DNA from: a virus
DNA length: 64,000 nucleotides
Virus record (IMG/VR): IMGVR_UViG_3300048625_000156
Location: 30,808 to 94,807 of that record
Strand: one strand, 5' to 3'
Below are positions 1-64,000 of this stretch, piece by piece. How positions within the stretch are numbered: the first letter of the stretch is position 1; each line of letters starts with the position of its first letter. Below the pieces are notes generated by a model. It saw only the letters and a list, made by a program, of their open reading frames with translations. It was not told the DNA's origin and did no database searches. A program made the position numbers and the translations under genes.

Positions 1-1120
1 TCTTATCTGGGTCAGGAACGAAGGTTTCATCAAAACGCTTTGCGGTGTCAATAGGGTTGCGGATAGTCATACATGCACGAACCTTGTCTTGCTGTTTGAA
101 GAACGCATCTGAGGCATATGTTGGGATACAGGCAAAACGTTGCATGGCATCTCCTAGGTCCGTGAAGAATGAGATCTTGAAGTCCTCAATGCTTCTTGTA
201 GGATTGATTACCCAAGTTGGACGCTTGAGTGCAAATACTCCTGGATACTTGTATGACAGAATTGTATCTTCATCCCACTCAATCTCCAAGGTGTTACCCT
301 CAGCAGTTTCTGGTAGGTCCTCATTCATAATAAACTTGTGAGTCTTTGTGATTATTTCCTTGTCTGCAATCACAGCGTCGTATCTCTGGGAGATGAAGTC
401 TCCTGGGTAACGAGGGAAGGATAGCAGGGCTACCTTGCCCAGGTCAGGGAAGCGAGAGTCTACAGAGGCACGGAAGGCTTTATAGATGTTGTCTGCTGTC
501 TTTCCTTGGTCATTTCCAGTTCCAATCTCCTGTGCGAAACCAGAGATCTCGTCAAGTACTGCTAGGATAAGGTTAAGACCCTCATGAGACTCACGCTCAG
601 AGTGACCAGAATAAACAGTAACAGACTTATCAAACTCAATGCTTTCTGCCTTGGCGTAGAACTTTCCAGCAAACCATGGTGAGCGTTCAATCTTAGACTT
701 GAAGCCTTTGAAGAAAACGTTCTTAGCCTGTTGTGCGTTAATAGCTACGTTAATAATATCGATAGCGTCACCGCCTGGCTTACCGAAGTAGCGAGCTGGA
801 TCTTTTAGGCAAAGAAGTTTGTAAACAATATATGCACAAGCAACAGTAGAAGTAAAGTCCTTACCACTACCCTTACCAAGCTGTAGAATAACTTCGTTCT
901 TCGTATATTTTTTATAATAGCGTCTTCCCTCTTCCTCACCCATAATGTCAATGACATCTTCAAGCTTGTAGATTTGGCTCATAGCTTCTACAATATCGTA
1001 CTGGTGCTCTGATAGCGGTGGCTGACCCAGGTAGTCTTCACCCTCTACAAATGTTTTAGCATTTACAGGCATCTCGTCAAAGTTTGTGCTTTTGAGAACC
1101 TCAAAGAAATCATTGAACAT
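1..1120 (-). CDS. terL: Terminase large subunit, N-terminal ATPase part (runs off window start)
   Basis: Not in ORF track. Manual translation from ATG at 1120 gives MFNDFFEVLK...VILQLGKGSGKDFTS (Walker A)...LAVLDEISGF (Walker B); overlaps the stop of the upstream gene. Confidence 0.9.
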   Translation of the reverse strand, partial: MFNDFFEVLKSTNFDEMPVNAKTFVEGEDYLGQPPLSEHQYDIVEAMSQIYKLEDVIDIMGEEEGRRYYKKYTKNEVILQLGKGSGKDFTSTVACAYIVYKLLCLKDPARYFGKPGGDAIDIINVAINAQQAKNVFFKGFKSKIERSPWFAGKFYAKAESIEFDKSVTVYSGHSERESHEGLNLILAVLDEISGFAQEIGTGNDQGKTADNIYKAFRASVDSRFPDLGKVALLSFPRYPGDFISQRYDAVIADKEIITKTHKFIMNEDLPETAEGNTLEIEWDEDTILSYKYPGVFALKRPTWVINPTRSIEDFKISFFTDLGDAMQRFACIPTYASDAFFKQQDKVRACMTIRNPIDTAKRFDETFVPDPDK

Positions 1121-1643
1121 TGACAATTGTGATTGTCTCCTGGTTCTTGGCAATGTCAGAGAGTCGTCTCATAATCTTGTCACGGATCTCTGGGTGCTCG
1201 GATGCGATGTCTTGCAGGATTCCCTTGAGGATGTCCTGCTTGCGTTCAATCTCTACCATCTCTTCTGCTAGCTCTTTGTTCTCAAGTAGACCAGCCTTCT
1301 GCAGCATGTCAATACGCTTTGACTCAATGTCCAGGACCAGCTTGATACCAGCAGTCTTTGCACTTAGATTGGCAGTAGTGGTAGCGTCATCGATAACCTC
1401 ATATGCTTTATTAATTAGTTTGTTATAGTGGGTGTCTGCAACCACAAGTGCCTCTTTAGCACGAGCACGGATTGCAGCATTGTCTGCAGCCATGAGCTTC
1501 CACTGATTGATGTGAGCAACAACCTTGGTGCGTGGAAGAGCAAGCTCTTTTGAAATCTGAGTAGGCTCTGCCCCTTGTAGATACTTCTCTACAACCTTGT
1601 TAATTTCATCAAGGTGTTCTACTGTTAAATCTTCTAGTGACAT
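1110..1643 (-). CDS. Probable terminase small subunit / HTH protein
   Basis: N-terminal HTH-like segment (PTQISKELALPRTKV), helical, directly upstream of terL. Confidence 0.55.
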   Translation of the reverse strand: MSLEDLTVEHLDEINKVVEKYLQGAEPTQISKELALPRTKVVAHINQWKLMAADNAAIRARAKEALVVADTHYNKLINKAYEVIDDATTTANLSAKTAGIKLVLDIESKRIDMLQKAGLLENKELAEEMVEIERKQDILKGILQDIASEHPEIRDKIMRRLSDIAKNQETITIVNVQ

Positions 1644-1942
1644 TATGCCTTCTTTGCTTTCTTAACTCTACGCTTAGGTATACGCTTAATGCGGTCAAGT
1701 GAGAAGGATCTGAATGCCCCCACTTGTCCACGGTGAACTTCGTGGCAATCAACCCAGGTAGCCCCAGTCTTTGTGTTAGTTGTAATGCTGACAAACTTGA
1801 AACGCATTCCATACTCACCCACGACCTTGATAAGGTCTCCAGTTTCAATTGTAAAGTTTCCAGACTCCATCTCGTATACACGAGAGAAGATGACAGGTGG
1901 AGGAGTGAGTGTGCTTGCAATAGTAGTTTTACGTCGTGCCAT
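1643..1942 (-). CDS. Hypothetical protein (basic, SH3-like)
   Basis: ORF coupled to neighbours by overlapping stop/start. Confidence 0.7.
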   Translation of the reverse strand: MARRKTTIASTLTPPPVIFSRVYEMESGNFTIETGDLIKVVGEYGMRFKFVSITTNTKTGATWVDCHEVHRGQVGAFRSFSLDRIKRIPKRRVKKAKKA

Positions 1943-2094
1943 TATCTTTTAGACTTCCTTAATCCGAACTTAGCTAAATAGACGTAGATAGTTTCTACGC
2001 TAGTACCGCACTCCTGTGCAATCTGCTCAGGGGTTTTCTTATCCATATGGTATCTCTTTTTTAACCATACCTCACTAGTATACAGCTTAGCCAT
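1942..2094 (-). CDS. Small HTH DNA-binding protein (50 aa)
   Basis: Manual translation MAKLYTSEVWLKKRYHMDKKTPEQIAQECGTSVETIYVYLAKFGLRKSKR; fills the gap exactly with TAATG overlaps. Confidence 0.75.
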   Translation of the reverse strand: MAKLYTSEVWLKKRYHMDKKTPEQIAQECGTSVETIYVYLAKFGLRKSKR

Positions 2095-2657
2095 TACTTT
2101 GTCAACCTTTCCCAGTTATTAATTGCGTAGTGTCCAATACCAATAGCATCTGCTACGTCGTTATCTTTAACAATCCTATCATACTGCACCTCAATGAAGT
2201 GGATAGTTTTTTGTTTGCGTTGTTCTCTTAGCTGAGTCTTAATCCAAGAGTCAGACTTACCTGGGTTCTCTAGTTTCATCTTGGTGATCTCTTCCTTGCT
2301 TGGCTTCTTATTGCCAATGAAGTTCTGCCAGGTAATTGGTGCTACTGATCTAATTACAGGCACTCCTAATGCCCCTAACAATGCCCCCTGAACTAGTGCA
2401 AGGTCTGCAGCAGTCTTAGGGCTATTCATAAACACCGTATGCTCAATCACAATGGCTTCGATGTCAATGTGCTTAGAGAATCCACGAATCTTTTTAGCAG
2501 CGTCTACGACCTTGCTGTAGGCTGTAAGTCCAGTGAAGTTAATCTTTCCATATGACTCAAGCTTTCCATCTACAAAAATTGAGAAAGCAAGGCTATTAGT
2601 GCTAGCATCGATTGCCATGATAGATTTTGGGATGCTTACGAGATTACTCAGTTTCAT
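2094..2657 (-). CDS. RuvC-like Holliday junction resolvase
   Basis: IMAIDAS, IVIEH and DVADAIGIG RNase H-fold acidic motifs. Confidence 0.8.
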   Translation of the reverse strand: MKLSNLVSIPKSIMAIDASTNSLAFSIFVDGKLESYGKINFTGLTAYSKVVDAAKKIRGFSKHIDIEAIVIEHTVFMNSPKTAADLALVQGALLGALGVPVIRSVAPITWQNFIGNKKPSKEEITKMKLENPGKSDSWIKTQLREQRKQKTIHFIEVQYDRIVKDNDVADAIGIGHYAINNWERLTK

Positions 2658-2937
2658 TCCTCATAATCCTTTTAATGTCTTTAAGTGCTTTGGCAACGTC
2701 AATAGGGTTGACATTGCATATAGAACAAATTTCATTATCATTGTAAATGGAAAGATGACTGCCACAAGATTTACAAGCTCTACCTTTAATCCTGCGTTTT
2801 TGTATACGCTTAAGGATATAGTTTTGTGCTATCTTCTCTTTAGTGGCAGCCTCTCTACATTCAGCTGAACAATAAATTTGATAATTTATTTTGGTTTGGA
2901 ATTGGTGGTCACACCATTCACATCGTTTGTGGTTCAT
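2644..2937 (-). CDS. Zinc-finger protein
   Basis: CxxC...YCSxxC...CxxC...CxxC. Confidence 0.7.
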   Translation of the reverse strand: MNHKRCEWCDHQFQTKINYQIYCSAECREAATKEKIAQNYILKRIQKRRIKGRACKSCGSHLSIYNDNEICSICNVNPIDVAKALKDIKRIMRNETE

Positions 2938-3727
2938 CTAAAGGCTCCAGTGATTTAATTTTGATCACTCCAGAACCAGCGTTGTCACAAGCCTCACGGA
3001 TTGGACACGTCTTACAAATCTTTGAGTTAGACCGATAATTCTTCTCAGGCAGTGTCTTGTCTGACCATGCCTTTCGAACAGTTCTCATCCACTCAAATGT
3101 GTTCTCTACCCACTCAAACATGTACTGATTTAATTCTACAGGAAAAATCAACAGTTCGTGATTGTTCTTGTTCTCATAAATCAGAACAGCTCTATTCTTA
3201 TTAAGGATCTTCATGTAGATAAGCAACTGGACCATGTGACCCAGCTTTGGCTTACCTGCCATTTTACGATATTCAAATCCCTCATTAGGCATTGTCTTGA
3301 TCTCACCAAGCAATTCCTTTTCATCCCAGTTGAGCATTACGTCACCATATCCAAAGATAGGTGGATCATTATAAGTAACTTTAAATTCAGAATCAACTAG
3401 AAAGCCTGGAACGTTTCCCATAGCTGCCTGGATACGTTCGTGTGACTTTGTACCAGCAGTCATGTTTGCACCGCCATAGGCATCAGCGTTGTCTGTGAAG
3501 TTTGCACCTTCGAAAGCCAAGTACCAGTAGCGAGGACATTCTCCATGTGAGAACGCAATCGTGCTTGGTGCAAAGGTCTTCTTAGTCTGAAACTTATCTA
3601 CACGATTGATTGTATAACCAGAGTTAATCTTTTCAATCAGTGCATCTTTGTCAAGGAATGATGGACGAGAATTTGGACTCGTCTCAATCTTCTTGAGCAT
3701 TACTTGTTGCAATAGGTTCTTAGCCAT
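2918..3727 (-). CDS. Cas4-like PD-(D/E)XK exonuclease
   Basis: ECPRYW, GTKSHE, GYGD...GEIKT, QLLIY and C-terminal CKTCPIREAC (split Fe-S cysteines). Confidence 0.85.
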   Translation of the reverse strand: MAKNLLQQVMLKKIETSPNSRPSFLDKDALIEKINSGYTINRVDKFQTKKTFAPSTIAFSHGECPRYWYLAFEGANFTDNADAYGGANMTAGTKSHERIQAAMGNVPGFLVDSEFKVTYNDPPIFGYGDVMLNWDEKELLGEIKTMPNEGFEYRKMAGKPKLGHMVQLLIYMKILNKNRAVLIYENKNNHELLIFPVELNQYMFEWVENTFEWMRTVRKAWSDKTLPEKNYRSNSKICKTCPIREACDNAGSGVIKIKSLEPLDEPQTM

Positions 3728-3734
3728 AATAACA

Positions 3735-4040
3735 CTAGCGAGTGATATACTTCAGAGCTGATACGAGGTTATTGATAGCCTCTGCAGCAGTGTAGTATAT
3801 ATTCTTCTTCGCTCTGTCTCCTTTATCTACGTTGGTAAGCCAGGTGGCTTTAAAGGACATCTTCGCAGCAATTGCTTGCAGACGAACGATCTCCACGGTT
3901 GCAACATTTAGAGGTACGTCAGGCTTGATGATAAGCTTGGCAATAAAAGTAAGAGCAGTAGTCAGCTCTTCGTCATTCATGTAGTCAGCAATCTCTGAGA
4001 GACCATTGACCATTTCAATTGTTGTTTGTTGCTGTTCCAT
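3735..4040 (-). CDS. Hypothetical protein
   Basis: ORF with AAGGA SD and upstream TGTATAAT. Confidence 0.7.
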   Translation of the reverse strand: MEQQQTTIEMVNGLSEIADYMNDEELTTALTFIAKLIIKPDVPLNVATVEIVRLQAIAAKMSFKATWLTNVDKGDRAKKNIYYTAAEAINNLVSALKYITR

Positions 4041-4073
4041 TTGTATCCTTAATTGTTGTACTTCTATTATACA

Positions 4074-4361
4074 CTATTCAACGCCGTTAATCAATTGTTC
4101 TAGTACCGACATCTCAATGACTGCTAATCTTGTTTTAATTCCACTTTCACCAATAACCACCACGATTGCAGGATCATTGTTATTACGAATAGCATCAGTT
4201 GTAGCTTTAGCCCAAACCTCTTTATTAAGGGTAAAGGACTTTCCAACTTCTTTAAAATCAACAGTGAAGTTTTCCCAAGTTGCGTCACCCTTATGGGTTC
4301 CTCTACCAGAGTTCTTGTGTTGCTTGGCTCCAATTCGTCTACTCTCGCTCTTCTCGCTCAT
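4074..4361 (-). CDS. Hjc-like PD-(D/E)XK resolvase/nuclease
   Basis: NSGRG..KGDA....VDFKE motif. Confidence 0.65.
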   Translation of the reverse strand: MSEKSESRRIGAKQHKNSGRGTHKGDATWENFTVDFKEVGKSFTLNKEVWAKATTDAIRNNNDPAIVVVIGESGIKTRLAVIEMSVLEQLINGVE

Positions 4362-4524
4362 AAGACTCCTTCTTCTTCTTAGTATTTAAATCGACAACGC
4401 TAACGTGACGATCTGGGCACATCCATGTAAGTCTCTTCTCGCCAGGGTAAGAACGGATGGTTTTGACATCCGCCTTACACTCGTGGCAAGTAAAGTCCCC
4501 ATGATAAATATTATACTTCGCCAT
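4339..4524 (-). CDS. Small zinc-ribbon protein
   Basis: CHEC...CPDRH; coupled to recA. Confidence 0.65.
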   Translation of the reverse strand: MAKYNIYHGDFTCHECKADVKTIRSYPGEKRLTWMCPDRHVSVVDLNTKKKKESYEREERE

Positions 4525-5524
4525 TTACCTTAGCCTCAATAGCTTCCTGAAGATCTAGGTCTTCTCTTACACGATTGACAAATGCATCTCTACCCTGGAC
4601 CTTAGAACCATCAGGAAGGATGTACCAGGCTCCTGTACGCTCTACAATGCCCATCATCTCTGCAGTGTCAACCAAGTCTCCAATGCTGTCAATGCCCACC
4701 ATAGGACCTCTGAAGTAGAAGTCATACTCTCCACTCTGGAAGCCAGGAGAGGTCTTTGAGAACTGAACTTCCCAACGAACCTTACGTCCTACTTTCTCTT
4801 CAATGAGCTTATCGCCCACCGCAATCTTGCCTTTGATAGCCTGATTGTCTGACTCAGATGAGAAAAGTTTAATAACAGTTGAGCTATAGAACTTAGTCGC
4901 TTGACCACCCGAAGGCTGCTGACTTGTATACATAGCACTAATATTATTACGAGATTGACTAATGAGTACAAGCATCGTAGGCTTGACTTTATTATTGGCA
5001 TAGTTGAGCATCTTCCATGCGTTACTAAAGTCTCTAGACTCTGCTCCAATCTGCTTGGTGTTTTCAAGTTCTTTGAGTTCATCTGTACCCTTTTCAAAAT
5101 AGATTGCTGGCAGTAGTGATGTGATTGAGTCAATGGCGATCAGGTCTACCCCTGCATTCATTAGGGCTGTACCAACGTCTACCATCTCGTTGATTGTACG
5201 AGCCTGAGATACGATTAGCTGGTCTGTATTTACTCCAAGAGCCTTAGCCCAGTCTTCAGAATAAGACATCTCAGCATCGATCCATGCACATAGCTTCCCC
5301 TCTTCCTGGGCTTTAGCGACCATCTGAAGGCATAGAGATGACTTAGCTGATGACTTACTGCCCCAGATTAGGATTTGGCGACCATAAGGAAGACCACCCA
5401 GCAATGCACGGTTCATGCCATGACTAGGAGTCTTCTGGAATGTGGTTGTGAATCCCACTCCGTTAGATAGACGCTTACGAATTTTTGGATCTAGCAAAGC
5501 TAGAGCTTCTTCCATAGTTGTCAT
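4511..5524 (-). CDS. recA: RecA/UvsX-like recombinase
   Basis: GGLPYGR, GSKSSAKS P-loop, WIDAE, IAIDSI, GGQATKFYS, GAWY. Confidence 0.92.
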   Translation of the reverse strand: MTTMEEALALLDPKIRKRLSNGVGFTTTFQKTPSHGMNRALLGGLPYGRQILIWGSKSSAKSSLCLQMVAKAQEEGKLCAWIDAEMSYSEDWAKALGVNTDQLIVSQARTINEMVDVGTALMNAGVDLIAIDSITSLLPAIYFEKGTDELKELENTKQIGAESRDFSNAWKMLNYANNKVKPTMLVLISQSRNNISAMYTSQQPSGGQATKFYSSTVIKLFSSESDNQAIKGKIAVGDKLIEEKVGRKVRWEVQFSKTSPGFQSGEYDFYFRGPMVGIDSIGDLVDTAEMMGIVERTGAWYILPDGSKVQGRDAFVNRVREDLDLQEAIEAKVNGEV

Positions 5525-5748
5525 TATTCCACCAGCCCATTAATCTTTGCAGGGTTGAAACCTGACCACCAGTCGTCTCCTGCGTTCACCACAGGCATTG
5601 CCTTAAAGCCCTTGTTGACTAGCATCTCAAATGCCTCTAGGTCTACGGTAACATCTACTGTGCTGTACGGCACGTTGATCTTATCTAGGCTTCTTTTGGT
5701 TGCATCACACTGTACGCATGATGGCTTTGTATATACGATTACATCCAT
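5524..5748 (-). CDS. nrdH: NrdH-like glutaredoxin
   Basis: YTKPSCVQC...PVV...WSGFNP. Confidence 0.92.
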   Translation of the reverse strand: MDVIVYTKPSCVQCDATKRSLDKINVPYSTVDVTVDLEAFEMLVNKGFKAMPVVNAGDDWWSGFNPAKINGLVE

Positions 5749-6095
5749 TAGAACTTTACCCCATGCTTCTGTGCTCGTAGCTTGTTTACACTGGTCTTGT
5801 TTTCAAATGCGTAGTCAAGGGATACATGCGTATATCCATGCTCTACTAGACCTGCATACAGATCGAAGGTGCGGATAAGGATGTCTGCCATTTCATCTGC
5901 TACCGCTTCTGGTCCGTGAGACTTACGAATAGCCTCCATAACCTCCGTAGCCTCTGATACAATCATCATCAACTGCTTGGTCATAAAGATATCTGTTTGT
6001 TCCTGTGTGGCATCCTGGATTACATCCCAGAACCCTTTTTCTACTGCTAGTTCATGCAACTCAGTTGCAATATCGTCAAATGTTAAATTAGACAT
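5748..6095 (-). CDS. MazG-like nucleotide pyrophosphohydrolase
   Basis: SEATEVMEAIRK...DEMADILIR. Confidence 0.8.
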   Translation of the reverse strand: MSNLTFDDIATELHELAVEKGFWDVIQDATQEQTDIFMTKQLMMIVSEATEVMEAIRKSHGPEAVADEMADILIRTFDLYAGLVEHGYTHVSLDYAFENKTSVNKLRAQKHGVKF

Positions 6096-9000
6096 TGTTT
6101 ACATCCTCCATAATTGTTGTTCCATCTTTAGTTTTACCCAAAGAGAATTTGTATACGTTACCCTCATCGATCTTCATGTATGCCTTGGCATACGCTGTAG
6201 GGAATACTGTAACGCTGTGTAGCTCTCGGCTGGCATCTGCCAGAACTAGAGAAGCCATCTTCTTTCCAGCCTTGGTTACTCGTGACTTGAATGAGACTAC
6301 AAACAGTTCATCCTCTTTATACGGTAACTGTCGGAAACCTAGAATCTTTGTTAGACCATTCTGTGCTGTTTTGAGTTCATCGACAGGGATAGCCTCTGTG
6401 ACACGGTTATCGCTAGCCAGGATAAGATAAGTCTTTCCTGCTTCAACCTTAGACTGTTCTTCGTCAAAGATGCCAACACTGCCAGTCTTGTCTAGAATCT
6501 CTACACGAGACCAGCCCTTGCCACGCTTAATAGTTTTAACCATTCCCATAACAAGGTACGCACCCTTTTCCTCATACTCTTCAATGTCATTAATAAACGC
6601 ATAGTAGTGCTGTGGAATGGATACGTTGAACTCTGGTAGGTTCAAGTACTCGTATAGGTTCTCTTTAATCTCGTCATCATTGCGAGGATTATCAGGGAAC
6701 GTTGCTGCTCCGATGAGTCGTAGTGCTGACAATGCACGAGAGTTAACTCCGTTACCCTTGCCAAATGTGAACTCTTCCAGTTCCTTGAATGATGCAAAGG
6801 GACGTGCTGCAATGTATTTCTCAGCAATGTTATCACTAATAAACTTAATAGCAGTTAGTCCGAATCGAATACCCTTGCCCTCAATCTTGAAGTCAGCATC
6901 AGAGTCGTTGATATGTGGAAGCTTTACAGGAATGCCCATACGCTTTGCCTCAATCAGGTACTCTGTACGAGCATCCTTGTCGCTCTCGTTCTTGAGCAGA
7001 GCAAACATGAACTCTAGTGGGTGGTGATACTTCAACCATGCTGTCCAATATGATAGAGTTGAGTATGCGACAGCGTGAGACTTGTTGAACGAGTACCCTG
7101 CGTGAGCCTCAAAGTCATGCCACAGCTCTTCAGCCTGTTCTGCACGGATGTGCTTAGAAGCACCACTGACGAATCGTTCCTTGAACACGTCGAACTCACG
7201 AGCGTCTTTCTTCTTACCAATGATCTTACGAACCTTGTCAGCCTCTGCCATCGTCATACCGCCAAGTTCTGTACAGGCAAGCATAACCTGCTCTTGGTAC
7301 AGAACACAGCCGTAGGTGTCCTGTGTAAAGGACTTCATCAGCTGGTGGTGGTAAGACACGTTCTGCTTACCGTGCTTACGAGCAATGTAGTCCTTACCGA
7401 TGGTGTTCATCGCACCTGGACGGACAAGAGCGTTAGATGCAGCAAGCTCATTGAAGTTCTTGACACCCATCTTGACTAGCAGGTTGGTGTAAGGTGTGGC
7501 TTCACACTGGAAGACACCCTTGGTGTATCCCTCAGAAAGCATCTTGTAGACGTTGGCATCCTCCATGTTGATGTCATGCAGGTCAATGTCTGTTCCAGAA
7601 CGTTCTTCAATAATCTTGAGAGTGTCCTGAATAACAGATAGGGTCTTCAGACCCAGAGCATCAATCTTAATAAGACCAATACGCTCTGCTTCACCCATGT
7701 CCACAGCAACCACAGGAATGCGTTCCTTGGTTCCAGGTGCTACACGAGTCTCCATTGGAGCAAACTTGAAGATAGGCTCCTTGGCAGTTACAACACCAGC
7801 AGCGTGGATACCAGTACCACGGATACGTCCACGAAGCTTCTCACCGTAGACCTCTACCTCTGGGTACTTCTCACGGAACTCTGCAGTCTGCTTAGAGTTG
7901 CAGTAGTCGTCCCAGTCGTCCACAAGCTTAAGTACCTTGTTAACGTCAGGCAGTGGGATGTTTAGTACACGAGCAATGTCTCGCACCATACCCTTACCCT
8001 TGAATTCCAAGAACGTAGCAATGGAAGCAACGTGACGGTACTGGCGAACCAAATAGTCCTTTACTTCTTCTCGGCGTGAGTCCTGGATGTCTGTATCGAT
8101 ATCTGGGAAGTCGTTACGCTCTGGGTTGATGAATCGGAAGAACAGAAGACCGTGGACAATCGGATCGATGTCTGTAATCTCTAGTGCGTAGCAGAGCAGT
8201 GAACCTGCAGCAGAACCACGACCAGGACCAACCATAATGTCTTCTTTCTTAGCCCATGCAATCATAGAACGCACAACTAGGAAGTAAGGACCAAAGTTCT
8301 TATCCTTAATAATCTTTAGTTCCACATCAAGACGGTCAAGGTATTCCTGGTTCTTGTCCAGACCCTTAGCTTTGAGACCAGCCATAGCAAGTTCTTTTAG
8401 TTCCTTGTCTGGGTTCTGGTACTGTACAGGAAGCAGGTCAGCGTGGTCCTGAATGTTGTAGTCTTCAATCTTTGCTACGATGTCAAGGGTTGCCTGATAC
8501 ATATCTTCACGGTCAATTCCCTGTGCTTTCATAGCGTTACGCATCTCTTCGTCCGACAGCAAGTGAATGTCAAACTTGTTGAATGACATCTGACGGTCTG
8601 CACCGTATAGGTAGTCTAGACGTTCCATTAGTGTGTCGTACTTGGTTGACTCCTGATAGGTTACATCCTTCTCAGTCTTGTTAGCATAAGAGTTGAGGAT
8701 AAGCTTTAGTTCCTGAATCTCTTTCTGAGAGGTGTCTGCGTGGTGGCAGTCTGGAGTTACTACTGGAGTTACCCCGAATTCATCAGCAAGATCAAGAAGC
8801 ATCTTGTTAATCTCTGCTGGGTTGTGAGGCATGACCTCAATGTAGTAGTCGTCTCCAAAGGTCTTCTTTGCCCACTGGATGTGCTCCTTGGCTACTGCCA
8901 GGTTGTCTGCTTCGATAGCCTTGCATAGGAATCCTGACAAGCAACCAGAGGTTACAATGAGACCCTCTTTGTACTGCTCTAGAACTTCCCAGTCCATGCG

Positions 9001-9363
9001 AGGCTTCTTGTAGAAACCCTCAGTCCAGCCAATCTCGTTTAGCTTGTTAAGGTTCTCAAGACCCTTGGCATCCTTAGCGAGGATAACTAGGTGGTTGTAG
9101 TTAAGGTTAAGTAGGTCAGTCTTGTCCTTTTCTTCGTGGTCAAAACGATCTTTACAGATGTACCCCTCAACACCAAGAATTGGTTTGATACCTGCCTCTT
9201 TGGCAGCACGATACATTTCACGGTGACCAGATAGAGATCCGTGGTCAGTGATTGCAATTGCTGGCATTCCCAGCTCTACGGCACGGTCCACATATTCTTG
9301 TGGTGTTGCAATTCCGTCAAATAGCGAGTAGTGTGTGTGGACGTGAAGACCAGCGTAACTCAT
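6088..9363 (-). CDS. dnaE: DNA polymerase III alpha subunit (family C)
   Basis: PHP domain LHVHTHYS/ITDHG, GRGSAAGS, PDIDTD, FNKSHA. Confidence 0.96.
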   Translation of the reverse strand: MSYAGLHVHTHYSLFDGIATPQEYVDRAVELGMPAIAITDHGSLSGHREMYRAAKEAGIKPILGVEGYICKDRFDHEEKDKTDLLNLNYNHLVILAKDAKGLENLNKLNEIGWTEGFYKKPRMDWEVLEQYKEGLIVTSGCLSGFLCKAIEADNLAVAKEHIQWAKKTFGDDYYIEVMPHNPAEINKMLLDLADEFGVTPVVTPDCHHADTSQKEIQELKLILNSYANKTEKDVTYQESTKYDTLMERLDYLYGADRQMSFNKFDIHLLSDEEMRNAMKAQGIDREDMYQATLDIVAKIEDYNIQDHADLLPVQYQNPDKELKELAMAGLKAKGLDKNQEYLDRLDVELKIIKDKNFGPYFLVVRSMIAWAKKEDIMVGPGRGSAAGSLLCYALEITDIDPIVHGLLFFRFINPERNDFPDIDTDIQDSRREEVKDYLVRQYRHVASIATFLEFKGKGMVRDIARVLNIPLPDVNKVLKLVDDWDDYCNSKQTAEFREKYPEVEVYGEKLRGRIRGTGIHAAGVVTAKEPIFKFAPMETRVAPGTKERIPVVAVDMGEAERIGLIKIDALGLKTLSVIQDTLKIIEERSGTDIDLHDINMEDANVYKMLSEGYTKGVFQCEATPYTNLLVKMGVKNFNELAASNALVRPGAMNTIGKDYIARKHGKQNVSYHHQLMKSFTQDTYGCVLYQEQVMLACTELGGMTMAEADKVRKIIGKKKDAREFDVFKERFVSGASKHIRAEQAEELWHDFEAHAGYSFNKSHAVAYSTLSYWTAWLKYHHPLEFMFALLKNESDKDARTEYLIEAKRMGIPVKLPHINDSDADFKIEGKGIRFGLTAIKFISDNIAEKYIAARPFASFKELEEFTFGKGNGVNSRALSALRLIGAATFPDNPRNDDEIKENLYEYLNLPEFNVSIPQHYYAFINDIEEYEEKGAYLVMGMVKTIKRGKGWSRVEILDKTGSVGIFDEEQSKVEAGKTYLILASDNRVTEAIPVDELKTAQNGLTKILGFRQLPYKEDELFVVSFKSRVTKAGKKMASLVLADASRELHSVTVFPTAYAKAYMKIDEGNVYKFSLGKTKDGTTIMEDVNNV

Positions 9364-9396
9364 TTAATTCCTTTGTTAGTAGTTTGTTGTATATAC

Positions 9397-9425
9397 ATTA
9401 TGCCACAGATATTGGTCTTTGTCAA
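9397..9425 (-). promoter_or_regulatory. Sigma70/SigA-type promoter for dnaE
   Basis: TTGACA-17-CATAAT on minus strand, with TGTG extension. Confidence 0.7.
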
Positions 9426-9432
9426 GCCTTGA

Positions 9433-9474
9433 AAAGTAGTAATGGGGAGCAGCCGTTACGCCACTCCCCACCAC
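9433..9474 (-). terminator. Probable intrinsic terminator after ssb
   Basis: GC-rich hairpin GGGGAG..CTCCCC followed by TACTTTT. Confidence 0.5.
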
Positions 9475-9484
9475 AAATTGTTTT

Positions 9485-10141
9485 CTACCAGTCGGTGTTA
9501 GACGAGGTGACTGAAGAGCCACCACCAAAACCGAAGTAGAAGTTTTCCTGCTCTGCGTAGGCAACTTCACGAACAACCTTTTCAAGGTCAAACGCTTCTA
9601 CCTCTCCCCAGGCATATGGCTCTGTGTCAGGCTTGGTAGGAAGCAAGGTGTAGCTGGTTTCAGTTCCCTGACCATTACGCTTGATCTTCCATTCAAGGTT
9701 TGAGATTGAGCCAGTCTCAAGTGCGTATTCACGGATAGTGTTGAACGCTGACTGCTTTGAGATACCCTGTGACCATACGGCTACATAAGGGTCTTCTGTG
9801 CCATCGTCAATAATGACGTTGCAGTAGAAGCGGAGACGTGAACGCCATCCAGACTTTGGCTCCTTACGAGCCATCTCACAACCGTAGCAACGACCCTCTG
9901 AGTCGATGGTACATGCTGCCTTGAGCTTGTAATCCTTTGGATTAGTGTGCTCTGAGATTACTACAGAAAGACCACGGTCTTCTGCATAGCTTGCTGAATC
10001 TTCGTCCAGCTCTTCGATGAATCGAATCTTTGCGGACTGACCGTCAACTAGCTTTACCCAGCGAACTTTCTGTCCATTGTTTTCGTATTTTGGCTTGTCA
10101 ACAATTGCGTTGATATCTTTAAGCCCTCTGATGATACTCAT
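9485..10141 (-). CDS. Single-stranded DNA-binding protein (gp32-like)
   Basis: KIRF, Zn-ligand C..C.GC, IKRNGQGTETSY, polar tail ending DW; between primase and polymerase. Confidence 0.75.
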   Translation of the reverse strand: MSIIRGLKDINAIVDKPKYENNGQKVRWVKLVDGQSAKIRFIEELDEDSASYAEDRGLSVVISEHTNPKDYKLKAACTIDSEGRCYGCEMARKEPKSGWRSRLRFYCNVIIDDGTEDPYVAVWSQGISKQSAFNTIREYALETGSISNLEWKIKRNGQGTETSYTLLPTKPDTEPYAWGEVEAFDLEKVVREVAYAEQENFYFGFGGGSSVTSSNTDW

Positions 10142-10168
10142 ATATGTTTCTCCTAATTGGTTGGATTT

Positions 10169-11113
10169 CTATTGTAGCATAGAGACTATGGTTTTGTCAA
10201 ATGTTTCATCAAGATTTTTTATATCTTCATTTGACATGTCGCCAATGTCTTTATACTTTTTATCTAGTGTTACTACGGTTACACGGTTGCCAAGCTTTTC
10301 AATTAGCTTAGACTTCATGTTACCGCCAGCTTCATCGTTATCAGCAATGACGATGATGTCATTGAAATACTTCTGAAGAAGTTCTATTTGGATCTTAGAG
10401 ACGTTTGCCCCTAGCGTAGCTACCGCAGGAAAACCGCATTGGTCAAGTCGAATAGCATCAAATGATGACTCAACTACATAGACTTTCCCTGCAGCTTTTA
10501 CACGATGGAGATTAAAAAGAACCTTGCTCTTGGGCAGTCCAGGAGTGTTCTTGAACTCCTTGCCCTCTACAGAGCGTCCTACGAAACCGATGTCGATACC
10601 ATCTGGAGATGCTACAGGAATAGTCACCATGTCTTGCTTCTCTGAAAAGCCTAGGTTAAACTTCTTTATAGATGCTTCTGTAATTAGTCTACCATTGTAG
10701 TATCGCATAGCACGAGGAGACTCCAATGCTTGCTGGTTTAATCTTTTAATCTGGATCTCGTCATATGGAACGTAGTCTGGTTTTTGAACGAGCTTCTGAT
10801 TAACCTGGTCTTCAATATTGGATGGAACGCTCTTGGAGTTGATGTACCGTGCTGATTCGAAGTATGTGCGACCAGAGGTGTGCATAATAAGTTCGGTCAG
10901 GTCACAGACATGCTGGCAAGAAAAGCAGAAAAAGAAACCAGACACCTTGTCTACTTCACCTGCTGGTGAACGGTGGTTGTTGTGAAAAGGACAGAAAATA
11001 ATGTAATCAGAATCTACTTCTGATTCAATTGAGATTCCTGATCCTGTAATGACTCGCTTGATTTGCTCTGGGGTGTACCCAGAACCTCTGTTCCGTCTAT
11101 TCCGATTATCCAT
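10169..11113 (-). CDS. dnaG: DnaG-type DNA primase
   Basis: CHC2 finger CPFH...CFSC; TOPRIM VVESSFD and ADNDEAG. Confidence 0.92.
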   Translation of the reverse strand: MDNRNRRNRGSGYTPEQIKRVITGSGISIESEVDSDYIIFCPFHNNHRSPAGEVDKVSGFFFCFSCQHVCDLTELIMHTSGRTYFESARYINSKSVPSNIEDQVNQKLVQKPDYVPYDEIQIKRLNQQALESPRAMRYYNGRLITEASIKKFNLGFSEKQDMVTIPVASPDGIDIGFVGRSVEGKEFKNTPGLPKSKVLFNLHRVKAAGKVYVVESSFDAIRLDQCGFPAVATLGANVSKIQIELLQKYFNDIIVIADNDEAGGNMKSKLIEKLGNRVTVVTLDKKYKDIGDMSNEDIKNLDETFDKTIVSMLQ

Positions 11114-11358
11114 TCGCTCTTCCTTGTTCCTACATATGTTCCATATATTGATAGTAAAAAATTAAAATTTTCTTTTGCCTCGTTATATTGTATCGTAAAG
11201 TCTGGGTCTATGTCAAGCCTTTGGGCATATCCATTTAGTTTCATTTCGATTCTAAGGAGGCGAATGTATTCCTGCTTTAACCTAGGAATAGCAGCTTCGT
11301 CGTGGATAGACCCATCAAGTTTAAATATCTTGATAGGCTTGTGATGTATATACTTCAT
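11014..11358 (-). CDS. Hypothetical protein (leaderless; 3' end overlaps primase)
   Basis: TATAAT 6 nt upstream of ATG. Confidence 0.65.
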   Translation of the reverse strand: MKYIHHKPIKIFKLDGSIHDEAAIPRLKQEYIRLLRIEMKLNGYAQRLDIDPDFTIQYNEAKENFNFLLSIYGTYVGTRKSEWIIGIDGTEVLGTPQSKSSESLQDQESQLNQK

Positions 11359-11372
11359 ACATCAATTATAGA

Positions 11373-12593
11373 CTATTTTTCTTCAAAGTCCTTGTACTTG
11401 TACCAGCCCTTGTCGAAGTCTACCTGGACCAGGAACTCGCCCATGAATCCGTTACGGTTCTTGCGGAACACGCACTCAAGGATGTCAGAGTTAGTTGCAC
11501 GACCCAGGGCAAGTAGCCAGTCAGCATCGTAGGCAATCTGACGTGACCATGAGGTCTGTCCCAATGTAGGAACAGTATCTAGCTTGGTAACGTCATCTGG
11601 TGTTGCAGACGAGATGGCTACAATAGGGATCTCTTCGCTAATAGCCATAAGCTTTAGTTCACGAGAAAGGTTCTTCATGCGTACCGTTTCGTTATCTGAC
11701 TTCTGGTTAGGAGACATGAGCTGCAAGTAGTCCACAATTACGAGGTCTGGCTTGTACTGATCAATCTTACCACGGATAACAGCAGGAGTTACTTCTCCAC
11801 CGTTGTCGTTTGAAATGATATGGAACTCTGGCTTACCCTCAAGTTCCTTTTTGTGCCAACGCTTAAGGTCTTCAATGTCTACCTGACCAGAAGCAAGCTT
11901 ACGGTGTGACCACAATCCCTCACCCATGGTAGCAAACACACGGTTGCGAACCTCATGCTCAGACATTTCAAGTGAGATGATTAGTGGCGACTTTCCGTTC
12001 TTCCATGCCTGGACTGCTGTGTAGATTGCGAACCACGACTTACCGATACCTGGGTATGCTAGGAGAACGCCTAGCTGACCTGGAGTAATGCCAGCAGGAA
12101 GATAGTTATCAAATCCTGGGAGACCGAGCTTGATACCAATAGAGCCAAGTTCATTCTGACGAGCAAGGTTTTCAAAGTATGCAACAGCAGAATCAATGTC
12201 AGTGGCATCAATGTCACGAATAGTGGCTGTGCTCTTCTTTAGTTCTGAAGTCTTGGTGATAAGGTCCTCTAGGGCTTTTGTCCCCTGACCAGCCTGTACT
12301 TCGGCAGCAGTAGATCGAAGTACATCCTTGAGACTATCTGTAAGGAATTCTGCCTGTAACTCTTCAAGGTGGTATTTGGTAGCACCGATGCCGTCGATAG
12401 GTGCGAAGTCTCGGAACTTGTCTACCACCAAAGATACAGGTGGAACAGTGCCATTAGTCTCAGAATAATTACGAATGAATGTCCAGATATCATTGTGGGT
12501 TCGCAGGATATTGTCAACGTTTGCTTGTAGCAAGACGTGAACCTGCTTATCCTGTAGTACTGCTGAAATCAGCTTTGACTCTGTGTTACTCAT
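11373..12593 (-). CDS. dnaB: DnaB-like replicative helicase
   Basis: AYPGIGKS, SLEM, IVDYLQLM, KNRNG. Confidence 0.93.
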   Translation of the reverse strand: MSNTESKLISAVLQDKQVHVLLQANVDNILRTHNDIWTFIRNYSETNGTVPPVSLVVDKFRDFAPIDGIGATKYHLEELQAEFLTDSLKDVLRSTAAEVQAGQGTKALEDLITKTSELKKSTATIRDIDATDIDSAVAYFENLARQNELGSIGIKLGLPGFDNYLPAGITPGQLGVLLAYPGIGKSWFAIYTAVQAWKNGKSPLIISLEMSEHEVRNRVFATMGEGLWSHRKLASGQVDIEDLKRWHKKELEGKPEFHIISNDNGGEVTPAVIRGKIDQYKPDLVIVDYLQLMSPNQKSDNETVRMKNLSRELKLMAISEEIPIVAISSATPDDVTKLDTVPTLGQTSWSRQIAYDADWLLALGRATNSDILECVFRKNRNGFMGEFLVQVDFDKGWYKYKDFEEK

Positions 12594-12894
12594 TTAACCA
12601 CTCCTTGGCTTTCGCCCTACGTTCGGCTCTCTCTTTGAGATCCTGGACGACTCTTGCTCGTCCGTCAATAATCTTGTCTGCATAATTTGCAAACCATTTC
12701 CAGCTTGGGGATTCTGCTACTGAGAAATAGTAGTCCAGTAGCTCGTAGCACTCTGGTAGTCCATACGATTCAATAAGGGCATCTGCAGCCCATTGTTCAA
12801 CATTTAGATTTAGCGTTACTCGTTCTTCGTAATGCTTGGTGTGAAGCTTGGCATAACGACTGAGCAAAGCCATACGGTCTTTGCGTTCAGCCAT
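12586..12894 (-). CDS. Hypothetical protein (possible helicase loader)
   Basis: Coupled directly upstream of dnaB; function inferred from position only. Confidence 0.6.
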   Translation of the reverse strand: MAERKDRMALLSRYAKLHTKHYEERVTLNLNVEQWAADALIESYGLPECYELLDYYFSVAESPSWKWFANYADKIIDGRARVVQDLKERAERRAKAKEWLNE

Positions 12895-13103
12895 TACTTA
12901 CTGTCAGCCTCGTCTTGTGATTCACGAACCTTTTCAGCAAGCTTTGCTTCTACAAATGCGTAGACACGCTCAAAGGCTTCACTGGTTGTTTCTCCGTCAC
13001 GCTTAGAGTCAACGACCCCAAGATCAATTCGGAGTGACTGGAAGTTACCCAGGTTAAGCGTGTATCCAAGTGACACGTTCACTTTAGTGTTTTCGTTATC
13101 CAT
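12894..13103 (-). CDS. Hypothetical protein
   Basis: GYTLNLGNFQSLRID segment; coupled ORF. Confidence 0.7.
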   Translation of the reverse strand: MDNENTKVNVSLGYTLNLGNFQSLRIDLGVVDSKRDGETTSEAFERVYAFVEAKLAEKVRESQDEADSK

Positions 13104-13119
13104 ACCCTATTACTCTCTT

Positions 13120-13650
13120 CTAAATAGATTCATTCCAAATGGGAATGAAGCGACCATCTTCGGTCCTTGTATATGTAAGTATACCATCTCCCATACGTCT
13201 TGTCAACTCCTGTTTTGAAGGAGTTACATTGTTGGTGATTAGCTTATCCTTACGCTCCCTACCCTGATGGTAGGAAGCTAGTATATCACGAATCTCACGA
13301 ACTTGCGACTCTGCGTAATAACTTCTTACCTGCCACCCTGTAGCCCCACCTGGTTGTGAGCCAGTTGGTCTGGGAATAACTTCCCTCTTCATCAGAGATG
13401 GCATATACTTTTTGTGCCTGTTTACAAGATCTGCCGTTTCCCCAACGGTATAAGCACGTTCACGATTTCTTTTAAAATCGTTAACAAGACAGCTTTCTAT
13501 CTGGTCCTTATTAATGTTATAAACAGACATGATTCCATTTGATCTGTTCATGTGATGTACACGAACCAGGTCTCCATTAAGAAACCACACCTTCTTGCTA
13601 CCAGGAATTATTGGAGCTGTGTTATAGTCGTCAAGGGTTCTGTATGCCAT
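13120..13650 (-). CDS. MerR-like HTH DNA-binding protein
   Basis: AYTVGETADLVNRH...IPRP...RSYYAESQV. Confidence 0.6.
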   Translation of the reverse strand: MAYRTLDDYNTAPIIPGSKKVWFLNGDLVRVHHMNRSNGIMSVYNINKDQIESCLVNDFKRNRERAYTVGETADLVNRHKKYMPSLMKREVIPRPTGSQPGGATGWQVRSYYAESQVREIRDILASYHQGRERKDKLITNNVTPSKQELTRRMGDGILTYTRTEDGRFIPIWNESI

Positions 13651-13660
13651 GCGTTACCTA

Positions 13661-14107
13661 CTAAATATTAGGAATGCCAATAGCAATGATGTTTACGCCA
13701 ACAGAAGCTTTTTCAGTACCTGCACCATTGAACGATACATATCCTGTTACTCTTGAGGTGCTAACATCGTTAATGACTACAGATGAGTCACGACCTGCGT
13801 TTGTATTCTTAATTAGAACAGGTGTTGCAGTGACCACAGGTGGGTACTTGTAGTTATTGTTAAAGTTGTATGTGAACGGTAGCTCTGTCTTGGCGTTGAC
13901 GTTTGTATTGTTAGTGACTTCTACATACCCTGCAACAACTGCTAGATCATTGAGTCTGTGAGTTTCTTTGATAGTTCCGTTGTCAAATTTTGACTCACTG
14001 AACTTTGAAGTAACCTTTGTGGAAAGACCGTTTAGTGCATCTACAATCTGATAGATGTACTGGTAGTCAATCGGTTGTCCCTGTTGTGGGATGGGAATAT
14101 TTGCCAT
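13661..14107 (-). CDS. Virion/tail-tip protein (H-lectin-like C-terminus)
   Basis: YKYPPVVTATP...VNIIAIG pattern; end of the tail operon. Confidence 0.55.
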   Translation of the reverse strand: MANIPIPQQGQPIDYQYIYQIVDALNGLSTKVTSKFSESKFDNGTIKETHRLNDLAVVAGYVEVTNNTNVNAKTELPFTYNFNNNYKYPPVVTATPVLIKNTNAGRDSSVVINDVSTSRVTGYVSFNGAGTEKASVGVNIIAIGIPNI

Positions 14108-14119
14108 ACGTTAATTATA

Positions 14120-14725
14120 TCACAATGAGCCAGAGTTGTATACGGCTTCTGTAGAAACTTGTGGTGAAAGGAATACCCTGGTTTGATGCTGTGTTTCTGT
14201 AGCTGACCTGTTCACTGTGGCTAGATGCACCATAAATTGTGCATACTTTATAGAGGTCATGGTGCTTCTGTGACTTTCCATAATTGGCACAGATAAGCTG
14301 TTGGATGTGCTTGTGGTAATGTACTCCCAGGCAGACCAGACCATGCTTCCAGAAACAATCTCTCCCCATCTTACATAACTATCAAACTTAAGATCGTTAA
14401 GCGGTTCTGGGGTCTTAACTTCTCCATTTGAAGTTGAGAACTTCCAGCTAACGTCAAAGGATGTGCCGTGAGACTTTGTAGTTATGACTGGGGAATACTT
14501 TGCAGTAGACTCTCCTAGTGGATTTAGAATGGTCTTCTCTGTTGATACCTCCGAAAAGACAGGTGTCTTAAAGATGGAGTATTTTGGTGACCAAGACGAT
14601 GTTTGTGTCCCATCCTTGGATGTAATTCTATATCTAACAGAGTATGACAGATCATCTGCAATTACTGGGAGGGCATCTTTTGGAATAATTATTTTTTGAA
14701 TGCCTCTGTCTGGTGATGTAGCCAT
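14120..14725 (-). CDS. Minor tail protein
   Basis: YSVRYRI...SSWSP Fn3-like segment; tail operon. Confidence 0.55.
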   Translation of the reverse strand: MATSPDRGIQKIIIPKDALPVIADDLSYSVRYRITSKDGTQTSSWSPKYSIFKTPVFSEVSTEKTILNPLGESTAKYSPVITTKSHGTSFDVSWKFSTSNGEVKTPEPLNDLKFDSYVRWGEIVSGSMVWSAWEYITTSTSNSLSVPIMESHRSTMTSIKYAQFMVHLATVNRSATETQHQTRVFLSPQVSTEAVYNSGSL

Positions 14726-14726
14726 G

Positions 14727-16157
14727 CTAAATCACATCCGCTACAAATCTAAACTCTATAATGTGCGACTCGTCAGACTCTTTTGTGGCTGTGGTTGGTG
14801 TTGACGTACCAGATATTGAGTAGTTGTTTTTAATAACTGTGTATCCTGTTAAGCCATAGACAGCACTTGTTGAGGATATGTTATCAAGCCTGATGCCATC
14901 AAGTGCGATGTAGTAGTCGTCTGATACTGTTCCAGAAGTAAAGTCTGATGATGTTGCGTAGACCGATGCAAAGATTCTGACATACTTTACTGCAGACCAA
15001 GAGAATCCATTTGAGCTTGTAGACAGGTCTCTAATTGGAACACTGTTAACAAAATATCTATTGGTTGCAAAGTCTACGCCGTTTTGTCCATCTACCAGGT
15101 CTGCCTGTAGTCTTGCATAGATTGTTGATCCTGTGATTGGGTCATCGGACCCGAATTCTGCAACTAGGATCACCTTGTATGGATCTGGCTGTGTTACGTT
15201 TTTGCTAATTACAGAGAAAGCTATCTTTACTTCGTCAAGAATTGAGTTCCTACTTAGGTCGATAGTGGTGTCAACGTGTAGGTGAGAAGATGTGTCAGCA
15301 ATTACTAGGCTTCCGCTACTGTAGCTGAGCTTTGACAAGTCCCCACGAACAATAACTGAGCTGTTCTGAAATCTTGGAATCTCTAGTCTTGATTTTCTCA
15401 ATGATTCTGAAAAGGTTAGGTTGTTTGAGTTTGCTTGGAATGCCTTGTCGTCTGTGCTAAGTGATGAAACTAGCTGTACAGATCCTCCAGAAGTATATGT
15501 TCCAGATGCCGATGCACCTACATCTACTGTGAACGTTGTTCTTGAGTCGGGTACTGCTGTCACTAGAACGTTAGAAAAGTTTAGAGATGATGGTGTTACT
15601 CCAGTGATGTCAACGTAGTCTCCAACAGAAAGTCTATTGGTTGCCGTATATGTAACTAAATGATTATTCTCTGTGCTAACAGTTGCCCCAGCAATGACTG
15701 CAAGTTTAGTTGTTGTCACGTCAATATCGCTGCCAGAACTATTTAGCTTGTCTGAGTAGAACGGTACAAGAGCTTTTGTACCTGCAGATCTGTGATACTG
15801 CCACTGCTCGTTTTGACTAAAAGAATAAAGAATCTTGCTATCAATGTTTTGAGCTACTGGGTTAGAGGCTGCTGGATATAGCCCAATTTCAGAGAACTCG
15901 TATCTATTTTCTGAAGGGATCTGTGCTGTAAGAACAATTTTTGATACGCCATCTTCAACAACATAGCCACGAGATATTACTGGAACCCTGAACATTTCAA
16001 AATCAAGTGATTTCTTTTCTAAATATGTATCTGTGTCAAACGAGTCTGTCTTTAGCAATGGCTTTGCACCGCAACCTAGAGCAATATATGACGCATAGGA
16101 TGGAGCCTGACCTACCAGGTATTTTGAAATAATGGACTTGCCCTTGTTTGTAATCAT
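14727..16157 (-). CDS. Minor tail/baseplate protein
   Basis: MITNKGK...IALGCG...EIGLY tail-fibre-anchor-like N-terminus. Confidence 0.65.
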   Translation of the reverse strand: MITNKGKSIISKYLVGQAPSYASYIALGCGAKPLLKTDSFDTDTYLEKKSLDFEMFRVPVISRGYVVEDGVSKIVLTAQIPSENRYEFSEIGLYPAASNPVAQNIDSKILYSFSQNEQWQYHRSAGTKALVPFYSDKLNSSGSDIDVTTTKLAVIAGATVSTENNHLVTYTATNRLSVGDYVDITGVTPSSLNFSNVLVTAVPDSRTTFTVDVGASASGTYTSGGSVQLVSSLSTDDKAFQANSNNLTFSESLRKSRLEIPRFQNSSVIVRGDLSKLSYSSGSLVIADTSSHLHVDTTIDLSRNSILDEVKIAFSVISKNVTQPDPYKVILVAEFGSDDPITGSTIYARLQADLVDGQNGVDFATNRYFVNSVPIRDLSTSSNGFSWSAVKYVRIFASVYATSSDFTSGTVSDDYYIALDGIRLDNISSTSAVYGLTGYTVIKNNYSISGTSTPTTATKESDESHIIEFRFVADVI

Positions 16158-16164
16158 AGACTAA

Positions 16165-16686
16165 TTATACCACTAATGGATAGGTTTGAGTGACATCCTC
16201 TGAGTAAGTCACAAACTCTACCTCTACCCTCAAATTATTATCAACGTTAATGGTGTTGACAACCACCCTTCCAGTTTCCACGTCTACATAAACAGTCTCA
16301 CCTGTGTAGGCTCCGTCAACGTCTATTGCTGTTCCAAATTCTGGAATATAGTTGCCCAGCATGAAAGAGAATAGGCTGGCGTGTTGCTGGTCCGTTCCCT
16401 GCATTGCAATCATTGAGTTGGGGTTAAACTTCTGTTCAAGTGATGCCAAGTTAGACACAATGTTGTATGTGACATTCTGACCATTAAGGATATCTGTTCT
16501 TGTGATATTAATTAATTCTTGACCACCAATGTCTTCAAGAATAGCGTCTGCGATAAAGTCAGTCTTGTCAGTTCTTTCCTCAAGCACAAAAAGGTTTGAG
16601 GTTGCAACTTTTACAGCAACATTCGCTTGTCTATCAGTCTTTTTAGGGACTGCTGGTTTTACAGTTATCTTTGGTTTTGCTGCCAT
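16165..16686 (-). CDS. Minor tail protein
   Basis: Tail operon context. Confidence 0.55.
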   Translation of the reverse strand: MAAKPKITVKPAVPKKTDRQANVAVKVATSNLFVLEERTDKTDFIADAILEDIGGQELINITRTDILNGQNVTYNIVSNLASLEQKFNPNSMIAMQGTDQQHASLFSFMLGNYIPEFGTAIDVDGAYTGETVYVDVETGRVVVNTINVDNNLRVEVEFVTYSEDVTQTYPLVV

Positions 16687-19600
16687 TACGTCACCTCACT
16701 TAAATGAACGACCATTGTTGGTCCGCTTCCGTTTCTATTGTACTCAATTGAGTATACTACATATCGTGATTCATCCGATTCTGACACCTGGCTAATTCCA
16801 TGTTCGTCATACTTAATCTTAACAATGTCTCCAAGTTGTAAAGTTGGTGTTGAGAAGATTTCCAAACCAACTGCTTTTCGTGGTTGCATAACTTTGGATA
16901 CAAGCCAGCCCATCATATCCTCTGCAGCACCTTGTGATTGAATGTACGGAGTCTCAATTGTGAACTCTTTGTTTCCATATGTCAATCTATTCTTTTTAAT
17001 ATCAGAGTAGGCTTTTTCATACTTCTTACTATACACCTGATTATTACGGTAGTCAGGATCTGAGAGGTTTCCCTGATCCGTAAAGAACTCGTCTACGGTA
17101 TAGTCGTGCTTTGAGTTTTGTGTAAACGTTACTCCCTGAATTCTTAAATAGTTTCCACTACCACTATCCAAGCTAAGAACTGTATCGGTAGTGTTAAAGA
17201 TTAGGAACTCCGCACCGAAGGCATTTGCTGTAAACCCAGATACAGCATAGCCCTGGTTGTTGTTAAACGTTGGAGAAATCTTTGCAAACAGTGCAGGGTA
17301 CGCTTTGTCGTACTTAATGTTAAAGTAAGCCATCTCCCTCATAATGGTTCCAAACTCTTCAAAATAAATATTGTATTCTGGCTTACCGACACCAGCATTT
17401 ACACCAGTCAAGAACGTGGACTTGATGGCTCCGCTAAGTGCAAACTTGTTCATAGATGTTGATGCTGTGGTGTTGTCCATTCCAAAGACGTTTGCTACTG
17501 GAGCGTTCACAAGAGATGATGGGTTAACTTCGGCGTTGGTCGCAAGAGCAGAAACGTTTTCGAACATAATTCTAGATGATCCACGAGTAAAGAGTGCAAT
17601 GTTGTTGTGTTTGTTCAGTGGGTCTGCATCTACAACTGAGCCAACAAGGCTTCCATTTAGGTACATGAAGAACTTGACTCCAGTACCAGACTTCTGATAT
17701 TCTACGCTAATGTCGTAAACGGTTGGATTCTTTTCGTTAACCATTCTGCTTTGACCAGTAAATCTTCCATCGTCAACCAGGATTGGAGCCATGCCACTCC
17801 ATAGAACAATTGGAACAGCCAAACCATCACTAGGTCGTGATTGGATTTTGTAAAAGAAAATTGTGTTAATTGCAGACGCAGTAGCAGTATATGCTTTTGA
17901 CTCTGTATCCGTTAATGCTACAATTTCATAGTAGTATCCTGCGTTAGTTGTTGGGTCTACCCAAATTCCGATACCGCCAGATGATCCACCAACGTTTACA
18001 GCCTTACCTTGGTCGTCTTGCACGGAATAGTATGGCATACTTCCAACAGGAGTTTGAGTCCTTGATTGCTGATTTTCCATTGAGCCAACGACCCTCATAC
18101 GAGTTGAGTAGTGAACAAACCTATTGTCAAGAGGTGTTGGATTGGTTACATACTGGATGTAGTCTTGCGGATTTACCGTTGATGGATATGTTGGTCCATC
18201 CAGAATGAGTGCTGAGCTTTGTACGGTTCCAGGAGTTGTAGCATTCTTCTTGTTTGTCTGAGTCTCCGTAATCTCTTTTGAGCTTAGGTAGTTCTTCATA
18301 ATTCCGCTTGCAGTAGCTGTCTTTACGCTGTGCCAGTCAGTTAGAACACCTGCAGCAACATTCTGATATGTAATGCCTGTATTTCCTCCGTTAAACATTA
18401 GAGTTGAAACCATCTTGCATTTCTTGACTCGCTTTTCATCTGTCCATCCAGACGAAAGTCCTGCTTGGTGCTCTACAATCGATGTTCCAAACTGACCACG
18501 ACCATGCTTAGCAACCTTTCCATTCTTAAGGGTATTTGCGGTAGCATCATAGTACGGCTCTGAGTAAATCCTTACCAGTCCTGTTGGATACATCTTTCCA
18601 CCAAAAGGCATTGTTGCAAAGTATTTTTGATACTCCTCTGGGCTTGAGATCCAAACGTTTCCATCTGTTAGAGTGCTGTACTGAACAGCATCAAACTTAA
18701 TAATTTCTCCGTTGGCATAGAAGTAACCGTTGTATCTTGATAGCCAGTAGACAGCCTCCCCAAGATCCATTGTGTTATTGACAACAACGCCGTTCTCAAC
18801 AAATGGGATGTCGGAGGATAGGGTCGTGTCTAGTGGAATTGCTGCAAGCGTGTAGGAAGACTGCTTTCCAGACTCATCGTTCCAAGCCTTTGTGTTCTCT
18901 CCTGGTGATACCTCCCACAGTAAGACTGGTTTGTATACCCAAGTTTTTTCTGCGTCCAGCACATTTGCCTGTGAGAGTGAGCTGTAAGACCTTTGAATAT
19001 ACTTGGTTTCATATGTAATCTTTCCACTGTTGTGAACGTCATCAGATTGTGACTCTAGCTGTGCAATATTGGTAAGGTGTACCTGATTGTCAATGATTTC
19101 GTTTTCTCCACGAAGAGTCATCGACGTTGCTCGCTCCGTCTCGCTTGGCATCATGTATTCTTTTGTCATTAGGACTAGGTTATTTGTTTCGTCAAAGAAC
19201 ATTGCTGTCTGTGTAGATACCGCAAGGTCATTCAGCACCTGACCGATTGTGGTGTTTGGACCAACGATAAAGTATGGGATAACTGGCTCTTGCTGTCCAA
19301 TTCTTCTAAATGTATAGTTAGAAAAACCAATAGAGTCAAGTAGGCAGGAGACAGCCATGCTAAGTGAGCAGTTCGGAATAATTAGCTCTGGAGCCTTCAT
19401 CTTTTCTAGGTGGAAGAATAGATCACGAACCTTTACGGAGACGTGCTTAGATGAAGCACTTGTCTCTGGAAAACTTTCTGCATATAAAGTTTTGATTGGA
19501 ACATGATAAACCATTCCGTTATCTGGGTAGATTGATTCATAAAACTTAACCTGCAAGTTCTTTGTTTGAAGATAGCTAATAAGACTATCTGGGTTATTTG

Positions 19601-21269
19601 GATTAAAAGCTTGATCGTAGTCAAACATGTCTAGGCTTCCTGTAGATGCCAGTAGCTGTCCTACAGGCATACCACTTGAGCCAAGGTCTGAGGCATGTTT
19701 TGTTACAGATATAGATGTGATCTTGTCTGTAAGGTTTGCAGCAAGGCGTGGTGACATTTCAATTAGGTCGAAGGTCACGTTGTCAATTGTCATTGAGTCT
19801 ACAACGATTCTCATACCCTTCACATACTGAATATCCCTGTAAACCTTTGTTGTTCCGTCCATGTAATACGGTGGGGATGTTAGTTCGTCTATGAAGCTAG
19901 TGGTTCTGCTAGGAGTTTCTGAGTGCAAGTACCAGCCATATTCTGGTGTAAAGGAGTCGAAGTTATCCACCTTGTTTCCAGAGTCATTGCCGTTTGCAAC
20001 GTAGTAGGTCCCTGGTCCACTTGTAGACGGAACAAGGTATGCGTATCCCTCTGGTGCAGAGATTGGAAGTGCTTCAAAGGAGGACTGCTGGGGGGCAAAG
20101 ATCAGAGAGTCTGTGTACTCGTCTGGAACGATAAGACCATAAGCAAGCTCTACATATCCATCTGAAGGAATCTCAATGTTGTTATCTCCAGAAAAGTCTA
20201 CTGCATCTACCCAGTTATTCTGAGCGTTAAGTACTTGAATTTTCCAATCTAGAGGAACAGCCTTGGTTGCAGACGTATCATAAAATGGGTCGTCGAACGC
20301 ATTGCCGTCTTCATCAATGTATCCTCCGCTAGGGGCTGCATCGATGTCTCCGACTTTTGTCTGCATCTTGACCACCAATCTGTTTGATGGAAGACTATTC
20401 TTGTACACTACAAAGGGTGCTGCGTCGTCGATGAAGAACTTGTTACCAGACCTATAAGATACTCCACGAATATCCTCAAAGCTTTTGTCAACTGTTGCTG
20501 TTCCCTGTTCTCCATTTTCACTTAGAGTAACAGTTCCTGCAGTGCTATTGATAAGACCATATACCTTGAAGTATGTTGATGTGGCTGTCAGAATAACGAA
20601 GTCTCTGTTGATGGTTGACACAGACGCTTTGTTTACCCCCTGGATTGAAACGTAATCTCCAGCATCAAAAGAGTTCAAGGCGTAGACGGTGGTAACCCAA
20701 CCGTTTGAGGTTGACTTTGACTTTCCAACTTTTGTAACAGTTGCCGTTACAGTGGCAGTCTTGCCTTCTGTTCTAAGCGATGTCCAGTATTTGAAATTGT
20801 CATTTGCAGTACCAAAATAAAATCTTGGCTGTCTAGCCATGTCTGGGTGTACACGGTTTAGGTATTGTCCGTCGAAGTATATAGCTTTGTTGATTCCAGA
20901 ACGAGGGCGGAAGCGACCTAGGCAGTCCTCTAAAGAAAAAAGAGTCTTCATTTTATCTTTTTTAGAAATAAAGATTTGTGGGGTTCCGTCATCCTTAAAC
21001 CCACCGTCTACAACAACATCTGAGTCAGTCGCACCGAAGTAGTGCTTAGTTGCTGTTAGTGCATTTTCAGAAACAAAGTTAGTCTTTGGACCAGAAAAGA
21101 TATAGTCGTCGTCTCCGACCTCAGCATCTGGTCTATTGCGATAGTTACCAATTTCATCAATGTTTTCAGCAATGTTAAGATTCCACTCAGCAACAACGAG
21201 TGCTTGAGAGTTGATCGTAGAGGATGTCTCTAGATGTTTTTGTAAGTAGTTATTTTCGCTTTGCCACAT
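16686..21269 (-). CDS. Large tail-tip/baseplate hub protein (1527 aa)
   Basis: Second gene after tape measure; C-terminal PTLQLGDIVKI hub motif. Confidence 0.7.
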   Translation of the reverse strand: MWQSENNYLQKHLETSSTINSQALVVAEWNLNIAENIDEIGNYRNRPDAEVGDDDYIFSGPKTNFVSENALTATKHYFGATDSDVVVDGGFKDDGTPQIFISKKDKMKTLFSLEDCLGRFRPRSGINKAIYFDGQYLNRVHPDMARQPRFYFGTANDNFKYWTSLRTEGKTATVTATVTKVGKSKSTSNGWVTTVYALNSFDAGDYVSIQGVNKASVSTINRDFVILTATSTYFKVYGLINSTAGTVTLSENGEQGTATVDKSFEDIRGVSYRSGNKFFIDDAAPFVVYKNSLPSNRLVVKMQTKVGDIDAAPSGGYIDEDGNAFDDPFYDTSATKAVPLDWKIQVLNAQNNWVDAVDFSGDNNIEIPSDGYVELAYGLIVPDEYTDSLIFAPQQSSFEALPISAPEGYAYLVPSTSGPGTYYVANGNDSGNKVDNFDSFTPEYGWYLHSETPSRTTSFIDELTSPPYYMDGTTKVYRDIQYVKGMRIVVDSMTIDNVTFDLIEMSPRLAANLTDKITSISVTKHASDLGSSGMPVGQLLASTGSLDMFDYDQAFNPNNPDSLISYLQTKNLQVKFYESIYPDNGMVYHVPIKTLYAESFPETSASSKHVSVKVRDLFFHLEKMKAPELIIPNCSLSMAVSCLLDSIGFSNYTFRRIGQQEPVIPYFIVGPNTTIGQVLNDLAVSTQTAMFFDETNNLVLMTKEYMMPSETERATSMTLRGENEIIDNQVHLTNIAQLESQSDDVHNSGKITYETKYIQRSYSSLSQANVLDAEKTWVYKPVLLWEVSPGENTKAWNDESGKQSSYTLAAIPLDTTLSSDIPFVENGVVVNNTMDLGEAVYWLSRYNGYFYANGEIIKFDAVQYSTLTDGNVWISSPEEYQKYFATMPFGGKMYPTGLVRIYSEPYYDATANTLKNGKVAKHGRGQFGTSIVEHQAGLSSGWTDEKRVKKCKMVSTLMFNGGNTGITYQNVAAGVLTDWHSVKTATASGIMKNYLSSKEITETQTNKKNATTPGTVQSSALILDGPTYPSTVNPQDYIQYVTNPTPLDNRFVHYSTRMRVVGSMENQQSRTQTPVGSMPYYSVQDDQGKAVNVGGSSGGIGIWVDPTTNAGYYYEIVALTDTESKAYTATASAINTIFFYKIQSRPSDGLAVPIVLWSGMAPILVDDGRFTGQSRMVNEKNPTVYDISVEYQKSGTGVKFFMYLNGSLVGSVVDADPLNKHNNIALFTRGSSRIMFENVSALATNAEVNPSSLVNAPVANVFGMDNTTASTSMNKFALSGAIKSTFLTGVNAGVGKPEYNIYFEEFGTIMREMAYFNIKYDKAYPALFAKISPTFNNNQGYAVSGFTANAFGAEFLIFNTTDTVLSLDSGSGNYLRIQGVTFTQNSKHDYTVDEFFTDQGNLSDPDYRNNQVYSKKYEKAYSDIKKNRLTYGNKEFTIETPYIQSQGAAEDMMGWLVSKVMQPRKAVGLEIFSTPTLQLGDIVKIKYDEHGISQVSESDESRYVVYSIEYNRNGSGPTMVVHLSEVT

Positions 21270-21270
21270 A

Positions 21271-22104
21271 TTATGCCTCTTCTAGTGTAACAGAAACATT
21301 CCACATGTCGTAGTTGCTTCCACCACGTTTGTCTACCGTGTAGGAGAAGTCTGCAATATACATTTCAACTACCTGGCTATATTGCCCCAGGTGTCCATAG
21401 GCTGCTCTGTCATCACCAAAGTTTTTGTATTTGTCATATGATAGGAATACCCAGAATGATCCTGTGTGACTCTCGTACCAATCTAGAAGTTCGTTACCGC
21501 CAGCTCCTCCGTCAATTGTGTATGGGGTAGTTGAGGATTTGCCAGTTGTTGGGTTAATAGTTCCTGGTAGTGGGAATGCTCTTGATGGAAGATTTTTCCA
21601 AGATACAGAAAGTTTTAGTTTGTCTGCAATATGGTATGAACGCATACGACCATTAATCATACGCTCACGCTTTTCAATACGTTCTGGTGAGAAGTTTAGT
21701 CCATCACGGTTGTGGTCTGTCAGGAATATGAAGTCGCTAAACTCTGTACCGCCTGGCAAGAAAACGTATGATCCAGCGTTGAATGTGATTGATGTTGTAG
21801 AACTTTCTGAGTGTGCAACATTCACTGTAAAGGTTTTTGGTCCTGTAACTTCCACAACCTTTACGCTTGTTCCAAATGCTCCGTTGCCAGATGTCTTTAG
21901 TAGAACGTATCCTGGAACAAGACCTACAGTACTTCCACCATTTTCAGAAAGCTGAACCTCATAAGATCCTGATGTGATAACAGCATTTAAGCCTGTTACT
22001 TTCCAGTCTGGCTCTAGAGTTCCTGGGTTTTCAGAGAATAGGACGGCTTCTGGACGTGCGTACTTGATACGACCATCCATGTATGTTGGTGATACTGCTG
22101 GCAT
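21271..22104 (-). CDS. Distal tail-like protein
   Basis: Directly after tape measure; ends WNVSVTLEEA. Confidence 0.65.
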   Translation of the reverse strand: MPAVSPTYMDGRIKYARPEAVLFSENPGTLEPDWKVTGLNAVITSGSYEVQLSENGGSTVGLVPGYVLLKTSGNGAFGTSVKVVEVTGPKTFTVNVAHSESSTTSITFNAGSYVFLPGGTEFSDFIFLTDHNRDGLNFSPERIEKRERMINGRMRSYHIADKLKLSVSWKNLPSRAFPLPGTINPTTGKSSTTPYTIDGGAGGNELLDWYESHTGSFWVFLSYDKYKNFGDDRAAYGHLGQYSQVVEMYIADFSYTVDKRGGSNYDMWNVSVTLEEA

Positions 22105-25100
22105 TAAACTCTACTTCCCTTCATTCCCTGACCTTCAACTCGTTGAATCTGCTGCATAACTGTCTTTGCAATCTGATCAGCGTTTGCGTCTGACTTAACG
22201 TTAACACTGATACTATAATTATACACTGAACTGCCTCCGCCTGAAGGCATTTCTCCACGGTTAATCTTAGCCATGTTTCCAGCACCAAGCTTGTCAGTTG
22301 CTGACTTCTTTACTACAAACTCTCCTTGTTGTAGCATAGCAGGAATTGTGTCCTTGCCCATAGGCTTAAATATAGGCATCTTTCCATTAGCAAGGTAGTT
22401 CATCATACCGCCAGAAGCAAAGTGCTTAGCAACACGTCCACCCATAGCCCAACCCTCAGACTTTGCACTCTTGAGTTCTTTAAGGTCTTTATTTTGGGTT
22501 GCTGCGTCAAGAAGTGACTGCCACTGCTCTTTGGTCTTTCCACCAAATGTTAGGCTTGCAATCTGAGAATCTTTTGCCTCAGTCATTCTATCACGCTGTT
22601 CTTGCATGGCAGCGTTCTGAGCGTTCTGGCGAGCCTGTTGCTGTGCTCTTGCAGCAGCACCGATGTCACCCTTTGACAATGCGTCAGCAAGGTCTAGCTG
22701 GTCCTTCTTCTGCTGGTTGATAACATCGTTAGCCTTCTGAATCTTATCCATAGCCTTCATGCGTTCATCGTAGGCTTTATTAATCTTTTCTTCCTGCTTA
22801 TTGATCTGGTTGATTGCACCACTGTAGTAGTCCATCTTGCGTTGCTGCTTGTCAATTGGAGTGCCTCCACCACCGCCACCACCAGTGTCACCTCCAGTGT
22901 CACCTCCAGCTGCAGGGGCTGCACCAGAACCCACACTCTTTCCAGCAAGATATGAAGCAAACATGCTAAAAGTCTTTGTTGGGTCTCCAGCAGCCCAAGC
23001 CTTAAATTGAGCCTGTAGATTCTTATCTCCAGCCATTCCCAAAGTTGCGTTAAAGTTAGCTAGATACTTAACTTTTTGAGATTTTGTTTTTAGATTTTGA
23101 AAAACTTTATCCTTGTTAATGAAATCCTGCATCTTTTTATCTACAACTGCTGTAGCAACAAGTTTTGTCTCTGGAATCTTTTTTAAGTCATCTGTGGTCT
23201 TTTTATATGCGTTTGCAAACGTGTTCAGTTTAGTCATAGCGTCATCAGTAGTTAGGTCTAGATTGACATTCTGAAGACCAGCAGTAACCGCTTCCTGGTC
23301 TGCTGTGCTACGAGAAGCTCTCTCAAGAGCACCTGTGGTAACTGCTGTGTTCGCTCCACGAGCTTGAGCACTGCCCATAAGCTCTGTCGTCTGACGGTCG
23401 CCCATGGCATTAACGGAAGCCTGGTATGCTGTTGAGAAGTTTCCTCCAACAGTTCCAGCACCGCCACCACCTTCACCAGCCATTTTAATAACACTAGCCA
23501 TGTCTTGGTTACCAATTGCATCTCCAAGGAATTGCCCCTCAAGCAGCATTCTCATGTCGGAGTTTTCGACACCCTTAATAGCATCCTTTTGCTTGTTGGC
23601 TACAGTCTTCTCTTCTTCTGTTGCGTTGGCATACTTTTCATCAACTGCAGTATTGAATGTGCCCTTGTCGTCAACAGCCTTACCGACGGTGTTAATTTTT
23701 GCACGTTGATCAGCACCTGCCTTGTAGATTGCTGTAATGTCTGCATCCCTACTGCCCTCAAGCCCTGTTATCTCTGTCTTTAAGGCTGCTTTCTTTGTCT
23801 TGTCTGTTTCTGCATCAAACTCTTTTTGCTTTTCGGCAATCTTTTTGTCAACAGCAGCCACACCAGAGTCAATTGATGTTTGAATTGATCCATATGAACC
23901 AAGCATTGCTGTGTATCCTGCTTTAGCGTCGTCTCCTCTTCCAGGCTTAATGCCTCCAACCGTTCCATATGCATATTGGTCTTCTAATTTTGGTGCAGTA
24001 TAGGTTTGGTTTCCAGATGTGTATTGTTCACCTGGCTTTAACTTTTCACCCTTTAGGTTTGTCATGTTTCCGTATAACTTGTCAAAACTTTCTTGCTTTT
24101 GAGCTGTAATGTCTTTCTGAGTATATACAGCGTCGTCAAGAAGGAAGTCTGCGTTTTCAGTGGTTGACTGGATAAGCTTTGTTGTAACCTTTAGTGGATC
24201 TTTTAGAATGTCTGTTCCATCTGGTCCAAGAAGTTCTGATAGCTGTGAAGTAACTGTAATTGGGAATGCTGAGTCACCAAGCTCTTTACCAACAGCCGTT
24301 GCAATACTGTTGGCTTCTGTTAGTGTTAGAGTACCCTGCGAAATTGCTTGGGCAAGTGTAGCACTGTACTGCTGTGCAACCTGTGCTGGGGTTAGCTTGC
24401 CGCTTTCTTTTAGCTTTTCAAGGTTGGCAACGTCTGCCTTACCTGCATCAGAGGCGACGTAATCCTTACCAATCTGAAGGTCTTCTACCGACTTGAGACC
24501 TGCACGACGTGCATCTGACTCTGCTTGAGCAGCCTCTGTCAGTCCTACACGACCAGTAAGCTCTCCAAACTTCTTAACACTATCTGAAGCGACTGCCATA
24601 GCATTACCAAGCTGAGCAGCTTTCTTATTAGCTTCTGCTTGCTGCCATAATGAGAACGCAATAATTCCTGCAAATATAGCTAATGGTGCTGCAATTGCAA
24701 GAACTGCTGCTCCTGCTGCAGTGCCAAAGAATGTTGCAAGTCCTGCAAGCATTGTTTCTGGTATCAGGGCAATTACAGATTGGATAAGCATAAGTGGCAT
24801 CATGATTGCATTAGCAATTTCTCCCACCTTTCCAGGCATCATGGACAGTGTTCCCATTACTGCTGCGGTAGTCATCATTGCTTTACCGCTTCCGAGTTGA
24901 CCAATGACACCCTTACCAACTGTAGCTGCTGCTTGCTTTAGTTTTGTCCCTAGTTGAACAAGGCTAACCTTCATTCTTTCTACGCCAGCCTTGACTGCGG
25001 TTGCAGCAGTATTCATAGCATTACGAATTGCACCTGGAGCCTGAACTGCAAAGTTCTTGATGGCTACCATGCCCTCTGTCATCTTTTGCTTTGCAATAAA

Positions 25101-28100
25101 TGCAGCGTTTCCAATAGCCTCTACCGTTACCCTATATGGCTTCATTAGGTTGTCTGCCACGGCAAGCATCTGGCTTGCCTGACGAAGATTCTTTTCCTCC
25201 TGAGTGATCAGGTGTACTCTAACTCCGTGTACAGCATTTAGCTTTTCAACGTTTACAATACCAGCAGAATCCGTAAAGGGTCTCATCATCTTGTGGAACT
25301 GCTCTTTAGCGTACTGTGCCGATGCTGGACTAATTACAAATGAACTCTTTGCAGTATCTGCAACACTCTTCTTGAATGCTGGACCAGCTTCATTGATACC
25401 AACGATAGCCCCATCTGCAAGGTTCTTACCTGCTTCTTTAGTTCTGCGTGATGGAGATTGTGCCTGTGCTGCAACATTTGTTGCCTCTGCTACATCCTGT
25501 TCAATCTTTGCAGCAATCTTTGCACCTGCCTGGGTTGTTTGTGGCTTAGTTGCTGCAGCAGGAACCTGACCAACTATAGCTTCCTTTTGTGCTTTGGTTG
25601 CGTCAAATGGAACCTGGTACTTTGTGTTTACGTCTGCCTTGCCGTAAATCTCTTTAATTCCAGCATCTTTTCTTGATAGTGCTGAGTCAAGTTGTGATGA
25701 TGGAGTCTGTCCCTGGGCTGCAATCCTGTTTCTAACATCTGCAGGAGTATCCATAATTACTGGAGCAGTATTGTGAGCAGCAACCGATCTTGATGTGTCC
25801 ATGCCTTCGGCTGATGCAAACTTACGTCCAGTGTCAAAGACACCTGTGTAGCGTCCACGCTCGGAGGTCATGGCTTCACGACCAATAGATCCGAATCCAC
25901 CATGACCACGCTGACGTTCACGAGTGTTGTCATCAAATGTGGTTACGTTTGTTGCAAACTTATCTGCTGCTGCCTGAACACGAGGGTCTGAAGATTTTGT
26001 CTTGGCTCTAGCCTTGTCGGATGCTGCGTAGTATTCTGGGTCACCCATCTTTTCGCCTGTAACGTTGCTAACCTCTTTAGCAATGTTGTGGCTTAGGTCT
26101 TCTGCATACTTTGCAATTTCTGGATTAGACTCTACAGCAGCCTGAATATCTTTAACAGTCTTAGCACCAAAAAGTTCTTTTGCAATGTAAGCAATTAGTG
26201 GACCTTGGATTAGCTTTGGATTTGCCTTGTACTCTGCAGCAATACCTGCAGGTGACGCTGTTCCACGGTTTAGCTGATCGTTGGCTGTTTTTGAGAGCAA
26301 GCTTGTTGAGTCTGTAAATCCACGAGTTGACTGATATCCTGCAACACCATTCTTTGCATAACCAGGAATGTTGACCTTTGCACCACTTAGAAGTGCAGCA
26401 ACCACTGCTGGGTTTTTCTTTACATTTTCAACAGAAAGAACCACTTCACCATTTGAAAGATTGGCTGGAACCTTGTCATCTGTTGGACCACCAGGACCAA
26501 CTACGACACCACCAGTAGCCATCTTCTTTGGCTTTGGTCCAGTCTTGGCTCCAGGGATTCTGCTTCCAAAATTGTTTTGGATTGCTACAGCACGTTCCAT
26601 CTCCTTGCGAAGAAGTGCGACAGCACCTGCCTCTGCAGTAAATGTCTGTGTAAGTTTTTCATGGACTTGCTCAAGTGATGCAGCTACTGCACGAGCTTCA
26701 ATTTGTTCCTGTGTCATGTAGGATGTCTGTGAACCAAGGTCTTTTGTTCCCTGACCTAGATTGTTAAAGAAAGACTTAACACTTGCAAATAGCTTAATCA
26801 TGTTAGCAATACCGTTAGCGATAAGACCAATAGCCATAAGTGCTACTGGACCTACCCCAGCCAAGACGAGGGTTAGCCCTCCAACAAAGTCTTTGGCTCC
26901 GCTACTCATGTTATTAAAGTTTTTTAGAACATCTGTAAAGAATTTTGCAATTGGAGTTACAGCCTTCATGAACTGCTCTCCAAGGGGGATAAGTTCTACC
27001 TTGAGGTCCTCTAGAGCCTTTTTAAACTTGAACATAGGAGAGTCTTCAATTCTCTTCAACTCTCGTTCAGCAAGCACTGAGGCTGCTCCTGGACCTTGTG
27101 CTGCAAGGTTGGCTACGCTGGATGCCTGGCTGTTTGCATCTGTAACGTTCTTTAGAAGTGTTGAGATACGAGCGAACTGGAACTTTCCAAACACCTGTTC
27201 GATTGCCTGTGCTCGCTTTAGTGGGTCAAGAGCGTTGAGTGCGTTTCCTAGGTCTACAACCATTCCCTTGACATCGCCCTTGTTTGATTGAACAATGTTC
27301 TTTAGGTTAATACCAAGACCAGCAAGCATATCTGATGCCTTCTTGCTTGGGTTAATCATGGAGGCTAGACCAGACTTAAGTGCGTTAGCACCTTCAGATG
27401 CGTTGATTCCACCTTCCTTCATTGCTGTCAAGAAGAATGCTAGGTCTTCTACGTTTCCGCCTAGCTGCTGAATAACTGGGGCTGCCTTTGGAATAGCAAT
27501 TGTCATATCCTCAATGCTGAGTACCGATTGGTTTTCAACTGCGTTTAGGAAGTTAATCTTATTCTTTAGTTGATCAGCAGAGATGCCAAATGCGTTAGTA
27601 AGAGAGATAGTTGTTTCAAGTGCCTGTTGCTGATCTACCCCACCAAGAACTGCGAGGGTTGTTGCCGACTGAACCTGAGCAAGAAGGTCTGCACCTTGTT
27701 TACCCATAGCAGCAGCGTCAGCAGCCATGCTCATTGTGTCCGCAACAGCCACGCCATACTTTGTAAATGTTTTTGCTAGGCTCTGAACCTGTCCAGCCAT
27801 ATCGTCTGTTTGCTGCATTGTTGTACTCAGGTCACCATATACACGCTTAAATTTAATTACTGATGTTTCCATGTCCATGAATGTCTTGGCTGCAATCTGA
27901 CCAAGCATTGTAAGTGGAACAGTAAAACCAACCATAAGCTGACGACCAGCCCACTGGGTATTCTTACCCCAGTTGAGCATGTTTGTAGAGCCTTGCTTAA
28001 GAAGTTGATTTAGAAGTTGCTGTCTTTGTGCAGCAATTTGAGTTTTTGTTGATAGGTTTTCCATATCAAGCATGAGTGGACGAATCTTGATTGCCTGGAC

Positions 28101-28514
28101 AGCACCAGATGCGTCACGACCCATCTTGATGTATTGGGTCTGTAGGTCCTTTACTCGTTCACGAGCGACCTTGTTAATAGTGTCAAACTCATTCTTAAAG
28201 AGTTTTCCAAAAGTCTTTGTTGATGCTCCTGCATATCTGAAGTACTCTCCAGTCGTGAGCTTGTTCTTTTCTAGTGCTGTGGTAAACTGCTCTGTGGTAG
28301 TTTTAACTCTCTGCATAGACGCATCGAATTGTCCACTTCTATTTACCGCAGTAATGAAGTTATTTTGTAGACGTGCCATGTCTGATGCAGCTGCTGCACC
28401 AGTACGAGACATCTGCTGATGAAAGGCTGATATTTGACTCTGCAACACCTTTAGGGATGCCAAAGCACTATTAGTGTCAATATTGACTCTAATGTTGGAT
28501 TGGATATCAGCCAT
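22104..28514 (-). CDS. Tape measure protein (2136 aa)
   Basis: Ala/Gln-rich helical protein; TP901-like core (GINASEGANALKS); hydrophobic stretch; C-terminal FASGG...DTIPAMLQQGEFVV. Confidence 0.93.
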   Translation of the reverse strand: MADIQSNIRVNIDTNSALASLKVLQSQISAFHQQMSRTGAAAASDMARLQNNFITAVNRSGQFDASMQRVKTTTEQFTTALEKNKLTTGEYFRYAGASTKTFGKLFKNEFDTINKVARERVKDLQTQYIKMGRDASGAVQAIKIRPLMLDMENLSTKTQIAAQRQQLLNQLLKQGSTNMLNWGKNTQWAGRQLMVGFTVPLTMLGQIAAKTFMDMETSVIKFKRVYGDLSTTMQQTDDMAGQVQSLAKTFTKYGVAVADTMSMAADAAAMGKQGADLLAQVQSATTLAVLGGVDQQQALETTISLTNAFGISADQLKNKINFLNAVENQSVLSIEDMTIAIPKAAPVIQQLGGNVEDLAFFLTAMKEGGINASEGANALKSGLASMINPSKKASDMLAGLGINLKNIVQSNKGDVKGMVVDLGNALNALDPLKRAQAIEQVFGKFQFARISTLLKNVTDANSQASSVANLAAQGPGAASVLAERELKRIEDSPMFKFKKALEDLKVELIPLGEQFMKAVTPIAKFFTDVLKNFNNMSSGAKDFVGGLTLVLAGVGPVALMAIGLIANGIANMIKLFASVKSFFNNLGQGTKDLGSQTSYMTQEQIEARAVAASLEQVHEKLTQTFTAEAGAVALLRKEMERAVAIQNNFGSRIPGAKTGPKPKKMATGGVVVGPGGPTDDKVPANLSNGEVVLSVENVKKNPAVVAALLSGAKVNIPGYAKNGVAGYQSTRGFTDSTSLLSKTANDQLNRGTASPAGIAAEYKANPKLIQGPLIAYIAKELFGAKTVKDIQAAVESNPEIAKYAEDLSHNIAKEVSNVTGEKMGDPEYYAASDKARAKTKSSDPRVQAAADKFATNVTTFDDNTRERQRGHGGFGSIGREAMTSERGRYTGVFDTGRKFASAEGMDTSRSVAAHNTAPVIMDTPADVRNRIAAQGQTPSSQLDSALSRKDAGIKEIYGKADVNTKYQVPFDATKAQKEAIVGQVPAAATKPQTTQAGAKIAAKIEQDVAEATNVAAQAQSPSRRTKEAGKNLADGAIVGINEAGPAFKKSVADTAKSSFVISPASAQYAKEQFHKMMRPFTDSAGIVNVEKLNAVHGVRVHLITQEEKNLRQASQMLAVADNLMKPYRVTVEAIGNAAFIAKQKMTEGMVAIKNFAVQAPGAIRNAMNTAATAVKAGVERMKVSLVQLGTKLKQAAATVGKGVIGQLGSGKAMMTTAAVMGTLSMMPGKVGEIANAIMMPLMLIQSVIALIPETMLAGLATFFGTAAGAAVLAIAAPLAIFAGIIAFSLWQQAEANKKAAQLGNAMAVASDSVKKFGELTGRVGLTEAAQAESDARRAGLKSVEDLQIGKDYVASDAGKADVANLEKLKESGKLTPAQVAQQYSATLAQAISQGTLTLTEANSIATAVGKELGDSAFPITVTSQLSELLGPDGTDILKDPLKVTTKLIQSTTENADFLLDDAVYTQKDITAQKQESFDKLYGNMTNLKGEKLKPGEQYTSGNQTYTAPKLEDQYAYGTVGGIKPGRGDDAKAGYTAMLGSYGSIQTSIDSGVAAVDKKIAEKQKEFDAETDKTKKAALKTEITGLEGSRDADITAIYKAGADQRAKINTVGKAVDDKGTFNTAVDEKYANATEEEKTVANKQKDAIKGVENSDMRMLLEGQFLGDAIGNQDMASVIKMAGEGGGGAGTVGGNFSTAYQASVNAMGDRQTTELMGSAQARGANTAVTTGALERASRSTADQEAVTAGLQNVNLDLTTDDAMTKLNTFANAYKKTTDDLKKIPETKLVATAVVDKKMQDFINKDKVFQNLKTKSQKVKYLANFNATLGMAGDKNLQAQFKAWAAGDPTKTFSMFASYLAGKSVGSGAAPAAGGDTGGDTGGGGGGGTPIDKQQRKMDYYSGAINQINKQEEKINKAYDERMKAMDKIQKANDVINQQKKDQLDLADALSKGDIGAAARAQQQARQNAQNAAMQEQRDRMTEAKDSQIASLTFGGKTKEQWQSLLDAATQNKDLKELKSAKSEGWAMGGRVAKHFASGGMMNYLANGKMPIFKPMGKDTIPAMLQQGEFVVKKSATDKLGAGNMAKINRGEMPSGGGSSVYNYSISVNVKSDANADQIAKTVMQQIQRVEGQGMKGSRV

Positions 28515-28539
28515 TCAATTTACACCTCTTGTTTATTTT

Positions 28540-28851
28540 TTAGCCCAGGTTACTAAGCACTGAATCGCCTAGCTTAATTCCTGCTGCTTCCTCTACGATT
28601 GCGTAGACGGTTGGAAGGTCTAGAATTTCTTCAAGATCCTTACCTGCTGACTCTGGAGAATACTGCTTCATTGCGATTGCAACACAAGCAAGTAGTAGGT
28701 CCAGAGACTTTTCGTTGTCTTCAGCGACATCTGAAATACCATCGAAGGCTTTCATGAATTGCTTAAGTAGTGAGATCTTTAGTGGACGAGCCTTAATTAC
28801 GGTTCCATCCAATAGGGTAATCTCTTTTGCTTCATTAATAGTTGTAGCCAT
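28540..28851 (-). CDS. Tail assembly chaperone, short (G-like) paralogue
   Basis: Between major tail and tape measure; similar to N-half of 28902-29606; own AAGGAGG SD and TGTGATATAAT. Confidence 0.75.
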   Translation of the reverse strand: MATTINEAKEITLLDGTVIKARPLKISLLKQFMKAFDGISDVAEDNEKSLDLLLACVAIAMKQYSPESAGKDLEEILDLPTVYAIVEEAAGIKLGDSVLSNLG

Positions 28852-28901
28852 TTGTAGTCCTCCTTGTTTGACTAATTAAATTATATCACAATAGGGCTTT
28901 A

Positions 28902-29606
28902 CTATTCTTCCAGTTTTTCGTATGAAAGACCCATTCCAATTCCAAAGCCATTTTGTCTAGCCTTAGTTCCCTGGAATGAGGTGATATCGTTTGCATCGAC
29001 AACAGCTATACCACTTGTCTTTGCTGCGACCCTAGCCTTCATGGCTTCCCATGGGTCGTCTTCTTTTTTACCTAGCTGTTCGTCAAGGTCTACACCCTGT
29101 AACGCAGCCGTAAATCTCTTATCCAAATAATCCATATCTCTCTTTGCATTCAATGTTGCGGATACCTCTGGCATCGATAGAGATGTTTCTAGCTCTTCGT
29201 AGTCTTTCCAAATGCCCAGCAAAAATAGCTCTGACTCTAGCTTTGCTAGGTCAAGATCAGCCCAGGAGTTTTCTGAACTCTTGGTTGCTTGTTGCTTTAC
29301 TGGCTCTACTGCTGGATCTTTGTTTATTTTAATACCTGCACCGATGTCAATAATTCTGTATATAGCATCCATATCAAACCTATCTTCAAGCTCTTCGATT
29401 GTAGTGACCTCTGGCAGGTACTGTTTCATTCCGATCAGAGCACATTCTGCTAGTACGGAGATTGCATCAATGTCGTTCTTAACTGTGGACATGTCGTCAA
29501 ACTTGTCCATTACCATTCTAAGGTATTTGAGCTTGAGTGGCGTTAGGTAGACTTCTTGTCCATCCATTGTAAATATTGTTTCTGATTCATATACTTGTGT
29601 AGGCAT
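28902..29606 (-). CDS. Tail assembly chaperone, long (GT-like) paralogue
   Basis: Position; N-half matches the short chaperone, with a C-terminal extension. Confidence 0.75.
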   Translation of the reverse strand: MPTQVYESETIFTMDGQEVYLTPLKLKYLRMVMDKFDDMSTVKNDIDAISVLAECALIGMKQYLPEVTTIEELEDRFDMDAIYRIIDIGAGIKINKDPAVEPVKQQATKSSENSWADLDLAKLESELFLLGIWKDYEELETSLSMPEVSATLNAKRDMDYLDKRFTAALQGVDLDEQLGKKEDDPWEAMKARVAAKTSGIAVVDANDITSFQGTKARQNGFGIGMGLSYEKLEE

Positions 29607-29621
29607 TACTCTATTATACCC

Positions 29622-29658
29622 TAAAAACGAAACTGCCCCAGCCGAAGCCAGGGCAGTC
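29622..29658 (-). terminator. Intrinsic terminator after major tail gene
   Basis: ACTGCCCTGGC-TTCG-GCTGGGGCAGT followed by TTCGTTTTT. Confidence 0.8.
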
Positions 29659-29683
29659 CCTATTAAGTTGTCTACTGTTGCAA

Positions 29684-30373
29684 TTAAGCAGAAGGTAGGT
29701 ATGAACGGTCGATAATCTTACCGTATGCACCAGAGTCATCTGGAAGCAAGCGGAAGTTAACTTCGAACATAGTAGCCTCGTCACGCTTAGCTGATACGTT
29801 AACACTTTCGATTGAAAGTGCACGGTATGCAACATAAACACGCTGGGCGTTGGTGTGAGTTGTAGCCTCTGTACCAAGAGCACCAACATCTGTTGATGCA
29901 CCGATAGCGATAAGACCACGCTCTAGTGGATATTCTCCAAGCTCACCTGAAATAAGCTCAAGCTCTTTACCAACGGTGTCTGTCTCGTCGTGAGCCAGAA
30001 GTTCGTTGGTAGCAGCAGTTGCGAGAAGCAAGTTCTCAAGAGTTGCTTCTGCGAAGCTTGTCTTAAGAGTTACCTTCATTCCCTGCTTGAATAGCTTAGC
30101 TACGTCAAGTAGCTGGTCAACCTTTACCTCACCGAAGTCAGGTTCGAAGCTGAGTTCTAGACCATTGCTGGTGTAACCAACGTTAGTCCATCCTAGACCT
30201 GTTCCTGTTGTAGGAGTTAGATCTGACATGGTTTCTTTGTAGTCTGTACCCTGAGTAAATGCTGGAATGCCTGTGTCACCTGTAGTAACAACTACTGGTC
30301 CACTGTCCTTTACGAACAATGCTGCGGCTCCAACAATAATCTGAGCACTATTGCCACGTTTGTAATCTGCCAT
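29684..30373 (-). CDS. Major tail (tube) protein
   Basis: VGYTSNGLELSFEPDFGEVKVDQLLD; start set at the ATG after GAGGTG SD. Confidence 0.85.
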   Translation of the reverse strand: MADYKRGNSAQIIVGAAALFVKDSGPVVVTTGDTGIPAFTQGTDYKETMSDLTPTTGTGLGWTNVGYTSNGLELSFEPDFGEVKVDQLLDVAKLFKQGMKVTLKTSFAEATLENLLLATAATNELLAHDETDTVGKELELISGELGEYPLERGLIAIGASTDVGALGTEATTHTNAQRVYVAYRALSIESVNVSAKRDEATMFEVNFRLLPDDSGAYGKIIDRSYLPSA

Positions 30374-30444
30374 ATTTTTCACCTCTTTTTCTTTCTATAG
30401 AATAGAGGGGCTTTGTTTCCTCATTTACAAGTATAACAGAGTTT

Positions 30445-30960
30445 TTAACTATTTATCAAGTGGTAGTCGAATTCAATAATAATCTTATTGCCACCGTATG
30501 TTCTAGCTGTTCCAAAGTTAATGATGTCTCTGGTCTCCTGAAGCTGGAATACCCTGAATTTATGAAACCTAAAATCTGGCGTAAGGGTCTCTCCCTCAAC
30601 CACCAAAGAACCTTTTGCCTTTGCCCAGTCGTTAATTTCGTCTGCAGACTCGTCTTCACGGTCAAGAAGTCTTAGTGCTGTTTCAGTAATCTTTACCATG
30701 TTAACAACTGAATTCTCTGCTGTTGCATAGAAGTAGTAAAGTAGTTGCTCACACTTAATATGTGGAAATGGCGATTTTCTCAATCTAATTAATCTGTCAT
30801 ATGTGCACATAATACCGCCTTCTGGGAAGTACTCTGTGATGTCGTTTAGAGTGGATGGGGTTGTTGGAAAGAATGGCACAGATTCAAACCCCAGATCGAC
30901 AAGCTTCTCTTGTAGATAGTGGTTAACCCAAAGTGCTGGTGTATTTAATACTGATGTCAT
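30445..30960 (-). CDS. Tail terminator-like protein
   Basis: Immediately before major tail; GGAGG SD before ATG 30960. Confidence 0.6.
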   Translation of the reverse strand: MTSVLNTPALWVNHYLQEKLVDLGFESVPFFPTTPSTLNDITEYFPEGGIMCTYDRLIRLRKSPFPHIKCEQLLYYFYATAENSVVNMVKITETALRLLDREDESADEINDWAKAKGSLVVEGETLTPDFRFHKFRVFQLQETRDIINFGTARTYGGNKIIIEFDYHLINS

Positions 30961-31634
30961 AGTTTGCCTCCTGCATTCACTATCCAATTATACCCTATTT
31001 GTTTACCTGCCGAAGCCCCACCAGTCTTTGCTCTTGGCAATCCTCGTTTATAGTCAAGCGGTGTCTGTAGATGTTTTGTAAATCCGCTTTCAGTCAGGAA
31101 TGATTGCGTAAAGTATACAGAGAAAAATGTTTCTAAAACTTCTTCGAACGATCCTTGGACTGCAGAGCCACCAGGCTTCTGGATTGTGACTGGACTCTTT
31201 GTAAAAACTGTTTCTCCATTATCTTCAAATCTGAGGGCTTTTGCTGTTCTTGGAACAATGGTGACAGGGATACCCTTTTCCATAATCTCTGCCTTATTGT
31301 AGAAGGGTGTCTCAGAGCCATTGCTAAATGTTTTAGATTGTGAAAAGGAGCTTCCAAAAGTAAGCCCACCACTTGTTACACGATAGTCAATGTCAAATAG
31401 TCTTGCTGCTGGGCTGCCAGTTTGATACCACTCATAGACGTGATGAAGGCTTTGAGGATCCATTCTTGCCATTGTGTCAATATACTCTTCTACAATCTCT
31501 TTTGTCCTTGAGCCAAATATTTGCAACATCTTCGACTTGCCTAGATGAACCCCTTCCAGGTATCCCTCGGAATATTTGATGAAGTTGTTCATTTCTGCAA
31601 AGAATTTTGCGTCTTCAAAATCTACGCTTATCAT
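30957..31634 (-). CDS. Neck / tail completion protein
   Basis: Head-tail gene order. Confidence 0.55.
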   Translation of the reverse strand: MISVDFEDAKFFAEMNNFIKYSEGYLEGVHLGKSKMLQIFGSRTKEIVEEYIDTMARMDPQSLHHVYEWYQTGSPAARLFDIDYRVTSGGLTFGSSFSQSKTFSNGSETPFYNKAEIMEKGIPVTIVPRTAKALRFEDNGETVFTKSPVTIQKPGGSAVQGSFEEVLETFFSVYFTQSFLTESGFTKHLQTPLDYKRGLPRAKTGGASAGKQIGYNWIVNAGGKL

Positions 31635-32080
31635 AGATCTGCCGCCTGGTTTTCAGAGCGTCTTAGAACTAACTTAAAATATTCTGTAGTTCCGAATGGA
31701 CCAACGACTGGGTTGAAAGTTGCAACCTCAAATATGGTAGCCATTCCTGCTCTTGGACCAGACGGTTCATTATAAACAACATTGCCATTGGCATCTCTAA
31801 TATTAGTAACGATAATGTTTGTTAGGGAGTTTAGAGTACCCCTTGATGAAGTGGTGATGTCTCCACGAATTCGACCAACAATAGAGTTGTCGATATCAAT
31901 CTTTGCGTCTGGCTGCACATCTTTCTTTGCCTTAACCCCACCAGCTACGAAGGCACAAGCTACTGACTTGTCTAGCACCCATTGCTTCTTAACATTACCA
32001 TATCCACCCTGCTCAACGATAGGGTAATAAACATCCATTAGCAATGGATACATGAAATCTGTAGATTCGCAAGCCGTCAT
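31631..32080 (-). CDS. Head-closure (stopper) protein
   Basis: Gene order; GGYGNVKKQW motif. Confidence 0.6.
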   Translation of the reverse strand: MTACESTDFMYPLLMDVYYPIVEQGGYGNVKKQWVLDKSVACAFVAGGVKAKKDVQPDAKIDIDNSIVGRIRGDITTSSRGTLNSLTNIIVTNIRDANGNVVYNEPSGPRAGMATIFEVATFNPVVGPFGTTEYFKLVLRRSENQAADL

Positions 32081-33009
32081 TAGATGATTCCTGGCTTGAA
32101 CACATTGCCTTTATATCCATTAAGGATCTTATCTACAATGTTGTTGCCAGTACCCCCTAGGAACTGAGGAGCAAATTTAATGTCAAATTGGTCTGTGCTG
32201 TAGGCTGTAACGAATCTCTTGTAGTAATCGTTATTTCCACACTTCAAATCTTCGATTAGCATCTTTGCTGCGATCTCAATGTCTGGTGGAACTGCCTTGT
32301 ATCCTACATCAAGAACGAACACATAGTCATATCCTCTTGGGAACGACATCCCTCCGTGACCATAGTACTGCAGGTCACCAGTGGCTACTGGAAGCGATAC
32401 TGGAGTACTTTCGAACCTATTGTACGTCCCAGTTAGAACTCGCATAATCGATGCGTTATTTGGTGAAATAATGTACTGCTGTTCCCAGTCTACTCTAGTG
32501 TCGTAGTCGTAAACTAGAACATTGTTCTCGTATACCTTTAGCACACGTTTTGGATTGTGCCAGATTGGGAAGTAGTCTGCTCCATCTCCAACACCCTGGA
32601 CAATAAGCTTATGGTTATAGAAGCCTTCTCCAGTTGCTGAATCATTGCCAAGATAGGCATCCATGATAGAGCGAGCAATAATCTCCCACTTTTTGTAATC
32701 CTCAACCTCTGTTGGTGTTGAGCCAAGAGTATTGGGATCTACATATGGTCTATAGACGGTTAGGTTTGACTCTGTTACGATGTCTCCCAGTAAGTCTGTG
32801 TCGTAAATCTTTAAAGCAAAGTCACGGTCGAACTCTACCTTTGAGCGTGGAAGTATATACTCTACTGTTGATTGACTTGATGATGTTACCTCAACAGTTT
32901 CTACTGAGTGGTCCACCACATCCTCCACATAGATCAGGTAAGCGTGGTTAGCTTCTGGTACTGTCCAAGTAGTTGTGATTGGATATGGTGGGACCCTCAA
33001 GATTTCCAT
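32080..33009 (-). CDS. Head-tail adaptor
   Basis: GYKAVPPDIEIAAKMLI gp6/gp15-like motif. Confidence 0.7.
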   Translation of the reverse strand: MEILRVPPYPITTTWTVPEANHAYLIYVEDVVDHSVETVEVTSSSQSTVEYILPRSKVEFDRDFALKIYDTDLLGDIVTESNLTVYRPYVDPNTLGSTPTEVEDYKKWEIIARSIMDAYLGNDSATGEGFYNHKLIVQGVGDGADYFPIWHNPKRVLKVYENNVLVYDYDTRVDWEQQYIISPNNASIMRVLTGTYNRFESTPVSLPVATGDLQYYGHGGMSFPRGYDYVFVLDVGYKAVPPDIEIAAKMLIEDLKCGNNDYYKRFVTAYSTDQFDIKFAPQFLGGTGNNIVDKILNGYKGNVFKPGII

Positions 33010-33010
33010 G

Positions 33011-33364
33011 CTAGTTCTTCACCCTTGTAGCAATCTCTTCTGGGGTCGCAAGGCGAATACCCTTCTTGGTTAACCACTTGTCGGCAAGCTCTTTGGTAAC
33101 TAGATTGTATCCAACCAATAGCTTTCCAGCTTCCTGCCAAGCAACGTTTCTCTCTGAGAATAGTGCTACCTTTTCAGTAGGATTAGCTTGAACAGCCTTT
33201 GGCTCTTTCTTTGCTTTCTTCTCTACAACAGGTGCTTCTACTACCTCTTCGATCTCTGGTGTTACATCTGCTGGTACTTCATCGATGATGATTGGTTCAG
33301 CAACAACTTCGACTGCCTCTGCGACAGCCTCAGTTTCATTTAAATCATTGTTAAAATCTGACAT
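33011..33364 (-). CDS. Hypothetical acidic head-associated protein
   Basis: AAGGAGG SD; follows the capsid gene. Confidence 0.7.
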   Translation of the reverse strand: MSDFNNDLNETEAVAEAVEVVAEPIIIDEVPADVTPEIEEVVEAPVVEKKAKKEPKAVQANPTEKVALFSERNVAWQEAGKLLVGYNLVTKELADKWLTKKGIRLATPEEIATRVKN

Positions 33365-33396
33365 GATTCCTCCTTAAATTATTATAGCATTAAATT

Positions 33397-33432
33397 AAAA
33401 GAAGGGGGCAGGGAATTAACCCTACCCCCCTC
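33397..33432 (-). terminator. Intrinsic terminator after major capsid gene
   Basis: GGGGGTAGGG-TTAATT-CCCTGCCCCC followed by TTCTTTT. Confidence 0.8.
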
Positions 33433-33449
33433 AATTGGGTGTCTACCTA

Positions 33450-34544
33450 CTAGGAAACTGACTTGGTTGCGAATGCAACTGCGTCTTGCTCTTCCCAGTT
33501 GATTCCGAAGCGGACGAATACGGTGTATTCAATTGTGTCCTTCTTTGGAACGTAGAAACGGTTGACAGTGATGTCACGCTGGAAGCCCCAGATACGGTTA
33601 GCAGGGAATGTAAGGTCTACATAGTCTGCAGGGTAGTAAGGAACTTCAAGAACTGGAACACCTAGAACACGAGTCTGACGTGCTCCTCCAACGGTCTGGT
33701 CAATACCACCAAGGTATGAACCACGAGCTGCCTCAGTTGAACCAATTGAATCCCAAACAGTTCCGTTGTTCTTTACAATGTTTGCAAAGGTATCGGTTCC
33801 TGCGTAGAACTTTAGTCCACTCTGAAGAGCACGGTAACGACGAGGGAGTGCAAGAATAAGCTTCTGCATGTCCTCAGTTGTCCAGTCTGCACCAGCACCA
33901 ACGATTGCCTCGTGAGCGTCTCCATCAGCAGTTGAGTGCTTGATGAAACCGTTCATAATTCCGAGGAATGCGTCAGATGTCTGAGCAGTGTCTCCATTAA
34001 TAGCGAGATCTTCGATGTCATTACCGAAAGCTGTGGTCATTAGACGAACCAAGTGGTCCTCTAGTGCACCGCCTTCAATATTGTCTTCTAGTGCCTCTGC
34101 TGAAACTTCCCAGTCAAGACGTAGCTTCTTAGTAGTAAGCTCCACCTTTGAGAATGTCGCTCCAGCGTTGGTGAATGATGCATCACCTTGGTTGGCTGCA
34201 CGAACAACACGCTCTCCAACGTTAACTTTTTCAAGTTCCATTGTGTTAGCTCGCATTGTTACTCTGCGACCGTCATTAGCAAGTGTAGTTGCATCCCAAA
34301 CGTAGTCAATGAAACGGCGAGCCTGTTCAGGACGTAGGATACCAGCACCTGGGTAATTTGGGTTTTCGGTAGCTGATGGGTTAACTGCGTTAGGACCAGT
34401 TGTTAGTCCTAGGTTTGCGTCTGCTGTGTTCCCAACAAATGCGAAACCAGGATCAGTTACACCACCAATACCACCAGCTGCGAAGCCACCCTCTGCGTTA
34501 GGGTAAACTGCACCTGGATTGTTTTTGATAATTTCTTCCGACAT
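33450..34544 (-). CDS. Major capsid protein (HK97 fold)
   Basis: GILRPEQARRFID, EVSAEALEDNIE, DLAINGD; start at the ATG after GGAGGTG SD. Confidence 0.92.
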   Translation of the reverse strand: MSEEIIKNNPGAVYPNAEGGFAAGGIGGVTDPGFAFVGNTADANLGLTTGPNAVNPSATENPNYPGAGILRPEQARRFIDYVWDATTLANDGRRVTMRANTMELEKVNVGERVVRAANQGDASFTNAGATFSKVELTTKKLRLDWEVSAEALEDNIEGGALEDHLVRLMTTAFGNDIEDLAINGDTAQTSDAFLGIMNGFIKHSTADGDAHEAIVGAGADWTTEDMQKLILALPRRYRALQSGLKFYAGTDTFANIVKNNGTVWDSIGSTEAARGSYLGGIDQTVGGARQTRVLGVPVLEVPYYPADYVDLTFPANRIWGFQRDITVNRFYVPKKDTIEYTVFVRFGINWEEQDAVAFATKSVS

Positions 34545-34574
34545 ATATTTCACCTCCATGAAATGTTTATTTTT

Positions 34575-35858
34575 TTATTTTAGTAGTTCGGAGTTATTGA
34601 GGAAACGTCCGCCCCATACTGATTTTTCAACCATTGCTGGTTCCTGTACGATCTCTCCAAGATCGCCAGACTTACGGAAAGCTGTATCTGCTTCTAAAGC
34701 AGAAAGCGACTTTCCAAGATTAGCAAAGTCATTCTGAGCATCTGCAAATTTTGCTTCTGTCAACTCACTTGACTTCTTTAGTGCAGCAACTTCTTCACTA
34801 AGTGATTTGATTACTGCGGTGATTTCGCTAAAGGCTGATGTAACGGCATCCTTCAAGTCAGTAACAGCATCTGCTGAAACCTCATCTGACTTCTCTGCCT
34901 TCTTCTCTTCCTCTTCGTCTGCTGACGATTCGGTAGCGTCCATGTCACCCTCGGCTGCTTGATCAGCGTCTTCAGGCTTTGCAGCCTTTTCAACGTCGTC
35001 TGCAACTGGAGCTTCGATTTCGGCATCTGCCTCTGGAGCGATCTCAACAGCATCGATTGCTACTTCTTCTGCAGCAACTTCATTATTAATTTCATCTGTC
35101 ATATTATCCTCCTGTGTCATCTTAGCTACATTAATGCCTTTAGCACTATCAACTAAGAACTTTATCATGTCTACTTTGTCAGCATCTGACTTTTCAACAA
35201 ACCCAATGTTCTCCATGTGGTTTCCATTGGTTGGGGCAATCTCTGATTCATTCTGAGAAACTAGAACTAGTCCAGACTCCTTGTCCCAAAAAACATTTTC
35301 AACAACGACTTCAGCAGCATCTCCCTTGATGGTGCTTACTCCATTTACCTTTTCTACAGATAGAATGCTGGCAAACTGGTTTGCTGGGTTGTCAACTAGT
35401 GAAAGCTCTACTAGGTCATAGTCTTTGATGATACGGATAGGGGCATCCATCTTTTCGTCGTAGGCATCGTCCCACTTGTTCATTCTACCGCCAATTGAGA
35501 AGCCTGTATAGGTTCCATCTAGAACCTTCTCCCATGCATCCTGAGCACCCTTTGAAACATATGCTGACACATAGATGCCTGAGTAAAACTTCTTTGACTC
35601 TGGGTCAAAGTATTTGTCTTCCTTAAATGCGACCATCTTGCCAACTGCTGATGGCTGGTGCATTTCACGAATGTTACCACGGAATTTTGAGAAAGCACTA
35701 AGAGAGGCTTCTGGGGTAACGATGTCCATCTGCTTGTCGATGTTGTCAAGAGTGGCAAAGCCAGATACGATACGACGTTCAGCGTCTACCTTAGAGAAAG
35801 GCATCGCTAGGCGAACGTTGTCGCCGTCTGTGCTGAAGTGAGCTTTTTGAATAGTCAT
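34575..35858 (-). CDS. Prohead protease fused to acidic scaffold
   Basis: IREMH, GFSIGG, ELSLVDNPANQ; acidic coiled-coil C-terminus. Confidence 0.9.
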   Translation of the reverse strand: MTIQKAHFSTDGDNVRLAMPFSKVDAERRIVSGFATLDNIDKQMDIVTPEASLSAFSKFRGNIREMHQPSAVGKMVAFKEDKYFDPESKKFYSGIYVSAYVSKGAQDAWEKVLDGTYTGFSIGGRMNKWDDAYDEKMDAPIRIIKDYDLVELSLVDNPANQFASILSVEKVNGVSTIKGDAAEVVVENVFWDKESGLVLVSQNESEIAPTNGNHMENIGFVEKSDADKVDMIKFLVDSAKGINVAKMTQEDNMTDEINNEVAAEEVAIDAVEIAPEADAEIEAPVADDVEKAAKPEDADQAAEGDMDATESSADEEEEKKAEKSDEVSADAVTDLKDAVTSAFSEITAVIKSLSEEVAALKKSSELTEAKFADAQNDFANLGKSLSALEADTAFRKSGDLGEIVQEPAMVEKSVWGGRFLNNSELLK

Positions 35859-35921
35859 ACTAATTATATTATAGAGCCTTTTTTAATCAAATTGTTACTT
35901 TTACATTATAGCACAATTTTA

Positions 35922-37529
35922 TTAATTTGTCGCTCTACCCTCTCCCTGTGGATTTCTCCCAGTGGTTGTGGCTTCCCCATCAGACTGGTTTGCAGTTCTT
36001 TCTGCATCCCTATTACGGTTCTGTTGTGTGTTAGCGTTTGCATCGGCAGCTGCACGAGCTGTAAGCTCTACAGGCTTGTCTCCACCAGCGATGTCTGGTA
36101 GGTTGATCATCTCACGAGCTTCATTAGGAACGATAACCTTGTTGCGGATAAAGCGTTCAATAATTTGTGACTGTGCAACTTCGTCTGTAAGAGTTAGCTC
36201 ATTAAACTTAAGCTCAAGGATATCTGTCTTCTCACGAATGATCTTGTTAAGAATCTTCTCCAGTTTTGTTTGCTCAGGACGAGTTACCTGCTCCTTGAAT
36301 GTGCGGTCTTGTGAGATTGATGCTGCAACTCCTGCTGCATCCCCTCCACCAATCTTTGAAAGTGGAACCTGGTGAGCAACAAGAATATCATCACGGTTTT
36401 GCTTACGGTAGTTGAAGAATGATCCTTCTTGTACACCGCTTTCGATTGGGTCCATTTTAAACTCAACCTTATTGCCATCTGAATCTCCAGGAAGCGGAAT
36501 GTATAGTGTTCTGTGGTTCTGACCCTTAAGACCAGTTTGCAGGAATCTGAATAGCTTATCTTCTGCCTCGGCAGTTAGCTGAGCACCTTTTAGTGTAACA
36601 ATGTAGCGAGGAACTGCCTTGTTCTGGAAGTAGTCAATGTTGTATTGTGATGCAAGTGCGTCTCCAATTAGAGATGGCATTGCGGCTACGATGTCTGGAA
36701 CACCATAGAAAGTATTTAGTGGAGAGTATTCCTTAATGTGAATAATCTCATTTGGACGCTTGTCTCCAGTAATTGGGTTTGGGTTTGTAGCACCAAAGTT
36801 ACGGAAGTATGTGATCTTGTTACCAATCATCTGGACAAAGCCATCATGTAGACGACGGACACGCATTGTTGTAGATGGGATATGACCAACGTAACCAATC
36901 TCACCCTTGATGGTGCGACCGATTTCGATGTAGCCGTTACCAGTTGCATGAATATCTGTGACTACCTTTTCAAGAATGCTGGTAAAGGATTCGTCATCGT
37001 TTAGACTTTCCAGCCAGTCACGAAGCTGTACCTTTAGTCGCTCAATACGCTTACGAGCACGGTCAGCTGAGTCTTTGTCTTCTGCAGACTCAAGTTTGAG
37101 CATTGTCTTGTCGGATACCTTGAAGTCATAACCAAGACCAACGGTGTTCTCTACAACTGCATCAATGGCAGCATGGTTAGCAAATGATGTGTCATAGTAG
37201 TTTGCAAGTTCGTTTAGGTTGTATGGTGGGGTAATTACGTCGAATAGACCGTATGCGTTACGGTAAACGATCCCTGGATTAATTGCTTTAGACTTTGCAT
37301 CCTCTCTACCGCCCTGTACAGCGTTTGCTGAGTCCATGTAAGCGTCTGAGACCTGGTTCTTTGATACCACTCGGTCTGCACGTCGTTTGAAGTTTGCGTC
37401 GATACCTGAAAACTGTCGAACCTCATCCCAGTCTTTGCTGAATAAGTCCATGCTCTTAAAAATATTTTCTTCGACCTGTGGTTCATCCATTCGGATTGGA
37501 ATTGGAATTCTAGTAATTTCGTTAGACAT
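35922..37529 (-). CDS. Portal protein
   Basis: TGNGYIE, NEIIH, YGVP, PNEAREMINLP. Confidence 0.92.
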   Translation of the reverse strand: MSNEITRIPIPIRMDEPQVEENIFKSMDLFSKDWDEVRQFSGIDANFKRRADRVVSKNQVSDAYMDSANAVQGGREDAKSKAINPGIVYRNAYGLFDVITPPYNLNELANYYDTSFANHAAIDAVVENTVGLGYDFKVSDKTMLKLESAEDKDSADRARKRIERLKVQLRDWLESLNDDESFTSILEKVVTDIHATGNGYIEIGRTIKGEIGYVGHIPSTTMRVRRLHDGFVQMIGNKITYFRNFGATNPNPITGDKRPNEIIHIKEYSPLNTFYGVPDIVAAMPSLIGDALASQYNIDYFQNKAVPRYIVTLKGAQLTAEAEDKLFRFLQTGLKGQNHRTLYIPLPGDSDGNKVEFKMDPIESGVQEGSFFNYRKQNRDDILVAHQVPLSKIGGGDAAGVAASISQDRTFKEQVTRPEQTKLEKILNKIIREKTDILELKFNELTLTDEVAQSQIIERFIRNKVIVPNEAREMINLPDIAGGDKPVELTARAAADANANTQQNRNRDAERTANQSDGEATTTGRNPQGEGRATN

Positions 37530-37900
37530 TAGTCATCACTTCCATACATATTGTATGTATTCTTTGCAGCTATCAAAGCACCTAGGTCGTTTGCTGATGG
37601 GATAAAGCCATTTGCCATGCGGTCTTGCTGCTCGCTATACTCTTCATCTGAAATCTTTCTGATGTTTGAGAAAAAGACTGGCTTCCCTTCTGGCTGACCA
37701 TAATAGGCTGCTGCCTCTGTTAGCTCTTTGATCTTTACGGTGTCATTAATCATTGACTCAATGCTGAGAGCACTGCCCTCACCGTCGGTGAAGTACTTTC
37801 CTGATGGCAATTGCCATACATAAATACCTGCATCCGAAAACTTTTCTTCGATTACTCTTACACGAGTTTTACCAAGTGGTCCATTCATTATCTTATCCAT
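37529..37900 (-). CDS. Hypothetical protein
   Basis: Coupled to portal; ATG 7 nt downstream of TGTGGTATACT. Confidence 0.7.
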   Translation of the reverse strand: MDKIMNGPLGKTRVRVIEEKFSDAGIYVWQLPSGKYFTDGEGSALSIESMINDTVKIKELTEAAAYYGQPEGKPVFFSNIRKISDEEYSEQQDRMANGFIPSANDLGALIAAKNTYNMYGSDD

Positions 37901-37918
37901 AACCACCAGTATACCACA

Positions 37919-40900
37919 TTATGCAGAAAGTATCAAGGATGGTTGCCACTTTGCATCTTTATATAGATCATATTGGTATGACCCCATCTTAATTCCTGTG
38001 TTATCAGTGTTTAAGATTATTTTGTTTGTTCCAGTGTAAATTTTGTAAATGTTTTCTGGAGTAATTGATGGAGTTGCCACTGCATTTGAAAGGCTAACTA
38101 GTAGCCAAGTTCCACGCTTGTCTGTGTTGTATAGCACAGACCCCCAAGTATTGTCCCAAACACCACCAGGTGGCTGTGGGCTGTACCCAGAAAGCTCTGT
38201 TGGTAGTGGGTCTGGGGCAGGTGATAGAGAGAGTGTGTCTGACCACTCATCTGACACAATCTGCTGAAGTAGTCGTTCGGAATCAATCTGATAATATGAA
38301 ACGTGACTTACGCACAGGCTACCAACAATTTGTAGATTACCGTTTGTCATATTAGAGAAGTCAAGAGTGCTCAAGAACAGCATTCCGACAAAAGACCACT
38401 CATTTAAGTTAAGGACTGGGCTTGCAGATAAAGCACCATTGACGTAGAAAGAAACATCTTTATGCTCCACCCAAACACCGTTAAGCAAGTACTCTGCTCT
38501 TAGCCTAGCCCTATTTGATGTAGAGGACGACAGTCTTTCTAGCGTGACCTTTGTCTTTCCATATTTTGCATCTGAAATTTCTGCAACAGTCATTTTAGAC
38601 TCTGGGAACTCTGAGTCATTAAAGTTGAGCATCATGACTACCGAGCTGATGTTGTAGTTATCACTACCTGCTTTATTGATTGGAACATAGATACCACGAC
38701 TCTGGGAATCAGAATATGAGTTCAGGACCTTTATGCCACTCTTGTCGGTCAGATATAGATATGGGGTGCTTGACTTATTGATGGCATATGGAGAATATGA
38801 TCCATAGCTATACTTATTATTTACAATTGAGTATGGGTAAATAATGTTACCAAGTCTTGTCCCAATGCCCTTTGCTAGATCTGTAGAGAAAGAGTCTGAC
38901 GTTGCTTTATCATATGTCTGTGCAGAATACTCTAGAAATCTTATTCCAACCTTGTCTGTTGAAGAAATCTTTGATGAGATTTCAAGCAGGGTGACCATAA
39001 CCAGATTTTCATAGTTTTCGTAAGAATCTTCTGGTGGCATAATCACTGTTCCATCAACAACTTCATATTTTTTACCAGCCCAGCCAGATCTCGCATCGAT
39101 CACATTTGACTCTGGTAACAGCTCAGGAGATATGTCAGTGCCGTATGTAGCTAGTGGTGTTGTCCTAGTTTTAAAAATTACATAGGATTTTACAAGTGAC
39201 GAAGACGTGTCTTTATATTTTGTTCCAGAAACAATTTTTGTCTTTTTAGATGCAGGATAGTCTAGTGACACCTGGATCATGTCAGTTCTATATCCCTTTG
39301 TTCCATCAGCGTTTGTTGCTGTTTTTGCAATTTTGCTTATTGGAATATAGTCCTCCCAGTAGGAGTGTGTTGATACGTCAAGGCTGTAGATGCTATCTGA
39401 TTTTGTAGACCCAAAAGACTTTTCCTTTAAACCATATAAATATGTGTTGGGACCAGCAAGAAGTGTGCTGATGCTATAGTTTGAATCTGCAAGACCTGTT
39501 GGCAATGAATCTTGAGTCACATTAAACAGGTTTGAGAACCTGTTTGCAGAAATTTTAGTAAGCATTCCAAGACCATAGATCTTGCCTGTAAAGGTTGACT
39601 TGACTTCTTCATCCTTACCAAGATAATCTCCACCAACGAATAGCTCAATCTTGTTTAAATTAGATAGCATTTTGGCTACCTTTCTTAAGCCCAGAACCTT
39701 GTATCTTTGAGCAGCTTTGTTGATGGGGGTAGTGTATCCAATAATTTTAGAATTGGCATACGCTATTAACGCTGGTATATTCATTCCCACTACGACCGTC
39801 TTCTCGGAGTCATCCTCTGGGTCTTCCAGAATTTCTGTTGTGTAAATGTCACCACTAGACATTCCAATGTTGTATCGATATCTTAGAAGATTTCCCTCTA
39901 GAGTGACAACAATCTGATCTTTTGTATCTGTGTGCTGTAGCTTGACGAGCACCTGCTCTTCTTCAGAGAACCCTGTACGCTTGAATGCAGCGTAGATGGC
40001 GTATAGTGGTGTTGAGCCTGTAATCTTTAGCTTGTTTAGATGTAGGTATCCGCTTACGTTATCCCATCGACTATCTATTCCGCTTGGCTTTAAAAGAATG
40101 TAAGGAGTCGTATCTGTGTCTGCCTTATTTGCAGCAATGACATCTGAAAGCCATTCTGTGGTATCAGCTATAGTTCTTCCGAATGTTTTGTTTAGCATAA
40201 TCTCTGGCTGTTGTAGAGATGGTGATCCTAGGATGTCCAATGAGTGATATGTATTTTCTCTCTTTGACGATCCCCAACGCTCTAGTCGTGGATAACCGTA
40301 GTCGAAAGAATACCCTGCAAAAGTGTAGTCTGCAAAAATCTGAGTACCAGAATATGCCGTAGCAAGGTTTTCTGGTGGAGTCACTGCCTGACCATAACCA
40401 AATCGACGTTTGGCAACAACCTCTGGGACTCTGTATGGATAAAAACCAATGCAGTCAACTTCGACAAAAGGGACCTCTTCATGTGCATAGAAGCCCAGAT
40501 AGTCATAGCTGTAGCTTGCAAGATCCAAGGTTTTTGAGTCTACAGTAATAGAGGCTACTCGTTCTCCATTGACAATAAGGCTAAATAGGTTATTTGTCAT
40601 TTCAATATTTACCAACATTGGTCTAAACCATTCGCCAACGTAGTGAGATGCGTATTTATCAGAAATCTTTAGCTTAAGAAATGGTCCGTCAACATATAGA
40701 CCATCGGAGTTTGAAATAGGTCCAAAAATTTTCCTTGGAGCCGAAGTTTGATTTGAGTTAATTCTAATCCAAGACTCAAAAGTTATGGTTTGACTTCTTC
40801 CGATTTCATTCATAAAACCTTTGCCAGGAACGATCAGAGATGGACCTCCGCTTGGTGCAGGGCTAACAACCGTAGTTGATGAAGCACCGTAAACCATTGG

Positions 40901-41668
40901 CACTGAAGAATTTTTTGCGTATAAAACTTTTGAAGAATTGTCTCCAACATAGTATGCGTAATTAGACAACTCTCCATATGCAGATGATTTTAAAGCATAA
41001 AAGCTTGAGGAAAGAACTCCAGATACCTGTTCTAGTTGCTGACCTGTTGAATAGCTAGAGTAGTTTTCTGAATTTATTCCTGCTGAAAATCCATTAATGA
41101 AATATGTGTAGATACCAGAGTTTGAGACTCCGTAGTTAATTTTTACAATAATCTTTTTACTTGATATTGAACCAGAAAATGTTGTCGATAGTAGAAGCCA
41201 CTCGTCAAGCTTTCCAGCAACATTTGTGAAAACCTTTCTTTCGTTTTCTGCTTGACCTTCATGATAAATAGATACACTCTTTACTTCGGATCCTTGTGAA
41301 TAGAAATAAAAGCTAACTGTTAGTGGATGGGTTGCTGTTTTTGTAATTCCAGTTGTTGTAGAAAGCTTTAGAGACCTGGTTGAACCGATAGTTTCGGCAG
41401 CTGTCATAGCTGCAGCGTCTAGGCTAATCTTTGCAGTTTTGGCAGATCTGATCGGTGGATATGGATCGTTTGCATTTAAAAAGTCTTCTCTTAACTCGTC
41501 ATACTGGGCTTCCCCAGAATCGTAGATGACGGACCATGCTGATGAAGATAAGTCCTTTACTGTTTCAGAAACATATGAGACGTATGTGCATTCGTCGTCA
41601 AACGACCATAGGGCAGTGGGCTGCTCTGCGTATGCCCTTTCGGCATATAGGTTTGATTGGTTTGCCAT
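37919..41668 (-). CDS. Large virion protein with LamG/ConA-like domains (1249 aa)
   Basis: TALWSFDD, TITFESWIRIN, LIVNGERV LamG-type segments; AGGAG SD. Confidence 0.6.
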   Translation of the reverse strand: MANQSNLYAERAYAEQPTALWSFDDECTYVSYVSETVKDLSSSAWSVIYDSGEAQYDELREDFLNANDPYPPIRSAKTAKISLDAAAMTAAETIGSTRSLKLSTTTGITKTATHPLTVSFYFYSQGSEVKSVSIYHEGQAENERKVFTNVAGKLDEWLLLSTTFSGSISSKKIIVKINYGVSNSGIYTYFINGFSAGINSENYSSYSTGQQLEQVSGVLSSSFYALKSSAYGELSNYAYYVGDNSSKVLYAKNSSVPMVYGASSTTVVSPAPSGGPSLIVPGKGFMNEIGRSQTITFESWIRINSNQTSAPRKIFGPISNSDGLYVDGPFLKLKISDKYASHYVGEWFRPMLVNIEMTNNLFSLIVNGERVASITVDSKTLDLASYSYDYLGFYAHEEVPFVEVDCIGFYPYRVPEVVAKRRFGYGQAVTPPENLATAYSGTQIFADYTFAGYSFDYGYPRLERWGSSKRENTYHSLDILGSPSLQQPEIMLNKTFGRTIADTTEWLSDVIAANKADTDTTPYILLKPSGIDSRWDNVSGYLHLNKLKITGSTPLYAIYAAFKRTGFSEEEQVLVKLQHTDTKDQIVVTLEGNLLRYRYNIGMSSGDIYTTEILEDPEDDSEKTVVVGMNIPALIAYANSKIIGYTTPINKAAQRYKVLGLRKVAKMLSNLNKIELFVGGDYLGKDEEVKSTFTGKIYGLGMLTKISANRFSNLFNVTQDSLPTGLADSNYSISTLLAGPNTYLYGLKEKSFGSTKSDSIYSLDVSTHSYWEDYIPISKIAKTATNADGTKGYRTDMIQVSLDYPASKKTKIVSGTKYKDTSSSLVKSYVIFKTRTTPLATYGTDISPELLPESNVIDARSGWAGKKYEVVDGTVIMPPEDSYENYENLVMVTLLEISSKISSTDKVGIRFLEYSAQTYDKATSDSFSTDLAKGIGTRLGNIIYPYSIVNNKYSYGSYSPYAINKSSTPYLYLTDKSGIKVLNSYSDSQSRGIYVPINKAGSDNYNISSVVMMLNFNDSEFPESKMTVAEISDAKYGKTKVTLERLSSSTSNRARLRAEYLLNGVWVEHKDVSFYVNGALSASPVLNLNEWSFVGMLFLSTLDFSNMTNGNLQIVGSLCVSHVSYYQIDSERLLQQIVSDEWSDTLSLSPAPDPLPTELSGYSPQPPGGVWDNTWGSVLYNTDKRGTWLLVSLSNAVATPSITPENIYKIYTGTNKIILNTDNTGIKMGSYQYDLYKDAKWQPSLILSA

Positions 41669-41719
41669 TTTTCTCCTGCTTTAATTTTATCACAAACAGT
41701 CTTAAGATATTGCAGAAGT

Positions 41720-41748
41720 TTGCCAATACCCCAAAAAAGTGCTATAAT
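41720..41748 (+). promoter_or_regulatory. SigA-type promoter for the NlpC/P60 gene
   Basis: TTGCCA-17-TATAAT with TG extension. Confidence 0.8.
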
Positions 41749-41753
41749 TGTAA

Positions 41754-41897
41754 GACTTCCCTTAAACAAGGAAGTTTTGTTCTAAGAGGAACATAGTGAC
41801 AAACAGAGTAACAACAACGTGGAATCACTGGCATACTCAAGGAGATATTCTACTACCTGAAGAATATTGTCTGCCAGGGCATTGTAGTTTAAATGCC
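41754..41897 (+). ncRNA. Candidate structured 5' leader (tandem hairpins)
   Basis: ACTTCC/GGAAGT, TGTTC/GAACA, GTGA/TCAC, TGGCA/TGCCA enclosing ATATTC/GAATAT, GGCATT/AATGCC in series. Confidence 0.45.
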
Positions 41898-41927
41898 GTA
41901 ACAACAAAAAAAATAAGGAGGTAGCAA

Positions 41928-42563
41928 ATGTTTAATAAACAAAAAATTGCTGCTGTAAGTGCAACGGTCATTTTTATGGCTTTTGGATTTACAAACTGCT
42001 CCAGCATTCCTGCTGAAGCGGATCAAAAACTAAATAGCGTAATCCTAGCAAATCCAGAAGAGCCAACTCTTATGGATCTTTTGCTTTTTGAGAAAGAGCC
42101 TATGGGTGTCATTGCAGAGGCTGCTGCTAAAGCTGAACTTGAGGCTGAGAAGCAGAGGGTCAAGCAAGAAAAGCTTGACGCAAACACTGCAGAAATGACC
42201 AGGGCAATATCAAAACTAAAAAAGTATGTAGGATCTGAATATGGATATGGAGCGAAACCAGGATACTGGGATTGCTCTGGTCTTGTTCGTTGGTTCTATG
42301 AACAACAGGGAGTGGATCTATACCACTCAGCTTCCGCCCAGTCAAAGGCTGGCAAAAAAGTGAAGCATCCAAAAATTGGAGACATTGTAGCATTCCACTA
42401 TGGAAGCTCATACTGGTCATTCCATGTTGGAATCTACGTCGGTGATGGAAAAGTTCTACACGCATACAATCCGTATGCAGATACTGTAATCAGCAAGGTG
42501 TCAGACGTAGCAAGTGAAAATGGTGCTTGGGCATCGTATACACGAATAGTAGAAACAAACTAA
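41928..42563 (+). CDS. Secreted NlpC/P60 (C40) peptidoglycan endopeptidase
   Basis: Signal peptide, coiled coil, WDCSGLV, GDIVAF, HVGIYVG, VLHA; AAGGAGG SD. Confidence 0.92.
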   Translation: MFNKQKIAAVSATVIFMAFGFTNCSSIPAEADQKLNSVILANPEEPTLMDLLLFEKEPMGVIAEAAAKAELEAEKQRVKQEKLDANTAEMTRAISKLKKYVGSEYGYGAKPGYWDCSGLVRWFYEQQGVDLYHSASAQSKAGKKVKHPKIGDIVAFHYGSSYWSFHVGIYVGDGKVLHAYNPYADTVISKVSDVASENGAWASYTRIVETN

Positions 42564-42602
42564 GAAATACCCCAGGTGAAATATCCTGGGGTATTTTTTT
42601 TT
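42564..42602. terminator. Bidirectional intrinsic terminator
   Basis: AAATACCCCAGG...CCTGGGGTATTTTTTTTT between convergent genes. Confidence 0.85.
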
Positions 42603-44178
42603 AAGAAAGATCTATCCAGCCATTTACAGCATTTTGATTTGTTGGGTCATACTTTTTGGCAACAGATATATCTATCCAGCCATATACCACTGGAACATTC
42701 CCAGCATCGGATACCTGACCATACCTTTTAGCTGTTTCGGTTGGCTGAAAAGTTCCTGGATCAGATTCGGATGGTGACCTAAACCGTCTTCCACCTGCAG
42801 AAACAAAAAGTCCAGTGCTAGTTGTTCTTTTGTCTCCGTCGCCAATGCTATTTACAGCATAAACCCTGAATAAATATGTTAGGGCAGGGGTAAGAAGACT
42901 GTAAACAAAACTTCCAGATGTCACAACGTTATAAGCATTGCTCTCTGTAAACTGTTTCGTAGAGTTATCCCAACCTTTCCAAGTTGTTCCATTATCTACG
43001 CTCAGCTGTAGTCTGTATTCGGTTACAGAATTTCCATAGTCGCCACCAGAAACAATATTTTGATGTGCAATTGTTACATTTCGTCCAACCTTAGATGAAA
43101 CAGATATGGACTGTGGTGCAGAAGGAACTCCAGGAGCCATTTCTGAAACTGCATCTGATGTCACTGATCCAATTGTGTTTGTAGCAACAATTGTATAAGA
43201 ATATGTAGTCCCTCTAGTGAGACCAGAATCTTCATATGGACTAGAAACGTCTGATGCTATCAGGCTGGAGTTTCTATATACATTAAAGGTTTGTGCTGGT
43301 GATCCTGTGGTGACAGATCCAGTCCAAGTAACCGTAATCTTGCCAGCAGTTGATGTTGATTTTGTGGCTGAAGATATTACAGGCTTTGATGGTGCATATG
43401 GTGAGTAAGCTCCTTGAGCTGACGATGGATCTGGGGATACCGTGCTGGAAATGGCTGCTCCAGCAGCAGTAGTCACGGCGTTTTCAGCAGTAACGTGATA
43501 GTAGTACTTCACATCAGCTGATTTTGCACCAGTATCTGCGAAAGTGGTTGTTGTGCTGGTTCCAATAGACGTACCGATTGTTGCGGCATTTGTAGACCTA
43601 TAGATATTATATCCAGTAACTGCAGTTCCACCATCATTAGATGGGGCTGCCCATGATAGATCAATTCTTCCAGCAACTGTAGAACTTGATGTTGCCGTTA
43701 CGACTCCTGGTGCTGTAGGAACTAAGTAATACCTAATTCCACCACCCATACGACCAGTTCTAGATGCTCCATTATATACTGTTGTGTAGCTTGAGCTTGT
43801 ATCACGACCAGCATATACTGAGTATGTGTTTCCTGTCCACTTAAATGTAGTGTCTTGAGCAGCAGAAGATACGTTAATTAGTTTATCTGGAGAAACATCA
43901 ACCCAAACCATGGGGATATTTGCACCATCTGCATCTTCTGGTAGCTCTTTCGAAACTGATGTTGCAGAACCAACTGTAATGGTTCCATTTCTAGCAGTAG
44001 TTCCAACTGCAGCAATATTAGCACCAACAGATGCTACAAGAATTGGATATGTTGTTGCTAAAGTTGAAGTATTATATGCGGCTCTACCTGCAGGATATCG
44101 ACCTGTTGACGAAATAACGCCAGCACTGTTTGACGTGCCAGAATCATTTCCACCCCAGGTTAATTCAGAATAAACCAT
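42601..44178 (-). CDS. Fibronectin type III repeat virion protein
   Basis: Three Fn3 units (IDLSWAAPSNDGGTAVTGYNIYR; YSYTIVATN; YLFRVYAVNSIG). Confidence 0.8.
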   Translation of the reverse strand: MVYSELTWGGNDSGTSNSAGVISSTGRYPAGRAAYNTSTLATTYPILVASVGANIAAVGTTARNGTITVGSATSVSKELPEDADGANIPMVWVDVSPDKLINVSSAAQDTTFKWTGNTYSVYAGRDTSSSYTTVYNGASRTGRMGGGIRYYLVPTAPGVVTATSSSTVAGRIDLSWAAPSNDGGTAVTGYNIYRSTNAATIGTSIGTSTTTTFADTGAKSADVKYYYHVTAENAVTTAAGAAISSTVSPDPSSAQGAYSPYAPSKPVISSATKSTSTAGKITVTWTGSVTTGSPAQTFNVYRNSSLIASDVSSPYEDSGLTRGTTYSYTIVATNTIGSVTSDAVSEMAPGVPSAPQSISVSSKVGRNVTIAHQNIVSGGDYGNSVTEYRLQLSVDNGTTWKGWDNSTKQFTESNAYNVVTSGSFVYSLLTPALTYLFRVYAVNSIGDGDKRTTSTGLFVSAGGRRFRSPSESDPGTFQPTETAKRYGQVSDAGNVPVVYGWIDISVAKKYDPTNQNAVNGWIDLS

Positions 44179-44186
44179 CTATCCTC

Positions 44187-45113
44187 CTACCAGAACCAGA
44201 GATCTCCAGCAACTACAGCATTAGCAGCATTCAAGGCTGGGTCCATCTGACCAACAAACATTCTTCTGTATGTGCTGTTATCTGTTGCTGGAACATATGA
44301 TGGTGATCCAGTTGTAGCAGCATTGTACCAAACTGATTTTCCTGCAAAAGATGCGTTGGTTGCTGTTGTTGCATTACCACTTGTGTTTACAGTAATTGTA
44401 GATGGTAAAGAGATTGTTCCATCTGCGGCTACGCTAATGTTTGTGCCAATCTTTACAAGTCCTGCTAATGATGTGGTTGCATAACCGTCTACCCATGCTA
44501 CAGTATCTGCAGCAGAGTTTGTTCTTAGAATCTTATTTCCCTGACCAGTTGTAGCGTTTAGCTTGTTGGCTGTGATTTCATTTGCCTTGATCTTAACATT
44601 TGTAACAGAGTTTGCGTCAAGGTTGCCTTCTTGAATTAGAGTATTTGTTGGAATATCAATGGTTGCATCTCCAAGGAATTTTACAGTTCCAGTAAAGTTA
44701 ACCCAACCACTGATTACTGTTGGTGTTGCCTCTACTCCACCTTCGATAACTGGGGTAGTCAAAGTTTTGTTTGTCAGGGTTGCTGTATCACTTTTACCAA
44801 CGAGAACTGTGCTCACTGATGGAAGAGTAATTGTGACATCTGAAGCTAGAGTTGGGGCATCAATAATAGCCTTACCAGTACCGCCAGAAATATTAATAAC
44901 ACTTGTAAAGACTGGGCTGTCAAGGTCTGCTTTGTTGACCTCTAGCTGTCTAAGATATCCAGCAATAGAGTTTTCAGCAGACTCTAGCTCTAGAAGGGTT
45001 GCATCTGTTCCAGCCGTACCATAATGAAATACCTCAAACGCTGTTTGAATGTCTGCAGAGTCCGATAGTGATGGTACTCTGATTGAATAGTTCGTTCCGA
45101 TGTTCTGAGGCAT
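44187..45113 (-). CDS. Tail fibre-like protein
   Basis: TATLTNKTLT and ATTSLAGLVKIG fibre motifs; ends GDLWFW. Confidence 0.65.
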   Translation of the reverse strand: MPQNIGTNYSIRVPSLSDSADIQTAFEVFHYGTAGTDATLLELESAENSIAGYLRQLEVNKADLDSPVFTSVINISGGTGKAIIDAPTLASDVTITLPSVSTVLVGKSDTATLTNKTLTTPVIEGGVEATPTVISGWVNFTGTVKFLGDATIDIPTNTLIQEGNLDANSVTNVKIKANEITANKLNATTGQGNKILRTNSAADTVAWVDGYATTSLAGLVKIGTNISVAADGTISLPSTITVNTSGNATTATNASFAGKSVWYNAATTGSPSYVPATDNSTYRRMFVGQMDPALNAANAVVAGDLWFW

Positions 45114-45136
45114 ACCTAAATTATATCACAAACCTG

Positions 45137-46186
45137 CTAGATTAAAGATGCATATAGTTTTAGGTTTTGAGCAAGTCTAGAATTTTCTGGATCTAGCCTG
45201 AGAGCTGCCTTTCCAAAATCAACCGCTTCGTCATATTTACCCAAATGGTATGCCGAAATCGAAGCTAGGTCATATGGCAAGGTCCCCCAAGCAAAATTTT
45301 CACACAAATAGTCTAGTGGCTTGGTTGTAATTGCAAGAGCTGATTTTGAGTAGGTGTAGCACTGTCCCCAATCAGAGTTGTTATAAGCAAGATTAGCCAT
45401 GTCCATAAAAGGCTCTCTCCTGTTTGGGTCTGTTTGAATTGCCATGGTCAACCACATGTAGGCGTTATCTGGCTCGCATTGTGCGAGGTATCTGTAAGCT
45501 CTGGCTCTCTCTGCACTCCAGGTTGCTGTTGGCAATGCAAGGTACTTGTGAAAATGTTTTGCTGCAAGGCTGCTTTGATTATAAAAGAAAAGCTCACGAG
45601 CATAATAAAACATGTTTCTATCATCGTATGGGTCCTCTTTAACAGATAGCTCAAGAAGCGGAAGGTATTGAGAGCGAGTTTTTGAGTTGTCTGGGTAATG
45701 GTGTATTTCTAAGTCTGTCCATTCCTGAACCTCAGACAGTCTATCGGCTACCAATACTTCATGTACTGGGTGCTTCCAACGATATCCATGACGTTTGTGG
45801 ATCTTGTCTCCACCATATTCTAGACCTGGCGTTCCGTCTTCACTCCATGACCAAGTATATTTGTAACGAGGACGAGTTGTCTCTGACTTGATTCCCTCAA
45901 GTTTTTCACGCCAGCCAGGAACAAGAACTTCATCCATGTCAAGAGATATACAGATGTCCACATCGTCTGGCAACAGAGATAGAGATACGTTTCTAGCATC
46001 ATCGAACCTCCATGGCTTTACTGATGCTGATACGACCTCAACTCCGTTTTCCTGTGCGATAGCAACAGTATTGTCTGTTGACCCTGTGTCAAGAATTAGT
46101 CTGTAGTCTGCGTCCTTGCAAGACTCTGCCCATCGTTCTACAAAACTTTCTTCGTTTAATGCAATTGTATAAACTGCTATTTTCAT
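45137..46186 (-). CDS. Family 2 glycosyltransferase with C-terminal TPRs
   Basis: IALNEE, DTGSTD, FDDARN, LDMDE (DxD), VHE, followed by TPR helices. Confidence 0.88.
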   Translation of the reverse strand: MKIAVYTIALNEESFVERWAESCKDADYRLILDTGSTDNTVAIAQENGVEVVSASVKPWRFDDARNVSLSLLPDDVDICISLDMDEVLVPGWREKLEGIKSETTRPRYKYTWSWSEDGTPGLEYGGDKIHKRHGYRWKHPVHEVLVADRLSEVQEWTDLEIHHYPDNSKTRSQYLPLLELSVKEDPYDDRNMFYYARELFFYNQSSLAAKHFHKYLALPTATWSAERARAYRYLAQCEPDNAYMWLTMAIQTDPNRREPFMDMANLAYNNSDWGQCYTYSKSALAITTKPLDYLCENFAWGTLPYDLASISAYHLGKYDEAVDFGKAALRLDPENSRLAQNLKLYASLI

Positions 46187-46195
46187 CTAATACCC

Positions 46196-47275
46196 CTACT
46201 TTAAATATTGCCAACTAGTACCATTATACACCATCATGTTTGCTGTAACAAATGAGCTTGTTTCTGAATTCCAAACCTTTACGGTAGATCTTGACGTAGG
46301 TGCAACATTGTTTGATGGAGAAATAAAAGGACCTATTGGTGAAATTGACGCTGAACTTGTTGAAGTTGCAACAATTGTTCCCAAAGTGTTTCCAGTTGCT
46401 GTTGCTGAAGCTCTTACTCTTGTCAAAACTGTATAGGAGTTTCCTGCAGTTATTGAAATGTTTGACCATGAATGTGCTGGGGCTACCTTACCTACCGCAA
46501 CAGTACCTGCCGTAACAGTGTAAACTGTGTCGGTAGACCAAGTTACACCATTGTCAAGACTGTATGCATATCCATAATAAATTGTATCGTTAATGTTTGT
46601 ATTAACTCTTGCTCCTGCTGGCACACTAACATTAATTTTAGATGCGTCTGATGTGCTCCTTGTTATTGTTGGAGAAGATAGGTCTACACCAGTTCCAGTT
46701 CCAGTCCAACCTGGTGCTACATATCCAAGGTTTGTTGTTGCGGAGCCAAGAATTGTTGTCAGAGTTGCAGTAATGGTTGTTCCTTCAGGAACATATGTTA
46801 CATTTGTGTTTGAGTCTATATACGCCTGGATTGTTGTTGCGGCTGGGGTTGCTCCTGCATCATGGTTTACAGTAAAAGACCATGCTGATGCAGTTGGTGA
46901 GGTGATAGTTCCAGTTGTTGGAATAGATGTAAAAGCAATTGTCGGAGTTCCATCATTATTTCCCATCCAGTAATACCTGTTGGTAGTCATGGCGGTATAC
47001 TGAATTGTAGTAGCAGGGTTATAAGATTTAGTATAAGCTGTTGCACCATTTGTTTTATATTGTGCATATGTTGTACATGAATATGTTGAGAAGTTGTTTG
47101 TACGTTCATGCATCATGTAACTGTATGTTACAGTTGTCGTATTTGTAGATGGATTATATACTAGGTTAGTTGGGATATATATGCTAAACCCATTACCATC
47201 TGCAGCACCTTCAAAATCTGTAAGGTTTTGATCAATGTGCGTGGCATCTGATGCATTATAGTTATAAACTGCCAA
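46196..47275 (-). CDS. Thr/Ser-rich virion fibre or receptor-binding protein
   Basis: Beta-rich; ends VYNGTSWQYLK. Confidence 0.55.
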   Translation of the reverse strand: MAVYNYNASDATHIDQNLTDFEGAADGNGFSIYIPTNLVYNPSTNTTTVTYSYMMHERTNNFSTYSCTTYAQYKTNGATAYTKSYNPATTIQYTAMTTNRYYWMGNNDGTPTIAFTSIPTTGTITSPTASAWSFTVNHDAGATPAATTIQAYIDSNTNVTYVPEGTTITATLTTILGSATTNLGYVAPGWTGTGTGVDLSSPTITRSTSDASKINVSVPAGARVNTNINDTIYYGYAYSLDNGVTWSTDTVYTVTAGTVAVGKVAPAHSWSNISITAGNSYTVLTRVRASATATGNTLGTIVATSTSSASISPIGPFISPSNNVAPTSRSTVKVWNSETSSFVTANMMVYNGTSWQYLK

Positions 47276-47284
47276 TTAGTTCAC

Positions 47285-50310
<3,026 letters not shown>

Positions 50311-50311
<1 letters not shown>

Positions 50312-51555
50312 TAAGGCGTTCCTCCATCAATTGTTCCATCTATTCTCAGGTATACCAGATCAAGAAGCGCTTCTAGATCTTCCACGCTAAGAGAAATAGT
50401 CCTGGTAGTATTATTATACACTATTGGGCTGTCTGCTGAAGCCACTCCAGAATCTCCAGCGATACCCTGCGGACCTGTGGGACCAGGAATAGTTGATGCG
50501 GTTCCTGTAGGTCCTGTCGGACCAGCAATACCTTGAGCACCCTGTGCTCCAGTTGGTCCTGTCGGACCTTGTAATCCTGTAGACCCCTTTGGTCCTGTAG
50601 CACCATTAGGTCCTGTCGGACCTGTATCTCCAGGTAGACCTGTATACCCCTGATCGCCCTTCTCTCCTTGCAAGCCTCTTGGACCAGTAGACCCATTTGG
50701 ACCTTGAATACCCTGAGAACCTGTAGGTCCCTGGACACCTTGCAAACCTTGTAATCCAGCAGGTCCTGTTGGTCCTGTTACACCCTGAATACCTCGAATA
50801 CCTTGAATACCCTGTGAGCCAGTGAGACCTTGAGGACCTGTCAAGCCTCGTGGACCTGTGGGTCCTTGAACACCTTGAACACCCTGAACACCTTGAACAC
50901 CCTGTAGACCTCTTGCACCAGTAGGTCCTGTCGGACCAGGCACAGTGCTTGCTGCACCAGTTGACCCAGTTGGTCCAGAATCTCCCTGCAGACCTCTTGG
51001 TCCTGTCGGACCAGTAGATCCTTGAACACCCTGGATGCCTTGAATGCCTTGAACACCCTGAGCACCTCTTTCGCCTTGTGGTCCTGTTGGACCAAGAAGA
51101 CCCTGAATACCTTGTTCTCCACTAGCACCTTGTGGACCTGTTGGTCCTTGAACACCTTGAAGACCTTGTGTCCCCTGAATTCCTTGTATTCCCCTAGGTC
51201 CTGTCGGTCCTTGAGGACCTGTTGCTCCAGAACTTCCTGTTGGACCCTGAAAACCTCTTGGACCAGTAGAACCAGCAATGCCCTGAATTCCTTGAAGACC
51301 TGTTGCTCCAGTTGGTCCTGTCGGACCGATTGATCCTGTTGCTCCGTCGATGCCTCGTACTCCAGTAGGTCCAGCGTCTCCTTGTGGTCCTGTCAGACCA
51401 TCTGGTCCTGTTGGACCCACCATGTATAAATCTGCAACTGGGATTATTCGAACAGAGTCTATGTTTTCAGATTTTACGATTTTAATTGTAGTTGGCTCAG
51501 ATTGAACGACTCTTACAATAATGTCTGGCTGTTCAGGATCGATGTAGTCTGTCAT
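50311..51555 (-). CDS. Collagen-like protein
   Basis: About 320 residues of Gly-X-Y (GPT/GxQ); ends IDGGTP. Confidence 0.85.
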
Positions 51556-51567
51556 CTACCCCACCAC

Positions 51568-53211
51568 CTAGTCAGTAAGCCTTAGCCCAGAAAGAATCCA
51601 CTTATCGGTATCTACCTTGAGAAGAGTTGCTGTTGAGTTGATTGGCACAATGAATGGAACTGCATTTGAATATGTGTAATTCAAGCCTTCGCCCCAAATT
51701 GTAGTTGTTTGATAGTCAGCAGCTGAGATGTGCCAAGGACTCTCATCGCTAGTAGCAAACTTGATTTCAGAACCAATTGGGAAAGCAACGGATGCATTAA
51801 TTGGAACTATAAATTCTGATGCGGTTTGAGTTAGGTTTGCATATAGCATTTTACCGACATTACTTAGTGAGCCAGTTAATGGACTACCATCGGATGCAAG
51901 CACTCTTGGATAAATCCCCAAGTCTCTAACAGTTGCAATCTGGTTTTCAGGTGATTCTGAATTTAAGAATTCTCCACCATCGCCATTAAGAATTACAGCA
52001 CCACCAGCTTGAGATGTTAGAGCAATGTCTCCGCCATAGCCAGCGGTATTGGAGTATCCAGAAATGATGTTAATACTTCCACCACTAGAATTTTCTCCGT
52101 TATAGACACTTCCTGCACGAATTTCAATTGGACCACCAGAACCACTTCCAGAGCTACCAGCAGCGATCTCTATAAAACCACCAGTATTGTTATCAGAGTA
52201 TCCTCCACGAATTTTAGCATATCCACCCTGACCAGTTCCAATTCCATTTCCACCATCAATTTTTATGTCTCCACCATCACCGTTGGTTCCTCCACCACGA
52301 CCAGCCCAGAGATAAAGATCTCCACCCTCGCCGTCGTAGCTATCTCCAGCAGCACCATCTTGTCCAGCAATAACTAGACGATTAGCAGTTGGGTTTGCGG
52401 TAGTCGCTGGTGGTCCAGTAATGATTGACTGATCAAATGAGGATGCAAAACGTAAAACATCTCCAGAGCCTGTTCTATTGTTAGATGGTCCATATGGAAA
52501 GTGAATGCCACCAGCCATATCAAAATTCCAAGAAGAAGTTCCAGCTACAAGAGAAACGTGTGCTTTTGGTTGTACTACGTTTCCAGTAATTGCAAGTGGA
52601 AAAGTTTCTTCGAATGTCTTTGTAATAGGACCAGACCACTGAAAAACCATTGCAGCAGTACCCTGACTAGTTGCGTCGTAAATAGCCAAAGTTTGAACAG
52701 AAGTAGAGTCTGCAAAAGTAATTGTTGCAGAGCTGTAGGTGTTGTTAGAGAACCACTGGGTGTCTTCATTTACAGGTAAATATACTGCTTCGCTATTATT
52801 AATTCCATTAGTAGTGTCTGCGTAATCAGCATAGAAGGTTGCGGTACGACTGTCGGTAACAATGTTTCCATCAAAGCCGCTACCAATTGCTGCATTGGCA
52901 GAAGGAAGAGCAAGATTTCCATTTGCTCTGAATGACCATTCGTGTTCTCCGTCGTTTGTGTAAACTCTTACATCATCTGTAACTGATGTAAGTTCTATTG
53001 AGTCGTTTGCGGTAATCCAAACATCATCTGCAGAGTTGATATCAATGTCTGAATCTTCGTCAGTATCACGAGTGGTTTGGATACGCATGTCGTGATTATG
53101 AATGGTAATAGTGCTTTGACCATCGCCATCATTTTCAAAAACGAAATCAGCAATGTCTGCTGAACCTGTGCCACTTGGACCAGGCATTGGAACAATTTTA
53201 ATAATTGGCAT
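51568..53211 (-). CDS. Gly-rich tail spike/fibre protein
   Basis: GG-x-I-x-I-x-xG repeats; C-terminal AFPIGSEI...WILSG; start moved to MPIIK (TAATG overlap). Confidence 0.65.
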   Translation of the reverse strand: MPIIKIVPMPGPSGTGSADIADFVFENDGDGQSTITIHNHDMRIQTTRDTDEDSDIDINSADDVWITANDSIELTSVTDDVRVYTNDGEHEWSFRANGNLALPSANAAIGSGFDGNIVTDSRTATFYADYADTTNGINNSEAVYLPVNEDTQWFSNNTYSSATITFADSTSVQTLAIYDATSQGTAAMVFQWSGPITKTFEETFPLAITGNVVQPKAHVSLVAGTSSWNFDMAGGIHFPYGPSNNRTGSGDVLRFASSFDQSIITGPPATTANPTANRLVIAGQDGAAGDSYDGEGGDLYLWAGRGGGTNGDGGDIKIDGGNGIGTGQGGYAKIRGGYSDNNTGGFIEIAAGSSGSGSGGPIEIRAGSVYNGENSSGGSINIISGYSNTAGYGGDIALTSQAGGAVILNGDGGEFLNSESPENQIATVRDLGIYPRVLASDGSPLTGSLSNVGKMLYANLTQTASEFIVPINASVAFPIGSEIKFATSDESPWHISAADYQTTTIWGEGLNYTYSNAVPFIVPINSTATLLKVDTDKWILSGLRLTD

Positions 53212-53597
53212 TATGGACCACCTACTGGGGTAACGTCTGATAGAACTACGATAGTTCCAATGATTGGTGTCCATACAGTGTCTTCGTCAATAATAACCTG
53301 TAGGTCAAAAGATAGCTCGGCGGAGATGGCATTGGATCCAGTACCCCAAGAAGATGTGATAGTTGGTGACGCAACTACATCGACGTAGCCGTTGAAAGGT
53401 GTTGTAGCAAGAGTATATCTTTGATCTGCCTTGGGATCATAGGCTGTTGACGTAAAGGTCCAGGTTGATGTATCATACATAGTGACCTCATCATTATTTA
53501 AAAATTCAATGCGTAGTCTGGCTGTGTCACCACGAACGACTTTCCACTGAACGGATGCTGGGGAAGCTCCAAAAGAGTCTGGAATTGATGAAGTCAT
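53211..53597 (-). CDS. BppU-like virion adaptor protein
   Basis: VVRGDT...FDLQV...GTIVVLSDVT pattern. Confidence 0.55.
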   Translation of the reverse strand: MTSSIPDSFGASPASVQWKVVRGDTARLRIEFLNNDEVTMYDTSTWTFTSTAYDPKADQRYTLATTPFNGYVDVVASPTITSSWGTGSNAISAELSFDLQVIIDEDTVWTPIIGTIVVLSDVTPVGGP

Positions 53598-53631
53598 AGT
53601 ACTTACAGTATATCATAATCTTATGAAACAT

Positions 53632-53682
53632 AAAAGCCGATACCTGGTCGGTGGGTATGAGAGAGACGACCAAGTATCAGCT
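53632..53682 (-). ncRNA. Candidate ~50-nt hairpin small RNA
   Basis: TGTGGTATAAT immediately upstream; 15-bp stem GCTGATACTTGGTCG/CGACCAGGTATCGGC; loop TCTCTCTCATACCCAC; then TTTT. Confidence 0.45.
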
Positions 53683-53699
53683 AGTAAATTATACCACAA

Positions 53700-53880
53700 A
53701 ACATATGTTTCGTCTATGTTACGAAATCGTTACAAAGATTTTACATAAAAAGTACTTGACAAAGTTTTGAGATGTGCTATTATATATAAATATGGGGGTA
53801 GGGGGCAAAAGACTATATATAAATATATAAGATATATAACTTATAAGATATAGTTCTTTATTATATATAAATAATAATCG
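53700..53880. other. AT-rich non-coding tract with promoter; candidate origin
   Basis: TTGACA 53756 with TATTAT 53778; repeated TATATATAAA; no sense ORF downstream. Confidence 0.35.
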
Positions 53881-53922
53881 CCAGTCAAGACGACTGACGA
53901 TTGTTTTTGTTTTAAGCTCGTT

Positions 53923-54210
53923 TTATTTTTGACGACCGACGTATTCAATAAAAATCTTAGTTAGGTGTTCAATCTTTTGATCTAGCTTTTCGTGATAAAG
54001 TTCACCTTGTGAATTCTGACTCTTGAGATCTAGAATATCCTGTTCCATTCTGTTTACCTGATCTTTTATTGATTTACCAGAATTAGGTCTTAGCTCATGC
54101 TTGATATCATCAAAATAATGACGTACCAACCATCTGACTCCTAGGGCTGCTGAAGAAATAACAGTAGTAAGACTAACTGTGATAGCTATGATTGTTTCTG
54201 CAAGAGTCAT
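53923..54210 (-). CDS. Small membrane protein (holin-like)
   Basis: One N-terminal TM helix, LRPNSGKSIKDQVNR, coiled coil. Confidence 0.6.
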   Translation of the reverse strand: MTLAETIIAITVSLTTVISSAALGVRWLVRHYFDDIKHELRPNSGKSIKDQVNRMEQDILDLKSQNSQGELYHEKLDQKIEHLTKIFIEYVGRQK

Positions 54211-54603
54211 AATACTAATAATTATACCAGAATGTTAATAACTTTGTGGATAAGTCACGGCGGAAAAATAGAGCTACGCCTTCGGCGTAAAATCGGCGGT
54301 AAATAGAGATCCCAAATCCACCAATGCTACTAACGTAGCCATATGGATTACATAAAAATCTTTGCAGGATATCCCCAAACATTTCTTGCAGATAAGCCCC
54401 AAATAAAAACACCTCCCAGGAAGCCCTCAGATGCCCCTAGAAGGCGATAGAACTATATCCGACGAACTCTAGTATGGTCAAGAATGAACTTATATATATT
54501 TACTAGGTTATTCATAGTAACGTTAGACGTTATTAGGACCAAATCAAGAGAGCTGAAGCTCTTGTGTACCGTCCGAAGTTATGCTATACTTGTAATCTAT
54601 CGT

Positions 54604-54828
54604 ATGGGAGATACCTTGGAAGTCCTAGTTGTTCTAGTTGCACTCTACTTTTTTGTATTAATTTATGTTATTCCTGCAATTATTGGAATTGCATTAGTCG
54701 CACTTGTCCTTCAGTGGACAATAAACAAATTTGCAGCTCATGGAGAGCCAAATGATGATATTGAAGATCATCCATTGTATTGTGCTATCTGTGGAGATGT
54801 GGAAGATTGGCATAGACATGCTCCGTAA
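54604..54828 (+). CDS. Small membrane protein with CxxC
   Basis: Upstream TTGTGT-17-TATACT; start at ATG 54604 or TTG 54616. Confidence 0.55.
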   Translation: MGDTLEVLVVLVALYFFVLIYVIPAIIGIALVALVLQWTINKFAAHGEPNDDIEDHPLYCAICGDVEDWHRHAP

Positions 54829-54916
54829 GTTAGTTATCGTTACCCTCGGACTTTCAGCAATCTTCATTTGGATGTTTTTATTCCAATTCGTTATCAAATC
54901 GTTACTTAATATTTAG
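54818..54916 (+). CDS. 32-aa single-TM peptide
   Basis: MLRKLVIVTLGLSAIFIWMFLFQFVIKSLLNI; overlaps the upstream ORF. Confidence 0.4.
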   Translation: MLRKLVIVTLGLSAIFIWMFLFQFVIKSLLNI

Positions 54917-54925
54917 GAAAAACAT

Positions 54926-55087
54926 ATGAAACAGTTCGGAGTTACACACCTGGAGAAGCAATTCTGCAAATGTTGTGTTATTTTAGCTAATCCTAGAGCT
55001 AAAGTTAAGAAACAGACTGAAAAGTTGATCAAAGAGCAGATGGATGCCTTCCGAAATGACGAAAATCTGAAAAAATTTTCAAATTGA
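54926..55087 (+). CDS. Hypothetical 53-aa protein
   Basis: AGGA SD; MKQFGVTHLEKQFCKCC... Confidence 0.5.
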   Translation: MKQFGVTHLEKQFCKCCVILANPRAKVKKQTEKLIKEQMDAFRNDENLKKFSN

Positions 55088-55296
55088 CAAAAATCTGAAT
55101 ATTTTATAAAGATGAATGATACACGCTATGAAAACAAAACTCAAGATCGAATAGTGAGCACACACCAGGGGCATAGTATCTAGGGACACTACACACCCCC
55201 CTAATGTTATCATTTTGTTACCAAACTAACGGCGTGTCGATTTGATAAATGTCTGTGCCTGTGCTTATAATAGAGGTATAAAGAAAGGAAAAATAA

Positions 55297-55470
55297 ATGT
55301 TCGAATTCAACACAGTAATCATCACCAAGCGAGGTTCTCGTGAGGCAGGTGTATCGTTCTCTGTTCACACATTCAAGGCTACTACCGAGGCAGAGGTAAA
55401 GGCTATTGTTAGCCACCCCTCAATAGCAGGGTGGAAGTATGGATACAGCATTGGCTACGCTAAGATGTAG
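55297..55470 (+). CDS. Microprotein, 57 aa
   Basis: Own promoter, AAAGGA SD; MFEFNTVIITKRG... Confidence 0.75.
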   Translation: MFEFNTVIITKRGSREAGVSFSVHTFKATTEAEVKAIVSHPSIAGWKYGYSIGYAKM

Positions 55471-55518
55471 TTAGATGTCTGCCCCTACTGATACAATCAA
55501 ACTAACAAAAGGAAAATA

Positions 55519-55641
55519 ATGACTACTGCTGAAATGAAACTACGCTATAACGAACTTATGCGAATTGCTAAGTCTGGTGACTATATGTCTATGGCTGAGT
55601 TTGAAGAGTTACTTGCCCTTAGTAAAAAGTTGAAGAAGTGA
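55519..55641 (+). CDS. Microprotein, 40 aa (paralogue of 56202-56324)
   Basis: MTTAEMKLRYNELMRIAKSGDYMSMAEFEELLALSKKLKK. Confidence 0.75.
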   Translation: MTTAEMKLRYNELMRIAKSGDYMSMAEFEELLALSKKLKK

Positions 55642-55775
55642 TTTGACTTCCCCCAGGAAATCTGGTCGGCAAAAATAACGTTTTGGTAACAAACAGTAAG
55701 AAACGCACTAAATGTCCCTAAAATGTCGTAGGGTCATGTTAGACTGTTAGCAACAACAAAGGATAGGAAATAGAA

Positions 55776-55859
55776 ATGAACGAGAAAACCCTAAAGGCTA
55801 TGATGGCTCAGATTGTTCGTGAGAACGCTAAGAAGATTGAAGAAGAAAAGAAAAAGTAA
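55776..55859 (+). CDS. Microprotein, 27 aa
   Basis: MNEKTLKAMMAQIVRENAKKIEEEKKK; own promoter and SD. Confidence 0.6.
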   Translation: MNEKTLKAMMAQIVRENAKKIEEEKKK

Positions 55860-55930
55860 CGGCGTGTCGATACCGTTAAATGTCAGACCCTCGTGCTAAA
55901 ATAAACTAACAAACAAACAAAGGACACTAA

Positions 55931-56131
55931 ATGAAAATCTCAAAGACTGCTCGCCAGAACTACATTCTTCTTGCCCTCGCTGGTATCTTCTTCTTGCTCG
56001 CTAAGGGTGGCGTTGATGACATTGCCAAGAATGGCGTTGAGGGCTTCGGTATCTTCTTCGTAATGATTGGTGGCTTGGCTATGGTTTGCTTCCTCATTGC
56101 CCTAATCGTTCGTATCTGGGACGCTGAGTAA
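55931..56131 (+). CDS. Two-TM membrane microprotein
   Basis: Own promoter, AAGGA SD, two hydrophobic helices. Confidence 0.8.
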   Translation: MKISKTARQNYILLALAGIFFLLAKGGVDDIAKNGVEGFGIFFVMIGGLAMVCFLIALIVRIWDAE

Positions 56132-56201
56132 ATGTCAGTGGTACTTGGTACACTTATCCTATTAGTACTCTTCATGTTGATAAACCAGTAAAGGAAAAAG
56201 A

Positions 56202-56324
56202 ATGTCAGTAGAACAGAAACTTAGAATGAAAGAACTTATGTGGATTGCTCGTGAGGGTGACTACATGAGCCAAGCAGAGTTTGATGAACTCTCTATGCTA
56301 ATCAAGATGAATGACTATAAGTAG
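56202..56324 (+). CDS. Microprotein, 40 aa (paralogue of 55519-55641)
   Basis: MSVEQKLRMKELMWIAREGDYMSQAEFDELSMLIKMNDYK. Confidence 0.75.
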   Translation: MSVEQKLRMKELMWIAREGDYMSQAEFDELSMLIKMNDYK

Positions 56325-56514
56325 TCTAATCACTTTTCTTGGGCGTGTCGCTTGACATTCCCTTGAAAAAGTGCCGACCAAAATTTTTGATCTTTGTCAA
56401 GCTTATTTTGGTAACAATTTCGTTATAATTATTTTCCCAAAACACCCCAAAATGTCCATAAAATGTCGTAGGTGCGTGTTAGTATATATACATAACAAAG
56501 AAATGAGAAATGAA

Positions 56515-56724
56515 ATGAACAACCTTCCAAAACTAATCGAAGCAAAAATTGACGCTTGGTCTTCTGTCTTCTCTGATGACGCTTCGTGTGTCAAGCGTGA
56601 TAATGACTACTACAACTCTCTAATCGCTAGTCAGTCAGAATACACTGATGAAGAAGTTTCTGCCTTTGCCAGCCAACTTTGGAATGGTGAAAAGACTAGG
56701 GCAGAACTTAGAATGTCTGCCTAA
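56515..56724 (+). CDS. Hypothetical early protein
   Basis: Start moved to MNNLPK, downstream of promoter 56464. Confidence 0.7.
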   Translation: MNNLPKLIEAKIDAWSSVFSDDASCVKRDNDYYNSLIASQSEYTDEEVSAFASQLWNGEKTRAELRMSA

Positions 56725-56778
56725 TCAATGTCAGTGGCTACTGATAAACTTATAACAACAAAAGAAATGAGAAATAAA

Positions 56779-56922
56779 ATGGAAAAACTAGTTTGTGTAT
56801 TTTGCGAAAACATCTATGAGGCAGGAACATTCGTCTGCCCTGAGTGTAACGAATACAAAGGAATGATGACTATCACTGACGCTTCTAAGGAGTATGACTT
56901 CTTAGAGTATCTAACCGAGTAA
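56779..56922 (+). CDS. Zinc-ribbon microprotein
   Basis: MEKLVCVFC...CPEC. Confidence 0.75.
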   Translation: MEKLVCVFCENIYEAGTFVCPECNEYKGMMTITDASKEYDFLEYLTE

Positions 56923-57094
56923 TCGGTGTGTCGGCTTGACAGCTGCCCCGAAATCTGGTCGGCAAATTTTTTGGCTTTTGTCAAGCTTTTTAGATAACAA
57001 TTTCGTTATAAAAACTTTTCAGTTTTACGGCGTGTCGGTTATAAAATGTCGGTGGGTGGGTGTATACTGATAGTATCAAAAGAAATGAGAAATA

Positions 57095-57253
57095 ATGTAT
57101 CCAGATAAAGACCTAACCCCTTGTGAAAAGTGTGGCTCGCTTGGCAAAGTTGTAGTAGACATTTGGAGCGTTCCGTTTTTTGCTCACAAAGTCCCTAGCA
57201 CTCGTATCGCAGGATACTTCACTTTTGTTAGCGAATGCGTTACCAAATCGTAA
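57095..57253 (+). CDS. Microprotein, 52 aa, CxxC
   Basis: MYPDKDLTPCEKCGSLG...; own promoter. Confidence 0.6.
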   Translation: MYPDKDLTPCEKCGSLGKVVVDIWSVPFFAHKVPSTRIAGYFTFVSECVTKS

Positions 57254-57336
57254 TAAAAAACTTTTCACGCTACGGCGTGTCGCAGGGTTAAATGTCAGAC
57301 CCCCCCTGTATAATAGAGGTATAACAACAAAACAGA

Positions 57337-57407
57337 GATACTGAATGAGCCTAGCAGGTGTGAGCCTCGCAAGAGCAAATAAAACCCCTAGCAAATAAGT
57401 CAGTATC
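57337..57407 (+). ncRNA. Rod-like leader RNA with two nested UGAGC/CAAAUAA internal loops
   Basis: GATACTGA/TCAGTATC outer stem; CTAG/CTAG; CTC-GCAA-GAG apical GNRA hairpin. Confidence 0.55.
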
Positions 57408-57433
57408 AACCCTAATAAAGAAAAGAGAAATAA

Positions 57434-57664
57434 ATGGAAATCGGAACCAAAATCAAGACTCACGACAACGGCTACTTTGGCAAGATTGTGTCGCTTGACC
57501 CTATCCGCTTGGGCGTAGTTGCTCAAATCAAGAACAACGTCTTTGGCAAGTCATACATTGCCCTTGCTGCTGAACTTGACGAAACTAGCGACAGCCCAAA
57601 GGGTTTCACTACTATCGTTGCTGAAAATGTTGAGGCACTTCAGGCTCGCTACGCAGTAGCCTAA
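57434..57664 (+). CDS. Hypothetical early protein (beta-rich)
   Basis: ORF downstream of promoter 57293. Confidence 0.8.
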   Translation: MEIGTKIKTHDNGYFGKIVSLDPIRLGVVAQIKNNVFGKSYIALAAELDETSDSPKGFTTIVAENVEALQARYAVA

Positions 57665-57682
57665 TGAGGATGAGGGGGGTAG

Positions 57683-57713
57683 TTATCCACAGCTACCCCC
57701 CAAGTTATCCACA
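57683..57713 (+). promoter_or_regulatory. Tandem perfect DnaA boxes
   Basis: TTATCCACA at 57683 and 57705. Confidence 0.7.
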
Positions 57714-57728
57714 GGGAGCCGACCAGGA

Positions 57729-57744
57729 TCGAACAAACGTTCGA
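57729..57744. promoter_or_regulatory. Actinobacterial LexA (SOS) box
   Basis: TCGAAC-AAAC-GTTCGA, a perfect match to TCGAAC-N4-GTTCGA. Confidence 0.75.
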
Positions 57745-57846
57745 ATGTAACAGTTTGGTAACATCGTTAAGAAACACCCCATAATCTCCCTAAAATGTCC
57801 TACCCCCCTGCTACAATAGAACTATCAACAAAGAAAGGGCAACTAA

Positions 57847-57978
57847 ATGCCAAAGTCACGATACACACTATTTGAATACACGATGAACGGTCAGCAGGTT
57901 GTTTCTGCTATCCACGTCTATGACCTTGGGTCATTCCTGCGTGAACACCCAGAGGCTAAGGTCAAGGTGACTAAGTGA
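57847..57978 (+). CDS. Microprotein, 43 aa
   Basis: MPKSRYTLFEYTMNGQQVV...; own promoter and SD. Confidence 0.7.
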   Translation: MPKSRYTLFEYTMNGQQVVSAIHVYDLGSFLREHPEAKVKVTK

Positions 57979-58103
57979 GAACTATTGAAATCGTTACCCC
58001 AGAGGGTAAAAGTCAAATCCTGGAATACACTGACGGCAACCTGAAATGGGCTAAGAAACTATTTGCTAACGGCTTTCTTCAGTCTTGGGAAATCTTAGAA
58101 TAG
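57975..58103 (+). CDS. Microprotein, 42 aa (GTG start, coupled)
   Basis: GTGA overlap; MRTIEIVTPEGKSQILEY... Confidence 0.65.
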   Translation: MRTIEIVTPEGKSQILEYTDGNLKWAKKLFANGFLQSWEILE

Positions 58104-58133
58104 TTATCCACAGGATGGCGAAAGTTATCCACA
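58104..58133 (+). promoter_or_regulatory. Tandem perfect DnaA boxes
   Basis: TTATCCACA at 58104 and 58125; reversed copies also at 54245 and 58896. Confidence 0.7.
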
Positions 58134-58272
58134 GGTGGTCGGCGGTTTTCGATCTGGATCAGGTTACGAGAGCATTAAAAAATCTCCCAGAAATTCCCAG
58201 AAAGTTACGGCGTGTCTCCCTATAATGTCGGTGGTTACCTGTATAATAGAACTATCAAACAAAGGACAGACA

Positions 58273-58461
58273 ATGAACGAAATGGAAATCAAACTCTACG
58301 ACCTAATGGCACAGGTTGAGGCTAACAAGGGTGGCGATAACGAACAGGCAATGGAAGACATTGGCAACATTCTCACCCTGCTAGAAGTTTTCCACTGGGA
58401 AGACTACAAGCGAATTGTAATCGCTAAATTCAATGTCCCTGCTGACCACTTCGAAGACTAA
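58273..58461 (+). CDS. Hypothetical early protein
   Basis: Start moved to MNEMEIK after AAAGGA SD. Confidence 0.75.
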   Translation: MNEMEIKLYDLMAQVEANKGGDNEQAMEDIGNILTLLEVFHWEDYKRIVIAKFNVPADHFED

Positions 58462-58510
58462 AATGTCGGTGGCTCAGGGTATAATAGAAACATCAACGAA
58501 AGGTAAACTA

Positions 58511-58675
58511 ATGGAATACGGAAAACTGGCAGAACTCGCAAAGATTGTTTTTGGCTATGAAACTATCGAACAGGCAGAAGTTGCTGTTGGCAAACTGCTT
58601 TACTCAGGGTCTAGCGACCAGCAAATCACTCGTCTTGCTGACTTGCTTATCGAAACCATCAAGGAGAATAACTAA
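58511..58675 (+). CDS. Hypothetical early protein
   Basis: Start moved to MEYGKL after AAAGG SD. Confidence 0.75.
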   Translation: MEYGKLAELAKIVFGYETIEQAEVAVGKLLYSGSSDQQITRLADLLIETIKENN

Positions 58676-58869
58676 TGATGACCCGAAAAGACTATGTTGA
58701 AACTGCTCGCATTCTAGCAGGTTTTAGAGAAGACTTGCTATCTATTGGCGATAAGGGTGAGCATATTTTCACTTGTCTAATCGCTGAGTTTGCTGAAATG
58801 TTTGAGAACGACAATGAGCGTTTTCAGGGAGACCGATTTGACGACGCTTGCTGGGAGGGTGGGGAGTAA
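58675..58869 (+). CDS. Hypothetical phage protein (MTRKDY...NERF...RFDDAC type)
   Basis: TAATG coupling, AAGGAG SD. Confidence 0.8.
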   Translation: MMTRKDYVETARILAGFREDLLSIGDKGEHIFTCLIAEFAEMFENDNERFQGDRFDDACWEGGE

Positions 58870-58969
58870 TCCCCTGCCCCCTGGGGTCGGCAGCCTGTGG
58901 ATAACTATTTATGAAGATCCATTTAAGATCCCCAGATTAAATGTCGGTGGCTTGATGTATAATAAGACT

Positions 58970-59140
58970 ATGAAGAAAAGAACTAAGCCAATAAACAATG
59001 TAAACGAAGCAACTCGCAAGGCTCACTCTGCCGAGTTATTTAAGAGTTTGCTACTCACTAAGCACACCGTTGTTGTTCCCGAACACCGCAAGGGAACAAG
59101 GCAGTCTAACATTCGTAAGGCTATCAACGAATCGCTATAA
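58970..59140 (+). CDS. Basic microprotein, leaderless
   Basis: ATG 6 nt after TATAAT; MKKRTKPINN...HRKGTRQSNIRKAINESL. Confidence 0.7.
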   Translation: MKKRTKPINNVNEATRKAHSAELFKSLLLTKHTVVVPEHRKGTRQSNIRKAINESL

Positions 59141-59189
59141 TGTCTGACCCCAATGCTATAATGGTATTACCCAGAAAGAAAGGAACACT

Positions 59190-59285
59190 ATGTTCGAAAA
59201 TGTAATCAACGAACAGGCTATTGCTGACCTTACCCCTGAAGAGGCAGCACAGATAATGGACATTCTAGAGAAAGCAGGATACTAA
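59190..59285 (+). CDS. Microprotein, 31 aa
   Basis: MFENVINEQAIADLTPEEAAQIMDILEKAGY; AAAGGA SD. Confidence 0.65.
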   Translation: MFENVINEQAIADLTPEEAAQIMDILEKAGY

Positions 59286-59503
59286 TGACAGGCTACGTTA
59301 CACGTCAGACTAAGGTTGCTGAGGTTACTCGCTGGAGCGAGGACTACTCAAGTGACATCGGAACAGTATGGTCTGCCGAAAACTTTTTCGGTTTCTACAA
59401 AACCAAGTTGAACGGTAAGACTAAATACTTCAAGGGTGAGATGGCTGAGATGGACATCGAACGCATGTTTCATGATGCTGGAGATTGGAATTGCAGGATT
59501 TGA
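59285..59503 (+). CDS. Hypothetical early protein
   Basis: TAATG coupling. Confidence 0.75.
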   Translation: MTGYVTRQTKVAEVTRWSEDYSSDIGTVWSAENFFGFYKTKLNGKTKYFKGEMAEMDIERMFHDAGDWNCRI

Positions 59504-59661
59504 TGGATGACAGATTCGAACGCCACTTCAATCACGATATTGTTATTGCTAAGTATACTGGTCTGGATGATAAACCAGTAAATTACTCAGTCGAATGTGA
59601 AGACTGCCACGAAGTCATCATTGACGATGAAGCCTTCTTTCAACTAACTACCCCATTCTAA
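59503..59661 (+). CDS. Zinc-binding microprotein, 52 aa
   Basis: MDDRFERHFNHDIVIAKY...VECEDCHEVIID; TGATG coupling. Confidence 0.7.
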   Translation: MDDRFERHFNHDIVIAKYTGLDDKPVNYSVECEDCHEVIIDDEAFFQLTTPF

Positions 59662-59671
59662 GGAACAAACC

Positions 59672-59794
59672 ATGGACGAACAAGCAGCAGAAATTATTGA
59701 AAACCTCAATGAGTACTACGCTAACCCTCAAGACTATTCACTTCAAGACTTGGAGGACATCTTCCAAGACCGTGACCCATTCGAATTCCTTTAG
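59672..59794 (+). CDS. Acidic microprotein, 40 aa
   Basis: MDEQAAEIIENLNEYYANPQDYSLQDLEDIFQDRDPFEFL; AAGGA SD. Confidence 0.65.
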   Translation: MDEQAAEIIENLNEYYANPQDYSLQDLEDIFQDRDPFEFL

Positions 59795-59912
59795 GGGGAT
59801 TCGGTGGGGAGCCGCCGACCAGATCGGCAGCTTTCAATTACGACACGCTTACGAAATCCCTTAAATGTCAGTGGTTGGATGTATAATAGAGTTATCAAAG
59901 AAAGTTGGACTA

Positions 59913-60632
59913 ATGACCCTGATTCGCTCTAAAGACCGTAAAGTTGCTAACCAAGTAAACAAGGCTGGCACTCAAGCAAGTATGGCTAACACTTTTGGAC
60001 TGCCTAGTGGCAAGGCGTTTAGTTGCCCTGGTGCTACTAGCGTATGCGAAACTATTTGCTATGCTGGCAAACTTGAAAAGGTGTTCAAGGGTGTTCGTAA
60101 TGTTTTGGTTTCAAACTATGAGCAACTACTCAATGCTGACTTTACTGGCAAGACTATGCTACTGGCAGAGATGATTCAGGATTTTGTTGCTGAATGCGAA
60201 AAGCGTAATGCCGAAAAGTTATTCCGTATCCACTGGGATGGCGACTTCTTCAATGAGGAATACACTAGGGCTTGGGCAGTAGTTATTCGTATGTTCCCCG
60301 ATGTTCAATTCTGGGCATACACTCGTTCAGACTTTGCTGTTCCAATGCTAATCAACATTCCTAACCTTGCTCTCTACTTCTCTGCTGATTCTGCTAACAA
60401 AACTCTTGCTTGGGAATTGAAGCGTAAGTATGGTGTGAAACTTGCTTATCTTGCTAAAGACTTTGCTACTGGCAAGTCTGACTTCAATGAGCAACAGGAT
60501 AAGTCTGCTGTACCCTGCCCTGAAAACAATCGCAAGTTGGCTATGATTAGCGAAAAGGGTAGTGCTTGTGTTACTTGCTCGCAGTGTGTGTTTGCTCGCA
60601 ATGACATTCTGTTTAGTGCTAGTAAAAAGTAG
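59913..60632 (+). CDS. GP88-like Cys-rich (Fe-S / radical-SAM-like) protein
   Basis: FGLPSG...CPGATSVCETICYA...FRIHWDGDF...FWAYTR...CPE...CVTCSQC; start moved to MTLIRS. Confidence 0.7.
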   Translation: MTLIRSKDRKVANQVNKAGTQASMANTFGLPSGKAFSCPGATSVCETICYAGKLEKVFKGVRNVLVSNYEQLLNADFTGKTMLLAEMIQDFVAECEKRNAEKLFRIHWDGDFFNEEYTRAWAVVIRMFPDVQFWAYTRSDFAVPMLINIPNLALYFSADSANKTLAWELKRKYGVKLAYLAKDFATGKSDFNEQQDKSAVPCPENNRKLAMISEKGSACVTCSQCVFARNDILFSASKK

Positions 60633-60820
60633 ATAGGCTGGCTACCCCGAAAGGGGAGCTGCCGACCACAGATCGATCCAAAAGTCAAATGTTACGATTG
60701 TGTTACGAAACCCCCTAATCACTATTAAATGTCGGTGGTAGCCTGTATAATGGAAACATACAGCAAGAGAGACACAGCAAGAAACAGAAAATAAAAAACT
60801 AAAAAAGTTTGAGAATGTGC

Positions 60821-60849
60821 TTGACTTTTCCCTCTCAACCCTGTATAAT
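60821..60849 (+). promoter_or_regulatory. Canonical SigA promoter
   Basis: TTGACT-17-TATAAT, in tandem after the TGTCGG-type promoter at 60730. Confidence 0.8.
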
Positions 60850-60921
60850 AGAAGTATCAGCAAAAATGTTGGTATAAATAACAAGAAGCAAAGTCCTAGA
60901 AATAGGCAGAAAGGTTCGATT

Positions 60922-61077
60922 ATGTCGAACATCACTATCCCATCTGTTGGCTCGCAGTTCACTACTCAGGCAAGCAAGGTATCTGGAACTGTTCAGGAAG
61001 TTGTAATGAACAAGTCTGGTTCTGCTCGTGTTCGTCTTGATGTAAATGGACAGCCTCGCTGGACAACCATCAAGTAA
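60922..61077 (+). CDS. Small SH3-like beta protein, 51 aa
   Basis: Start moved to MSNITIP after AAAGG SD. Confidence 0.75.
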   Translation: MSNITIPSVGSQFTTQASKVSGTVQEVVMNKSGSARVRLDVNGQPRWTTIK

Positions 61078-61091
61078 TCCACTAGGTGGTA

Positions 61092-61118
61092 ATCCTGAGC
61101 AAGATGAAAAACTGCTCA
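61092..61118 (+). ncRNA. Mini H-type pseudoknot, copy 1
   Basis: ATC-C-TGAGCA-A-GAT-GAAAAAC-TGCTCA. Confidence 0.55.
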
Positions 61119-61191
61119 CCACACCCCCTATAATAAATGTCTCACCCCCCTGCTATAATAGTAGGACAACCCCAAAAGAAAGAAGAACAAA

Positions 61192-61644
61192 ATGGCTCGT
61201 GCCGTATCCGTAAAAATCCCAACCGCTAAGGTCATTGAGTTGATTGAGCAGAAGATTGCCCAGATTGACCAAGATGTTGCCACCTACCCTGCTCGCAAGG
61301 CTAAGTATCAGGCAGACTACAAGGTATACACCGAAAAGGTTGTTGCCACTCTTGCTAAGTTGCTGAAACAAGATGGTTCTGCTCTTCTTGCCGAAGAGAA
61401 CACCGATAAGGGTATTCGTGTTAGCACCAACTACCGCAACGCAGTAGAAATCACCATTGGCAAGGAACTGCTGGACTTGGAAAAGCCAAAAGAGCCACAA
61501 GACCCAGAGCCAAAGGGCTACTACTCACACAACGCATACAGCACCAAGCGTGAAGAGTTGGAAAAGACCCTCCGTCTGCTTCGTATGACCGAACAGGAAA
61601 CTATCACCTCCTCAACCTACAACTCGGTTCTGGAACTGCTGTAA
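61192..61644 (+). CDS. Hypothetical coiled-coil early protein
   Basis: Own promoter; 150 aa. Confidence 0.8.
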   Translation: MARAVSVKIPTAKVIELIEQKIAQIDQDVATYPARKAKYQADYKVYTEKVVATLAKLLKQDGSALLAEENTDKGIRVSTNYRNAVEITIGKELLDLEKPKEPQDPEPKGYYSHNAYSTKREELEKTLRLLRMTEQETITSSTYNSVLELL

Positions 61645-61649
61645 AACCA

Positions 61650-61830
61650 TAGGCTTACGCCTAAACACCTAAGCAAGTGTCTAAAAGGCTTCCCCCATTG
61701 GGTAGAATGGTAATAGTTTGTCTGTTTGATAAAAGGATAAATAGACTTTGGCAGTAGCAAGTAAAAGGTGTTGAGGTAATACTGCTGAGTATAGACACAC
61801 CACACCTGAGCAAGTGTAGTAAAAGGCTCA
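61650..61830 (+). ncRNA. Structured non-coding tract containing pseudoknot copies 2 and 3
   Basis: Pseudoknots at 61665-61691 and 61802-61830; hairpins TAGGC/GCCTA, GTCTGTTT/AAATAGAC, ATACT/AGTAT. Confidence 0.55.
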
Positions 61831-61832
61831 CT

Positions 61833-61868
61833 AATCCCCTTGTGTAATAGCAGGGGGATTTTTCTTTA
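61833..61868 (+). terminator. Intrinsic terminator
   Basis: AATCCCCT...GGGGGATT followed by TTTCTTT. Confidence 0.7.
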
Positions 61869-61983
61869 CCCGAAAATCGGGTCGGCAGCTCTCAAGATCC
61901 GCTTTAAGAATGTGCCAGGAAATCCCTATAATGTCAGTGGTAGGCTGTATAATGGAACTACAACCCAAAGAAAAGGAAAACTA

Positions 61984-62196
61984 ATGTATACATTCCACAG
62001 CCGAAAGGCTTACATCTCGGCAGATGGTTCTTACTCTGCTAATGAGGATACTATCACTTTTGATACTGATGCCCTCACAAATGAGCAATGGGAGATTGTA
62101 GATGACCTTCCAGATTCTATGAAGATGGAATACGCTATCGCTATCCTTGATGGTGATGATGACTTTGTAAACGAAATCGAAAGCGAGTATAAGTAA
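61984..62196 (+). CDS. Acidic early protein
   Basis: Start moved to MYTFHS after AAGGA SD. Confidence 0.75.
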   Translation: MYTFHSRKAYISADGSYSANEDTITFDTDALTNEQWEIVDDLPDSMKMEYAIAILDGDDDFVNEIESEYK

Positions 62197-62513
62197 TGGG
62201 AGCACGAACAGTATTTGAGGTAAAAGACCGTAGTGGAAGCATTTTCCTTTATTCACATTGGGGAGGGGACACTAAGATTGAAGACGCTATTGACGCTCTC
62301 AAAAAGGCAGAGCCACGATGGCAGGATACTACCTATGGTATGCGTATCTTCATTAGCCAGATTGTTGGTGAAGCATGGAAAGATGAAACTGGCTATGGCA
62401 TTTCTGCTGGACATACCTTTGAGGAACAGTATGACCCAATGGTGATTGACTTTGAAACCAATACCGTTACTTATCTTGATGAGGACTTATCGTTCAGAGA
62501 GTTCATCAGTTAG
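62196..62513 (+). CDS. Hypothetical phage protein (MGAR...LYSHWGG type)
   Basis: TAATG coupling. Confidence 0.8.
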   Translation: MGARTVFEVKDRSGSIFLYSHWGGDTKIEDAIDALKKAEPRWQDTTYGMRIFISQIVGEAWKDETGYGISAGHTFEEQYDPMVIDFETNTVTYLDEDLSFREFIS

Positions 62514-62560
62514 ATGTCGTAGGGTGGCTGTATAATAGGACTAACAACGAAAGGAAAGCA

Positions 62561-62707
62561 ATGAGAGCATTTGAGATACTTACAGGCGAACTCGTTTTGG
62601 TTTATGCCGAAACCGAAGATGAAGCAATGGAGAAACTTGGTGAGGGTGAGTATGAGGAAATCGAAACCCTGTCAGAGGTTCAGAGAGAGTATGAGGTGGC
62701 TGAATGA
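62561..62707 (+). CDS. Acidic microprotein, 48 aa
   Basis: MRAFEILTGELVLVYAETEDEAMEKL...; own promoter and SD. Confidence 0.7.
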   Translation: MRAFEILTGELVLVYAETEDEAMEKLGEGEYEEIETLSEVQREYEVAE

Positions 62708-62889
62708 AAACCATTGACGAACTAATCGCATTCTGTAAAGAGAACATTGCTGAGTTAGATAGTTATGTGCTTGATAACGATAGTGATAGCGAATACTTTT
62801 CAGGCGTTCAATCTGCCTATGCTCAGGTTATCCTTTTCCTTACTGGTGAAGAGATAGAGGTTCCCCAAATCCCCTACCCAGAAATGTAG
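62704..62889 (+). CDS. Acidic microprotein
   Basis: ATGA coupling. Confidence 0.75.
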   Translation: MKTIDELIAFCKENIAELDSYVLDNDSDSEYFSGVQSAYAQVILFLTGEEIEVPQIPYPEM

Positions 62890-63016
62890 GGGTGCTGGGC
62901 TGCCGACCCAATTGTAACGATCAGGTTACGAAGCTTACGAAACGGTTCCCCAATCCCTATAATGTCAGTGGTCCACTGTATAATAGAGGTATCAACAAAA
63001 AGAAAAGGAAACCCCT

Positions 63017-63382
63017 ATGAGCCGTGAACGTGGAACCCTTGTCTACAAGATGGACGAGAACGCAACCCTAGCCCTTATCCGTAACAAACTTGGTAAGCCT
63101 GACGCTGACGTAAAGCCAGACATTATGGTTGTTGCTATTGGTAAGAATGGTCCTGCTACTATCTGCCGTGAGGGTGTAGGTTGGTGGGCTGACGCTAATG
63201 GTGGTATCCCTATCAACTTCTATTCTGGTAACTATGGCTCTGGTGGCTTTGTAGATGTTACCGCCGAAGAGTTGTCTGATGTAACTACTGACGAAACTAT
63301 GGACCTTGCTGACTTCATCAACGAGTTTGGCGACCGCCTAGAAACTAACTTCTACCTTTGGCAACAATACATCAAAGGTTAG
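63017..63382 (+). CDS. Hypothetical early protein
   Basis: Own promoter, AAGGA SD. Confidence 0.8.
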   Translation: MSRERGTLVYKMDENATLALIRNKLGKPDADVKPDIMVVAIGKNGPATICREGVGWWADANGGIPINFYSGNYGSGGFVDVTAEELSDVTTDETMDLADFINEFGDRLETNFYLWQQYIKG

Positions 63383-63437
63383 ATGTCGTACCCCCCTGTT
63401 ATAATAGATAGTATCAACCCTAAGAGAAAGAAAGAAA

Positions 63438-63908
63438 ATGGCATTTGACGAAAACGGAAATGTTGTACCTGACCCTATTAGTGCTTCTAGTGTTCTTGGT
63501 GAAGCAGTAAGTGAACACCCTGTACTTACCCCACTGAAAAATCGTATCGCTGAGTTAGAGCGTGAGGTTGAGATTGTCAAGGGTAACTCTGATAACTATC
63601 GCAACCGTTGGAATGAACTCTGTAGCCAACGCTACACGCTTGAGAATGCTCTGCGTACCTTTGTCGAAGATGAAGAGATTGAACTAAGCATTGCTACCCA
63701 GATTGCTGAAATCTTTGACATCACCCTGACCAAGACCATTGACGTTGAACTGACTTTCAAGGTTACCGTTTCGGTTGAGGTTCCTCTCGGTGAAGAGATG
63801 ACTGCTGATGACGTTGCTGACAACGTTAGCATTTCTGTAGACTACTACGGCACAGGGGAGTTGCTTGAAAGCGACAGCGACCTTGATGACTGGAGTGAAC
63901 GTTCATAG
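63438..63908 (+). CDS. Acidic coiled-coil early protein
   Basis: Own promoter; 156 aa. Confidence 0.8.
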   Translation: MAFDENGNVVPDPISASSVLGEAVSEHPVLTPLKNRIAELEREVEIVKGNSDNYRNRWNELCSQRYTLENALRTFVEDEEIELSIATQIAEIFDITLTKTIDVELTFKVTVSVEVPLGEEMTADDVADNVSISVDYYGTGELLESDSDLDDWSERS

Positions 63909-63940
63909 GGGGCTATGAAAACATGCAGTGATATGCATGG

Positions 63941-63968
63941 ACATCCTGAGCATGATGTAAAAAGGCTC
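63941..63968 (+). ncRNA. Mini H-type pseudoknot, copy 4
   Basis: ACATC-C-TGAGC-AT-GATGT-AAAAAG-GCTC. Confidence 0.55.
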
Positions 63969-64000
63969 CTTCTTCATGCCTGGAATTTGCCGACCCCCCC

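Follow-up and report, generated by a model that had tools for sequence, protein, structure and literature searches.

A tandem array of promoters resembling the PafBC-activated class in an uncultured actinophage

Small genes and their promoters

The phage under study is uncultured and is represented by a complete contig of 94.8 kb, from which a window of 64,000 nucleotides (positions 30,808 to 94,807 of IMG/VR record IMGVR_UViG_3300048625_000156) was analyzed. It is a complete lytic-type actinophage that encodes WhiB and DnaE. Neither a tyrosine nor a serine integrase was found in its genome; therefore, a prophage-induction reading of the locus is unlikely. A megablast search with 20 kb against isolated phages returned no match, and the DnaE, portal, and DUF932 proteins are 49-57% identical to their Streptomyces phage counterparts. 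Judged from its sequence, the phage is a distant relative of the Streptomyces cluster BE phages.

The array promoters lie in a plus-strand block of small genes (Table 1), where they precede ~25 transcription units with roughly 45 small genes, including those for DUF932 and GP88 proteins. Pfam and PHROGs searches with 30 proteins of the block and its neighborhood identified only DUF932, GP88, phrog_31860, pyrimidine-dimer glycosylase, ThyX, dNMP kinase, GT4 glycosyltransferase, and WhiB. A protein atlas gave no function for the conserved 51-aa and 64-aa ORFs.

Table 1. Promoters and associated features of the small-gene block (window coordinates unless stated otherwise)
Feature	Position	Strand	Box	-10	Associated features
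Small-gene block	54484..64000	+			Runs over the contig junction to ~genome position 5200, where it meets a DnaA-box-rich non-coding region; roughly 15 kb in total
Promoter	55250..55271	+	TGTCTG	TATAAT	ORF 55297-55470 begins 25 nt downstream; -35-like TTGATA 18 nt upstream of -10
Promoter	55476..55497	+	TGTCTGCCCC	TACAAT	ORF 55519-55641
Promoter	55724..55745	+	TGTCGTAGG	TAGACT	ORF 55776-55859; tandem ATGTCC half-site 11 nt upstream (55713)
Promoter	55881..55902	+	TGTCAGACCC	TAAAAT	ORF 55931-56131
Promoter	56133..56154	+	TGTCAGTGG	TACACT	ORF 56202-56324
Promoter	56464..56485	+	TGTCGTAGG	TAGTAT	ORF 56515-56724; tandem ATGTCC half-site 11 nt upstream
Promoter	56729..56750	+	TGTCAGTGG	TAAACT	ORF 56779-56922
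Promoter	57047..57068	+	TGTCGGTGG	TATACT	ORF 57095-57253
Promoter	57293..57314	+	TGTCAGACCCC	TATAAT	
Promoter	57796..57817	+	TGTCCTACCCC	TACAAT	ORF 57847-57978
Promoter	58226..58247	+	TGTCGGTGG	TATAAT	ORF 58273-58461
Promoter	58464..58485	+	TGTCGGTGG	TATAAT	Operon including 64-aa ORF 58675-58869 (in 60 related loci)
Promoter	58942..58963	+	TGTCGGTGG	TATAAT	
Promoter	59141..59162	+	TGTCTGACCCC	TATAAT	ORF 59190-59285
Promoter	59866..59887	+	TGTCAGTGG	TATAAT	Upstream of GP88-family gene 59913-60632
Promoter	60730..60751	+	TGTCGGTGG	TATAAT	
Canonical promoter	60821..60849	+		TATAAT	TTGACT-N17-TATAAT; before 51-aa ORF 60922-61077 (in 38 related loci)
Promoter	61138..61159	+	TGTCTCACCCC	TATAAT	ORF 61192-61644
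Promoter	61932..61953	+	TGTCAGTGG	TATAAT	Operon including 105-aa ORF 62196-62513 (phrog_31860; in 54 related loci)
Promoter	62515..62536	+	TGTCGTAGG	TATAAT	ORF 62561-62707
Promoter	62963..62984	+	TGTCAGTGG	TATAAT	ORF 63017-63382
Promoter	63384..63405	+	TGTCGTACCCC	TATAAT	ORF 63438-63908

Positions 55250-63405 contain 22 matches to TGTCNN-N10-TANNNT, all on the plus strand, versus ~0.5 expected; a first-order Markov simulation of this region yields 0.54 matches per strand and never more than 4 over 2000 runs. The whole window has 30 matches, versus 11.5 ± 3.6 in shuffled sequence, and the 8 that lie elsewhere are dispersed over both strands and are compatible with chance. Twenty-one of the 22 array matches are promoter-like, each upstream of small ORFs, while the remaining one (TGTCCC at 55713) is a tandem upstream half-site rather than a promoter. 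The promoter array at invariant spacing that a first-pass annotation had described is thus real and far above simulation. Its hexamer counts are exact (TGTCGG x5, TGTCAG x7, TGTCGT x4, TGTCTG x3, TGTCCT x1, and TGTCTC x1), and TATAAT is the majority -10 box as it stated, although in 13 sites and not 14. The array does not end at 63405, as that annotation had it: a scan of the remaining genome found four more sites in the same block, over the contig junction at genome positions 213, 1459, 2506, and 4851, for a total of ~25 array promoters.

Each of the 21 sites has a TAnnnT -10 box, an invariant TGTC that starts 16 nt before it, and an A at position -1 of the box; RG follows TGTC in 12 of them. 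With the -10 box placed at -12 to -7, the upstream box occupies -28 to -23, leaving a gap of 10 nt. A subclass, TGTCnnACCCC together with TGTCGTAGG, accounts for about a third to 10/21 of the sites and is unlike host boxes after TGTC. The lack of a consistent -35 box noted earlier is borne out by a sigma-70 scan, which gave 21 sites where 17.5 are expected, i.e., chance level, and good -35 hexamers occur only at 55242 and 60821. The canonical extended -10 element (TGn) is present at only 10 of the 22 matches; at 9 sites TG directly abuts the -10 hexamer.

The canonical promoter at 60821 serves as an internal control, indicating that the host sigma factor reads an ordinary -35 hexamer. The minus-strand promoters are of the TGnTATAAT or -35/-10 types, and a genome scan did not find the array box before the minus-strand structural and replication genes, in agreement with the first-pass annotation. 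Given that TTGACT-N17-TATAAT and TGnTATAAT promoters exist in the same genome, the box defines a separate class restricted to one block. Taken at the level of sequence, the array sites are genuine hybrid promoters, with a sigma-A -10 box (TAnnnT), no -35 box, and (A)TGTCRG at -28 to -23.

Conservation of the box and candidate readers

Such arrays occur in more than 100 IMG/VR contigs from the same phage family (~95-116 kb). We compiled 1019 sites from relatives (about 120 IMG/VR loci) and included no site that had served in retrieving the loci. Among these sites, R occupies position 4 in 95% and G position 5 in 90%, followed by T, G, and G, and the 16-nt register is kept in 476 of 485 TGTCRG...TATAAT pairs. 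The A at -1, found in 21/21 sites of our phage, is present in 66% of the relatives' sites, and the -35 position is not conserved in the logo of the related sites. Since every contig with an array falls in one phage family, the distribution of the array provides no convergent-evolution argument for a host factor.

T4-type phages have mobile promoter/stem-loop cassettes, and a functionless box could likewise have hitchhiked while a promoter-leader cassette was being copied along the block. The cassettes within the phage do share a leader (…AGAnnTATCAACAAAGGA…ATG) and the upstream repeats GCCGACC and GGCGTGTC. However, it is TGTCRG and its register, not the flanks, that are conserved across the 1019 sites of diverged relatives, and selection acts on the same box in host genomes (see below), which makes hitchhiking highly improbable.

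It is also conceivable that RNA polymerase with sigma-A fires from these promoters alone through a strong or extended -10 element, in which case the box would be an operator through which a repressor of the phage or the host shuts transcription off, or a PafBC decoy that blunts the host DNA-damage response. The perfect TATAAT at 13/21 sites, TGn in about 57% of family sites, and the box-free TGnTATAAT promoters that serve the minus-strand genes are all in keeping with this, and the presence of TGn at about half of the sites may give activator-independent activity. A location between -35 and -10 is typical of operators, and a decoy would be consistent with 25 boxes per phage genome versus 1-5 copies of TGTCRGTGG (5-8 of the looser TGTCRGTG) per candidate host genome. 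However, the single-nucleotide rigidity of the register fits a polymerase-docked protein and not a free operator, class A sites of the phage have neither a -35 box nor a canonical TGn, and M. smegmatis RNA polymerase with sigma-A does not use PafBC-type promoters unaided (PMC8635444, PMC11804915). We therefore regard this explanation as quite unlikely. An extended -10 element does not make up for weak boxes, as TGn is present at 57-62% in every box class.

A phage-encoded adaptor in the style of T4 MotA/AsiA might read the box instead, in which case the block would be a middle class turned on by the product of genes with ordinary promoters, and the likeness to PafBC promoters would reflect mimicry or a shared structural solution. 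The restriction of the arrays to one family whose members share several conserved block proteins lacking assigned function (the 64-, 105-, and 51-aa ORFs of Table 1) fits such an adaptor, as do the canonical promoter that the 51-aa ORF has to itself, the invariance of A at -1 within the phage, and the phage-specific ACCCC subclass. Moreover, the minus-strand genes and a few plus-strand genes have activator-independent promoters that could fire first. Nevertheless, the 94.8-kb genome revealed no DNA-binding domain, WYL protein, sigma-70 region 4, sigma factor, or PafB-like HTH, which extends to the entire phage the earlier observation that no WYL gene lies near the array. In tblastn searches of the phage, neither PafB nor PafC produced a match below E 0.7, and Pfam and PHROGs assigned no function to the conserved block proteins; many ORFs carry no assignment. 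The box, its R-G-T-G-G extension, and the 10-nt gap match the host motif at at least 9 positions, so a phage protein would need chance or mimicry to reproduce it. On balance, a phage adaptor seems unlikely.

PafBC and the candidate host order

The actinobacterial DNA-damage response has PafBC as its master activator, and PafBC is, to our knowledge, the only host protein for which sigma adaptation is known. In mycobacteria, ssDNA-bound PafBC inserts itself between the DNA and sigma-A region 4, and RNA polymerase thereby comes to accept promoters of precisely the geometry seen in the array ("sigma adaptation"; PMC8635444, PMC11804915). PafBC is inactive without ssDNA (PMC11804915). Its promoter consensus is tGTCgg(N10)tA(N3)T, with PafB contacting -23 to -28 and no -35 box (PMC8635444).

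Given that the phage encodes WhiB, DUF932, and GP88 and shows 49-57% identity to Streptomyces phage proteins, its host is probably an actinobacterium. GC content, relatives of freshwater type, and a phage-like contig of 1.5 kb that was binned into one MAG point to a candidate order of actinobacteria with small genomes (1.2-1.7 Mb). MAG binning is an unreliable guide to the host, since sibling phage contigs sit in Bifidobacterium, Flavobacteriaceae, and Bacteroidia MAGs. These emerged from a search of 596 Gb of bacterial genomes with the strict promoter pattern, which recovered 18 stretches, about chance level; the multi-copy stretches among them are phage-like contigs in MAGs labelled Bifidobacterium, Flavobacteriaceae, Bacteroidia, and Actinomycetota, and none is a prophage copy of the array. 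The phage WhiB gave no host assignment: its best bacterial matches are only 29-48% identical and carry no lineage signal.

All 40 complete genomes (1.2-2.2 Mb) sampled from the candidate order contain a tandem WYL gene pair (pafB-pafC), whose products are orthologs of the two subunits of the M. smegmatis complex of known structure, with E values of 1e-38 for PafB and 2e-22 for PafC. The earlier proposal called for pafBC in the predicted host; in this one candidate order the genes are present. The RMFER arginines R46 and R50, which read GTC, are kept in the one PafB of the order that was checked. TGTCRGTGG-N7-TANNNT has about 116 matches in 41 genomes of the order versus 12 for the control, and it lies upstream of recA, radA, carD, and a LysM gene in the genomes examined. 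Such an excess indicates selection on the box in host genomes. At position -1, most host sites have T where phage sites have A, and the ACCC variant has no counterpart in 5 candidate host genomes.

Since the phage promoters are built like PafBC-activated host promoters, the phage probably borrows the PafBC switch, and we consider the host PafBC heterodimer the most likely reader of the box, with somewhat better than even confidence. The first-pass annotation had placed the array under PafBC control: the match in promoter class and the pafBC genes of the candidate order support it in part, while PafBC dependence, early timing, and host identity are what we infer. Early expression of the block is suggested by its homology to the terminal-repeat block of the Streptomyces BE phages. 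In the preferred reading, ssDNA-bound host PafBC would make RNA polymerase accept the phage promoter geometry, coupling ~25 phage transcription units to the host's ssDNA alarm. Infection is expected to set off this alarm by way of resected ends of DNA, replication intermediates, or degraded host DNA. That incoming phage DNA triggers the programme itself and that the array titrates PafBC, as was also proposed, is speculation. The inactivity of PafBC without ssDNA (PMC11804915) is awkward for immediate-early genes.

Many array promoters have a GCCGACC core or a DnaA box 70-90 nt upstream. WhiB is universal in the phage family, and the WhiB family consists of binders of sigma region 4. In a more elaborate, and in our opinion very unlikely, version of PafBC control, the ssDNA sensor of the host would serve the phage family as an infection timer: the boxes would keep this takeover block silent until the phage makes ssDNA, possibly locally at the GCCGACC cores or DnaA boxes; hundreds of replicated boxes would then deplete the PafBC available to the host repair regulon, and WhiB would later displace PafBC so that activity persists only at the structural genes, whose TGnTATAAT promoters are -35-independent. 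If true, this would be a complete temporal programme without a phage RNA polymerase or sigma factor.

Our literature search found no paper describing such PafBC-like phage promoters. If confirmed, PafBC control would make this the first known case of a lytic phage whose transcription programme uses the host PafBC adaptor, and it would demonstrate that T4-style replacement of the -35 box is achievable with a host factor alone. Infection by this abundant, uncultured family would moreover be linked to the ssDNA and UV-damage state of the host, and the family would offer about a thousand natural promoter variants for dissecting recognition of the PafBC box.

Comparison with known promoter systems

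Like the PafBC (RecA-NDp) promoters of Mycobacterium and other Actinobacteria, the phage promoters have a TAnnnT -10 box, a TGTC box of the tGTCgg type 10 nt upstream, and no -35 box, and the extended box TGTCRGTGG before recA in the candidate hosts has the same form as in the phage family. This likeness is stronger than first claimed, comprising TGTCRG at -28 to -23, then TGG, and the rigid 16-nt register. The phage sites differ in standing ~25 in tandem before small genes that lack assigned function and not before repair genes, in having A and not T at -1, in their frequent TATAAT and TGn, and in the extra subclasses ACCCC and GTAGG.

The small-gene block is homologous to that in the long terminal repeats of Streptomyces cluster BE phages (e.g., Jay2Jay, NC_029098), with DUF932 proteins that are 53% identical. 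Both consist of same-strand small genes, and in Jay2Jay each has its own strong promoter after a hairpin, as in our phage. However, the Jay2Jay promoters are TTGnnn-N17-TAGACT with a -35 box, TGTC occurs at the 16-nt register in only 4 of about 11 of them, without RG, and Streptomyces phage Wakanda has no array. As in canonical sigma-A early arrays, many same-strand promoters stand ahead of small ORFs in one block; of the TTGnnn -35 at 17 ± 1 nt that characterizes those arrays, only 55242 and 60821 provide examples. The host-takeover modules of SPO1 and T5 are similar in form to the block.

LexA (SOS) boxes on temperate phages tie phage genes to a host DNA-damage regulator. They act by repressor release in lysogens, whereas the promoters here are of an activator type on a phage without an integrase. 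At T4 middle promoters, MotA binds a -30 box and AsiA remodels sigma region 4 ("sigma appropriation"). There, as in our array, a box at a fixed distance replaces the -35 element in dozens of copies, and an adaptor re-aims sigma region 4, as PafBC would do here, making this a likeness in mode of action and not in membership. Both T4 adaptors are phage-encoded, whereas here no phage adaptor candidate was found and the box equals that of the host adaptor.

The promoter array and its place in the phage genome

The viral record, from IMG/VR, is 94,807 bp long (the window covers its positions 30808-94807), with 43% G+C, a terminal overlap of 127 bp and a completeness rating of 100%, and its genes fall into two blocks of opposite strand. 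Its nearest relatives by protein are the Streptomyces phages of cluster BE, family Stanwilliamsviridae (57% for DnaE, 49% for the portal and 53% for a DUF932 protein), and the presence of WhiB, DUF932 and GP88 indicates that it is an actinophage. No integrase was found in the phage genome. A non-coding region rich in DnaA boxes adjoins the far end of the plus-strand block of small genes, whose expression would be early, judging from BE phages, which carry the homologous block in their terminal repeat. The minus-strand block encodes a pyrimidine-dimer DNA glycosylase, which fits a UV-exposed habitat and may be related to the DNA-damage theme.

The window contains 30 matches to the pattern TGTCNN-N10-TANNNT, compared with 11.5 ± 3.6 in shuffled sequences. 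All 22 of the matches at 55250-63405, where a Markov simulation predicts 0.54, are on the plus strand; one is a tandem upstream half-site (55713) and 21 are promoter-like. The box array itself is confirmed. The span proposed in the first-pass annotation holds as far as it goes, but the array continues past the contig junction with four further sites at genome positions 213, 1459, 2506 and 4851. The annotation's hexamer tally was exact on recount, whereas its 14 TATAAT -10 boxes came to 13. An A directly precedes TGTC at all array sites, and at every site a Shine-Dalgarno sequence and start codon follow the promoter at a distance of 21-47 nt, in a leader common to the sites. By box type, the 21 sites comprise TGTC[AG]GTGG (10 sites), TGTCnn[AC]CCC (seven), TGTCGTAGG (three) and TGTCTGTGCC (one).

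A sigma-70 scan bore out the earlier remark that there is no consistent -35 element: -35/-10 promoters were not in excess (21 vs 17.5 expected), and a good -35 was present only at 55242 and 60821. The motif had likewise not been noticed before replication or structural genes, and the minus-strand promoters are indeed of the TGnTATAAT or -35/-10 types and never carry the box. Since the box occurs on the plus-strand block and never on minus-strand promoters, it marks a separate promoter class limited to one block.

Other repeats are present in and around the array. All 11 copies of the heptamer GCCGACC in the window lie inside the array (2.0 expected), usually with a C-run/G-run hairpin directly before them and a box promoter 70-90 nt downstream; this heptamer is a possible protein site, nick site or recombination site. 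In two spacers at the array start, inverted TTGACA...TGTCAA half-sites lie on either side of it and form an operator-like dyad. The element (AC)GGCGTGTC(G) is present in six copies (0.85 expected), five of which begin ~20 nt upstream of a promoter's ATGTC box; its own TGTC lies ~15 nt upstream, making it a second TGTC-containing site, and no CRP-type palindrome was seen at these copies. Perfect DnaA boxes number six (0.7 expected) and are paired, ~21 nt apart, within array spacers. Further DnaA boxes occupy an AT-rich strand-switch region beyond the block, which is a likely origin.

Coordinates of features in the phage genome and in Streptomyces phage Jay2Jay (L142 and L143 are stretches of the phage genome outside the window)
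Feature	Position	Strand	Remarks
Box promoter, TGTCGGTGG	window 58226-58247	+	
Box promoter, ACCCC class	window 61138-61159	+	
Box promoter, GTAGG class	window 62515-62536	+	
Canonical promoter	window 60821	+	good -35
Small-gene block	window ~54,480, through contig junction, to genome ~5,200	+	~15 kb
Minus-strand block		-	~79 kb; collagen-like tail fibres, portal, protease, capsid, tape measure, minor tail, DnaE polymerase, 21 tRNAs, WhiB, ThyX, dNMP kinase, pyrimidine-dimer glycosylase
tRNA gene cluster	genome ~21055-23504 (L143 5055-7504)	-	21 tRNAs, 19 amino acids covered
Pyrimidine-dimer DNA glycosylase	genome 7716-8261 (L142)	-	outside window; Pfam Pyr_excise, E 7e-22
GCCGACC	window 55664-63995; genome ~1360, ~5195		window copies in both orientations
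TTGACA...TGTCAA	window 56350-56405, 56930-56990		
(AC)GGCGTGTC(G)	window 55231, 55861, 56342, 57029, 57274, 58209	+	
DnaA boxes, TTATCCACA	window 54245, 57683, 57705, 58104, 58125, 58896		
DnaA boxes, strand-switch region	genome ~5211-5833		
Jay2Jay TGTC sites	NC_029098 (L176) 7116-9898; second repeat copy 129209-131991		terminal-repeat block

The box in related phages

We searched IMG/VR and 596 Gb of bacterial genomes with the strict pattern ATGTCRGTGG-N5-TGTATAAT. At least 120 IMG/VR stretches matched; the bacterial genomes yielded 18 stretches, approximately chance level. Among the matches listed, almost all IMG/VR loci retrieved carry a strand-specific array, and 110 of 120 have block proteins in common with this phage. 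WhiB is present in all eight complete records, and CheckV completeness values suggest a genome size of ~95-116 kb. The array is characteristic of a single large phage family rather than of several. In 1019 sites from the relatives' loci, other than those that retrieved the loci, the unconstrained bases following TGTC are R (95%), G (90%), then T/A, G/C and G/C. Of 485 pairs of TGTC and TATAAT, 476 have the start of TGTC exactly 16 nt before TATAAT.

With the arrays confined to a single family, an adaptor specific to that family and encoded by the phage could read the box in the manner of T4 MotA/AsiA. Domain searches of the phage genome, conserved block proteins included, found no candidate domain for such an adaptor, and we regard it as unlikely. 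The first-pass annotation had noticed no WYL activator near the array, and this extends to the phage genome, in which neither a WYL domain nor sigma-70 region 4 was found.

One 85-kb phage genome of the array-bearing family, CAZCDW010000001.1 (L133/L135; 41-45% G+C), is filed under an "uncultured Bifidobacterium" MAG. It has a 13-site array and ~78% nucleotide identity in early genes. No WYL gene was seen in the remainder of that MAG, and the contig's placement there is most likely a binning error.

PafBC as a candidate reader of the box

The in vivo consensus for PafBC, tGTCgg(N10)tA(N3)T, lacks a -35 element; the PafB HTH contacts -23 to -28, with R46 and R50 reading both guanines of GTC, and the PafC HTH docks on sigma-A domain 4 (PMC8635444). 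Single-stranded DNA bound to the WYL domains switches PafBC on (PMC11804915). Taking the -10 element as -12 to -7, the phage box occupies -28 to -23 and thus agrees with this class on every sequence-level criterion. The best-supported explanation, to which we give somewhat better than even chances from these sequence comparisons, is that host PafBC reads the phage box. No account of PafBC-type promoters on phages turned up in searches of the literature.

Some features count against a simple equation of phage and host sites. Position -1 is mostly T in host sites, whereas it is A in the phage (A 66% and T 27% in the relatives' 1019 sites), and the ACCCC box type has no counterpart in five candidate host genomes. 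In addition, TGn precedes the -10 at many sites (~57% of those in the relatives) and may support activator-independent initiation, in which case sigma-A alone would fire the promoters and the box would be an operator or decoy. PafBC-type promoters are not used by RNAP-sigma-A alone (PMC11804915), and we consider this explanation quite improbable.

Regarding a host in which PafBC could read the box, a 1.5-kb phage-like contig lies inside a 1.5-Mb Actinomycetota MAG, and the order of that MAG served as our test set (genomes of 1.2-2.2 Mb; ~43-51% G+C in sampled loci). We infer that this order is the freshwater acI/Nanopelagicales lineage (PMC10202952). An adjacent pair of WYL genes, ~310-340 aa each, is present in 40 of 40 complete test-set genomes. 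In one genome the two proteins match their M. smegmatis counterparts in the solved complexes, PafB at E 1e-38 and PafC at E 2e-22, and in the one genome examined the candidate PafB keeps the RMFER motif with R46 and R50. The pattern TGTCRGTG-N8-TANNNT gave 24 matches vs 6 in controls in five test-set genomes, and TGTCRGTGG-N7-TANNNT gave ~116 vs 12 in 41 genomes. Genes 3' of the host boxes include recA, radA, carD and a LysM gene, several also with a LexA-type box. Given these orthologues and boxes, plausible hosts possess the reader as well as this extended form of the box. Sibling phage contigs were placed by binning in MAGs labelled Bifidobacterium, Flavobacteriaceae and Bacteroidia, and bacterial matches to the phage WhiB gave no signal of host lineage.

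Comparison with Streptomyces phages

The homologous small-gene block of Jay2Jay is driven by TTGnnn-N17-TAGACT promoters, unlike the box promoters of this phage. Four of its ~11 promoters also carry TGTC exactly 16 nt before TAGACT, together with a -35-like TTGnnn; the base that follows is C or T, not RG. As a cultured phage, Jay2Jay may be a tractable system for determining whether the -26 position matters. Wakanda, unlike this phage, has no array. Given the -35 promoters of Jay2Jay and the lack of an array in Wakanda, it looks as if the freshwater lineage has exchanged the -35 element for a -26 box.

Follow-up and report, generated by a model that had tools for sequence, protein, structure and literature searches.

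We searched a 64,000-nt window (positions 30,808 to 94,807 of the IMG/VR virus record IMGVR_UViG_3300048625_000156) for the distribution of short DNA words and identified a block of early-type genes from which selection has stripped nearly all 4-bp palindromes, in the ORFs as well as in the non-coding DNA away from a repeated GC-rich core. The exceptions are confined to zones around this core, where GATC looks to be retained by selection and where AGCT is largely a by-product of fixed neighboring motifs. We favor, with a probability of about 0.5, the explanation that DNA needed early has been proofed against restriction, the gap between transcription units being exempt and probably untranscribed.

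The source phage is uncultured, with a genome of 94.7 kb whose record closes on a 127-bp overlap (a long repeat would collapse in assembly), and its family counts 431 relatives within one viral collection. Its portal protein is 49% identical to those of Streptomyces phages and, together with the promoter type and a LexA-type box, this match suggests that the host is probably an actinobacterium. The purged block, ~14 kb in total (14.1 kb), has a sharp left edge, the final TGCA, AGCT, TTAA, ATAT and GATC upstream of it lying at 54965-55145, and wraps past the window end for ~5.2 kb more (genome 1-5200). It encodes about 42 small early-type genes with mostly acidic products, many of them strongly so. 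The sequence-only reading had reported a depletion of GATC and AGCT in this region and had related it to the scarcity of restriction sites in first-injected phage DNA. The depletion of both words stands, but other palindromes are purged too and the purge continues beyond the window edge. Depletion fits early-acting DNA well; that the block is the first DNA to enter the cell is what we infer.

Relative to synonymous-codon shuffles, the early ORFs contain a single GATC (34.8 expected), no AGCT (59.7 expected) and three TTAA (43.3 expected), a result that excludes occurrence of GATC and AGCT at background rate; TGCA, ATAT, GTAC and AATT are also purged there. The effect is specific to palindromes and not a general composition shift: the six most under-represented of the 256 tetramers in the early ORFs are all palindromes (about 2e-8 by hypergeometric arithmetic), as are the seven tetramers with the lowest early/rest density ratios among the 136 strand-merged ones. 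In the late ORFs, GATC, AGCT and TGCA stand at 0.80, 0.83 and 1.17 of expectation, respectively, and loss to zero or nearly so is limited to the four palindromes made of G and C (GGCC, 0 vs 63.7 expected; CCGG, 0 vs 64.1). These four are nearly gone genome-wide, with no CCGG, CGCG or GGCC and one GCGC, and the 6-bp words CACGTG, CTCGAG, GAGCTC, GCATGC, GACGTC, CGATCG and CGTACG are at zero as well. The avoidance has two tiers: the words banned throughout the genome, and the far longer list of words avoided in the early block. A search of the phage genome for the DNA methyltransferase families PF02086, PF05869, PF01555, PF02384 and PF00145 found none.

The core, GCCGACC/GGTCGGC, is present in 11 copies in 55200-64000 and in none in 1-55199. 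Within 55200-64000, GATC and AGCT occur only at the positions given in Table 1, every coordinate of the sequence-only reading being reproduced, and all 19 sites are at most 40 bp from a core and none is in an ORF (all fall in gene-model gaps). The whole block has 29 GATC/AGCT sites, of which 28 fall in spacers. Of the 29, 26 are no farther than 40 bp from a core, in a zone representing 7% of the block and 26% of its intergenic DNA (binomial 1.5e-13). The core association exceeds a plain spacer effect: 25 sites are found in the 13 core-bearing spacers (2798 bp) and one in the 15 spacers without a core (1164 bp). This clustering is more than an effect of intergenic composition, since the non-core intergenic DNA of the block is itself depleted (GATC, 1 vs 8.8 expected; AGCT, 0 vs 12.9).

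Table 1. Features of the early block in the window (coordinates in the 64,000-nt stretch unless marked as genome).
Feature	Coordinates	Strand	Remark
Palindrome-purged block, window part	55150..64000	+	small early-type genes
15 predicted promoters TGTCNG-N10-TANNNT (PafBC-type -26 element plus -10)	55250..62984	+	each 3' of a spacer
Core, GGTCGGC on + strand	55664..55670	-	no GATC/AGCT close by
Core 56373-56379, GATC 56389, AGCT 56400	56373..56403	+	core within a TTGAC...GTCAA dyad
AGCT 56941 (in TTGACAGCT), core 56957-56963, AGCT 56984 (in GTCAAGCT)	56941..56987	-	
DnaA boxes 57683, 57705; AGCT 57691; core 57718-57724; GATC 57727	57683..57744	+	
LexA-type box TCGAAC-N4-GTTCGA	57729-57744		overlapped by GATC 57727
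DnaA boxes 58104, 58125; core 58137-58143; GATC 58151, 58157	58104..58160	-	GATCs 6 bp apart, directly 5' of GGTTACGA
Core 58885-58891; GATC 58916, 58927	58885..58930	-	core follows a strong hairpin
DnaA box (reverse complement)	58896-58904		beside core 58885-58891
Core 59814-59820, GATC 59822, AGCT 59829	59814..59832	+	second half repeats the extended core imperfectly, in inverted orientation
GP88 family gene (PF17338)	59913..60632	+	largest early gene of the window; no GATC/AGCT inside
Extended core AGCTGCCGACC (AGCT 60657, core 60661-60667), then tandem GATCGATC (60671, 60675)	60657..60678	+	
Hairpin 61833-61860; core 61880-61886 running into GGTCGGCAGCT (AGCT 61887); GATC 61896	61833..61899	-	hairpin terminator-like
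Pair of acidic early genes, of 70 aa (pI 4.1) and 105 aa (pI 4.4)	61984..62513	+	candidate anti-restriction genes
Core 62902-62908; GATC 62919; AGCT 62932	62902..62935	+	GATC central in GTAAC-N6-GTTAC; AGCT between two TTACGA repeats
Core	63989..63995	+	own GATC/AGCT past window end, genome 132 and 157

The exempt window, roughly -40 to +60 bp (~100 bp) around the core, obeys the ordinary late-gene rule, with the banned words absent and GATC and AGCT allowed. The two words behave differently at the cores. GATC in the core flanks exceeds dinucleotide shuffles (observed/expected 14/4.5, 12/4.1 and 13/2.3), including in genomes with other cores (5/1.6, 10/2.8, 4/1.3 and 8/1.9), and this 3-6x enrichment is seen in 7/7 GATC-tolerant relatives, four of which have different core sequences. 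In a profile that pools 72 cores, GATC is most frequent at 0 to +20 bp; individual sites lie at a variable 1-13 bp from the core edge, on either side, are often paired at 4-7 bp and have no constant flank, some being formed as TTAAGA+TC or TTACGA+TC or as the center of GTAAC-N6-GTTAC. The data set contains 18 tandems of the GATCGATC type, of which about 14 are located in early spacers. Of 54 non-redundant GATC-tolerant loci, 53 carry at least one GATC in the orthologous spacer that precedes the DUF932 gene, against 27% of control 200-bp windows in the early block and 56% in the other block, the loci being phylogenetically related, so that retention statistics overstate independence. AGCT is mostly formed by AGC followed by T, within the extended core AGC(T/C)GCCGACC, and in (A/C)GCTTGACA, and AGCT-free relatives have the alternative letter C at both positions, with AGCC where this phage has AGCT.

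Total bans on GATC and AGCT are found in 14 and 29 of 70 loci, respectively, and on TTAA, TGCA, ATAT, GTAC or AATT in none. Relatives with a genome-wide ban on GATC or AGCT still have the cores, whose sequences are lineage-specific, and lack the sites beside them. Some relatives that share the cores and promoters of this phage do without any GATC, and the site is therefore dispensable. The genome-wide bans on GATC and AGCT in sister lineages also indicate that enzymes against both words are evidently common in the host pool.

Most cores are preceded by a hairpin, and the usual spacer order is a terminator-like hairpin, the core, host-regulator boxes and the next promoter. Consensus DnaA boxes number five in 57683-58904 and six in the whole window vs 0.7 expected, pairs of boxes 3 bp apart being also present at genome 5211/5223 and in relatives, and DnaA and LexA boxes abut several cores. 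Downstream of the spacers, the predicted promoter architecture resembles the PafBC consensus tGTCgg-N10-tA-N3-T (PMC8635444): TGTCNG-N10-TANNNT has 15 + strand matches in 55250-62984 and 17 in the whole window vs 2.2 expected. PafBC responds to single-stranded DNA (PMC11804915). The distance from GATC to TGTC is about 16-90 bp by hand count, with no fixed phase.

These observations can be accommodated if the block has to work before the phage anti-restriction functions exist, in which case any site within a transcription unit would be costly. The gap between units, probably untranscribed in view of its hairpins and promoter motifs, would be the sole place where a cut followed by sloppy repair, or a bound enzyme, spares the units. 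Selection would then protect the units and not the whole molecule; a cut in the gap still breaks the genome, so that unit protection requires repair or a second copy. The GATC would most likely function within the core module, where a GATC-specific host factor of restriction-modification type would read it, and could act as a break point, an alarm or a binding site. We know of no GATC-reading factor in actinobacteria, and the variable position of GATC relative to the core makes a poor fit to one fixed operator. A more elaborate version, to which we give a very low probability, would have the phage exploit host restriction enzymes: GATC would be placed on purpose at the one spot per early unit where a cut does no harm, such a cut would be resected to single-stranded DNA and switch the host activator PafBC on, the downstream PafBC-type promoters would fire and raise anti-restriction genes, and end joining would later mend the break, leaving fill-in scars such as the GATCGATC tandems. 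The two genes at 61984..62513 are candidate anti-restriction genes: their relatives are confined to loci that tolerate AGCT (20 vs 0) and to loci that tolerate GATC (24 vs 0), a link confounded by phylogeny.

The sequence-only reading had offered two other explanations for the sites at cores. One was shielding of nearby sites by a core-bound protein. Such a protein, which might be delivered by the virion, made very early or be a host factor such as DnaA or LexA, would cover ~40 bp on each side, so that sites there are uncuttable and tolerated. The short distances between sites and core edges, the abutting DnaA and LexA boxes and the lineage-specific cores, expected for a co-evolving phage protein, are in its favor, but not one CCGG, GGCC, CGCG or GCGC occurs within 45 bp of a core, where shuffles predict ~12.6, and the other palindromes are not restored in the core zone either. 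Shielding also predicts a neutral density and not the excess and near-complete retention of GATC, and GATC- or AGCT-free relatives have no sites at their cores; we regard it as very unlikely. The other explanation was that of sites for methylation or restriction sensing, or of decoys. In the sensing form, the spacer GATCs would be read by a methyltransferase or restriction enzyme of the host or by a methyl-sensitive binder, and the output of the core module and of the promoters next to it would depend on whether the sites are modified, unmodified or cut. It draws on the positive retention and frequent pairing of GATC, on GATC and AGCT being the two words that are purged from the early block and also banned throughout the genomes of sister lineages, and on the PafBC-type promoter predicted 3' of each spacer, given the response of PafBC to single-stranded DNA. 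With no phage methyltransferase found among the profile families above, no reader known to us in actinobacteria, no fixed phase between GATC and promoter, and the same modules retained in GATC-less relatives, sensing is possible but unlikely.

Sites without any function, left as by-products of conserved neighbor motifs and of the concerted evolution of repeated spacers, and tolerated because the hosts of this lineage cut neither GATC nor AGCT, would agree with the origin of AGCT in the extended core and in A+GCTTGACA, with the motif-derived GATCs and with late genes carrying both words at 0.8 of expectation. This is distinctly unlikely in view of the GATCs that lack a constant flank, are enriched in every tolerant genome despite differing cores and persist in divergent orthologous spacers, and it leaves unexplained the purge of the remaining block, non-core non-coding DNA included. 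Alternatively, early genes might circulate among lineages with different bans, so that only cassettes free of all such words persist, while cores and flanks, being lineage-private, follow the local rule only. The best matches of early ORFs do come from many loci that differ in their cores and bans, with amino-acid identities of 45-95%, and the bans on GATC and AGCT are frequent among loci. However, the early-purged words banned in no locus do not fit this idea, no recent transfer of early genes was seen (nucleotide identity at most about 78%) and the GATC excess at cores is not explained, which makes such a pool highly improbable.

If restriction-proofing with an exempt gap is correct, missing short words would mark, from sequence alone, phage DNA that works under active host restriction, and would also show which enzymes a phage lineage fears most. 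The absolute, lineage-specific bans on different 4-bp words in this family would then provide a natural series for the phage-restriction arms race in freshwater-type actinobacteria. Unexpectedly, GATC is purged from about 10 kb of early coding DNA and banned in sisters, yet kept at a single defined position in each transcription unit, which hints that restriction-type sites can serve a phage and offers a concrete mutable target.

The closest parallel is the first-step-transfer DNA of phage T5, whose pre-early block is cut at restriction sites when they are present, sites elsewhere being protected by a pre-early function (bioRxiv 10.1101/866236). Both phages would have a block of small genes acting before the remaining genome is safe. 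As expected for such a region, the block described here lacks sites that the other parts of the genome contain and tolerate, and paired DnaA boxes (here 57683/57705 and 58104/58125) are found in the non-coding DNA of the T5 region too (bioRxiv 10.1101/866236). T5 enters in two steps and has a terminal repeat with an injection stop signal, whereas the present phage is known as a sequence; its purge covers nearly all 4-bp palindromes instead of one 6-bp site, each transcription unit has one exempt, GATC-enriched spot, the promoters are of predicted PafBC type and the probable host is an actinobacterium. In Autographiviridae, only motifs in the leading, first-injected region decide Type I restriction sensitivity, those elsewhere being harmless, and this variable region is thought to encode anti-defence genes (PMC12455610). 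That case, as described there, involves one experimentally tested Type I motif, unlike the many Type II-like words deduced here and the motif positively retained at defined non-coding spots.

Genome-wide avoidance of restriction sites is exemplified by the GATC-free Staphylococcus phage K. Here too, short palindromes are wholly absent (CCGG, CGCG and GGCC, with one GCGC left) from a large genome in which no methyltransferase family was found, and sister phages lack GATC and AGCT; the difference lies in the two tiers, with exceptions only in core zones. Functional clusters of GATC read through Dam methylation are known in P1 pac, Mu mom and oriC/SeqA and are, like those described here, closely spaced in non-coding control DNA and kept by selection. 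However, a Dam-type enzyme was not found in this phage, Dam is to our knowledge not typical of actinobacteria, and sister phages drop all GATCs yet keep the modules. In T4-type phages, the PeSL elements are promoter-plus-stem-loop cassettes that flank small early genes. The spacers described here similarly form repeated terminator/promoter modules between small, highly mosaic early genes, and add to them a lineage-specific core, host-regulator boxes and a retained GATC.

All GATC and AGCT positions listed by the sequence-only reading between 55200 and 64000 were reproduced by direct count (11 and eight sites, respectively), and both words are common outside this stretch, with 157 GATC and 257 AGCT in the first 55.2 kb. 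The GCCGACC/GGTCGGC heptamer, referred to here as the core, has 11 occurrences in the early stretch and none in the rest of the window. The virus record is 94,807 bp long, the window being its final 64 kb, and, because the ends of this record close on a 127-bp overlap, the block of small plus-strand ORFs, whose left edge is sharp at ~55150, runs on into genome positions 1-5200, where three further cores display an identical pattern. The complete 14.1-kb block contains 29 GATC/AGCT sites, of which 28 fall in the spacers between early gene units (28% of the block) and 26 are at most 40 bp from a core, a zone representing 26% of the spacer DNA. Spacers devoid of a core harbor a single site in 1164 bp, and spacer DNA distant from cores is also depleted (GATC 1 vs 8.8 expected; AGCT 0 vs 12.9). 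Since the sites concentrate near cores while other spacer DNA is depleted, intergenic base composition, envisaged earlier as a possible cause of the clustering, is ruled out as its sole explanation. Against dinucleotide shuffles of the 45-bp core flanks, GATC was found 14 times vs 4.5 and AGCT 12 times vs 3.7; with the same shuffles, ten other palindromes showed no enrichment, and four words banned from the genome were absent from the flanks (0 vs ~12.6 expected).

The depletion, initially ascribed to GATC and AGCT only, turned out to be general across palindromes. In the whole genome (94.7 kb, 43% G+C), CCGG, CGCG and GGCC are absent and GCGC occurs once, while CACGTG, CTCGAG, GAGCTC, GCATGC, GACGTC, CGATCG and CGTACG are also missing. 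When tetramer densities in the early block are compared with those in the rest of the genome, the seven strongest depletions all concern palindromes (early/rest ratios of 0.16 for TGCA, 0.22 for AGCT, 0.25 for TTAA, 0.26 for ATAT and 0.42 for GATC, followed by AATT and ACGT). Synonymous codons were shuffled among the 41 early ORFs (10.2 kb) as a null model, leading to 0 observed vs 59.7 expected for AGCT, 3 vs 43.3 for TTAA and 1 vs 34.8 for GATC, with palindromes occupying the six lowest ranks of all 256 tetramers. In the 30 late ORFs (45 kb), observed/expected ratios were 0.80 for GATC, 0.83 for AGCT and 1.17 for TGCA, and the four GC-only palindromes alone are at or near zero. Comparison of 55150-64000 with L009:1300-5200 (a part of the genome outside the window) divides the block in two: the first 10 kb is purged most broadly, of nearly all palindromes (TGCA 1/19, TTAA 0/30), and the last 4 kb remains strongly depleted in GATC, AGCT and TTAA but not in TGCA (10/15) or GTAC (11/15). 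A search with five Pfam families found no DNA methyltransferase gene in the phage genome.

The most conserved early gene encodes a DUF932 protein with 431 relatives in the viral collection, from which 80 loci were retrieved; the protein is present in 80/80 of them at 74-84% identity. Among the 70 loci that span 12 kb or more, word bans are all-or-none and lineage-specific, CCGG being absent from 68 loci, CGCG from 59, GCGC from 38, AGCT from 29, GGCC from 20 and GATC from 14; TTAA, TGCA, ATAT, GTAC and AATT are absent from 0/70. Whole records agree, with an 85.6-kb relative lacking GATC and a 70.9-kb relative lacking both GATC and AGCT, and in all whole-record relatives cores are confined to the palindrome-poor early block. 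The core sequence varies by lineage (GCCCGACC, GGGGTACCCC, GGGGCGCCCC, GGGGCCCC, GCGCGGCC, TTTTGCGC or GCCGGC) and often takes the form G-run/palindrome/C-run, as in GGGGTACCCC or GGGGCGCCCC. Every phage of the 80 loci possesses its own GC-rich core, one per early spacer (e.g. L021:2190, L014:4589, L078:2916 and L037:3554); an automatic ORF/core caller proved too noisy on these loci for statistics and was used only to show that cores differ between lineages. In L078, 8/8 CCGG of 21 kb lie within GCCGGC-type cores. A general construction of cores from genome-wide banned words was nevertheless rejected: it holds for some loci such as L078 and fails in whole genomes of relatives, where CGCG (G007) and GTAC (G006) occur outside cores. 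A Chi-like role was likewise discarded, as asymmetric cores are found in either orientation and GATC lies downstream relative to transcription regardless of core orientation.

GATC is enriched in the core flanks of 7/7 GATC-tolerant genomes tested, four of which use other cores, and its pooled profile over 72 cores peaks from 0 to +20 bp at ~8x the late-gene density. The loci share an orthologous spacer immediately before the DUF932 gene, in which 53/54 non-redundant GATC-tolerant loci carry at least one GATC, vs 27% of the control windows in the early block and 56% of those in the other block; this is a count over related loci rather than a true probability, although cores and flanks are widely divergent. 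AGCT occurs in the same spacer in 26/40 loci vs 35%. GATC has no constant flank and lies 1-13 bp from either core edge, often 3-5 bp ahead of TTACGA or TTAAGA, and within the block no palindromic hexamer contains it. GATC pairs spaced 4-7 bp are common and include the GATCGATC tandem, which has 18 occurrences in the data set (window 60671-60678; L009:1340-1347; 16 in relatives), ~14 of which fall in early spacers. Such a tandem is what would be expected if a 5'-GATC overhang were filled in and its blunt ends joined, and selection for paired sites would look alike. AGCT requires no function of its own, because it mostly arises from letters fixed by a motif, which sets three of the four: AGC+T in the extended core AGCTGCCGACC (AGCC in AGCT-free relatives), A+GCTTGACA, or TTGACAGCT.

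The early spacers share a common architecture, in which a stable hairpin precedes most cores. After the core come either paired DnaA boxes, a LexA-type box (TCGAAC-N4-GTTCGA) or RTAAC-N6-RTAAC repeats, with TTACGA or TTAAGA repeats next and a TGTCNG-N10-TANNNT promoter last. This promoter motif occurs 15 times on the plus strand of the block (55250-62984) and 17 times in the whole window vs 2.2 expected; it fits the consensus reported for actinobacterial promoters that depend on PafBC, tGTCgg-N10-tA-N3-T (PMC8635444). A second promoter class carries a C-run in place of GTGG, e.g. at 57293 and 59141. Boxes similar to the LexA box also follow cores in relatives. A generic sigma-70 promoter/terminator scan performed no better than on shuffles and caught a single hairpin. 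The nearest cultured relatives found, via the portal, are Stanwilliamsviridae phages of Streptomyces, and this match, together with the PafBC-type promoter form, suggests that the host is probably an actinobacterium. Searching the phage collection by Megablast gave no match to the stretch, and the only matches to the tail-fibre protein were short and collagen-like. Streptomyces phage Gilson differs in the gene content of its terminal region, which was therefore uninformative on a terminal repeat here.

Coordinates of the main features (L009 lies outside the window)
Feature	Position	Strand	Remarks
Portal gene	35922-37529	-	shares 49% identity with portals of Streptomyces phages of ~128 kb (Stanwilliamsviridae)
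LexA box, perfect actinobacterial type TCGAAC-N4-GTTCGA	57729-57744		immediately follows a core; GATC 57727 overlaps it
Two adjacent acidic genes (70 aa + 105 aa)	61984-62513	+	relatives confined to tolerant loci
DUF932 gene	L009:278-1297	+	without GATC, AGCT, TGCA, TTAA, ATAT, AATT, ACGT and GTAC over ~1 kb

Avoidance in this phage is two-tiered: the early block bans more words than the rest of the genome, and at the cores there is an exempt zone in which GATC is positively retained. By analogy with T5 first-step-transfer DNA and the Autographiviridae leading region, the block would have to act before anti-restriction proteins exist. Selection would protect transcription units and not the molecule, which fits the location of the zone and would require break repair. 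The earlier proposal that a core-bound protein shields nearby sites is improbable, because the zone too remains free of banned words and sister phages banning GATC lack it at their cores. As the early ORFs are mosaic, a shared cassette pool may be partly responsible for the purge, but it cannot account for the loss of words banned by no lineage; nucleotide identities, ~78% at most, led us to reject recent import of the block from a GATC-free lineage. Our leading guess for the retained GATC is a site that would be read by a restriction-modification-type host factor; one version, a break-triggered PafBC alarm, seems very unlikely.

Many early proteins are strongly acidic. The two adjacent acidic genes represent possible anti-restriction candidates: their relatives occur in 20/47 AGCT-tolerant loci vs 0/33 others and in 24/65 GATC-tolerant loci vs 0/15 others, both counts being over phylogenetically related loci and uncorrected.

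Follow-up and report, generated by a model that had tools for sequence, protein, structure and literature searches.

The stoperators of cluster A mycobacteriophages (L5 gp71-type) are asymmetric sites that recur many times in short intergenic regions, with a consensus that differs among lineages and co-evolves with its reader. They are 13-14 bp in length and somewhat degenerate, are spread genome-wide in temperate phages with a fixed orientation relative to transcription, and serve a known repressor. The PeSL (promoter-early stem-loop) cassettes of T4-type phages and the lambdoid 'boundary sequences' exhibit another arrangement, wherein small early ORFs separated by a repeated promoter and stem-loop occur in shuffled order and are exchanged through tens of bases of homology, with no exact word specific to a lineage. 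Restriction-modification and nicking sites are exact sequences of 4-8 bp, palindromic or asymmetric, that vary among close relatives and are avoided elsewhere, and they are normally eliminated from phage genomes. Finally, T5-type phages and Streptomyces BE siphoviruses carry a long terminal repeat packed with small early genes. Restriction sites are purged more strictly from the DNA that enters first, and in a model for T5 a restriction-like nuclease (A1) spares the phage but cleaves each of its terminal repeats at a defined site; these repeats contain DnaA boxes paired 3 nt apart (bioRxiv 10.1101/866236).

The locus described here resembles each of these systems in part, and our literature search found no description of such a system. 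It lies in the genome of an uncultured virus (IMG/VR record IMGVR_UViG_3300048625_000156), of which we analyzed a stretch of 64,000 nucleotides (positions 30,808 to 94,807; hereafter the window). The phage carries a WhiB gene, its capsid and polymerase are closest to those of Streptomyces phages, and its host is presumed to be a high-G+C actinobacterium. In its early-promoter array, unit boundaries are marked by the exact word GCCGACC, and related phages use other words at the same places. These elements are lineage-specific, exact punctuation words at the early-unit boundaries of an actinobacterial phage, whose reader and purpose are hypothetical. The contig is circular, its two ends sharing 127 nt of assembly overlap, and past the window edge the array extends into genome positions 1-5800. 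In the following list, coordinates are those of the window unless marked as genome positions, and L002 is a relative that carries the same word.

55249..63410, + strand: in-window part of the early-promoter array, with ~21 promoters before small ORFs
55664..55670, - strand: GCCGACC copy 1, intergenic, with one TTGAC-type half-site 15 nt leftward (55641-55648)
56373..56379, + strand: copy 2, centred in the 53-bp dyad 56350-56402
56957..56963, - strand: copy 3, centred in the 53-bp dyad 56934-56986
57718..57724, + strand: copy 4, preceded by a G6/C6 hairpin and by two consensus DnaA boxes (57683-57691 and 57705-57713), with a LexA-type palindrome (57729-57744) after it
58137..58143, - strand: copy 5, after two DnaA boxes (58104-58112 and 58125-58133)
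58885..58891, - strand: copy 6, with an inverted DnaA box (58896-58904) starting 4 nt on
59814..59820, + strand: copy 7, with the promoter of a GP88-family gene (59865-60632) 51 nt downstream
60661..60667, + strand: copy 8, 4 nt past the hairpin 60645-60656, which follows the stop of the GP88 gene
61880..61886, - strand: copy 9, after a T-run terminator, with a second small hairpin overlapping the word
62902..62908, + strand: copy 10, at which homology to L002:11940 begins and extends rightwards
63989..63995, + strand: copy 11, equal to genome 94796 and duplicated at 116 via the contig overlap
Genome 1360 (+ strand) and genome 5201 (- strand): the two copies beyond the window

The 11 copies in the window (six on the + strand and five on the - strand) occupy the range 55664-63995, and the first 55.6 kb contain none. 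A preliminary description of this DNA had reported the same 11 copies, along with two 53-bp dyads whose cores point in opposite directions and two single half-sites at a distance of 15 nt (55641 and 60683), and all these particulars are exactly as described. Its spacing of 0.4-1.2 kb agrees with neighbor-to-neighbor distances of 419-1219 nt, and every copy is indeed intergenic and downstream of a stop codon. The series had been given as 55641-63995, which is accurate inside the window but does not mark an end point, as the array runs on with two more copies.

Counting the word across the ~94.7-kb genome yields 13 unique copies (seven + and six -, in an array whose genes are all on the + strand). 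All are perfect matches within a 13.4-kb arc of early promoters, where 0.5-0.6 would be expected, and the remaining 81 kb contain none. In shuffled windows the word occurs 2.0 times on average and at most 8 times, and none of 100 shuffles reaches 11. Single-mismatch variants are not enriched in the arc (12 of 79, in an arc representing 16.6% of the genome), which indicates selection on each of the seven bases; the flanks are variable, and the conserved unit is the exact 7 bp. Some spacers are paralogous, including those with the two dyads and those with the two DnaA-box modules, as could be expected if the words were functionless remnants of a recent spacer duplication. However, the word is exact while most of its flanks are unrelated, and more than 15 related contigs display the same pattern built on other words. 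Together with the shuffling data, these observations effectively refute chance and leftover duplication, which we consider extremely improbable. The initial observation is real and stronger than first reported, and its interpretation is partly supported.

With the spacer of copy 8 (60661) as the reference for comparison across lineages, related phages were found to carry other exact, G/C-rich words at the corresponding points of their spacers (GCCCGACC, GGCGCC, GCGC-based, GGCC-based and GGGTACC). Positional conservation in relatives, whose absence the preliminary description had named as a refutation, is evident at homologous spacers, but it is the position that is kept, and the word itself is replaced by another exact word. 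Each relative has 10-17 sites restricted to its own array, as is the case in all five genomes compared (G000, 13 of 13; G005, 10 of 10; G002, 13 of 13; G003, 17 of 17; G001, all). Some lineages use palindromic words (GGCGCC, GGTACC, TGCGCA or bare GCGC in T/A tracts), others use asymmetric words (GCCGACC, GCCCGACC or GCGCCCC), and some words are doubled as inverted pairs. Such a mixture is the specificity spectrum of restriction-modification systems, not that of dyad operators. Because close relatives have different exact words at the same spots, something must read the word very precisely. Furthermore, the flanking GP88 gene of the window is 88% identical to that of a relative with a different word and 85% identical to that of a relative with the same word. 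Word class thus does not follow flanking-gene phylogeny, and this comparison fits a horizontally swappable specificity. A concerted change of all sites to a new word is, in its own right, hard to explain by any reader model.

The words consist of sequence that is otherwise purged from these genomes, and their composition resembles that of restriction sites. CCGG, GGCC, GCGC and CGCG are almost missing elsewhere (CCGG, GGCC and CGCG do not occur and GCGC occurs once, versus ~206 expected for each), 22 six-base palindromes are absent, and the word of any one lineage is avoided outside the arrays by all lineages. As with restriction sites, we are dealing with a short exact word that is avoided elsewhere; in contrast to such sites, which phages tend to lose, it is retained at 10-17 regular positions. 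Within the array, GATC and AGCT occur 2.4- to 4.5-fold less often than they do elsewhere, and those present there gather near the words, with 13 of 18 GATC and 12 of 14 AGCT located no more than 40 nt from a word, in a zone that makes up 7% of the arc.

The best explanation for the word is that it serves as the recognition sequence of a lineage-specific, exact DNA-reading protein. The earlier suggestion of a specifically read DNA site is supported in general by exactness, confinement to the array and replacement among lineages. We tentatively favor, at less than an even chance, a restriction- or nicking-type enzyme that would nick or break the DNA at unit boundaries in a programmed manner, and that might be encoded by the phage as an orphan or supplied by the host. 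A Pfam scan of ~63 ORFs revealed no nuclease or methyltransferase able to read the word and no HTH or repressor family, with many small orphans among the remainder, and six-frame searches for HNH, GIY-YIG, D12, N4/N6 and C5 methyltransferases and metallophosphatases were likewise negative. Restriction enzymes are often missed by profile searches. Among the array proteins, none covaries with word class.

The architecture of the spacers brings a rival explanation into play. Array promoters follow the pattern ATGTC-N10-13-TAnAAT, many with an extended -10, and are found on the + strand only; their spacing fits that of actinobacterial promoters of the PafBC -26 type (the concept of a -26 motif is from PMC11804915). 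Promoter-bearing spacers number ~30 in the whole array and only 13 carry GCCGACC, contrary to the claim that it occurs once per spacer. Word-bearing spacers are those that follow a terminator-like hairpin, mostly ahead of the TGTC[G/A]GTGG promoter class, and the order is hairpin, word in either orientation, and then the next promoter 50-100 nt on. In five of five genomes the word is separated by 0-10 nt, rarely up to 20 nt, from a stable upstream hairpin, and the left flank plus word folds with -15 to -18 kcal/mol, versus about -8 for random array windows.

These features are consistent with a roadblock or insulator, the main rival to the enzyme and one that we judge possible but doubtful, in which a phage-encoded or virion-delivered DNA-binding protein would sit on the word after a weak hairpin that lacks a U-tract. 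This protein would stop read-through, insulate units, or shut off early transcription, and would co-evolve with its sites as do the repressors and stoperators of cluster A. The tight hairpin distance and low folding energy in all five genomes, the use of either orientation solely at operon boundaries, and the replacement of words from lineage to lineage speak for such a protein, for which purged sequences would be addresses without off-targets in the phage genome. So do the 4 of 13 copies at which a TTGAC half-site (a -35-like hexamer) lies at the right distance to put the word in the -10 position. The preliminary description had placed the core where the -10 box of TTGACA elements would be and had proposed an RNA-polymerase decoy; because the hexamer accompanies these four copies only, replacement of the -10 box describes a minority, and a decoy is not supported as a general explanation. 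The roadblock protein, moreover, would have to read exact sites of 4-8 bp with unconserved flanks and a palindromic/asymmetric mix, unlike typical operators, and would be titrated by a 7-bp G/C-rich site present thousands of times in a high-G+C host. A DNA-binding gene was not found among the ~63 ORFs, the small array proteins are mostly acidic and do not track the word, and the GATC/AGCT clusters and the resemblance to restriction sites would be unexplained. The tight placement of the word at the hairpin foot is, for its part, better explained by a roadblock than by an enzyme.

Membership in the stoperator family, to which a similarity was also suggested at first, is not supported. The locus shares with them an actinobacteriophage setting, many asymmetric intergenic sites and a lineage-differing consensus, but words of 4-8 bp that are exact, limited to the early array, orientation-free and situated at terminator feet depart from that family in length, genome-wide spread and orientation bias.

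Each lineage has some word copies 3-5 nt from paired DnaA boxes, and pairs with a 12-nt period (3 nt apart, as in T5) adjoin the word at genome 5211/5223 and in the relatives L008, L009 and L016. This proximity would be expected if the word were a mark read by the host, such as a Chi-like end-protection signal, a methylation or phosphorothioation motif, or a G/C cluster accompanying origin DnaA boxes. Chi hotspots are host-specific 5-8-mers that are over-represented and strand-skewed in the chromosome of the host and act in one orientation. A Chi-like signal would be needed in both orientations because a terminal repeat would lie at both genome ends, and the two orientations are used about equally. 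A host reader would also accommodate the lack of a phage reader in our Pfam and six-frame searches and the G/C richness that the words share with the presumed host, and differences in defence specificity between host strains could account for the independence of word class from phage phylogeny. The word of one lineage presumably resembles the phosphorothioation consensus of Streptomyces lividans. However, to our knowledge no Chi sequence has been established for actinobacterial AdnAB or RecBCD. Chi and origin elements are slow to change, yet phages with 85-88% identical GP88 genes carry unrelated words, and DnaA boxes are present in only 3-5 of the 13 word spacers. We regard a host-read mark as unlikely.

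Comparison with L002 reveals that cassette order is permuted and that module exchange points coincide with the word at 57718, 58137, 60661 and 62902. The left module of copy 4 corresponds to L002:8677, with identity up to the final base of the word, and its right module matches L002:7756, whereas copy 5 displays the reciprocal combination. The array, with its ~30 repeated promoters, unit-end hairpins and small orphan ORFs, has the layout of PeSL cassettes, but the exchange points map to a 7-mer rather than to homology in a promoter or stem-loop. At 57718 and 58137 the exchanged partners even have the word in opposite orientations, and therefore the word is not used as crossover homology at these sites. 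The crossover core put forward in the preliminary description thus has direct support, insofar as alignment with this same-word relative places breakpoints at the core. Exchange between cores by a classical site-specific recombinase (attC, shufflon or invertase type) is not supported, given that cores point both ways while array genes are on one strand at every locus; no recombinase family was matched in the ~63 ORFs scanned with Pfam.

Permuted cassettes with exchange at the word, in an array densely packed with repeated promoters and hairpins, might also arise if the word had no reader and were a linker, a microhomology or a G/C clamp at cassette boundaries, kept by promoting or surviving shuffling, as has been suggested for PeSL cassettes and the lambdoid boundary sequences. 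Yet seven bases are too short for homologous exchange, and the opposite orientations noted above exclude the word as homology. Neutral linkers would drift, which is at odds with the lack of enrichment of single-mismatch variants, and a G/C clamp needs no single exact word per genome with an internal A. Confinement to purged sequence and the GATC/AGCT companions would find no explanation either, and this reading seems to us rather unlikely.

Returning to the restriction- or nicking-type enzyme, its action could depend on where the array lies. The homologous region of BE1 phages is a terminal repeat of ~11 kb (PMC5764925), that of a related BE-type isolate is 12,432 bp and contains the GP88 gene, and by homology with Streptomyces BE-type phages the array is probably a long terminal repeat. 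We infer that an enzyme nicks or cuts at the words, whereupon the RecA-like and Cas4-like proteins that the phage encodes (together with DnaB, DnaG and DnaE proteins) would mend or prime the breaks from the second copy of the repeat. Such events would initiate recombination-dependent replication and give rise to concatemers, and as a by-product the words would become cassette-exchange points between co-infecting relatives. We propose that, because the words occur only in the region that each molecule would contain in two copies, between self-contained promoter-gene-terminator units, the breaks would hit no gene and would be repairable. The same G/C-rich specificity would strike a high-G+C host chromosome thousands of times.

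This scheme shares with the T5 model a phage nuclease that spares the phage yet cuts a defined site in each repeat. The two differ in that there is no sequence homology, that T5 has one region whereas 13-17 sites are found here, one per operon boundary, and that the promoters here are of the actinobacterial PafBC type; nicks, two-step injection and a terminal repeat are only hypothesized here. Restriction sites in the terminal repeats of T5-like phages are the vulnerable ones (PMC10644984). Weighing against an enzyme, 13-17 cuts in both repeat copies could harm the phage.

An extended version of the enzyme reading, which we consider improbable, is that the phage nicks or cuts its own DNA at the words in a programmed way, which would both ignite the PafBC promoters and drive cassettes. 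Single-stranded DNA is known as the ligand that activates PafBC, a regulator of actinobacteria. If the repeat that enters first were nicked or broken, it would expose such DNA and activate PafBC, the ~30 early promoters of PafBC type would depend on this regulator, and the phage would deliberately trigger a DNA-damage activator of its host. Break repair from a co-infecting relative would copy adjacent cassettes plus the donor word and, if true, this drive would explain the concerted switch of words independently of gene phylogeny.

A minor observation concerns copy 7, where a partial inverted GCCGACC is located 3 nt downstream of the word.

The heptamer GCCGACC/GGTCGGC, referred to here as the word, occurs 11 times in the window, six times on the + strand and five times on the - strand, and all copies fall within positions 55664-63995. 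Dinucleotide-preserving shuffles of the window yield a mean of 2.0 copies and a maximum of 8. The array of early promoters and small ORFs in which these copies reside crosses the end of the window into the start of the genome, where two further copies are found at genome positions 1360 (+) and 5201 (-). The genome-wide count proposed in the preliminary description gives 13 unique copies, every one inside a 13.4-kb arc and none in the other 81 kb. The two 53-bp dyads and two single half-sites reported around some copies are present just as described. The assertion that each spacer carries one heptamer was too broad: the 11 window copies stand, but only 13 of the approximately 30 promoter spacers contain the word. 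One-mismatch variants show no enrichment (12 of 79 lie in the arc, which is 16.6% of the genome) and the flanks of the 13 copies are mostly unrelated to one another, and therefore all seven positions of the word are held exactly. We set aside avoidance of GCCGAC outside the array as word-specific evidence; two copies are observed versus 8-12 expected, but a lineage without this word avoids GCCGAC equally.

The viral contig is 94,807 bp long and its ends overlap by 127 nt, leaving a circle of approximately 94,680 bp of unique sequence. Its 'direct terminal repeat' flag corresponds to an exact match of genome 1-127 to 94681-94807, as is typical of assembly circularisation. This overlap is no evidence for physical ends of the genome, and any long terminal repeat that exists has been collapsed by the assembly.

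In the arc, small ORFs are preceded by approximately 30 promoters, all facing the same way, that follow the pattern ATGTC-N10-13-TAnAAT and often have an extended -10. Their layout is as follows.

Window 55249-63410 and genome 212-4850, approximately 30 promoters in one direction: TGTC[G/A]GTG placed 8 nt before a TAnAAT -10, no -35

A second class, TGTC..ACCCC, lies mainly within units. The geometry and spacing of the TGTC[G/A]GTG promoters fit those of actinobacterial PafBC promoters, which have a -26 motif. PafBC reads this motif instead of a -35 element and is activated by single-stranded DNA (PMC11804915). The only array genes of known family are GP88 (PF17338) and DUF932, neither of which has a solved-structure relative or a functional hint.

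Read from left to right, word-bearing spacers begin with a stop codon, followed by a G/C-run hairpin, the word, a GATC or AGCT (in some spacers accompanied by paired DnaA boxes or by a LexA-type palindrome), repeated TTACGA-type words and, at the right end, a promoter. The 13 spacers concerned are those that open a unit after a hairpin, mostly with a promoter of the TGTC[G/A]GTGG class. In all five genomes examined (the window phage and four relatives), the left 45 nt plus the word fold at -15 to -18 kcal/mol, compared with -6 to -8 kcal/mol for the right side and approximately -8 (standard deviation 4) for random array windows. Pairing of the word itself is inconsistent; it is mostly paired in only 3-7 of the 10-17 sites per genome, which rules it out as one arm of the hairpin stem. 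We reject an RNA-level element, such as a processing site or part of a terminator: the hairpin keeps to one side whichever way the word points. Nor do we take the word for a promoter read by a sigma factor or RNA polymerase of the phage, as neither is encoded among the large ORFs and word orientation is random.

Other motifs share this territory. A perfect LexA-type palindrome (TCGAAC-N4-GTTCGA, window 57729-57744) lies directly to the right of word copy 4, and similar boxes adjoin words in the related loci L002 and L008. The 11-mer ACGGCGTGTCG has four genome copies, found solely in the array (window 55229-57282), and occurs also in relatives L016 and L017; in many cases it is closely followed by a TTGACA hexamer located 14-17 nt from the word. 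All six copies of ATTACGAAC are likewise in the array.

Through the GP88 gene inside the array we fetched 30 related loci, in approximately 20 of which this gene is 70-88% identical. GCCGACC is retained only in L002 and L003 (10-12 copies), and all 10 copies in the 55.6-kb contig of L003 lie inside its first 9.3 kb. In the remaining lineages another exact word takes its place at the corresponding position; the spacer that follows the GP88 stop codon shows this best.

Words of the remaining lineages, with copy counts that take in both strands
L008: GCCCGACC, 13
L014, L015, L016, L019: GGCGCC, often extended, 17 sites in G003 (the genome of L016)
L009, L010: GCGCCCC, often as a 10-bp palindrome, 11-16
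L005, L006, L007, L020: GCGC within T/A tracts, 9-22
L017, L018, L012, L013: GGCC/CCGG-based words, often inverted pairs, 15-33 GGCC per locus
L004: GGGTACC, 14-16 sites
L030: TTGCCCAA-like word, approximately 13-14

In each whole contig fetched, the word is restricted to the phage's own array. Word class is independent of the GP88 tree, since the window is 88% identical to L004, which has a different word, and 85% identical to L002, which has the same one. Some relatives have tRNA genes inside their early arrays (L016 ~8150-8200, L017 ~8450-8500 and L009 ~11800-11840), and in these the T-arm and acceptor-stem sequence stops a few bases before the word.

The words are embedded in purged genomes. 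The four palindromic tetramers made only of G and C are nearly absent from all five genomes (G000, that of the window phage, and its relatives G001, G002, G003 and G005). In G000, CCGG, GGCC and CGCG are absent and GCGC occurs once, with approximately 206 copies of each expected; CCCG shows a 20-fold depletion, and no copy exists of 22 six-base palindromes, including the SacI, SphI, XhoI, PvuI, NarI, EagI and NaeI sites, with SalI present once. CpG observed/expected is 0.5-0.6. This is clade-wide, extreme restriction-site avoidance, and the near-total loss of four tetranucleotides shows how strongly restriction can shape a phage genome. Only the arrays of lineages with such a tetramer in their own word depart from this (19 of 20 GCGC in the G003 array are located at words), and outside arrays all lineages avoid the words that any one of them uses. 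Several A/T-containing palindromic tetramers are 2- to 10-fold rarer again in arrays than in the rest of the genome. Because the restriction resistance of T5-like phages extends only to sites outside their terminal repeats (PMC10644984), stricter purging of first-entering DNA is expected. The zone within 40 nt of a word, which makes up 7% of the arc, holds 13 of 18 GATC and 12 of 14 AGCT, and similar patterns are evident in most lineages. Should an enzyme or an exact binder read the words, these relatives would amount to a set of at least five to eight specificities that can replace one another, occurring naturally at defined positions in genomes stripped of such sequence elsewhere, and the clade would be useful for discovering new sequence-specific nucleases, nickases and binders.

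The suggestion that the word is a crossover core gains support from the junctions between the window and L002, where cassette order is permuted. At window 57718, a hairpin, two DnaA boxes and the word make up the left module, which matches L002:8677 without a difference up to the last base of the word; base-level comparison reveals that homology then switches to the right module of L002:7756. The reciprocal combination is found at window 58137. At window 60661, the left side matches that of L002:10789 and the right side that of L002:12956, and at window 62902 the word marks the start of homology with L002:11940. The word keeps the orientation that it has in the left (terminator) module. Since it points in opposite directions in the two partners of the reciprocal case, it was not itself the homology used. 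This same observation weighs against the words being linkers without any reader, an improbable reading that we rank slightly below marks read by the host.

The words are 4-8 bp long and, depending on the lineage, palindromic or asymmetric. They appear closer to restriction- or nicking-enzyme specificities than to operators, because they are exact, built of purged sequence and swapped independently of phylogeny. The array is probably a terminal repeat: the homologous region of BE1 phages is a terminal repeat of approximately 11 kb with 20-25 small ORFs (PMC5764925), and that of a related isolate measures 12,432 bp. Our best explanation, which we hold tentatively, is programmed nicking or cutting at the unit boundaries of this repeat. 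The nicks or cuts made at words would feed recombination-dependent replication and also the exchange of cassettes. A protein that uses the words as roadblock or insulator sites would need the position at the hairpin foot and the boundary-only distribution that we observe; this possible reading is the less probable one. Marks read by the host are unlikely, and part of the probability goes to none of these readings.

A similar idea exists for T5, in which a restriction-like nuclease that spares the phage is proposed, not proven, to cut a site in each terminal repeat beside paired DnaA boxes (bioRxiv 10.1101/866236). The word system has features in common with stoperators and with PeSL cassettes, but departs from defining properties of both. 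It also resembles the T5 first-step-transfer repeat, from which it differs in having 13-17 sites, one per operon boundary, instead of a single region. Cultured BE-type relatives are without the word system; the 12.4-kb repeat of one shows neither tetranucleotide purge nor words, which rules it out as a test bed, and no cultured phage gives a megablast match to the array. Our searches of the literature on BE phages, phage nicks, T5 and PafBC turned up no account of phage early arrays punctuated by lineage-specific words. If an enzyme or exact binder does read the words, these phages would show how first-entering DNA can be arranged as autonomous, exchangeable gene cassettes, an organisation that bears on T5/SPO1-type terminal repeats, early-gene shut-off and the shuffling of hypervariable 'host-takeover' regions.

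Scans of approximately 70 ORFs (Pfam, PHROG, PADLOC) identified replication, recombination, repair, nucleotide-metabolism, lysis and structural genes, including RecA-like, Cas4-like and DenV-like proteins, DnaB, DnaG, DnaE, RNR, ThyX and a ferritin-like protein, with no methyltransferase, restriction-type nuclease, sigma factor or repressor among them. Six-frame searches for D12, N4/N6 and C5 methylases and for HNH, GIY-YIG and metallophosphatase domains were negative, and no array protein family tracks the word across 19 loci, the best covariation candidates being small acidic proteins. Further leads were rejected. An 84-aa array protein resembles a homing-endonuclease-associated repeat below threshold (E 0.02), but it is acidic and present in only four loci. 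The lone + strand gene at window 41928-42563, which had seemed to covary with the word, encodes an NlpC/P60 lysin. A lineage-specific gene proved to encode a glycosyltransferase.

L052 (a piece of the window phage's genome) 2519-3559, equal to genome 11519-12559, - strand: 346-aa GT4 glycosyltransferase matching the 'GT4 in conflict systems' family

This protein has no homologue in G001-G003 and could provide a lineage-specific DNA- or protein-glycosylating function. The conserved small array proteins are mostly strongly acidic. Several extremely acidic small early proteins have Asp/Glu-rich tails (L001, the start of the same genome, 1511-1681; window 61984-62196), with homologues in 10-14 related loci, and their composition is as would be expected for DNA-mimic proteins that act against restriction or other defences.

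Evidence for an actinobacterial host that does not depend on the promoters comes from a WhiB-family gene and from the capsid (45% identity) and DnaE polymerase (57%), whose nearest relatives are Streptomyces cluster BE-type phages. The PafBC-type promoters, LexA boxes and DnaA boxes together suggest that the phage is coupled to the DNA-damage and replication control of actinobacteria. Where the array's far end meets the converging - strand genes (L001 5201-5850), there could be a DnaA-dependent origin: after a word come two DnaA boxes spaced at a 12-nt period (5211/5223), three ATTACGAAC repeats, a stretch rich in A/T and, at 5821, more DnaA boxes.
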